Assembly: GCA_051530055.1 (NCBI GenBank) | Contig: JBMGUZ010000032.1 | Location: forward strand, 1 to 30,220 | DNA length: 30,220 nt | Reading direction: 5' to 3' | Source of the DNA: Neoechinorhynchus agilis | Taxonomy: Eukaryota > Animalia > Acanthocephala | Shown: piece by piece, positions 1-30,220 of the stretch | Layout: the number at the start of each line of letters is the position of its first letter | How positions within the stretch are numbered: the first letter of the stretch is position 1 | The notes under the pieces: model-generated | The model's input: only the letters and a program-made list of their open reading frames with translations | Databases searched by the model: none | What the model was told of the DNA's origin: nothing | Position numbers and translations under genes: made by a program

Positions 1-3000
1 AATCAATGCGGCGATTTATTGTCGCAGATAGATACGAGCGGTGTCACTTTATTGTTTTTCGCGGACTACAACACAATTTTCTATCATTGCCGTAAAGTGC
101 ATTTAATATTCTTATTGTTCGTGTGCAACTTCATTGTTTACGTCATGTTCTGAATCAATGCGGCTATTTATTGTCGCAGATAGATACGAGCGGTGTCACT
201 TTATTGTTTTTCGCTAACTACAACACAATTTTCTTGCTTTGCCGTCGATTGCATTTAATATTCTTATTGTTCGTGTGCAACTTCATTGTTTACGTCATGT
301 TCTGAATCAATGCGGCTATTTATTGTCGCAGATAGATACGAGCGGTGTCACTTTATTGTTTTTCGCTAACTACAACACAATTTTCTTGCTTTGCCGTCGA
401 TTGCATTTAATATTCTTATTGTTCGTGTGCAACTTCATTGTTTACGTCATGTTCTGAATCAATGCGGCGATTTATTGTCGCAGATAGATACGAGCGGTGT
501 CACTTTATTGTTTTTCGCGGACTACAACACAATTTTCTTTCATTGCCGTCAAGTGCATTGAATATTCTTATTGTTCGTGTGCAACTTCATTGTTTACGTC
601 ATGTTCTGAATCAATGCGGCTATTTATTGTCGCAGATAGATACGAGCGGTGTCACTTTATTGTTTTTCGCTAACTACAACACAATTTTCTTGCTTTGCCG
701 TCGAGTGCATTTAATATTCTTATTGTTCGTGTGCAACTTCATTGTTTACGTCATGTTCTGAATCAATGCGGCGATTTATTGTCGCAGATAGATACGAGCG
801 GTGTCACTTTATTGTTTTTCGCGGACTACAATACAATTTTCTTGCTTTGCCGTCAATTGCATTTAATATTCTTATTGTTCGTGTGCAACTTCATTGTTTA
901 CGTCATGTTCTGAATCAATGCGGCTATTTATTGTCGCAGAAAGATACGAGCGGTGTCACTTTATTGTTTTTCGCTAACTACAACACAATTTTCTTGCTTT
1001 GCCGTCAAGTGCATTTAATATTCTTATTGTTCGTGTGCAACTTCATTGTTTACGTCATGTTCTGAATCAATGCGGCTATTTATTGTCGCAGATAGATACG
1101 AGCGGTGTCACTTTATTGTTTTTCGCTAACTACAACACAATTTTCTTGCTTTGCCGTCAAGTGCATTTAATATTCTTATTGTTCGTGTGCAACTTCATTG
1201 TTTACGTCATGTTCTGAATCAATGCGGCGATTTATTGTCGCAGATAGATACGAGCGGTGTCACTTTATTGTTTTTCGCGGACTACAACACAATTTTCTTG
1301 CTTTGCCGTCAAGTGCATTTAATATTCTTATTGTTCGTGTGCAACTTCATTGTTTACGTCATGTTCTGAATCAATGCGGCGATTTATTGTCGCAGATAGA
1401 TACGAGCGGTGTCACTTTATTGTTTTTCGCTAACTACAACACAATTTTCTTGCTTTGCCGTCAAGTGCATTTAATATTCTTATTGTTCGTGTGCAACTTC
1501 ATTGTTTACGTCATGTTCTGAATCAATGCGGCGATTTATTGTCGCAGATAGATACGAGCGGTGTCACTTTATTGTTTTTCGCTAACTACAACACAATTTT
1601 CTTTCATTGCCGTAAAGTGCATTGAATATTCTTATTGTTCGTGTGCAACTTCATTGTTTACGTCATGTTCTGAATCAATGCGGCTATTTATTGTCGCAGA
1701 TAGATACGAGCGGTGTCACTTTATTGTTTTTCTGTAACTACAACACAATTTTCTTGCTTTGCCGTCAAGTGCATTTAATATTCTTATTGTTCGTGTGCAA
1801 CTTCATTGTTTACGTCATGTTCTGAATCAATGCGGCTATTTATTCCCGCAGATAGATACGAGCGGTGTCACTTTATTGTTTTTCGCTAACTACAACACAA
1901 TTTTCTTGCTTTGCCGTCAAGTGCATTTAATATTCTTATTGTTCGTGTGCAACTTCATTGTTTACGTCATGTTCTGAATCAATGCGGCGATTTATTGTCG
2001 CAGATAGATACGAGCGGTGTCACTTTATTGTTTTTCGCTGACTACAACACAATTTTCTTGCTTTGCCGTCAAGTGCATTGAATATTCTTATTGTTCGTGT
2101 GCAACTTCATTGTTTACGTCATGTTCTGAATCAATGCGGCGATTTATTGTCGCAGAAAGATACGAGCGGTGTCACTTTATTGTTTTTCTGTAACTACAAC
2201 ACAATTTTCTTTCATTGCCGTCAAGTGCATTGAATATTCTTATTGTTCGTGTGCAACTTCATTGTTTACGTCACGTTCTGAATCAATGCGGCGATTTATT
2301 GTCGCAGATAGATACGGGCGGTGTCACTTTATTGTTTTTCGCGGACTACAACACAATTTTCTTGCTTTGCCGTCAAGTGCATTGAATATTCTTATTGTTC
2401 GTGTGCAACTTCATTGTTTACGTCATGTTCTGAATCAATGCGGCGATTTATTGTCGCAGATAGATACGAGCGGTGTCACTTTATTGTTTTTCGCTAACTA
2501 CAACACAATTTTCTTGCTTTGCCGTCAAGTGCATTGAATATTCTTATTGTTCGTGTGCAACTTCATTGTTTACGTCATGTTCTGAATCAATGCGGCGATT
2601 TATTGTCGCAGAAAGATACGAGCGGTGTCACTTTATTGTTTTTCTGTAACTACAACACAATTTTCTTGCTTTGCCGTCAAGTGCATTTAATATTCTTATT
2701 GTTCGTGTGCAACTTCATTGTTTACGTCATGTTCTGAATCAATGCGGCTATTTATTGTCGCAGATAGATACGAGCGGTGTCACTTTATTGTTTTTCTGTA
2801 ACTACAACACAATTTTCTTGCTTTGCCGTCAAGTGCATTTAATATTCTTATTGTTCGTGTGCAACTTCATTGTTTACGTCATGTTCTGAATCAATGCGGC
2901 TATTTATTGTCGCAGATAGATACGAGCGGTGTCACTTTATTGTTTTTCTGTAACTACAACACAATTTTCTTGCTTTGCCGTCAATTGCATTTAATATTCT

Positions 3001-6000
3001 TATTGTTCGTGTGCAACTTCATTGTTTACGTCATGTTCTGAATCAATGCGGCTTGTTATTGTCGCAGAAAGATACGAGCGGTGTCACTTTATTGTTTTTC
3101 TGTAACTACAACACAATTTTCTATCATTGCCGTAAAGTGCATTGAATATTCTTATTGTTCGTGTGCAACTTCATTGTTTACGTCATGTTCTGAATCAATG
3201 CGGCTATTTATTGTCGCAGATAGATACGAGCGGTGTCACTTTATTGTTTTTCGCTAACTACAACACAATTTTCTTGCTTTGCCGTCGATTGCATTTAATA
3301 TTCTTATTGTTCGTGTGCAACTTCATTGTTTACGTCATGTTCTGAATCAATGCGGCTATTTATTGTCGCAGATAGATACGAGCGGTGTCACTTTATTGTT
3401 TTTCGCTAACTACAACACAATTTTCTTGCTTTGCCGTCAAGTGCATTGAATATTCTTATTGTTCGTGTGCAACTTCATTGTTTACGTCATGTTCTGAATC
3501 AATGCGGCGATTTATTGTCGCAGATAGATACGAGCGGTGTCACTTTATTGTTTTTCGCTGACTACAACACAATTTTCTTGCTTTGCCGTCAAGTGCATTG
3601 AATATTCTTATTGTTCGTGTGCAACTTCATTGTTTACGTCATGTTCTGAATCAATGCGGCGATTTATTGTCGCAGATAGATACGAGCGGTGTCACTTTAT
3701 TGTTTTTCGCTAACTACAACACAATTTTCTTGCTTTGCCGTCAAGTGCATTTAATATTCTTATTGTTCGTGTGCAACTTCATTGTTTACGTCATGTTCTG
3801 AATCAATGCGGCGATTTATTGTCGCAGATAGATACGAGCGGTGTCACTTTATTGTTTTTCGCGGACTACAACACAATTTTCTTGCTTTGCCGTCAAGTGC
3901 ATTGAATATTCTTATTGTTCGTGTGCAACTTCATTGTTTACGTCATGTTCTGAATCAATGCGGCTATTTATTGTCGCAGATAGATACGAGCGGTGTCACT
4001 TTATTGTTTTTCGCTAACTACAACACAATTTTCTTGCTTTGCCGTCAAGTGCATTTAATATTCTTATTGTTCGTGCAACTTCATTGTTTACGTCATGTTC
4101 TGAATCAATGCGGCGATTTATTGTCGCAGATAGATACGAGCGGTGTCACTATTGTTTTTCTGTAACTACAACACAATTTTCTATCATTGCCGTAAAGTGC
4201 ATTGAATATTCTTATTGTTCGTTTGCAACTTCATTGTTTACGTCATGTTCTGAATCAATGCGGCTTGTTATTGTCGCAGAAAGATACGAGCGGTGTCACT
4301 TTATTGTTTTTCTGTAACTATAACACAATTTTATATCATTGCCGTAAAGTGCATTGAATATTCTTATTGTTCGTGCTCAACTTCATTGTTTACGTCACGT
4401 TCTGAATCAATGCGGCGATTTATTGTCGCAGATAGATACGAGCGGTGTCACTTTATTGTTTTTCGCGGACTACAATACAATTTTCTTGCTTTGCCGTCGA
4501 TTGCATTTAATATTCTTATTGTTCGTGTGCAACATCATTGTTTACGTCATGTTCTGAATCAATGCGGCGATTTATTGTCGCAGATAGATACGAGCGGTGT
4601 CACTTTATTGTTTTTCGCGGACTACAATACAATTCTCTTGCTTTGCCGTCAAGTGCATTGAATATTCTTATTGTTCGTGTGCAACTTCATTGTTTACGTC
4701 ATGTTCTGAATCAATGCGGCGATTTATTGTCGCAGAAAGATACGAGCGGTGTCACTTTATTGTTTTTCGCGGACTACAACACAATTTTCTTGCTTTGCCG
4801 TCGAGATCATTTAATATTCTTATTGTTCGTGTGCAACTTCATTGTTTGCGTCATGTTCTGAATCAATGCGGCGATTTATTGTCGCAGAAAGATACGAGCG
4901 GTGTCACTTTATTGGTTTTCTGTAACTACAACACAATTTTCTATCATTGCCGTAAAGTGCATTGAATATTCTTATTGTTCGTGTGCAACTTCATTGTTTA
5001 CGTCACGTTCTGAATCAATGCGGCGATTTATTGTCGCAGAATAGATACGGGCGGTGTCACTTTATTGTTTTTCGCGGACTACAATACAATTTTCTTGCTT
5101 TGCCGTCATGTGCATTGAATATTCTTATTGTTCGTGTGCAACTTCATTGTTTACGTCATGTTCTGAATCAATGCGGCGATTTATTGTCGCAGATAGATAC
5201 GAGCGGTGTCACTTTATTGTTTTTCGCTAACTACAACACAATTTTCTTGCTTTGCCGTCAAGTGCATTGAATATTCTTATTGTTCGTGTGCAACTTCATT
5301 GTTTACGTCATGTTCTGAATCAATGCGGCGATTTATTGTCGCAGAAAGATACGAGCGGTGTCACTTTATTGTTTTTCGCGGACTACAATACAATTTTCTT
5401 GCTTTGCCGTCAAGTGCATTTAATATTCTTATTGTTCGTGTGCAACTTCATTGTTTACGTCATGTTCTGAATCAATGCGGCTATTTATTGTCGCAGATAG
5501 ATACGAGCGGTGTCACTTTATTGTTTTTCGCTAACTACAACACAATTTTCTTGCTTTGCCGTCAAGTGCATTTAATATTCTTATTGTTCGTGTGCAACTT
5601 CATTGTTTACGTCATGTTCTGAATCAATGCGGCGATTTATTGTCGCAGAAAGATACGAGCGGTGTCACTTTATTGTTTTTCGCGGACTACAATACAATTT
5701 TCTTGCTTTGCCGTCAAGTGCATTTAATATTCTTATTGTTCGTGTGCAACTTCATTGTTTACGTCACGTTCTGAATCAATGCGGCGATTTATTGTCGCAG
5801 ATAGATACGAGCGGTGTCACTTTATTGTTTTTCGCGGACTACAATACAATTTTCTTGCTTTGCCGTAAAGTGCATTTAATATTCTTATTGTTCGTGCTCA
5901 ACTTCATTGTTTTCGTCATGTTCTGAATCAATGCGGCTATTTATTGTCGCAGATAGATGCGAGCGGTGTCACTTTGTTTTTATGTAACTACAACACAATT

Positions 6001-9000
6001 TTCTTGCTTTGCCGTCAATTGCATTTAAAATTCTTATTGTTCGTGTGCCACTTCATTGTTTACGTCATGTTCTGAATCAATGCGGCTTGTTATTGTCGCA
6101 GAAAGATACGAGCGGTGTCACTTTATTGTTTTTCTGTAACTACAACACAATTTTCTATCATTGCCGTAAAGTGCATTGAATATTCTTATTGTTCGTGTGC
6201 AACTTCATTGTTTACGTCATGTTCTGAATCAATGCGGCTATTTATTGTCGCAGATAGATACGAGCGGTGTCACTTTATTGTTTTTCGCTAACTACAACAC
6301 AATTTTCTTGCTTTGCCGTCGATTGCATTTAATATTCTTATTGTTCGTGTGCAACTTCATTGTTTACGTCATGTTCTGAATCAATGCGGCGATTTATTGT
6401 CGCAGATAGATACGAGCGGTGTCACTTTATTGTTTTTCGCTAACTACAACACAATTTTCTTGCTTTGCCGTCAAGTGCATTGAATATTCTTATTGTTCTT
6501 GTGCAACTTCATTGTTTACGTCATGTTCTGAATCAATGCGGCGATTTATTGTCGCAGAAAGATACGAGCGGTTTCACTTTATTGTTTTTCGCGGACTACA
6601 ATACAATTTTCTTGCTTTGCCGTCAAATGCATTGAATATTCTTATTGTTCGTGTGCAACTTCATTGTTTACGTCATGTTCTGAATCAATGCGGCTATTTA
6701 TTGTCGCAGATAGATACGAGCGGTGTCACTTTATTGTTTTTCGCTAACTACAACACAATTTTCTTGCTTTGCCGTCAAGTGCATTTAATATTCTTATTGT
6801 TCGTGTGCAACTTCATTGTTTACGTCATGTTCTGAATCAATGCGGCGATTTATTGTCGCAGATAGATGCGAGCGGTGTCACTTTTGTTTTTCTGTAACTA
6901 CAACACAATTTTCTTGCTTTGCCGTCAATTGCATTTAAAATTCTTATTGTTCGTGTGCCACTTCATTGTTTACGTCATGTTCTGAATCAATGCGGCTTGT
7001 TATTGTCGCAGAAAGATACGAGCGGTGTCACTTTATTGTTTTTCTGTAACTACAACACAATTTTCTATCATTGCCGTAAAGTTCATTGAATATTCTTATT
7101 GTTCGTGTGCAACTTCATTGTTTACGTCATGTTCTGAATCAATGCGGCTATTTATTGTCGCAGATAGATACGAGCGGTGTCACTTTATTGTTTTTCGCTA
7201 ACTACAACACAATTTTCTTGCTTTGCCGTCGATTGCATTTAATATTCTTATTGTTCGTGTGCAACTTCATTGTTTACGTCATGTTCTGAATCAATGCGGC
7301 TTGTTATTGTCGCAGAAAGATACGAGCGGTGTCACTTTATTGTTTTTCTGTAACTACAACACAATTTTCTATCATTGCCGTAAAGTGCATTGAATATTCT
7401 TATTGTTCGTGTGCAACTTCATTGTTTACGTCATGTTCTGAATCAATGCGGCTATTTATTGTCGCAGATAGATACGAGCGGTGTCACTTTATTGTTTTTC
7501 GCTAACTACAACACAATTTTCTTGCTTTGCCGTCGATTGCATTGAATATTCTTATTGTTCGTGCGCAACTTCATTGTTTACGTCATGTTCTGAATCAATG
7601 CGGCTATTTATTGTCGCAGATAGATACGAGCGGTGTCACTTTATTGTTTTTCGCTAACTACAACACAATTTTCTTGCTTTGCCGTCGATTGCATTTAATA
7701 TTCTTATTGTTCGTGTGCAACTTCATTGTTTACGTCATGTTCTGAATCAATGCGGCGATTTATTGTCGCAGATAGATACGAGCGGTGTCACTTTATTGTT
7801 TTTCGCGGACTACAATACAATTCTCTTGCTTTGCCGTCAAGTGCATTGAATATTCTTATTGTTCGTGTGCAACTTCATTGTTTACGTCATGTTCTGAATC
7901 AATGCGGCGATTTATTGTCGCAGATAGATACGAGCGGTGTCACTTTATTGTTTTTCGCGTACTGCAACACAATTTTCTTGCTTTGCCGTCAAGTGCATTT
8001 AATATTCTAATTGTTCGTGTGCAACTTCATTGTTTACGTCACGTTCTGAATCAATGCGGCGATTTATTGTCGCAGATAGATACGAGCGGTGTCACTTTAT
8101 TGTTTTTCGCGGACTACAATACAATTCTCTTGCTTTGCCGTCAAGTGCATTGAATATTCTTATTGTTCGTGTGCAACTTCATTGTTTACGTCACGTTCTG
8201 AATCAATGCGGCGATTTATTGTCGCAGAATAGATACGAGCGGTGTCACTTTATTGGTTTTCTGTAACTACAACACAATTTTCTATCATTGCCGTAAAGTG
8301 CATTGAATATTCTTATTGTTCGTGTGCAACTTCATTGTTTACGTCACGTTCTGAATCAATGCGGCGATTTATTGTCGCAGAATAGATACGGGCGGTGTCA
8401 CTTTATTGTTTTTCGCGGACTACAATACAATTTTCTTGCTTTGCCGTCATGTGCATTGAATATTCTTATTGTTCGTGTGCAACTTCATTGTTTACGTCAT
8501 GTTCTGAATCAATGCGGCGATTTATTGTCGCAGATAGATACGAGCGGTGTCACTTTATTGTTTTTCGCTAACTACAACACAATTTTCTTGCTTTGCCGTC
8601 AAGTGCATTGAATATTCTTATTGTTCGTGTGCAACTTCATTGTTTACGTCATGTTCTGAATCAATGCGGCGATTTATTGTCGCAGAAAGATACGAGCGGT
8701 GTCACTTTATTGTTTTTCGCGGACTACAACACAATTTTCTTGCTTTGCCGTCAAGTGCATTGAATATTCTTATTGTTCGTGTGCAACTTCATTGTTTACG
8801 TCATGTTCTGAATCAATGCGGCGATTTATTGTCGCAGATAGATACGAGCGGTGTCACTTTATTGTTTTTCGCTAACTACAACACAATTTTCTTGCTTTGC
8901 CGTCAAGTGCATTTAATATTCTTATTGTTCGTGTGCAACTTCATTGTTTACGTCATGTTCTGAATCAATGCGGCTATTTATTGTCGCAGATAGATACGAG

Positions 9001-11692
9001 CGGTGTCACTTTATTGTTTTTCGCTAACTACAACACAATTTTCTTGCTTTGCCGTCAAGTGCATTTAATATTCTTATTGTTCGTGTGCAACTTCATTGTT
9101 TACGTCATGTTCTGAATCAATGCGGCGATTTATTGTCGCAGATAGATACGAGCGGTGTCACTTTTGTTTTTCTGTAACTACAACACAATTTTCTATCATT
9201 GCCGTAAAGTGCATTGAATATTCTTATTGTTCGTGTAACTTCATTGTTTACGTCATGTTTAATCAATGCGGCTATTTATTGTCGCAGATAGATACGAGCG
9301 GTGTCACTTTATTGTTTTTCGCTAACTACAACACAATTTTCTTGCTTTGCCGTCAATTGCATTTAATATTCTTATTGTTCGTGTGCAACTTCATTGTTTA
9401 CGTCATGTTCTGAATCAATGCGGCGATTTATTGTCGCAGATAGATACGAGCGGTGTCACTTTATTGTTTTTCGCGGACTACAATACAATTTTCTTGCTTT
9501 GCCGTAAAGTGCATTTAATATTCTTATTGTTCGTGTGCAACTTCATTGTTTACGTCATGTTCTGAATCAATGCGGCTATTTATTGTCGCAGATAGATACG
9601 AGCGGTGTCACTTTATTGTTTTTCTGTAACTACAACACAATTTTCTATCATTGCCGTAAAGTGCATTGAATATTCTTATTGTTCGTGTGCAACTTCATTG
9701 TTTACGTCATGTTCTGAATCAATGCGGCTATTTATTGTCGCAGATAGATACGAGCGGTGTCACTTTATTGTTTTTCGCTAACTACAACACAATTTTCTTG
9801 CTTTGCCGTCAAGTGCATTTAATATTCTTATTGTTCGTGTGCAACTTCATTGTTTACGTCATGTTCTGAATCAATGCGGCGATTTATTGTCGCAGATAGA
9901 TACGAGCGGTGTCACTTTATTGTTTTTCGCGGACTACAATACAATTTTCTTGCTTTGCCGTAAAGTGCATTTAATATTCTTATTGTTCGTGTTCAACTTC
10001 ATTGTTTACGTCATGTTCTGAATCAATGCGGCTATTTATTGTCGCAGATAGATACGAGCGGTGTCACTTTATTGTTTTTCTGTAACTACAACACAATTTT
10101 CTATCATTGCCGTAAAGTGCATTTAATATTCTTATTGTTCGTGTGCAACTTCATTGTTTACGTCATGTTCTGAATCAATGCGGCGATTTATTGTCGCAGA
10201 TAGATACGAGCGGTGTCACTTTATTGTTTTTCGCTAACTACAACACAATTTTCTTGCTTTGCCGTCAAGTGCATTTAATATTCTTATTGTTCGTGTGCAA
10301 CTTCATTGTTTACGTCACGTTCTGAATCAATGCGGCGATTTATTGTCGCAGATAGATACGAGCGGTGTCACTTTATTGTTTTTCGCGGACTACAATACAA
10401 TTTTCTTGCTTTGCCGTAAAGTGCATTTAATATTCTTATTGTTCGTGTTCAACTTCATTGTTTACGTCATGTTCTGAATCAATGCGGCTATTTATTGTCG
10501 CAGATAGATACGAGCGGTGTCACTTTATTGTTTTTCTGTAACTACAACACAATTTTCTATCATTGCCGTAAAGTGCATTGAATATTCTTATTGTTCGTGT
10601 GCAACTTCATTGTTTACGTCATGATCTGAATCAATGAGGCTATTTGTTCGCGCAGATAGATACGAGCGGTGTCACTTTATTGTTTTTCGCTAACTACAAC
10701 ACAATTTTCTTGCTTTGCAGTCGAGTGCATTTAATATTCTTATTGTTCGTTTGCAACTTCATTGTTTACGCCATGTTCTGAATCAATGCGGCGATTTATT
10801 GTCGCAGAAAGATACGAGCGGTGTCACTTTATTGGTTTTCTGTAACTACAACACAATTTTCTTGCTTTGCCGTCAAGTGAATTTAATATTCTTATTGTTC
10901 GTGTGCAACTTCATTGTTTACGTCATGTTCTGAATCAATGCGGCGATTTATTGTCGCAGAAAGATACGAGCGGTGTCACTTTATTGTTTTTCTGTAACTA
11001 CAACACAATTTTCTTTCATTGCCGTAAAGTGCATTTAATATTCTTATTGTTCGTGTGCAACTTCATTGTTTACGTCATGTTCTGAATCAATGCGGCTATT
11101 TATTGCCGCAGAAAGATACGAGCGGTGTCACTTTATTGTTTTTCTGTAACTACAACACAATTTTCTTGCTTTGCCGTCAATTGCATTTAATATTCTTATT
11201 GTTCGTGTGCAACTTCATTGTTTACGTCATGTTCTGAATCAATGCGGCGATTTATTGTCGCAGATAGATACGAGCGGTGTCACTTTATTGTTTTTCGCTA
11301 ACTACAACACAATTTTCTTTCATTGCCGTCAAGTGCATTGAATATTCTTATTGTTCGTGTTCAACTTCATTGTTTACGTCATGTTCTGAATCAATGCGGC
11401 GATTTATTGTCGCAGATAGATACGAGCGGTGTCACTTTATTGTTTTTCTGTAACTACAACACAATTTTCTATCATTGCCGTAAAGTGCATTGAATATTCT
11501 TATTGTTCGTGTACAACTTCATTGTTTACGTCATGTTCTGAATCAATGCGGCTATTTATTGTCGCAGAAAGATACGAGCGGTGTCACTTTATTGTTTTTC
11601 TGTAACTAAAACACAATTTTCTTGCTTTGCCGTCAAGTGCATTGAATATTCTTATTGTTTGTGGTCAACTTCATTGTTTACGTCATGTTCTG
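1..11692. repeat. Tandem satellite, 152-bp unit, about 77 copies, continuing beyond the left edge of the window
   Basis: Unit aatcaatgcggcgatttattgtcgcagatagatacgagcggtgtcactttattgtttttcgcggactacaacacaattttcttgctttgccgtcaagtgcattgaatattcttattgttcgtgtgcaacttcattgtttacgtcatgttctg recurs every 152 bp. Differences are concentrated at a few diagnostic sites (gcga/gcta/gcttg; cgcgg/cgcta/ctgta; cttgct/ctatca). The last intact gttctg ends at 11692. Confidence 0.99.
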
Positions 11693-11830
11693 TGATGTGC
11701 CATAGTTTTGTTCATCGGCTTTAAATCTGCTCCTTTTCTTTTTTCTTCTGTGACTGGTGAACAAGTTGCTTATTGTGCCGACACTGAAATGAATGTCTGT
11801 ATTGTTGTAGCGGAAGGTTGATGTTCGCGA
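11693..11830 (-). pseudogene. Degenerate edge unit of the satellite / coding repeat
   Basis: 11747-11806 aligns to the coding repeat at about 41/61 nt (e.g. versus 14331-14391). The minus strand reads AQ*ATCSPVTE, versus DQQAACAPVTN/ITE in the protein. Confidence 0.65.
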
Positions 11831-12065
11831 CAAGTACGCATTTGAATTGTAATTTATCTACTCAATTTTTAGATCGTATCTTAAAGGGGGAAAATGCGTT
11901 TTAAAGATTCGAATGAAGTTTATACAAATAGAGATAAGAAACATCAAAAAGCTAAATATTTTAAACTTCAATTTGCAAAATTTATATTATGAATCTTTAG
12001 TCTTGCACAGTAGACATGCAACATTGTATTTGATTCGCCAGCGGAAAAATAACAATGATTTTTAT

Positions 12066-15000
12066 TTAGTCGTCGCTTAATATCTGGTTTAACAAATTAT
12101 CTTCATCGGAGTCTTCATCGCTGTCAAATTGACTCTCCTCTGGATTTCCGTTTGTATTATTAGTCGCGTCATTTTCCTGGTCCTCCTCGGTGTTATCGTT
12201 TTTCCTCGGACTGTCAGCGATCCCCAACGCTGCTCGTATCGCGTCCTCTAGTTGAAGAGTTTCAGCATCCTTTGGTTTTCGTATTACCTCCGCCGGTGGT
12301 TCGGATGGTGGTAATTCCTCACGAACGGATTGGGGTGTCATCTCGCCACCTTCAGAATAATCTTCTTCTTCGGATTGTTCTCCTTCTGGAGTGCAAGGGC
12401 GAAAAAGTATGTTTTCTAGGAACATGTTATCAGTTTGATTAGCATCAACGCTCATATAGCTTTCGGCCGGACTGGTAGCCGAAGCGCTTGAAGATAGATT
12501 AAGTTCCTCTATCGATCGAGGATATTCTAAAATGTACTGCGCGAGCGTTGCCTCGTCGAACTGAGATGATCCGTTAAATTGATCCTTTGTTTCAACTCCA
12601 ACTGGAATGGGTATATGTTGCTCAGATTCAAATTGTTCATTGATCTTGTGATATTGTTGGTGGTGTTCAGTTTGGGGCTCCTGCTGGTTTATCGGTCCAA
12701 AGTTAACATCGGGAGAAAAATTGAAGTTATCACGATCGTTGTCTGGCGCTTCAAATGAAAAATAGTGCTCGTGTTCGACGTTTGGCCGACGATATCTATC
12801 TAAATCTTCATTGGCAATCTCATATCTATCAGCCGACAATGTATTAAATATAGTCCCCCTTTGCTCATCGTGTAGATTTACGGTGTCATCCAGCTGCAGT
12901 TCAGCGGCACTTCGAGTTTCATTCTCTGCTCTAATCTGATTATTTTCTAATCGTTCTCCGGTCAGATGAGATTTCTGCTCGTTTAGCAACCGGAAATTTT
13001 CTTGGTAATCCTCATCATTAAGCCCAACTTTATCCGAAAAATTACGCTGGTTGCTTTCGTGTGCCCCCTTGATTTCAGCTTCAATATTTGGTTCAGGACA
13101 CATCTTTTGCTTTTTAGGTGGATGACATTCCGAAACGTCGTGTGTCCTTTTAGTGCTTTGTTTATCGGAAAAAATTTGGTGGCTCCGTATTGATTTTTGT
13201 TCACACATCTGCTCATTCGACTTCGCCGTTTCATCAGTTACCTTATTCGAGGACAGATCTGCTGCTTGACAGTTTTGTACGCCCGTCATATTTTCTCTTT
13301 GCGTACAATTAATTTTTTGCATTTTGCTTAATTCCTTATAATTATCGGTGCCTTCATATTGCCTTTTCATTGCCGTTATTGAATTTTGATTGAATCGTTT
13401 TTGGCCACTCGCCGATCGATCATCGCCATCCTTATTGATCATTGAAGCACAGTTCATTGAATATCCTTGCTGTTTGCGTGGAACTTCATTCTTAACCTCA
13501 GTGTTCTGATTTGGCGCCGCTATTTCGTGTTGTTGATAAAAATGCGCCGTCGTAATGTTTTGTGGATTGGTTACTGGGGCACAAGCCGCTTGCTGATCCT
13601 GCAAGTCCATTGAATATCCTTGCTGCTCGCGTTGATCTTCATTGTTAACCTCAGTGTTCAGATTTTGCGCCGCTATTTCGGTTTGTTGATAGAGACCCGC
13701 CGTCGCCATGTTTTGTGTATTGGTGACTGGGGCACAAGCCGCTTGCTGATCCTGCAAGTGCATTGAATATCCTAGCTGTTCGCGTTGATCTTCATTATTT
13801 ATCCCAATGTTCTGATTTGGCGCCGCTATTTCGTGTTGTTGATAGAAACCCGCCGTCGCCATGTTTTGTGGTTCGGTGATTGGAGCACAAGCCGCTTGCT
13901 GATCCTGCAAGTGCATTGAATATCCTTGTTGTTCGCGTGGATCCTCATTGTTTACGCCAGTGTTCAGATGAGGTGCCGCTATTTCGAATTGTTGATAGAG
14001 ACCCGCCGTCGCCATGTTTTGTGTATTGGTGACTGGGGCACAAGCCGCTTGCTGATCCTGCAAGTGCATTGAATATCCTAGCTGTTCGCGTTGATCTTCA
14101 TTATTTATCCCAATGTTCTGATTTGGCGCCGCTATTTCGTGTTGTTGATAGAAACCCGCCGTCGCCATGTTTTGTGGTTCGGTGATTGGAGCACAAGCCG
14201 CTTGCTGATCCTGCAAGTCCATTGAATATCCTTGCTGCTCGCGTTGATCTTCATTGTTAACCTCAGTGTTCAGATTTTGCGCCGCTATTTCGGTTTGTTG
14301 ATAGAAACCAGCCGTCGCCATGTTTTGTGGTTCGGTGATTGGAGCACAAGCCGCTTGCTGATCCTGCAAGTGCATTGAATATCCTTGTTGTTCGCGTGGA
14401 TCCTCATTGTTTACGCCAGTGTTCGGATGAGGTGCCGCTATTTCGAATTGTTGATAGAAACCCGCCGTCGCCATGTTTTGTGTATTGGTGACTGGGGCAC
14501 AAGCCGCTTGCTGATCCTGCAAGTCCATTGAATATCCTTGCTGCTCGCGTTGATCTTCATTGTTAACCTCAGTGTTCAGATTTTGCGCCGCTATTTCGGT
14601 TTGTTGATAGAAACACGCTGCCGCCATGTTTTGTTGAACGGTTACTTGAGCACAAAGCGCTTGCTGATCCTGCAAGTGCATTGAATATCCTTGTTGTTCG
14701 CGTGGAACTTGATTGTTTACCCCAGTGTTCGGATGAAGTGCCGCCATTTCGAATTGTTGATAGAAACCCGCCGTCGCCATGTTTTGTGTATTGGTGACTT
14801 GGGCACAAGCCGCTTGCTGATCCTTCAAGTGCATTGAATATCCTTGCTGTTCGCGTTGATCTTCATTGTTAACCTCAGTGTTCTGATTTGGCGCCGCTAT
14901 TTCGTGTTGTTGATAAAAACCTGCTGTTGCCATTTTTTGTGGATTGGTTACTTGGGCACGAGCCGCTTGCTGGCCATGCAAGTTTATTGAATATCCTTGT

Positions 15001-16532
15001 TGTTCGCGCGGAACTCTATTGTTTACGTCTGCGTTCTTATTAGGTGCCGCTATTTGGTGTTGAGGATAGTAGCCCGCGGTTGCCATGTTATGTTGATCGG
15101 TGAATGGAGCACAAGCCGTTTGCTGGTCCTGCAAGTGCATTGAATATCCTCGTTGTTCGCGTTGAACTCTATTGTTTACGTCCGGGTTCTGATTGGGTGC
15201 CGCTATTTGGTGTTGTTGATGGAAACCCGCTGCCGCCATGTTTTGTTGATCGGTGAATGGAGCACAAGCCGCTTGCTGGCCCTGCAAGTGCATTGAATAT
15301 CCTTGTTTTTCGCGTAGAGCTCTATTGTTTACGTCAGCGCTCTGATTAGGTGCCACTACTTGGTGTTGTTGATGGAAACCCGCTGCCGCCATGTTTTGTT
15401 GATCGGTGAATGGAGCACAAGCTGGTTGCTGGCCTTGCAAGTGCATTGTAAATCCTTGTTGTTCGCGTGAAACTGTATTGTTTACGTGAGCGTTCTGGTT
15501 AGGTGCCGCTATTTGGTGTTGAGGATTGTAACTCGCGGTTGCCATGTTTTGTTGATCGGTGAATGGAGCACAAGCCGCTTGCTGGCCATGCAAATTAATT
15601 GAATATCCTTGTTGTTCGCGTGAAACTCTATTGTTTACGTCAGCGTTCTGATTAGGTGCCACTATTTGGTGTTGTGGATAGTAGCCCGCGGTTGCCATGT
15701 TTTGTCGATCGGTACCACTAATCATTCGAACAGGATTTGCCATCAATGTAGGATGTATGTTTTGGCCACTATTTCCAAAATTTAATCGTTCTGTTGGCGG
15801 TTGTTGTTCTTGCTGCCATTGTTGCTGATATTGAGCAGGCTGTTGTTGGTTGTTCATCTGAGTTCCGTAGTTATGCACTCCCGATGGGTCTTGGGCATTT
15901 TGCAATGTTCCAATATTTTGGAGAGCTGGGTTATGGTAAATGTTTTGCGGATTGCCGTTTCCTTTAATAAAATTCTGAGCTGTCATCATGGGATTTGGCT
16001 GTTGCATTTGCTGCGTGCCGTAAAGGTGACCCGTATTGCCGAATTGTTGGAAATTTTGGTTTTGGAAGGCATTTGCATTGGTTATCGGACCCAAATTTTG
16101 TTGGAAATGCCCTTGCACATTCGGGTTGTAGAAATTTCCTTGAGCATACGGTGCCATAACAGCGGCTCCATTTCCACCAGCCGCAACAGCATATGGTACG
16201 GCACCATCGTAGGTAAGATTTTGAGCTTGAAATTCGTCCCTGTTCCTTAGACGACCATCCTGATAGCATCCATTGACAGCCCAGTGCATTCCTCTAGGAC
16301 CGTGAGATACTCTTACCCGTATAAACTTATTGCTCACAGATAATGTATGGCGAACTGAGTTTTGCCAACTTTTTACTTCCTTCTCGTCAGTTATTGCGGC
16401 AAAATAGGGATAATTCTGTTTAAAATAATCGTAAATCTTTTGTAGTGGCAGTGTGCGATTAGGAGCGTTGCTGATCGCCAACCTGGCTATTTCGGAAATG
16501 CTTATATCTCCCCACGCATTATGTCTCGGCAT
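12066..16532 (-). CDS. Divergent FoxO-like forkhead transcription factor with a 51-aa tandem repeat region and acidic C-terminus (1488 aa, single uninterrupted ORF)
   Basis: The N-terminus RHNAWGDISISEIARLAISNAPNRTLPLQKIYDYFKQNYPYFAAITDEKEVKSWQNSVRHTLSVSNKFIRV...HWAVN matches the FoxO pattern RNAWGNLSY...[31 protein letters not shown]...WWMLN. It includes the FoxO-specific 11-residue YF-to-W spacing. The 4.4-kb frame has no stops, and an in-frame TGA lies 9 codons upstream of the ATG. This is a paralog rather than canonical FoxO, so no symbol is given. Confidence 0.9.
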   Translation of the reverse strand: MPRHNAWGDISISEIARLAISNAPNRTLPLQKIYDYFKQNYPYFAAITDEKEVKSWQNSVRHTLSVSNKFIRVRVSHGPRGMHWAVNGCYQDGRLRNRDEFQAQNLTYDGAVPYAVAAGGNGAAVMAPYAQGNFYNPNVQGHFQQNLGPITNANAFQNQNFQQFGNTGHLYGTQQMQQPNPMMTAQNFIKGNGNPQNIYHNPALQNIGTLQNAQDPSGVHNYGTQMNNQQQPAQYQQQWQQEQQPPTERLNFGNSGQNIHPTLMANPVRMISGTDRQNMATAGYYPQHQIVAPNQNADVNNRVSREQQGYSINLHGQQAACAPFTDQQNMATASYNPQHQIAAPNQNAHVNNTVSREQQGFTMHLQGQQPACAPFTDQQNMAAAGFHQQHQVVAPNQSADVNNRALREKQGYSMHLQGQQAACAPFTDQQNMAAAGFHQQHQIAAPNQNPDVNNRVQREQRGYSMHLQDQQTACAPFTDQHNMATAGYYPQHQIAAPNKNADVNNRVPREQQGYSINLHGQQAARAQVTNPQKMATAGFYQQHEIAAPNQNTEVNNEDQREQQGYSMHLKDQQAACAQVTNTQNMATAGFYQQFEMAALHPNTGVNNQVPREQQGYSMHLQDQQALCAQVTVQQNMAAACFYQQTEIAAQNLNTEVNNEDQREQQGYSMDLQDQQAACAPVTNTQNMATAGFYQQFEIAAPHPNTGVNNEDPREQQGYSMHLQDQQAACAPITEPQNMATAGFYQQTEIAAQNLNTEVNNEDQREQQGYSMDLQDQQAACAPITEPQNMATAGFYQQHEIAAPNQNIGINNEDQREQLGYSMHLQDQQAACAPVTNTQNMATAGLYQQFEIAAPHLNTGVNNEDPREQQGYSMHLQDQQAACAPITEPQNMATAGFYQQHEIAAPNQNIGINNEDQREQLGYSMHLQDQQAACAPVTNTQNMATAGLYQQTEIAAQNLNTEVNNEDQREQQGYSMDLQDQQAACAPVTNPQNITTAHFYQQHEIAAPNQNTEVKNEVPRKQQGYSMNCASMINKDGDDRSASGQKRFNQNSITAMKRQYEGTDNYKELSKMQKINCTQRENMTGVQNCQAADLSSNKVTDETAKSNEQMCEQKSIRSHQIFSDKQSTKRTHDVSECHPPKKQKMCPEPNIEAEIKGAHESNQRNFSDKVGLNDEDYQENFRLLNEQKSHLTGERLENNQIRAENETRSAAELQLDDTVNLHDEQRGTIFNTLSADRYEIANEDLDRYRRPNVEHEHYFSFEAPDNDRDNFNFSPDVNFGPINQQEPQTEHHQQYHKINEQFESEQHIPIPVGVETKDQFNGSSQFDEATLAQYILEYPRSIEELNLSSSASATSPAESYMSVDANQTDNMFLENILFRPCTPEGEQSEEEDYSEGGEMTPQSVREELPPSEPPAEVIRKPKDAETLQLEDAIRAALGIADSPRKNDNTEEDQENDATNNTNGNPEESQFDSDEDSDEDNLLNQILSDD
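13452..15713 (-). repeat. Coding tandem repeat, 153 bp / 51 aa, about 15 units
   Basis: Example unit FTDQQNMAAAGFHQQHQIAAPNQNPDVNNRVQREQRGYSMHLQDQQTACAP. The 153-bp period is confirmed by ttgtttac at 15631, 15478, 15325, 15172 and 15019. Confidence 0.97.
16272..16532 (-). other. Forkhead (winged-helix) DNA-binding domain, FoxO subfamily
   Basis: NAWG start motif; recognition helix W-Q-N-S-V-R-H-T-L-S retains the Asn, Arg, His and Ser used for base contacts in FOX proteins; KFIRV and W-x-x-N strands are present. Confidence 0.92.
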
Positions 16533-18068
16533 ATTGTTTTCAAGAATTTGGAGCTTTCAATGGTTTTAAAGAGATAAAAGAAGATTTGAACCGTTTGTGA
16601 ATTGAGAGGGGATAACAACACACTCATCTTAGGTCGTTTTGACTTATGTTTTCAGGAGATTTGGCAAACAGTTTATGGATAAACTATTTACCATTCAAAC
16701 CACAAATTTGTCAATATCTCGGTGTTTTCATCCCCAATATTACACTAGGTTTTGTCACCGTACGTATTCCGTACTAGAGGTGATGTATTGAAGAAACGAA
16801 GACAATTTAGAACTCATTGTTTATGTCCGGTGTTATTGCTGCCGATTGATAATACACGAAGTGCCATACGATGCTCAGTCGCATGTTCCTCGTAGAGTTC
16901 CATTGTCACAAGTTCTTGAGATTTCAAAGGCGAAATTTAAGGTGCTCCTCATCGATTGATAATGCGATAAAAATAGCCTTACATGCCAGAGCGATCATCG
17001 AAGTCATGCTGGGAATTTATTACACTCAATGAGCCATCATCCCGTATTTTGGAATTCGGATTATAAGGTCCAGAAGATTGGATTGAGGATTGTTGTGCAG
17101 AGTTTTCCTATCTATAGTTTATGTCGTCTTTTATTTGAATTTACAATGGTGCATCTTAGTCTCTATACTTAAAGTAAACATACTTTCCCGATTGTTTCTT
17201 TAATTTACGTTTCAATCACTAAAATTAAGAAGAGTCTAGGTTAGAATTGTTTTTAGAAAGTAGATCACATTCAAAAGATTTGGTATGGTCAATTTGAATA
17301 ATAAGAAAAATATAGATGCATTGGATGGGGACGGATCCGTAAACCAGTTAAACACGAATATTCTAATATAGAATTCGGTATTTGGCGTTCATATTCGGTG
17401 TACTGATCCACAAGGCGACTCGAAAATAAATCGGTAGGTCAGTTGTGGACACCCGATAGAGATCATAAGAGACGAATATATTTCGACTGATTGAATCAAT
17501 GATTATCAATTCAATTGTTTCGACCTCGAAAAATATTCGTCTCTAATGATCTCTCCCGGTTATCGACAAGCGACCAAAACAACAATATCTCTAACCACCA
17601 CTCGAATGTAATCCTCAATAAAAAATCATATAGGCGAGTCGGAAAATTATGTGAAGGATGTTTGTCGCCAGTTGACCGTGGAGCTTTAAAGTGGACTTAT
17701 TTTTTGAAGGTCGATTAAACAATAATTCAGCGTTTCACTCTGGAATCTTTCTAGTCTAAATCAATGAAGGTATTATTTACGCTTGAAGTATTGCAAAAAT
17801 TTCGACTCGTCGTCCGAGCTAAACAGTTTTAACTCTAAGTTTAGAAAGCTGTATAAAATATCGGTGAACCAACGATATTTCACTTGCATAAAAAATCAAA
17901 TTTCGTCTTCTCGTTTGGTCAGTCGCAAGGACCAAAACCTTAGAAAGACAATACAATGGGCATTGTTGGATATTTTGGCGTGCAATTTTTAAATACCTTC
18001 AATTATGATTCTTAAGTTATTCGTCTTTCAATTTTTAGACCAATAACTTTGATTATCGATATGAAGTT

Positions 18069-18725
18069 TTAAAATCCACCTGTGTAGTTCCTCTTTGTTC
18101 TATTACACAAACTTCCCAGATCCATCTCTTCACCACCCGGAACCGCCGCAAGGACACTTGCAGCGTTGCCGCGCTGGATCGCGAGACCTATGTTTTGCAG
18201 GAAGGACGTTCCTGCTCTTGGGTCTCCGGTTGCGATCCTCATCTTCCTTGAAAGATCCGCCGTAAAGTTCTTGGCCTCAGCACCGAAGGCACCGAGCGTC
18301 TCAACGCCGAAAGGGACGAAGTGATGTGCCCTCAAGAGCTCCGCGTACTTCCCGCGCTTGCGTTCCTCTGCGGCAATTGCAGCACCTCCTTCGCGCCTTG
18401 AGGGGACAGGGAAAGGGTGTCCACCCCAGAGAAGGGATTTCCCTTCTGGCCACGGGAACACAGTTATCTCGTCCGGTCTCCGACCGTCGAGTCTGCAGAG
18501 GTGACTCGGTTCGAGCAGATTCGGTGCGTGTATCGTGTTTAAGGCCTGACTAATAACCGAGTTAATCTCAGCGTGGCGAGCATACCTGCCACCGGACTGG
18601 CGACAGACGAGACCGTGTCTACCCAAAGAATCCACAAGGGCCCCACAACGACAGTAGTGTGGGACACAAATCGGGAGACCTAGTCGTAAGGACACTGCGA
18701 TCCTTGATTTCATTCCACGCAGTAT
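18069..18725 (-). mobile_element. 5'-truncated CRE-clade non-LTR retrotransposon fragment (CCHC zinc knuckle plus restriction-like endonuclease)
   Basis: LRLGLPICVPHYCRCG..GRHGLVC..GGRYARHAEIN..RRPDEITVFPW..FVPFGVETLGAFG..LAIQRGNAASVL. It lacks the D-x-x-C-V-D-T segment seen in the 25318 copy, consistent with an internal deletion. Confidence 0.85.
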
Positions 18726-19102
18726 TTCGAAAACTGAGGAATCTCATATTATGAGATAAACATCGGTTATGAGCACACCTACTCTTGTTTGCATTTACAA
18801 ATGAGTATTTCGCTCCATTTTTTTCGTTTTCGTATTGCGGGATTTATGATCAGAAGCGCAATTACTATTTCTCATTGTTATCTTGATTGTCGCTAATTCC
18901 GACATTCAAAGGGATATTAAGTATTTGCATTTAAATCGTGTAACAGCTAAAGGAGTCGTCAAAATTGATCCGGAGGTTTTTCCTTATGCAAGTTTTTTAA
19001 CACGTTTTTCCGAATATTGTCAATTTGATCTGCATCTAAAAAACCTTCTAATATTCACCTCGCTTTAAATCTGATAAACATACCCCGATTTTGTTGATTT
19101 AG

Positions 19103-19591
19103 ATGGCGACTGCTCGTAAAAAACAACCGAGACGAAGTGATCGTCAAATCGCTAAGATAAACTTGGAGTTTTGTAAGTTTTACCTCATTCTCTCATGCAT
19201 TGACAGTTTACTGTTGGTGCTTCAAATTGGATGGGCCACCTACTTCAAGGCTGGAGTAACACCATTTGAAAAAGGTCTCTATGGTTCAACCGCGATAACT
19301 TGTTGGTTATCGTTTTTATTCCTAAGATGGCTAGGAAATCCGGCATCAAGTCATAACGTTGATCTGTCGGATTCTTTTATTGGCGATTTCTTCAAGGACG
19401 TGATTATATGGAATCTGGCTGTTCATTCATTGACAATGGTAACCATATACGCATGGATATTGTGGATATTCGTTCCAGCTCGCTTCTTATTTGTTGCCTA
19501 CAACGCTCTTGTCGTTCCTTGGAAAAGTGCTAATCAATTAGTGGATACCTCTGATAGTCCGCAAAAAGGAAAAATTCGTAAAAAAACTTAA
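19103..19591 (+). CDS. TMEM208: TMEM208/SND2-like membrane protein (DUF788), divergent, intronless, 162 aa
   Basis: RQIAKINLEFCKFYL resembles KQIFEENRETLKFYL. VDLSDSFIGDFFKDVIIWNLAVHSLTMVTIYAWILWIFVPARFLFVAYNALVVPW resembles [56 protein letters not shown] (human TMEM208 recalled from memory). Hydrophobic segments and a basic C-terminal tail are present. Confidence 0.8.
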   Translation: MATARKKQPRRSDRQIAKINLEFCKFYLILSCIDSLLLVLQIGWATYFKAGVTPFEKGLYGSTAITCWLSFLFLRWLGNPASSHNVDLSDSFIGDFFKDVIIWNLAVHSLTMVTIYAWILWIFVPARFLFVAYNALVVPWKSANQLVDTSDSPQKGKIRKKT

Positions 19592-19920
19592 AAGGACTTT
19601 AAATCTCGATTTTTGCTCCTCAGGATACAGTAAAACTCACATTCGTTGACAGCTTTTATTTTTGGGGAAAAGTGCGTAACGGTAAACGATGGTAAAATTG
19701 ATTTTTACCTAAAAGTTCGAACGCCTTTTTTTTGTATTCCTCAATATAATTGTTTTGTTAGGATATTCAACAGTATATTTCTGATTTAAATTAAAAACAT
19801 TGAAGCAATGAGGTTCAATTAGTGGATTGCCCTGGTTTGCAATATGCCAACTACGTGGATAATTTCTAGTCATATCTGCAATAAACCAGATTTTTCATAA
19901 AGAAATATTCTATCCTATTG

Positions 19921-22900
19921 TTCCTTCGAGTTGATGTCTATTCTCAATGGCGAATTGTAACACATTCGAATTTTATTGAACTGTTCATTGCGAATTTTCA
20001 AGCCTCAGCCCTTCGAGTGGATGTGTATTCTCAATAGCGAATTGTAACACATTCGAGTTTTACTGAACTCTTCGTTGCGAATTTTCAAGGCCACAGCCCA
20101 TCGAGTGGATGTCTATTCTCAATGGCGAATTGTAACACATTCGAATTTTATTGAACTGTTCATTGCGAATTTTCAATACCTCAGCCCTTCGAGTGGATGT
20201 GTATTCTCAATGGCGAATTGTAACACACTCGAGTTTTACTGAACTCTTCATTGCGAATTTTCAAGGCCACAGCCCATCGAGTGGATGTCTATTCTCAATG
20301 GAGAATTGTAACACATTCGAGTTTTACTGAACTCTTCATTGCGAATTTTCAAGGCCTCAGCCCTTCGAGTGGATGTGTATTCTCAATGGCGAATTGTAAC
20401 ACACTCGAGTTTTACTGAACTCTTCATTGCGAATTTTCAAGGCCTCAGCCGTTCGAACTGATGTGTAATCTCAATAGCGAATTGTAACACCCTCGAGTTT
20501 TGTTGAACTCTTCATTGCGAATTTTCAAGCCTCAGCCCTCCGAGTGGATGTGTATTCTCAATGGCGAATTGTAACACATTCGAATTTTATTGAACTGTTC
20601 ATTGCGAATTTTCAATACCTCAGCCCTTCGAGTGGATGTGTATTCTCAATGGCGAATTGTAACACATTCGAGTTTTACTGAACTCTTCATTGCGAATTTT
20701 CAAGGCCACAGCCCATCGAGTGGATGTGTATTCTCAATAGCGAATTGTAACACACTCGAGTTTTATTGAACTCTTCATTGCGAATTTTCAAGGCCTCAGC
20801 CCTTCGAGTGGATGTGTCTCAATAACGGAGTGTAACACACTCGAGTTTTATTGAACTCTTCATTGCGAATTTTCAGACCTCAACCCAATTGGATGTCTAT
20901 TCTCAATGAATTGTAACACACTCGAGTTTTATGACTCTTCATTGCGAATTTTCAAGGCCACAGCCCTTCGAGTGGATGTGTATTCTCAATAGCGAATTGT
21001 AACACCCTCGAGTTTTATTGAACTCTTCATTGCGAATTTTCAAGGCCACAGCCCTTCGAGTGGATGTGTATTCTAAATAGCGAATTGTAACACCCTCGAG
21101 TTTTATTGAACTCTTCATTGCGAATTTTCAAGGCCCTCCAACCTCGAGTGGTGCTATTATTCTCAATAGCGAATTGTAACACACTCGAGTTTTACTGAAC
21201 TCTTCATTGCGAATTTTCAAGGCCACAGCCCATCGAGTGGATGTCTATTCTCAATGGCGAATTGTAACACATTCGAGTTTTACTGAACTCTTCATTGCTA
21301 ATTTTCAAGGCCTCAGCCCTTCGAGTGGATGTGTATTCTCAATGGCGAATTGTAACACACTCGAGTTTTACTGAACTCTTCATTGCGAATTTTCAAGGCC
21401 ACAGCCCATCGAGTGGATGTGTATTCTCAATAGCGAATTGTAACACATTCGAGTTTTACTGAACTCTTCGTTGCGAATTTTCAAGGCCACAGCCCATCGA
21501 GTGGATGTGTATTCTCAATAGCGAATTGTAACACATTCGAGTTTTACTGAACTCTTCGTTGCGAATTTTCAAGGCCACAGCCCATCAAGTAGATGTGTAT
21601 TCTCAATGGCGAATTGTAACACCCTCGAGTTTTATTGAACTCTTTATTGCGAATTTTCAAGCCTCAGCCCTCCTTGTGGATGTGTATTCTCAATAGCGAA
21701 TTGTAACACACTCGAGTTTTACTGAACTCTTCATTGCGAATTTTCAAGGCCACAGCCCATCGAGTGGATGTCTATTCTCAATGGCGAATTGTAACACATT
21801 CGAGTTTTACTGAACTCTTCATTGCTAATTTTCAAGGCCTCAGCCCTTCGAGTGGATGTGTATTCTCACAACGTTGCAACACATACTCACGAGGATTTAC
21901 TGAACTTCTTGCCGGTAGAATTTTCAGAATGCACAGCCCATCGAGTGGATGTCTATTCTCGGCGAATTGTAACACATTAGAGTTTTATTGAACTGTTCAT
22001 TGCAAATTTTAGCCTCAACCCTTCGAGTGGATGTGTATTCTCAATAATAGCGAATTGTAACACATTCGAGTTTTGCTGAACTCGGTGCGAATTTTCAAGG
22101 CCACAGCCATTCGAGTGGTGTCTATTCTCAATGGTGTAACCCATTCGAATTTTATTGAACTGTTCATTACGCGTTTTCAATACCTCAGCCCTTCAGCAGT
22201 GAGTGTATTCTCAATTGCGAATTGTAACACACTCGAGTTTTACTGAACTCTTCATTGGGAATTTTCAAGGCCACAGCCCATCGAGTGGATGTCTATTCTC
22301 AATGGCGAATTGTTACACATTCGAATTTTATTGAACTTTTCATTGCGAATTTTCAAGCCTCAGCCCTTCGAGTGGATGTGTATTCTCAATAGCGAATTGT
22401 AACACACTCGAATTTTATTGAACTCTTCATTGCGAATTTTCAAGGCCACAGCCCATCGAGTGGATGTCTATTCTCAATGGCGAATTGTAACACATTCGAA
22501 TTTCATTGAACTGTTCATTGCGAATTTTCAATACCTCAGCCCTTCGAGTGGATGTGTATTCTCAATGGCGAATTGTAACACACTCGAGTTTTATTGAACT
22601 CTTCATTGCGAATTTTCAAGGCCACAGCCCTTCGAGTGGATGTGTATTCTCAATGGCGAATTGCAACACACTCGAGTTTTACTGAACTATTCATTGCGAA
22701 TTTTCTAGGCCTCAGCCCTTCGAGTGGATGTGTATTCTCAATGGCGAATTGTAACACATTCGAATTTTATTGAACTCTTCATTGCGAATTTTCAAGGCCA
22801 CAGCCCATCGAGTGGATGTCTATTCTCAATGGCGAATTGTAACACATTCGAATTTTATTGAACTGTTCATTGCGAATTTTCAATACCTCAGCCCTTCGAG

Positions 22901-24030
22901 TGGATGTGTATTCTCAATAGCGAATTGTAACACACTCGAGTTTTACTGAACTCTTCATTGGGAATTTTTAAGGCCACAGCCCATCGAGTGGATGTCTATT
23001 CTCAATGGCGAATTGTTACACATTCGAATTTTATTGAACTTTTCATTGCGAATTTTCAAGCCTCAGCCCTTCGAGTGGATGTCTATTCTCAATGGCGAAT
23101 TGTAACACATTCGAATTTTATTGAACTGTTCATTGCGAATTTTCAATACCTCAGCCCTTCGAGTGGATGTGTATTCTCAATAGCGAATTGTAACACACTC
23201 GAGTTTTACTGAACTCTTCATTGGGAATTTTGAAGGCCACCATCGAGTGGATGTCTATTCTCAATGGCGAATTGTAACACACTCGAGTTTTACTGAACTC
23301 TTCATTGCGAATTTTCAAGCCTCAGCCCTTCGAGTGGATGTGTATTCTCAATGGCGAATTGTAACACATTCGAATTTTATTGAACTCTTCATTGCGAATT
23401 TTCTAGGCCTCAGCCCTTCGAGTGGATGTGTATTCTCAATAGCGAATTGTAACACACTCGAGTTTTATTGAACTCTTCATTGCGAATTTTCAAGCCTCAA
23501 CCCTTCGAGTGGATGTGTATTCTCAATAGCGAATTGTAACACACTCGAATTTTATTGAACTCTTCGTTGCGAATTTTCAATACCTCAGCTCTTCGAGTGA
23601 ATGTGTATTCTCAATGGCGAAGTGTAACACACTCGAGTTTTATTGAACTCTTCATTGCGAATTTTGTAGGCCTCAGCCCTTCGAGTGGATGTGTATTCTC
23701 AATAGCGAATTGTAACACCCTCGAGTTTTATTGAACTCTTCATTGCGAATTTTCAAGCCTCAGCCCTCCGAGTGGACTTGTATTCTCAATAGCGAATTGT
23801 AACACACTCGAGTTTTACTGAACTCTTCATTGCGAATTTTCAAGGCATCAGCCCTTCGAGTGGATGTGTATTATCAATGGGGAATTGTAACACACTCGAG
23901 TTTTATTGAACTCTTCATTGCGAATTTTCAAGGCCTCAGCCCTTCGAGTGGATGTGTATTCTCAATTGCGAATTGTAACACACTCGAGTTTTATTGAACT
24001 CTTCATTGTGAATTTTCAAGGCCTCAGCCT
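19921..24030. repeat. Tandem satellite/minisatellite, 88-bp unit (some 87 bp), about 46 copies
   Basis: Unit tcgagtggatgtgtattctcaatggcgaattgtaacacactcgagttttactgaactcttcattgcgaattttcaaggcctcagccct, with starts at 20013, 20101 and 20189. Indel-rich stretches occur near 20810-20960 and 21860-22260. Confidence 0.98.
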
Positions 24031-24161
24031 CCTTCCCAAGCGTCTAGAAATGGAGGCTACCAATCCATTTTTAGATGCTTGAGAAGGAGGCTGAGGCCTT
24101 GAAAATTCGCAAGGTTGACTTCAATAAAACTTGAGTGTGTTACAATTGGCCGTTGAGAATA
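23957..24161. repeat. Fold-back inverted repeat capping the 88-bp array (98-bp arms, 9-nt loop)
   Basis: 23957-24054 is the reverse complement of 24064-24161 with about 12 mismatches; loop ggctaccaa. Confidence 0.92.
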
Positions 24162-24274
24162 AAGAAATATGTATGAATATAAGGATTTGCTTTTTTGAGT
24201 ATTCAAGTGAATATCCCTTACACGGCTTATTATTTTAATTCGACTCACAGCCCACCGATTCATTGGTCAGGCAA

Positions 24275-24670
24275 TTTATTCCCACAGGTCCTTAAATACA
24301 ACCCAAGGAAGCAGAGCTCATCAGTGAGTTCCCTTCACTCCTTAGCGATATTTAATCAATTTTTGTTATGAGTCATCGGCGACCGTTAAGGAGAGGGGAG
24401 GGACCGAATGGCTCAGGGCATACCAAAATCAATTGGCTGTGTGCCCAAGAAATCAGCCGTGTAATAACCACTTCAAAAAACTCAAGACCGTTAATTTTAT
24501 CGTTTGTGTGTAACTTGCCGGTTAAATTTAAATCGTTGAAGTAATTATTACACTGCTGATTTCTTTGGCACTCGGCCAATCGATTTCGGTATGTCCTGAG
24601 CCATTCGGTAAATCCCGAGGAAACGGGACTCATCAGTGAGTTTCTTTTGATTATGCATCATCGGCGATTG
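24275..24670 (-). mobile_element. Two decayed copies (about 24275-24380 and 24610-24670) of the SINE-like body also found at 27500-27600
   Basis: Shared core (gg)gactcatc(a/c)gtgagtt(t/c)c plus collinear flanks, e.g. attcccacaggtccttaaatac versus attcctccggatcctcagatac, and cttagcgatattt..gtcatcggcg versus cttcagcggtattt..gtcattggtg. Confidence 0.55.
24403..24609. repeat. MITE-like inverted repeat (arms about 65-74 bp)
   Basis: accgaatggctcagggcataccaaaatc...gtgtaataa (24403-24467) matches the reverse complement of 24545-24609 with about 7-8 mismatches, and extends inward as acttcaa/ttgaagt. Confidence 0.85.
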
Positions 24671-24710
24671 TGGATTGTAAAGCCATTTAATCTTACGGAA
24701 TGTACAAAAC

Positions 24711-25087
24711 ATTGAAAGTTCTTTTATTTGCAATGCGTTTCCTTCAACGGGTTTTCAACAATACCAACGGTCCAGATGAACATATTTCTGAAAGGATTAA
24801 TTTCATTAATTCAATATTTTGTTCGTCTCGAGGCGGAGATAAGACAAAATAAGGATTTTCGTTTCCCACTCTGACCTTTGGAATTGAAAGTTCTTTTATT
24901 TGGAATGTGTTTGCTTCAGCGGATTTTCAACAGTACCAATGGTCCAGATGAACGTATTTCTAAAAAGATTAATTTTATTAATTCAATATTTCGTCCGTAT
25001 CGTCCGACTTCTTCACTTCTAAAAGGTAGGTTACAGTGGCTATAAGTCCGAAGAGACGGACGAAGTATTGAATTAATAAAATTAATC
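24711..25087. repeat. 172-bp-spaced direct duplication whose second copy ends in a fold-back hairpin
   Basis: attgaaagttcttttattt...ggtccagatgaac...attaattcaatattt at 24711 and 24883. 24967-25001 is the reverse complement of 25053-25087 with 2 mismatches. Confidence 0.8.
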
Positions 25088-27379
25088 AGTATTTTCTCAA
25101 TCACCAAACAAAATATACCCATGAACAGTTTCCTGTGAGAGTGCAATCTTTATGAATCACGAGCTTGACACCCATTGTTTATAAATACAGTAGAACGTCG
25201 TTCATCCGAGTGAATTGGGACCGAACACCATTGCGATAAAAGATTTTTTTCAGATTTTTTTTTCGTTTGAAGATTTTTGAAATTCAATCAATCTTCATTT
25301 CTCGACAATTAACACACTCACCACCTCCCGCCGAATTTCAGCTTTTGTCCTTCCTCGACCGTCGCCATCACGCTGTCAGCATTGCCTCGTTGTACTGCCA
25401 GCGAGATATTTTGTCGAAGGAATACACCTGCTCTTGAGTCTCCGGTTGCTTCCATCAATTTCTTCGAGACATCCTGGAGCAGAGAGAGTGCCGAGCTGCC
25501 GAGCGCTCCATACGTCTCTACCTCAAAGGGGACAAAATAGTGAGCCCTCGATAACTGAATATATTTCCGTATTTTCCTCCCTTCCGCTGCACTGGCGGCA
25601 CCACCGGCGATTTCGAGGGAGTAGCGGATGTTGCTGGCTGCAAGGGTATCCACACACGCGGCGTCCCAGAGAAGGCATTTGCCCTCCCGCCACGGGAAGA
25701 CCGAAATTCCATCGGGCCTACGGACGTCTAGTCGACAAAGGTGGGCGGGTTCCAGGATGTCCGGGAAGTTCGTCGTTCTCAACGCCCGAGAAATTGCGTT
25801 ATTGATTTCAGAATGGCGTGAGAACCTTCCTCCTGACCTTCTGCAGACGAGACCGTGTCGCCCGAAAGCATAACCAAAGACCCACATCGACAGCGATGGG
25901 GCGTGCATATCGGGAGACCAAGTCTTAAGGATACTGAGATCCTCGTTACCTCATCAGTAAGAAGAGTTCCCACTGATGCCAGAGGAACAGCCTCCAACCA
26001 CGCCCCAGATTCTCGTGTTGAAACTGCCAACAGTCTAGCTCGGACGACCCTATCGCGAGAACCTGAAAGTAGAGAGCTGTGAGCTCTCGCGACAAGAGGT
26101 CCGTCCCAGATCGACAGTCTGAGGCCATTCACGGGAACATGGTTAGCGCCTGTCTGCTGGCACCATTTTTCAACTGCCACCACGAAATCCCGGTCAAGAC
26201 ATAACTTTTCCTTCAAAATTTTCTTCGATGCTGGTAGGCTCCCCTCAAACGATCCAAGAAAGGCCGGCAAAGCAAGGTCGACTAGTGCCCGAATTCCCAA
26301 TCCCCCAGATGACACAGGCAAAGAAGCTTGTCGCCACGCCTCATCTGAGAGCTGGACATTTAAAATACGCTCGAGACAAGCCCTCACTTTATCGTCCAGC
26401 TTTGCCAATCCTTTTGTGTGTTTGAAAAATGTTGCTGTGCGAACCTTGTACAATAAATTGGGGATGAAGAGCGCGTTCTTCATGAGAAACAAGGCTTCAT
26501 CCGAGAGAGCGCTCATTCTTTCGCACAGCAACGAAAGTTTCGGTATGATCTGACCGATCTCATCTTCCACATTTGAATCGAAGACGCAACTGCCCAGGAG
26601 GCTGAGTTGCTCCCGAGTCACGAGTTTAAGACCTGGAGCTACGGCCTTTGACTTTGGCGGCGTCTCCAATATTCAATACAAGGAGCTCACATTTTCCAGC
26701 ATTGAGCTCAATGCCCATCTTAGAGGTCTCCCTAATCAGCGTCTCCAAATCGCGCAGTACAACGGAGGGATCACCTCCGAGCGTAACGTCATCCAAGTAC
26801 CAAGCGTTGAAGCTGGAATGGAGAGAATGCGCTATTGGATTTACTGTTAGGGAGAATGCGATTGGACCGAGGGGATCTCCTTGCTGCACTCCTATTTCGG
26901 ACCAAATGAGGTGGTCTTCGAAAAGCGAAGGAATCGCCGTCCCGTAGGCATTGAGAAAATACTGGAAGGCTTCTGGTGCGTGATCCATAATTGCGCAGAA
27001 CATGGTTTCTCTATTGAGAGAGTTAAAGGCGTTCCGAAAATCGCACTTAAGAAACGGCTCTGAGCTTCTCGTAGCAAAGTTTCGGAGCGAGTGGACAATA
27101 GCTTCCGCCCCGCAGGATGCGCAGCAGCGCAGTTGGACTGGACGAAGTTGCTGTCCGGTTTTCTCTGTATTTCGTTTGCAGAGAATTTTTCCTGCGAGTC
27201 GGCGTATCGTCGAAGATACGGCGATGGGACGGATCCCACCTTCTTTTTTTGTGAGCGCACACAATGAGGCTCCGAAAAATAGGTCCTTTGCAACGGGGTT
27301 CAGGTCTTCTCCAGTCAGGCGGTCGACTATTCGAGAAAGCGCACTTTCTGGAGAGAACTGCTTCACCAGTTGAAAAGGA

Positions 27380-27749
27380 TCATTCAATTTTAGACAATCC
27401 CTTTCTTGTCCGGCTTATTTATTTAGGCATAAAGCCAAACCAATTACATCAGAGAAGTGGTGTAACCACATAGTCTCTAATGCACGGTTAAGAGTTTGTA
27501 CATTCCTCCGGATCCTCAGATACCTCCAGGAGGCGGGACTCATCCGTGAGTTTCCTCCCTTCAGCGGTATTTCGTCCCCTTTGGCTGTGCGTCATTGGTG
27601 GTAACGGATTCGAACCACTTGACCCCTAATCGGGATCATGGGCATTAGTCCACTTGACCACCTCGACACAACTACGAAATGTCAAACCCAGCCAGTTCAT
27701 CGGCTCAGGGATAGCGCCGTGTTCAAAAATAAAAATAAAAATAAAAAAA
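27380..27749 (+). mobile_element. 370-bp retroposed insertion with A-rich tail and 12-bp target-site duplication, inside the CRE RT region
   Basis: TSD agttgaaaagga at 27368-27379 and 27750-27761; tail caaaaataaaaataaaaataaaaaaaa. Removing the insert rejoins the CRE sequence ...PQH(L)KDMMSFSTGEA. Confidence 0.88.
27595..27667 (-). mobile_element. tRNA(Leu/Ser)-derived SINE head with Pol III A and B boxes; not a functional tRNA
   Basis: The minus strand reads gtcgagg TGGTCAAGTGGactaatgc...gtGGTTCGAATCCgttaccacca. The D-arm resembles tRNA-Leu TGGCCGAGTGGTCTAAGGC and the B box is a perfect match. The acceptor stem does not pair. Confidence 0.7.
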
Positions 27750-28499
27750 AGTTGAAAAGGACATCATGTCCTTTAGTGCTGAGGCCTTAGTCCGTCAAGC
27801 CCGTGACCGCACCATTTGCAAAAGTTGAGATGGCCTTTTTTTATGTCTGAAATTTGAGTGGGCGTCCTGTCTTGTATGGGAGGAGATGGAATTTCAAAAC
27901 TTCCGCTACTGCATGGGTGCTTCGACCGGAGCATTTGTAGCGTCTCGCTGTCTCCTTTTGCGAAACTGTCGGAGGATGACAATAACCGAACAGCCCCCCG
28001 AACATCCCCGTCCGCAAGCTTCGAAGAGACACGCTCAGTCAGTGATCGTTTTGAAAAACGGCAGCGAAACTCTTCCTTCGTGCGTCCCTTACGAACCTCG
28101 CGGAGATTCCTTTCAAAATTGTTAAATATTTGTTCAAAGGAGACGAACCTTCCCTTGATTGTAGATGTCAAAGACACCCCAGAATCACCGCTGTTGCAGA
28201 GGACTAAGGGCGGGAAAGCGAAGAGCCGTGTCCATGAAGGCGCACAGTTCGTTTGCAGGTAATCGTTGAGCAATTACCCAAGCTGAACTGCAGATATCAA
28301 AGTTCTTAACATGCTGGAAAGCGGCTTAGAAAAAAATTCGGATAGAGTTACATAATTCTGCCTTTATTGTTTAAAATAATCACTTAATTTTTTTTCGTTG
28401 CGAGGTCTGATAAAAAATATATTTGGATAATTGACGTTTCGGATAATCGACGTTCCGCTGAAATTGAACACGCTACCGTCGTGGTGTATCGGTCGAATG

Positions 28500-28745
28500 G
28501 AACGGGAGGCAGCGTTCCCTTCCGTTGCAGGGGCAGACTTACGTTTTGTAGGAGGATTGCTCCTGATCTCGGATCGCCAGTGATTCGTCTCAGTCTCTTA
28601 GACAATTGATTGACCAGGTCCTTCGCCGCGGAACAAAACGAACCGAGTGTCTCGACTCCAAAAGTAGCAAAATAATGATTTCGACTCAAGTCGAAGTGTT
28701 TTGTCTTTTTGCGTTCCTCAGCGGCGGTTGCTGCCCCCTGATATA
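28500..28745 (-). mobile_element. Short 3' fragment of a third CRE-clade element (endonuclease C-terminus)
   Basis: GAATAAEERKRQKHFDLSRNHYFATFGVETLGSFCSAAKDLVNQLSKRLRRITGDPRSGAILLQNVSLPLQR, followed by a frameshifted GNAAS. Confidence 0.8.
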
Positions 28746-29506
28746 ATGGTGGCGAATTTACCGACCTAATAGAATAAGTGGCTGCTTTTTCCGGTTCTAA
28801 AAATGTGATATAAAAACTTAATTAAAAGTCGAGAATTGAATTTCAGCATAAATAAGGAACCTATTGTGTTTTTTACAGAATTTTGAATATTCACGCTTTT
28901 TATTTTGCATCCAATGAGGTGATATGACAAGAAATAGAGCACTTAAGAATGTATGTTATTCATTAGTGAATCAAAAAAGCGTTCAATGATGCTCACTGAA
29001 AATCCTTCATCGTATTTAAAAATAGCTCATAGACTTTGTTTACATCAGAGATTTATCGGATTTCATGCCACGATTCATTTTTTCAAAGAAAACACTCCTG
29101 TAGTTTAATATGCATACATAAAATCAATTTCTTATTTAAAATATTCTCACTTTCATAAAGATCTTATTCGAACGAACACCTACGCTTCTAAAGATTATTT
29201 TTATGGCCATATTGTGAATATCCTCACTTTACTTAATTAAATATTTTCAGTTCTGGATTATTTTTTAATCTTATGCCTGGCTAGCCGTTTATTTTATTAT
29301 TTTCGTTAGGCGCACATCCTACCGATCTTGGTGTTCATTCAAGTATGAGTTGAACAAATAAAACGTTGGCCCCTATATCATTCATGTCTAGCCGGAAGCA
29401 ACACTCGTTGAGCGTTTACTCACGATTTACTCACATCTACGATAAAACCATTTGCGAGCTTCTTACACTTAGAAATCTAACACTCGTTTTCTTTTTGGTC
29501 TGTTAA

Positions 29507-30128
29507 ATGGGCAGCCATCAGTGCACAGCAAGCGAACCAACTCCAAAATTGATATCAATGCTAAGTAAGACTACGCATTGTTCAGAACGGACTGTCCGAG
29601 AGAGTTATGAGAGGTTTAAAACATACGCACCCAGTGGTATAATGGACAAGGAAACTTTTATCAATAGGTTTCAGACAAAACATCCGAACGTGGACGTTAA
29701 TACAGTAGCTAATGTCGTCTTTAAATATTTCGACACTGACAGTTCAGGTGGAGTTGGATTTGCGGAATATTTCCTTCCGAATGCTTTTACAACAGCAGTC
29801 TTCATTTTCTTAGAATTTTACGGAAGCTGACTGCTGTTCTATATATCAGGTTGATCCAAAGGAAAGAGCGGAAATCCTTTTTGACATATTTGATTCCGAC
29901 GACAACAATACAGTTTCCGACAAGGAGTTGCGCATAATGATCAAAGGATTAAATGAACTTCGTGGAAACTGTTTGAGCCGGGCTGAAATCAATAGCATGA
30001 CATCCGAAATTGTTCAGCAGATGGACTGTGATGGAGACAGAAAAATCGGTGAAGAGGAATTTATCCATGCTATATTGCATTGTGAAAGACTCCGAAACCT
30101 CCTTACCTTTAATTTCAGTAATTATTAG
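29507..30128 (+). CDS. Neuronal calcium sensor / recoverin-family EF-hand protein; predicted exons 29507-29797 and 29850-30128 (189 aa)
   Basis: MG start (possible myristoylation); YAPSG at the CPxG position of inactive EF1; EF loops DTDSSGGVGFAE, DSDDNNTVSDKE and DCDGDRKIGEEE. A 52-nt GT..CTGAC..CAG intron (29798-29849) joins the two ORFs in phase 0 and restores the neurocalcin EF2-to-EF3 spacing. The donor site is weak, so the exact splice is uncertain. Confidence 0.8.
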
Positions 30129-30220
30129 TGTGCACTGAAAACGGAAACTTTAAACATTCAAATTTTGCGTTTTTGTGTGACTATTGGGCCTTCTGAAATC
30201 GTCAATGGAGGGGTTAATAG

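Follow-up and report, generated by a model that had tools for sequence, protein, structure and literature searches.

How a non-coding satellite and the coding repeat of a neighbouring gene came to resemble each other is the question raised by a scaffold of Neoechinorhynchus agilis, a thorny-headed worm (Acanthocephala) that is a parasite of fish. The window analyzed here is one complete unplaced scaffold of 30,220 nt, in which a 152-bp satellite lies next to a FoxO-like gene that contains a 153-bp tandem repeat (Table 1). An earlier note had read the satellite as a homolog of the coding repeat, born in place beside the intact gene. In our analysis the homology was confirmed whereas the local birth was not, and the satellite is probably a non-coding descendant of a 51-codon coding minisatellite of a lineage-specific FoxO-like family in N. 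agilis.

The gene, its coding minisatellite and the satellite array

The forkhead domain of the window gene was found to match FoxO3, FoxO4 and FoxO1 best (E ~1e-14, gapless over the 86 residues 3-88) whereas FoxK1/FoxK2 and the other Fox classes match at E 6e-10 or weaker, in agreement with the earlier description of the gene as FoxO-like. The domain is nearest to FoxO and has a segment of FoxO length between helices 2 and 3; the gapless alignment with FoxO1, FoxO3 and FoxO4 includes this segment before helix 3, and recognition helix 3 (NSVRHTLS) retains the Asn, Arg, His and Ser that contact bases. Unlike in canonical FoxO, the domain begins at residue 3, which leaves the protein without an N-terminal regulatory region, a Gln/Ala/Asn-rich repeat follows it, and the RxRxxS/T (Akt/PKB) phosphorylation motif, which in FoxO lies around and inside the domain, was absent when sought across the whole 1488-aa protein. 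Rather than a canonical FoxO, the window gene is a divergent paralog specific to this lineage. Relatives were found in N. agilis only, both with the whole protein and with its N-terminal 275 aa, and the 51-aa repeat unit, used as a profile in an exhaustive search of 1.84 billion representative proteins, likewise matched N. agilis only. The N. agilis genome and transcriptome paper mentions neither satellites nor forkhead genes.

Table 1. Positions of the annotated features in the 30,220-nt window.
Feature	Position	Strand	Remarks
152-bp satellite array, 77 units	1..11692	(-)	same orientation as gene
Degenerate edge unit, gene-proximal end of array	11693..11860	(-)	fossil, mixed coding-type/satellite-type states
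True 3' flank of gene	11861..12065	(-)	common to paralog B
Intact FoxO-like forkhead ORF, 1488 aa	12066..16532	(-)	annotated ACOME3_010619, 1507 aa
Unique C-terminal tail, 461 aa, acidic SDEDSDEDNLLNQILSDD motif at end	12069..13451	(-)
Coding minisatellite, 14 full 153-bp (51-codon) units and partial edge units	13436..15717	(-)
Forkhead DNA-binding domain, FoxO type, aa 3-88	16269..16526	(-)	best matches FoxO3, FoxO4 and FoxO1

The annotated gene model carries a short 5' extension up to window position 16627. At the other end, an AATAAA hexamer overlaps the stop codon, as read directly from the sequence, and the 3' flank is 88.5% identical to that of copy B over 96 bp and shows no repeat similarity.

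The entire 153-bp array (2.3 kb; Tandem Repeats Finder 13451-15713, period 153, 14.8 copies, 85% matches) is contained in the single ORF and encodes a Gln-, Ala- and Asn-rich peptide. The unit length is divisible by three and the frame is open through all units, as expected of a coding minisatellite. No stops were found in the 14 window units where unconstrained substitutions predict 6.6, and none in 28 units of paralog copy A where 22.9 would be expected without constraint, although this test counts substitutions common to several units as independent and its significance is overstated. Among the 14 window units, 13 columns are invariant and 11 nearly so. Constraint on the coding repeat appears weak, with a dN/dS of 0.59 and a diversity that is flat over codon positions.

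The satellite has several properties of satellite DNA, namely a head-to-tail array of a unit within the ~100-400-bp range, high inter-unit identity, long arrays at more than one locus and homogenization within arrays. In the window (Tandem Repeats Finder 1-11692, period 152, 77.0 copies, 94% matches) 69 units are exactly 152 bp long and the mean pairwise difference is 4.7%. The array reaches the scaffold end and its 11.7 kb is thus a minimum length; two further arrays, of at least 7.9 kb and 7.5 kb, were found at a sister locus (L001), and the consensus sequences of the arrays differ at 0-4 of 152 positions. Read in the gene's frame, each unit contains a frameshift and three to four stops, as the earlier note had stated in calling the satellite frameshifted and non-coding. 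These stops fall at codon 14 (CAA in the gene), codon 35 (AAC), codon 46 and, in 43 of 76 units, codon 17 (TCA). The observation that two of three stops lie where the gene has CAA was roughly right, as this holds for codon 14 whereas codon 46 is CAA in 22 of 60 gene units and GAA in 37. Opposite-strand satellite ORFs (100-138 aa) have no homolog in a 5.8-billion-protein collection, and mapping of the satellite through gene calls on antisense ORFs gave no match. An origin from tRNA, rRNA or snRNA has no support, as neither a tRNA gene (ARAGORN) nor an Rfam family match was found in the window.

The window array begins 373 bp past the stop codon of the gene. This agrees with the figure of about 370 bp given before, except that the last 168 bp of this spacer are already a degenerate unit, so that the true start of the repeat is about 205-225 bp past the stop. 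Locally aligned, this edge unit scores z = 6.2 with the coding and z = 4.7 with the satellite consensus, values that depend on scoring, being significant under a ~55%-identity scheme and a profile HMM (nhmmer E = 2.5e-7) and falling to z ~2 under harsh scoring. Its observed score was reached by 0 of 1000 shuffles. At the diagnostic sites, 18 states match the coding repeat, 14 the satellite and 12 neither.

Homology of the two repeats

The earlier alignment of the satellite with the coding unit at 15132-15284, with 102/153 identities and one 1-bp gap, was reproduced exactly. The two consensus sequences share 107 of 153 positions in the same orientation, again with one 1-bp gap, and their global score of 55 stands against -15.5 +/- 3.4 for dinucleotide shuffles in which every rotation was permitted (z = 21), and -22 for the reverse-complement alignment. 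With the satellite consensus as query, nhmmer matched each of the 15 coding units, always on the same strand and nearly end to end (model positions ~7-145), with E values of 1e-9 to 1e-14 for the full units. To judge from these alignments, satellite and coding repeat are true homologues in the same orientation and register, and the homology claimed by the earlier note stands after the shuffle control.

Divergence between the two is distributed unevenly, with 7 differences in the first 55 columns and 38 in the following 99 (p = 8e-4), a pattern that simple neutral decay does not predict. The satellite lies at a p-distance of 0.30-0.39 from the coding units, which differ from one another by ~0.15. 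A nesting of the satellite within the coding-unit diversity, which the earlier note named as possible support, was rejected by the unit tree, where a stem 0.316 substitutions per site long (200/200 bootstrap) lies between the satellite and the full set of 68 coding units. With the satellite placed outside all coding units on a long stem, this tree cannot be rooted. The satellite is old, having split from the coding units before the last common ancestor of those now present.

The segment of the satellite least diverged from the gene contains GTAAACAA, the FoxO / DAF-16 binding element. The repeat unit contains this exact element, which was found in 75 of the 77 window satellite units and in 171 of the 175 satellite units examined. 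Its satellite copies apparently descend from Val-Asn-Asn codons of the coding repeat. Among eight-base words the element ranks 28th of 145, which does not show conservation beyond the rest of the satellite.

Paralogs and the sister locus

The window gene has at least three paralogs, and coding-unit number differs within the family (about 15, 29 and 34). The satellite trails two family members behind a near-identical spacer. On chromosome CM121341.1, at a distance of 5 Mb, the module of gene, 373-bp spacer and satellite is found again. Window and copy A agree at 99.5% over the C-terminal tail and spacer, and what the window contains is therefore a duplicated module and not the product of a local birth as previously proposed. 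Paralog A (P0001) is 2212 aa long with ~29 coding units, and has satellite from 373 bp after its stop codon as well as a second array upstream. The first two post-spacer satellite units correspond by position between the window and A with one difference each, against 8-11 differences in off-diagonal comparisons, and unit order is lost beyond unit two. The assembled sequence of copy B shows three apparent frameshifts; its 34 coding units are accompanied by two degenerate edge units that are still in frame, and satellite is absent downstream of it. These in-frame fossils have 61-70% identity to the coding consensus and are old, as diverged as the satellite itself.

The window scaffold belongs to a locus at 9.72 Mb and not to that at 4.73 Mb; the chromosome copy at 9.72 Mb, unlike the window, has a retrotransposon insertion in the gene. 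Although the window array and the upstream array of L001 have an identical consensus, the idea that they are contiguous was rejected, as they have no overlapping sequence (longest exact match 276 bp, best alignment 96%).

The sister array at L001 ends in a hybrid unit (24528-24644), in register, that is followed by frameshifted C-terminal tail remnants, the whole (24528-24900) being in gene order and orientation. The first 42 bp of the hybrid are satellite-type (42/42 to the satellite consensus) whereas the next 75 bp are up to 93% (median 87%) identical to coding units and 60% to the satellite. This coding-type part encodes GYSINLQGQQAACAPVTDPQNITTA, and its NITTA motif also occurs in the last unit of the live genes of the window and copy A. 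The tail remnants are 84% identical to the tail of these two genes and 82% to that of copy B. Hybrid and tail together indicate that the sister array occupies the place of the coding repeat of a dead, 5'-truncated paralog. An array flanked by remnants of the same gene is known from L001 only, as the window array exits the scaffold before its far end. The proposal that the adjacent intact gene was the donor was not borne out, since it is into the tail of a dead paralog that the sister array passes. At E <= 0.1, no further relic units were found at L004, in either flank of copy B or in the upstream flank of the window gene.

The coding-type part of the hybrid differs by 7-13% from live coding units and the dead tail by 16-18%, whereas the satellite differs from coding units by ~40% across the same 75 bp, which implies that the satellite lineage predates the junction event. 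The junction may have formed later, through deletion or recombination that joined a satellite already in place to an adjacent gene copy, and need not mark the site of birth. The greater divergence of the satellite also speaks for an unlikely alternative, in which the homologous satellite arose once elsewhere and was brought here by similarity-driven recombination or segmental duplication, leaving the hybrid as a deletion scar. The crossover at unit position 42/43 falls in the block where the two repeats are most alike (87% over columns 1-55), and the locus is a conversion mosaic with the 5' part of the gene 93% identical, the 3' part 99.5% and the A/B upstream region 98.5%, both of which suit such a transfer. 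On the other hand, all three arrays observed are in the close vicinity of family members, the gene-proximal edge is a mixed-state degenerate unit that lies at a constant distance past the stop codon, and the ultimate origin of such a satellite would still be an ancestor common with the coding repeat.

Direction of change and the origin of the satellite

A derivation of the satellite from the coding repeat is the favoured direction, unproven as it is, on account of the G/C-to-A/T differences, the 1-bp loss, the stops and the open frame in the genes. At 24 sites the coding consensus has G/C and the satellite A/T, against 6 sites with the reverse (p = 0.0014). Polarization with the in-frame fossils of the copy B tail places 13 G/C-to-A/T changes on the satellite branch, against 2 reverse changes. 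The coding-to-satellite direction of the earlier note is hence retained as the more likely one, although the outgroup position of the satellite and the restriction of its relatives to N. agilis in the databases searched leave it short of proof.

The opposite course, in which the satellite is the older form and its capture by the FoxO-like ORF gave rise to the coding repeat, appears improbable. It would accord with the sister position of the satellite to all coding units, with the restriction of the 51-aa unit to a single organism among the 1.84 billion representative proteins, and with the apparently weak constraint noted above, as expected of a young exonic repeat. However, each unit would have had to gain 1 bp and lose three to four stops before expansion, with a net shift from A/T to G/C (13 changes against 2, reversed) on an A/T-rich background; copy B has a coding array and old in-frame edge fossils yet lacks a downstream satellite, and one satellite array terminates in gene-tail remains. 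A chimeric or collapsed-haplotig scaffold with an unreal gene-satellite adjacency is hardly credible, for although the window is unplaced, ends inside an array, and matches 9.72 Mb in its 5' half and the 4.73 Mb locus (99.5%) in its 3' part, the same gene-spacer-satellite arrangement occurs inside the 19.4-Mb chromosome-level sequence, the coding array is only 2.3 kb long and the retrotransposon insertion in the 9.72 Mb copy is as expected of an alternative allele.

For the favoured origin from a coding minisatellite, we infer the following order of events. Just downstream of a live copy there would have been another copy of the gene, complete or only a 3' duplicate, that lost its 5' half, after which its repeat array would no longer be translated. 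The freed array would have decayed towards A/T, lost one base and gained stops, and one decayed variant would then have been amplified and homogenized through unequal crossing-over, giving arrays from 7 to over 12 kb long. The 3' end of the gene, the 373-bp spacer and the satellite may subsequently have been transferred as a module, by copying or conversion, from one locus to another 5 Mb away, and at least one in-register recombination between satellite and coding arrays would have taken place.

Satellites are known to be seeded by tandem repeats already present in rDNA intergenic spacers or transposable elements (PMC5615363), and retrotransposon-derived arrays have been described (PMC7004042). 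The review passage on seed sequences names only rDNA spacers and transposable elements, and an exonic minisatellite is an origin absent from that list (PMC5615363). As in these cases, a pre-existing short array in N. agilis would have been released, amplified and homogenized, with degenerate units at the edges, whereas the seed differs in being a translated 51-codon minisatellite of a transcription-factor gene.

Tandem units derived from protein-coding sequence that lie near, or interact with, their parent family are found in Stellate/Su(Ste) of Drosophila and in D4Z4/DUX4. The N. agilis satellite resembles these in its probable coding source and its position near the parent gene family, but in them a whole gene or retrogene of 1-3 kb is repeated, whereas here the repeat is a 152-bp intragenic unit that has lost its frame. 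Coding minisatellites occur as VNTR exons, for example the mucin repeats and the PRDM9 zinc-finger array, and the N. agilis coding array is similar to both, with a unit divisible by three, a copy number that varies among paralogs and concerted evolution with subtypes in blocks. To our knowledge no non-coding satellite twin exists for the mucin or PRDM9 arrays, and our literature search found no such twin beside any coding minisatellite.

The retained GTAAACAA adds a possible functional angle that is directly testable. It is conceivable, though doubtful, that the satellite serves this gene family as an autoregulatory platform, as a titration sink or in chromatin nucleation. If so, each array would offer at least 75 tandem predicted binding sites to forkhead proteins encoded next door, and the binding-site array of a transcription factor would have arisen from an exon of the gene that encodes it.

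Live coding arrays, in-frame fossils, an edge unit, a hybrid, a dead tail and the satellite are preserved as stages in one genome, and these intermediates provide a concrete, testable route from an exonic minisatellite to satellite DNA. The finding is also relevant to the handling of such loci by assemblers and annotators. Coding and non-coding arrays appear still able to recombine, which bears on the stability of repeat-bearing genes.

Homology between the satellite and the coding repeat

The non-coding satellite of the window and the 153-bp repeat of the neighbouring FoxO-like gene (gene W) were both delimited by Tandem Repeats Finder, the latter falling within a single ORF. An nhmmer search with the satellite consensus recovered all 77 satellite units together with 15 of 15 coding units, the coding units being matched on the same strand and almost at full length (E-values of 1e-9 to 1e-14 for full units). 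The two consensus sequences share 107 of 153 positions with a single 1-bp gap. Their global alignment score of 55 compares with -15.5 +/- 3.4 (maximum -6; z = 21) for dinucleotide-preserving shuffles in which every rotation was permitted, and with -22 for the reverse complement. The same-orientation homology proposed in the earlier note is borne out by these values, and its count of 102 identities out of 153 with one 1-bp gap was reproduced exactly for unit 15132-15284 (102 identities, one gap column). We regard homology far above chance as certain from the alignments.

Translated in the homologous frame, the satellite gives EHDVNNEVAHEQ*EY*MHLTAKQENCVVVSEKQ*SDTARIYLRQ*IAALIQN, whereas the coding consensus translates as QNTEVNNEDQREQQGYSMHLQDQQAACAPVTDPQNMATAGFYQQHEIAAPN. 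Each window satellite unit contains three to four stops in the frame of the gene, located at codons 14 (CAA in the gene), 17 (TCA), 35 (AAC) and 46 (GAA or CAA). On the strand opposite the gene, ORFs extend over two to three satellite units and pass through all three frames; they have no protein match in a 5.8-billion-protein collection, and the low A content of that strand probably accounts for them.

Coordinates of the annotated features
Feature	Location	Strand	Remarks
152-bp satellite	window 1-11692		77.0 copies, 94% matches
Antisense satellite ORFs	window 438-9413	+	102-138 aa
Degenerate repeat unit	window 11693-11860		168 bp; proximal array edge
Gene W	window 12066-16532	-	1488 aa
153-bp coding repeat	window 13451-15713		14.8 copies, 85% matches
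Forkhead domain	residues 3-88 of gene W protein
Broken retrotransposon ORFs	window 18069-18713, 25318-28689	-
TMEM208/SND2 gene	window 19103-19591	+	single exon, 162 aa; identical on chromosome
88-bp satellite	window 19923-24029; L004 10821-14769		47 copies, 88% matches
EF-hand calcium-binding protein gene, first exon	window 29507-29830	+
Chromosome copy of gene W, cut, with retrotransposon	L004 1-6936 (about 9.72 Mb)		gene annotated as 198-aa protein P0005
136-bp satellite	L004 16743-20487		about 28 copies
Satellite upstream of copy A	L001 1-7862
Copy A	L001 (P0001)		2212 aa, about 29 units; intact
Satellite 3' of copy A	L001 17082-24586		begins 373 bp past stop
Hybrid unit	L001 24528-24644		last unit of array downstream of copy A
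Copy B	L002 7453-15050		about 34 units; forkhead domain intact
Gene-tail fragment	L002 15218-15307		30 aa; about 170 bp past copy B stop

Gene W, its locus and its paralogs

Neoechinorhynchus agilis is an acanthocephalan parasite of fish, and in the same protein collection the relatives of the gene W protein all belong to this species. No relatives outside N. agilis were found for its N-terminal 275 residues, and an exhaustive profile search of 1.84 billion representative proteins with the 51-aa unit matched N. agilis only. The forkhead domain gives gapless alignments with FoxO3, FoxO4 and FoxO1 (E about 1e-14), compared with 6e-10 or weaker for FoxK1/FoxK2 and the remaining Fox classes. Helix 3 (NSVRHTLS) keeps the Asn, Arg, His and Ser that make the DNA contacts in FoxO structures. 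The domain is followed by a Gln-rich linker, the Gln/Ala/Asn-rich 51-aa repeats and a tail of 461 aa that is acidic at its end. With its domain beginning at residue 3 and the RxRxxS/T motif absent from the whole protein, gene W does not encode a canonical FoxO.

The window is the whole unplaced scaffold JBMGUZ010000032.1 (assembly GCA_051530055.1), and positions 16042-26003 match chromosome CM121341.1 at 9.71-9.73 Mb (locus L004). Identity is 100% for 661 bp within the 5' portion of the gene and about 96% over the rest. On the chromosome, the gene breaks off at about codon 165 (window about 16040), and past the cut lies a non-LTR retrotransposon with a gag-like ORF containing a zinc knuckle (CCHC) and a reverse-transcriptase ORF with YADD. 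Given this match and the retrotransposon-cut gene, the window looks like the uninterrupted allele of the 9.72 Mb locus.

For the unrelated 88-bp satellite, the top-scoring longer period spans about three units (263 bp) in the window and about four (351 bp) on the chromosome. Opposite the 136-bp satellite of the chromosome, the window (beyond about 26003) holds retrotransposon remains instead. Among the broken retrotransposon ORFs are a piece of a reverse transcriptase bearing YLDD and, in two copies, a conserved C-terminal domain (GLVCR.SGGR..RH.EIN...), and window 25315-25586 is 78% identical to L002 3738-3995. The TMEM208/SND2 and EF-hand genes are ordinary neighbours; tRNA genes (ARAGORN) and Rfam families were not found in the window.

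Two further copies of the family, A (locus L001) and B (locus L002), lie at 4.69-4.74 Mb of CM121341.1; the L001 sequence has no overlap with the window. Copy B is split into four separate gene models and proteins by three frameshifts (near 8424-8468, 9571-9700 and 12726-12840), which may be true disabling mutations or else long-read indel errors. Its tail is longer and highly different, and no satellite was found downstream of it. The gene-tail fragment beyond its stop is 77% identical to residues 451-480 of the B tail and is a further scrap of a partial gene duplicate, without a repeat array, downstream of the live copy.

The tail and spacer (window 11693-13355) are 99.5% identical to those of copy A, compared with only 93% for the 5' part. 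The first two satellite units past the spacer are also position-matched between the window and copy A, with one difference each against 8-11 off the diagonal, and unit order is lost beyond them. The satellite was therefore present already at the last copying or conversion of this shared 3' module. Within the arrays, turnover outpaces the accumulation of point mutations. The window array and the array upstream of copy A have the same consensus, which differs at 4 of 152 positions from that of the downstream array. The upstream array stops abruptly at unit position 5 (L001 7862 / L002 5038), and the 1.96 kb abutting it shares 98.5% identity with sequence upstream of copy B, which marks a sharp duplication breakpoint within the satellite. 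Over the forkhead domain and its surroundings, copy A and the window protein differ at about 18 of 120 residues, helix 3 included (NYVRHKLS in copy A), whereas the tails are 99.3% identical; the pattern suggests that DNA recognition has evolved in a relaxed or diversifying manner, together with gene conversion of the 3' half.

Array edges and direction of descent

The first 205 bp past the gene W stop are ordinary 3' flank, common to copy B (88.5% over 96 bp). For the degenerate unit that follows, z is 6.2 with the coding consensus and 4.7 with that of the satellite; none of 1000 shuffles did as well, and nhmmer gives E = 2.5e-7. At sites diagnostic for the two repeat types it carries 18 coding, 14 satellite and 12 other states.

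The distal edge, seen in L001 only, ends in a hybrid unit. Its first 42 bp all match the satellite consensus (42/42) and switch cleanly to 75 bp with at most 93% identity to coding units; the median of 87% equals coding-versus-coding identity, against only 60% to the satellite. This stretch encodes GYSINLQGQQAACAPVTDPQNITTA, and the NITTA motif occurs in the last repeat unit of the live genes W and A. Directly after it are frameshifted gene-tail remnants, with pieces like SHLTGERLENNQ and QITSTHGNLSKIVK...LQHNSDIEF, which are 84% identical to the W/A tail (82 columns) and 82% to the B tail (143 columns). From the hybrid unit and these remnants, the L001 array therefore sits where a coding repeat would lie in a dead gene copy without its 5' half.

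The nesting of the satellite within coding-unit diversity envisaged in the earlier note did not emerge, because the unit tree, for which no root is available, separates the two by a stem of 0.316 substitutions per site (200/200 bootstrap replicates); p-distances are 0.30-0.39 between satellite and coding units against about 0.15 among coding units. Descent of the satellite from the coding repeat is nevertheless the best-supported direction and a likely one, on four indirect lines of evidence. Coding G/C faces satellite A/T at 24 consensus sites and the opposite holds at 6 (p = 0.0014), with a G+C content of 49% and 37% respectively. With two in-frame fossil units of copy B as third lineage (their identity to the coding consensus is 70% and 61%, which equals the satellite in divergence), 13 G/C-to-A/T and 2 A/T-to-G/C changes fall on the satellite branch, a bias that neutral decay in an A/T-rich genome would produce and that would be odd in reverse. 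The reverse route would also have to undo the 1-bp loss and all the stops of each unit. No stops occur in the coding arrays, where unconstrained placement of the observed substitutions would give 6.6 (window) and 22.9 (copy A), although this test overstates significance since units share substitutions by descent. Finally, copy B has a coding array without downstream satellite, and one satellite array ends in gene remains.

Weak constraint on the repeat peptide (dN/dS 0.59, flat diversity across codon positions), uneven satellite-to-coding divergence along the unit and the age of the satellite lineage count against a simple story. Differences number 7 in 55 columns and then 38 in 99 (p = 8e-4). 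Later exchange between arrays may explain this, as may a stronger constraint on the protein at QNxxVNNExxREQQGYS or one acting on the satellite itself. Both the dead tail and the coding-type portion of the hybrid have diverged far less than the satellite. The satellite lineage is therefore older than the junction, which may have formed afterwards by a deletion joining an existing satellite to the next gene copy.

A coding minisatellite and its non-coding twin

The window contains 84 exact copies of the FoxO binding element GTAAACAA, where 2.2 would be expected. The element is present in 75 of 77 window satellite units (171 of 175 satellite units examined). Of the 68 coding units, 47 have it, there as codons for Val-Asn-Asn; about 1% of random units of the same composition would carry it. 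The element sits in the least-diverged satellite/gene block, and its conservation within the satellite (rank 28 of 145 eight-base words) shows no clear excess. The satellite is possibly an array of candidate binding sites for the neighbouring factors.

The N. agilis transcriptome/genome paper mentions neither satellites nor forkhead genes. As satellite seeds, the searched passages of a broad satellite DNA review name rDNA spacers and transposable elements, and they contain no case of a protein-coding exon in this role (PMC5615363).

The earlier proposal that the satellite arose in situ from the adjacent intact gene holds only in part. Judged from the loci compared, this N. agilis gene family possesses a coding minisatellite with a non-coding satellite twin that is carried with the 3' end of the gene and in one place lies among the remains of a dead paralog. 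Satellites are known to be born from tandem repeats that already exist, and the case is an unusual form of that process.

Follow-up and report, generated by a model that had tools for sequence, protein, structure and literature searches.

The main finding of this analysis is that a 152-bp satellite of the acanthocephalan Neoechinorhynchus agilis is probably a decayed, amplified and non-coding derivative of the coding repeat of the gene next to it, and that the ~75 perfect DAF-16/FoxO binding elements of the array would be one inherited site multiplied. This origin was missed in an earlier sequence-only reading of the same DNA, which had proposed a self-referential system of a FoxO paralog binding its own gene body and an amplified array. 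The window analyzed here comprises 30,220 nucleotides and is an entire unplaced contig of N. agilis; its features are listed in Table 1. The satellite array is cut by the contig end and has the same orientation as the gene.

Table 1. Features of the satellite and the FoxO-like gene in the window (positions on the forward strand)
Feature	Position	Strand	Basis or remark
152-bp satellite, 77 monomers	1..11692	-	TRF, 77.0 copies, 94% matches; 75 monomers carry TTGTTTAC
Unique spacer, 373 bp, between stop codon and satellite	11693..12065	-	98.9% identical to the spacer downstream of P0001
Putative FoxO-like gene, uninterrupted ORF, 1488 aa	12066..16532	-	ORF analysis, Pfam
Tandem 153-bp (51-codon) coding repeats, 14.8 copies, consensus QNTDVNNEDQREQQGYSMHLQDQQAACAPVTDPQNMATAGFYQQHEIAAPN	13451..15713	-	TRF
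Forkhead (winged-helix) DNA-binding domain, aa 10-88, FoxO class	16269..16505	-	Pfam PF00250, FOXO structures
Recognition helix N58-S-V-R61-H62-T-L-S65	16338..16361	-	N-x-x-R-H-x-x-S kept

Homology between the satellite and the coding repeat

Long head-to-tail stretches of near-identical, non-coding monomers make up the satellite, which is present at more than one locus. Its unit is homologous to the 51-codon repeat of the gene along the full length and in register. An alignment of the satellite consensus with each coding unit showed 63-68% identity across all 152 bp with a single 1-bp indel, and the two consensus sequences are 70.7% identical over 300 bp (E = 2e-37, z = 15.5 versus shuffles). 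A blastn comparison aligned the coding repeats of P0001, a paralog on chromosome CM121341.1, with the window satellite over more than 4 kb at ~65%. Translated in the homologous frame, the satellite unit gives EHDVNNEVAHEQ*EY*MHLTAKQ... and the coding unit QNTDVNNEDQREQQGYSMHLQDQQ...; the satellite contains four stop codons in this frame and has a period of 152 instead of 153 bp, one base pair having been lost. Substitutions from the coding repeat to the satellite comprise 23 GC-to-AT versus 8 AT-to-GC changes, and the G+C content is 0.37 in the satellite versus 0.46-0.48 in the coding repeat. Loss of the reading frame and drift towards A+T are directly visible in the satellite.

In the course of events that we propose, a block of coding repeats would have been copied into the flank of the gene in the same orientation. 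This block would then have lost one base and the reading frame and drifted towards A+T, before unequal crossing-over amplified and homogenized it into an array. The shared sites and the adjacency of gene and satellite would both follow from descent and local duplication. We infer that the coding repeat came first, how the array was amplified and that any forkhead binding to it is incidental.

Homology alone carries no direction, and the direction of descent was judged without a true outgroup. An existing 152-bp satellite could thus have been exonized into the gene, gaining one base per unit to become a 51-codon repeat, and the observation that the satellite is about equidistant (62-70% identity) from all 77 coding units compared, indicating an old split, would fit such an order of events. 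Nevertheless, we consider it very unlikely, since the founder unit must have shed four stop codons and gained exactly 1 bp, and the substitution bias fits G+C-richer coding DNA decaying towards an A+T-rich background. Moreover, old degenerate units at the array edges are in frame and retain VNN..EQQGYSM. All three paralogs contain the coding repeat, while the satellite was found at two loci with nearly identical flanks out of the three examined.

A predicted FoxO-class protein and its paralogs

The gene next to the array appears to encode a diverged FoxO-class forkhead paralog, in agreement with the sequence-only reading. The predicted protein consists of the forkhead domain, a Q/N-rich linker, ~15 tandem 51-aa repeats (755 residues) and a 460-aa acidic C-terminal region. 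In the deposited annotation, the gene model has 1507 aa, compared with 1488 aa for the ORF, and may include a short additional 5′ exon, judging by its likeness to P0001. Forkhead is the only Pfam match over the whole protein (PF00250; E = 2.8e-16, 59.8 bits with a cutoff of 27), and the FOXO KIX-binding and transactivation domains of Pfam are absent. The C-terminal 460 aa gave no match above threshold in the domain search, and the 51-aa repeat matched no known domain in Pfam or the PDB.

Among solved structures, FOXO3, FOXO4 and FOXO1 match the forkhead domain best (58-59 bits, E ~5e-15, ungapped over aa 3-88), versus at most 43 bits for FOXK and the other Fox classes, and the loop between H2 and H3 is of FoxO length. 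Relatives of the domain were also sought by an exhaustive HMMER search: the single-domain full-length matches in a representative library come from tick, mite and nematode and carry the name Forkhead box protein O. The domain is 41-42% identical to the FoxO-like proteins P0038 and P0047 of N. agilis, and the closest match in a library of 1.84 billion proteins reaches at most 43% identity. The base-contacting residues N58, R61, H62 and S65 of helix 3, whose retention had been pointed out before, are kept both here and in P0001 (NYVRHKLS). The Akt/PKB motif RxRxx[S/T] is found neither in the 1488-aa protein nor in P0001 or P0038, while the tick FoxO used as a control has two. At the 3′ end of the gene, AATAAA at 12062-12067 on the minus strand shares bases with the TAA stop codon, and the mRNA therefore probably ends before the satellite array. 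A TMEM208 gene is the neighbor of the forkhead gene on the window contig.

The window gene is a member of a lineage-specific, fast-evolving FoxO-derived family with at least three long paralogs, and a canonical-looking FoxO (P0038) is present elsewhere in the genome. The proteins of this family share an N-terminal forkhead domain followed by 15 to 31 tandem Q/N-rich 51-residue repeats and an acidic tail. Because of the long ORFs (1488 and 2212 codons) and a dN/dS of ~0.3 for the forkhead domain among paralogs, we regard them as real coding genes; between coding repeat units, omega is ~0.66-0.69. The layout of gene and satellite recurs through duplication: at the P0001 locus, the satellite is located both upstream (~52 units) and downstream (~49 units), co-oriented with the gene. 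A further paralog, at L006, has no satellite within the DNA examined. Forkhead genes, FoxO and satellites are not mentioned in the text of the genome paper and one of its supplements (PMC12690905), and we found no prior description of acanthocephalan forkhead genes in the literature.

The window contig and the chromosomal loci

A comparison of sequence identities revealed that two chromosomal loci are combined in the window contig as a mosaic. Upstream of the gene and over the initial 491 nt of the CDS, the contig is 100% identical to a chromosomal locus at 9.72 Mb, whereas the C-terminal CDS (99.6%) and the spacer (98.9%) resemble the P0001 locus, to which the N-terminal CDS is only 94.8% identical. 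The assembly is a hybrid of Illumina and ONT reads from a pool of 50 worms (PMC12690905), and copy numbers and single variants in the contig may therefore be imperfect. These observations would be compatible with an assembly artefact, that is, a chimeric contig in which the 5′ part of the 9.72-Mb locus was joined to the 3′ part and satellite of a locus at 4.73 Mb. That the juxtaposition of gene and satellite arose in this way is, however, extremely unlikely: the chromosome-scale scaffold shows the same layout of gene and satellite at P0001, which makes the biology independent of the window contig, and the repeat arrays differ in size (15 units in the window versus 29 in P0001). In addition, a retrotransposon (at least 6.9 kb) breaks the chromosomal copy at 9.72 Mb at codon 164, so that the window plausibly represents the uninterrupted allele.

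A perfect FoxO element in nearly every monomer

The 8-mer TTGTTTAC occurs 84 times in the window, every time on the plus strand, while it appeared 2.26 times on average, and never more than 6 times, in 100 shuffles that preserved the dinucleotides. Seventy-five sites are located in the satellite (first at 134-141, last at 11674-11681), eight in the coding repeat (13948, 14407, 14713, 15019, 15172, 15325, 15478 and 15631), and a stray one is found at 29036. The sequence-only reading had described the element as occurring once per satellite unit, in eight coding units and in two mutated copies; all of these were recovered, the coding sites at exactly the positions given before and the changed copies as TTGTTTGC at 4842 and TTGTTTTC at 5907. 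Its description of the coding sites as the antisense of VNN codons was also correct, as the gene-strand form GTAAACAA is read as GTA-AAC-AAT (V-N-N). The secondary forkhead-like motif (TGTTTTT, the antisense of AAAAACA) and the overlapping CRE-like site (TTACGTCA) that had been reported are each present in 74 satellite units.

Since all units are homologous, the 84 sites do not represent 84 events, and their excess reflects one ancestral occurrence plus amplification. Based on the homology of satellite and coding repeat, the sites trace to one ancestral GTA-AAC-AAT that was copied by array expansion: each monomer would carry a perfect DAF-16/FoxO element because the ancestral coding unit wrote Val-Asn-Asn with these codons. 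Likewise, the overlapping TGACGTAA would derive from Asp-Val codons and AAAAACAA from the Gln-Asn-Met region. The chance of finding the exact 8-mer in one 152-bp unit is ~1%, as calculated from 2.26 occurrences per 30.2 kb. Its presence in the founder was thus a ~1% event, and the fact that it matches the consensus site of the very protein class to which the gene belongs is a real coincidence, which counts against our interpretation.

Conservation of the element and possible forkhead binding to the array

Nothing shows that the ~75 FoxO sites were selected as binding sites. Among the 77 monomers of the window, 24 of 145 8-mer windows are as conserved as the motif or more, as are 22 of 145 among 172 monomers from three arrays; for circular windows the corresponding fractions are 0.06, 0.14 and 0.28 with three statistics. 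These values come from arrays in which concerted evolution leaves little power to detect selection, with 97 of the 152 columns (64%) invariant in the window. The 8-mer does not clearly vary less than neighboring positions of the satellite, which is essentially the outcome that the sequence-only reading had itself counted against its proposal.

The coding repeats show no DNA-level constraint on the site. V-N-N is retained in 12 of the 15 window coding units but the site in only 8 (P0001 count, 18/26). The Val codon of the motif ends in A in 51 of 75 coding units and in T in 14 (major fraction, 0.78), which places this base among the more variable synonymous positions, most of which are at 0.92-1.0. 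The change from GTA to GTT abolishes the site in 14 of 65 units. An odd choice of the Val codon as a sign of DNA-level selection was rejected, as GTA accounts for 8 of the 24 Val codons (33%) outside the repeats. Promoter autoregulation was also discarded: no perfect DBE was found within ~2 kb upstream of the three paralogs, where the density of the core motif is ordinary. Together with the probable origin of the satellite as a decayed coding repeat, the variable synonymous base and the lack of a perfect upstream site argue against the selected self-referential binding system proposed earlier.

The first 58 nt of the sense unit, which hold the site, are the least diverged part of the unit. Here the consensus sequences of satellite and coding repeat differ at 12% of positions versus 39% elsewhere (Fisher p = 4e-4). 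Base composition was rejected as the sole cause because it accounts for only part of this difference, which persists weakly within the G/C (p = 0.04) and A/T (p = 0.02) site classes. With old degenerate units of the coding repeat taken as approximate outgroups, the satellite branch still looks slower in this block (~3/57 versus 17/95). The low divergence may stem from gene conversion or from constraint at the protein level on VNN..EQQGYSMHL in the coding repeat, and constraint on this ~58-bp block within the satellite may also contribute.

Alternatively, this block could reflect a working forkhead platform of the kind suggested by the sequence-only reading, in which the FoxO-like protein or P0038 binds the site of each unit and selection maintains it; the array would then serve as a sink or as a 3′ regulatory element, or it would seed a Q/N-rich condensate. 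Of ~178 monomers in three arrays, 175 carry the perfect consensus site, and 74 of 77 units have a second site, AAAAACAA, which matches FoxO sites of the insulin-response-element type. Both paralogs retain the recognition residues, purifying selection acts on the forkhead domain (omega ~0.3), and the long Q/N-rich repeat region could multimerize. Transcription factors on satellites have precedents in FOXD3 (PMC8647145) and in TEAD and others (PMC11526998). Despite these points, a platform maintained by selection appears unlikely. The site was inherited from codons and not acquired, it is not clearly better conserved than its neighbors within the arrays, and synonymous change freely removes it from the gene body. 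Furthermore, the low divergence covers ~58 bp instead of the 8-mer, and neutral explanations are available. As a sink the arrays would be modest, adding ~220 perfect sites to ~3,500 chance sites genome-wide (the shuffle rate extrapolated to the 46-Mb genome; PMC12690905), and the paralog at L006 has no satellite nearby in the DNA examined. We also think it improbable that the FoxO-derived family both spawned the arrays and binds them (or that canonical FoxO does), as a self-referential platform for titration or chromatin with selection on the ~58-bp block.

Incidental binding of forkhead proteins to the array would be plausible. Su(Ste)-like silencing by satellite small RNAs was considered and rejected, as no exact match between satellite and CDS is longer than 17-20 nt. 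A literature search on forkhead sites in satellites turned up no prior description.

Implications and comparison with known systems

Satellite families can rarely be followed back to their source. In this case, the parent would lie 1.8 kb away: the in-frame 51-codon repeat of a transcription-factor gene. If our interpretation is correct, coding minisatellites can seed satellites of nucleosome length, and a perfect transcription-factor consensus can multiply ~200-fold without selection on binding, which calls for caution in motif-based readings of satellites. The gene family also deserves some attention: in a parasite genome of 46 Mb, FoxO has been the source of at least three long paralogs that carry Q/N-rich repeats and lack Akt motifs. 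Should the arrays indeed bind forkhead proteins, they would provide a compact natural model for the titration of transcription factors by satellite DNA.

FoxO/DAF-16 factors recognize the DBE TTGTTTAC (PMC2924398), and the site of the repeat is identical to this consensus. The window protein resembles these factors in its FoxO-type forkhead domain, the FoxO-length H2-H3 loop and the N-x-x-R-H-x-x-S helix. Unlike them, it is only ~41% identical to FoxO domains, lacks Akt sites as well as the FOXO KIX and TAD domains, and contains a tandem-repeat region of 755 residues.

Satellites bound by specific factors include alpha satellite with the CENP-B box and satellite III with HSF1 (PMC5615363), mouse major satellite with the forkhead protein FOXD3 (PMC8647145), and HSat3 with TEAD and others (PMC11526998). 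The N. agilis array shares with them about one consensus site per monomer, and one of these precedents is a forkhead protein. In those cases binding was demonstrated experimentally, whereas the N. agilis site is known from sequence and is explained by descent from codons. The CENP-B box, moreover, is conserved amid variable monomers, in contrast to the N. agilis 8-mer, which does not clearly stand out from its flanks.

Known satellites were seeded by the rDNA intergenic spacer, parts of transposable elements or an intron (review PMC5615363), as in the case of the CapA satellite, which arose from an intron (bioRxiv 10.1101/213868). We found no described satellite in the literature that was seeded by an in-frame codon repeat of a neighboring gene. 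The N. agilis satellite would resemble the known cases in its local tandem duplication, the loss of its former role and the subsequent amplification and homogenization of arrays at several loci, and its unit length is likewise close to one nucleosome. It differs in its seed, the in-frame 51-codon repeat of the gene next to it, with a homology that can be read codon by codon. Arrays derived from genes are represented by the D4Z4/DUX4 macrosatellites and Stellate/Su(Ste) of Drosophila, which have kilobase units containing whole genes or large parts of them. As in N. agilis, these arrays share homology with a protein-coding gene and are located close to members of its family; the N. agilis unit, however, corresponds to one internal 51-codon repeat.

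The forkhead gene and its relatives

The window comprises the complete unplaced contig JBMGUZ010000032.1 (assembly GCA_051530055.1) of Neoechinorhynchus agilis, an acanthocephalan fish parasite whose 46.2-Mb genome was assembled with MaSuRCA from Illumina and ONT reads of 50 pooled worms and scaffolded by Hi-C (PMC12690905).

Genes, repeats and retroelement remains in the window
Feature	Position	Strand	Remarks
152-bp satellite	1-11692		TRF: 77.0 copies, 94% matches
Forkhead ORF	12066-16532	minus	1488 residues
153-bp coding repeat	13451-15713		TRF: 14.8 copies
Related retrotransposon ORF	18069-18713	minus	214 aa
TMEM208/SND2 gene	19103-19591	plus	PF05620; intronless
88-bp tandem array	19923-24029		47 copies; higher-order period 263
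Non-LTR retrotransposon remains	25318-28273	minus	reverse transcriptase (PF00078) at 26626-27387; adjacent ORFs in shifted frames
EF-hand gene start	29507-29830	plus	right end of contig

C-terminal to the forkhead domain (residues 10-88; PF00250, E = 2.8e-16), the protein has a linker rich in Q and N, some 15 tandem repeats of 51 residues and an acidic tail. The closest among all PDB sequences are FOXO3, FOXO4 and FOXO1 (E ~5e-15, 58-59 bits), with FOXK, FOXG and FOXA scoring at most 43 bits. The FOXO alignments are gap-free over residues 3-88, so that the FoxO-length H2-H3 loop is retained, and the helix-3 residues N58, R61, H62 and S65 are all present. The gene had been called a FoxO paralog, a name that holds insofar as its forkhead is of the FoxO class. 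When HMMER was run exhaustively against 1.84 billion representative proteins, identity reached at most 43%, and the single-domain, full-length matches were annotated FoxO proteins of ticks, mites and nematodes. Since no Akt motif (RxRxx[S/T]) is present anywhere in the 1488-residue protein and no Pfam domain besides the forkhead was detected, the protein, judged from its sequence, is a FoxO-class forkhead but not a typically regulated FoxO.

A canonical-looking FoxO of N. agilis, P0038 (ACOME3_008746), is encoded on another scaffold, and P0047 is a further diverged FoxO; each is 41-42% identical to the window's forkhead domain. The whole of P0038 contains no RxRxx[S/T] Akt consensus site, compared with two in a tick FoxO; Akt control of FoxO may have been lost or altered in N. 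agilis.

Two paralogs lie near 4.7 Mb on chromosome CM121341.1. One of them, P0001 (2212 aa, ~29 repeats), is flanked by the 152-bp satellite in the orientation of the gene (~52 units upstream, ~49 downstream). The other (locus L006, 7453-15050) has ~31 coding repeats and is split by frame changes over four gene models, owing either to decay into a pseudogene or to long-read indel errors; no 152-bp satellite was found in the DNA examined there (9.6 kb downstream of the repeats). Because dN/dS of the forkhead domain is ~0.3 among three family members and omega among repeat units ~0.66-0.69, the family consists of coding genes with a repeat region under relaxed constraint. We found no earlier description of this gene family or satellite in the literature.

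FoxO elements in the satellite and the coding repeat

The consensus DAF-16/FoxO element is TTGTTTAC (PMC2924398). It occurs 84 times in the window, exclusively on the plus strand: 75 copies in the satellite, eight in coding units, precisely where the sequence-only reading had placed them, and one stray at 29036. Shuffled sequences gave a mean of 2.26 and a maximum of 6. Two variant copies, TTGTTTGC at 4842 and TTGTTTTC at 5907, were identified, and both TTACGTCA, which overlaps the site, and TGTTTTT are found in 74 satellite units. The factual statements of the sequence-only reading thus all hold on recount.

The satellite itself appears to descend from the coding repeat and to have decayed since. 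Its consensus aligns in register and at full length to all 14 complete coding units (63-68% identity, one 1-bp indel) and matches the coding consensus at 70.7% over 300 bp (E = 2e-37; z = 15.5 relative to shuffled sequences). In addition, more than 4 kb of P0001 coding repeats match the window satellite at ~65% (blastn). Translated in the frame that corresponds to the gene, the satellite gives EHDVNNEVAHEQ*EY*MHLTAKQENCVVVSEKQ*SDTARIYLRQ*IAALI, with four stops, and the coding unit QNTDVNNEDQREQQGYSMHLQDQQAACAPVTDPQNMATAGFYQQHEIAAPN; the period of 152 shifts the frame with every unit. GC-to-AT differences from the coding repeat outnumber AT-to-GC differences (23 versus 8), and G+C is 0.37 in the satellite versus 0.46-0.48 in the coding repeat. 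In the coding strand the 8-mer corresponds to the codons GTA-AAC-AAT (V-N-N), TGACGTAA derives from Asp-Val codons, and AAAAACAA of the satellite occupies the position of CAAAACATG (Q-N-M). The homology in register implies that satellite and gene-body sites share one origin. The opposite direction, exonisation of the satellite into the gene, we regard as highly improbable. Since the forkhead gene's stop codon shares bases with an AATAAA, the mRNA probably does not include the array.

Conservation of the FoxO element

Among the 77 window monomers, 97 of the 152 columns are invariant. The motif contains two mismatches, and 24 of 145 windows are equal or better; extending the set to 172 monomers of three arrays gives four mismatches in the motif, with 22 of 145 windows performing equally well or better. 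A circular-window test gave 0.06, 0.14 and 0.28 for three statistics. This comes very near to one of the outcomes that the sequence-only reading named as refuting it, an 8-mer showing no more conservation than the positions around it.

These results also bear on the idea that the satellite is a binding platform selected for the forkhead protein, which we consider unlikely: within the arrays, the 8-mer is not clearly more conserved than its neighbours. In 75 in-frame coding units of three paralogs, Val-5 is encoded 51 times by GTA, an ordinary Val codon in the forkhead gene, and 14 times by GTT, and this synonymous change destroys the site in every case. With a major fraction of 0.78, Val-5 belongs to the more variable synonymous positions, most of which reach 0.92-1.0 elsewhere in the unit. 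No perfect site is present in ~2 kb upstream of any paralog.

Selection would be favoured by the low divergence of the block that holds the element (sense-unit nt 1-58, e.g. window 11635-11692, minus strand), which differs from the coding consensus by 12%, compared with 39% for the rest (Fisher p = 4e-4). Base composition explains part of this difference, with G/C sites changing at two to four times the frequency of A/T sites, but the difference persists within the G/C and A/T classes (p = 0.04 and 0.02). When changes are roughly polarised against old degenerate coding units, they fall on both lineages, and evolution of this block still seems slower on the satellite branch. The effect extends over ~58 bp and not over the 8-mer. 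The block codes for the best-preserved segment of the peptide (VNN..EQQGYSMHL), and slow change on the coding side, possibly together with gene conversion, is sufficient to explain it; a constraint on ~58 bp of the satellite is possible.

Mosaic structure of the contig

A chromosomal locus at 9.72 Mb matches the upstream region and the initial 491 nt of the CDS with 100% identity. At this locus (CM121341.1; L004 1-6937), a non-LTR retrotransposon at least 6.9 kb long, encoding an ORF1 with CCHC knuckles and a reverse transcriptase, breaks the forkhead ORF after codon 164 (window equivalent 16040/16041). The first 164 codons are identical in both copies, and the window looks like the uninterrupted allele. 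The C-terminal CDS (12066-13450) and the 3' spacer (11693-12065) are 99.6% and 98.9% identical to the P0001 locus 5 Mb away (L005 15325-17081), compared with 94.8% for the N-terminal CDS. Because its 5' part matches one locus and its 3' part the other, the contig would be either an uninterrupted allele of the 9.72-Mb locus, homogenised with P0001 in its 3' part by gene conversion or recent paralog exchange, or a chimeric assembly. Our conclusion on the origin of the satellite holds for both, since a chromosome-scale scaffold has the same gene-plus-satellite arrangement. We consider it extremely unlikely that the juxtaposition is an assembly artefact.

In the window, the TMEM208 gene lies 2.6 kb upstream of the forkhead gene in divergent orientation. 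The unrelated 88-bp array, located between TMEM208 and the retrotransposon remains, is also found in the chromosomal copy (45 copies, L004 10821-14769). Beyond the shared region, the chromosome carries another satellite (136-bp unit, 28 copies, L004 16743-20487); this midpoint of the 19.4-Mb chromosome contains many tandem arrays and retroelements.

Origin of the satellite

We consider it likely that the satellite arose by duplication, decay and amplification of the coding repeat. A stretch of coding repeats would have been duplicated into the 3' flank of the gene, lost its frame and drifted towards A+T, while unequal exchange amplified and homogenised it; the satellite would then have travelled along with duplication of the gene block. 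The FoxO element would be a hitch-hiker of the Val-Asn-Asn codons, and the number of sites a measure of array expansion. Local duplication would leave gene and array side by side. The suggested self-referential system, in which the protein binds its own gene body and array, appears weak, given sites that descend from V-N-N codons and no clear extra constraint on the 8-mer. Descent of a satellite from the coding repeat of the gene next to it would be a tidy, somewhat unusual case.

In vitro, a site this perfect may well be bound by forkhead proteins. Satellites are known to attract transcription factors, as with FOXD3 on mouse major satellite (PMC8647145) or TEAD on HSat3 (PMC11526998).
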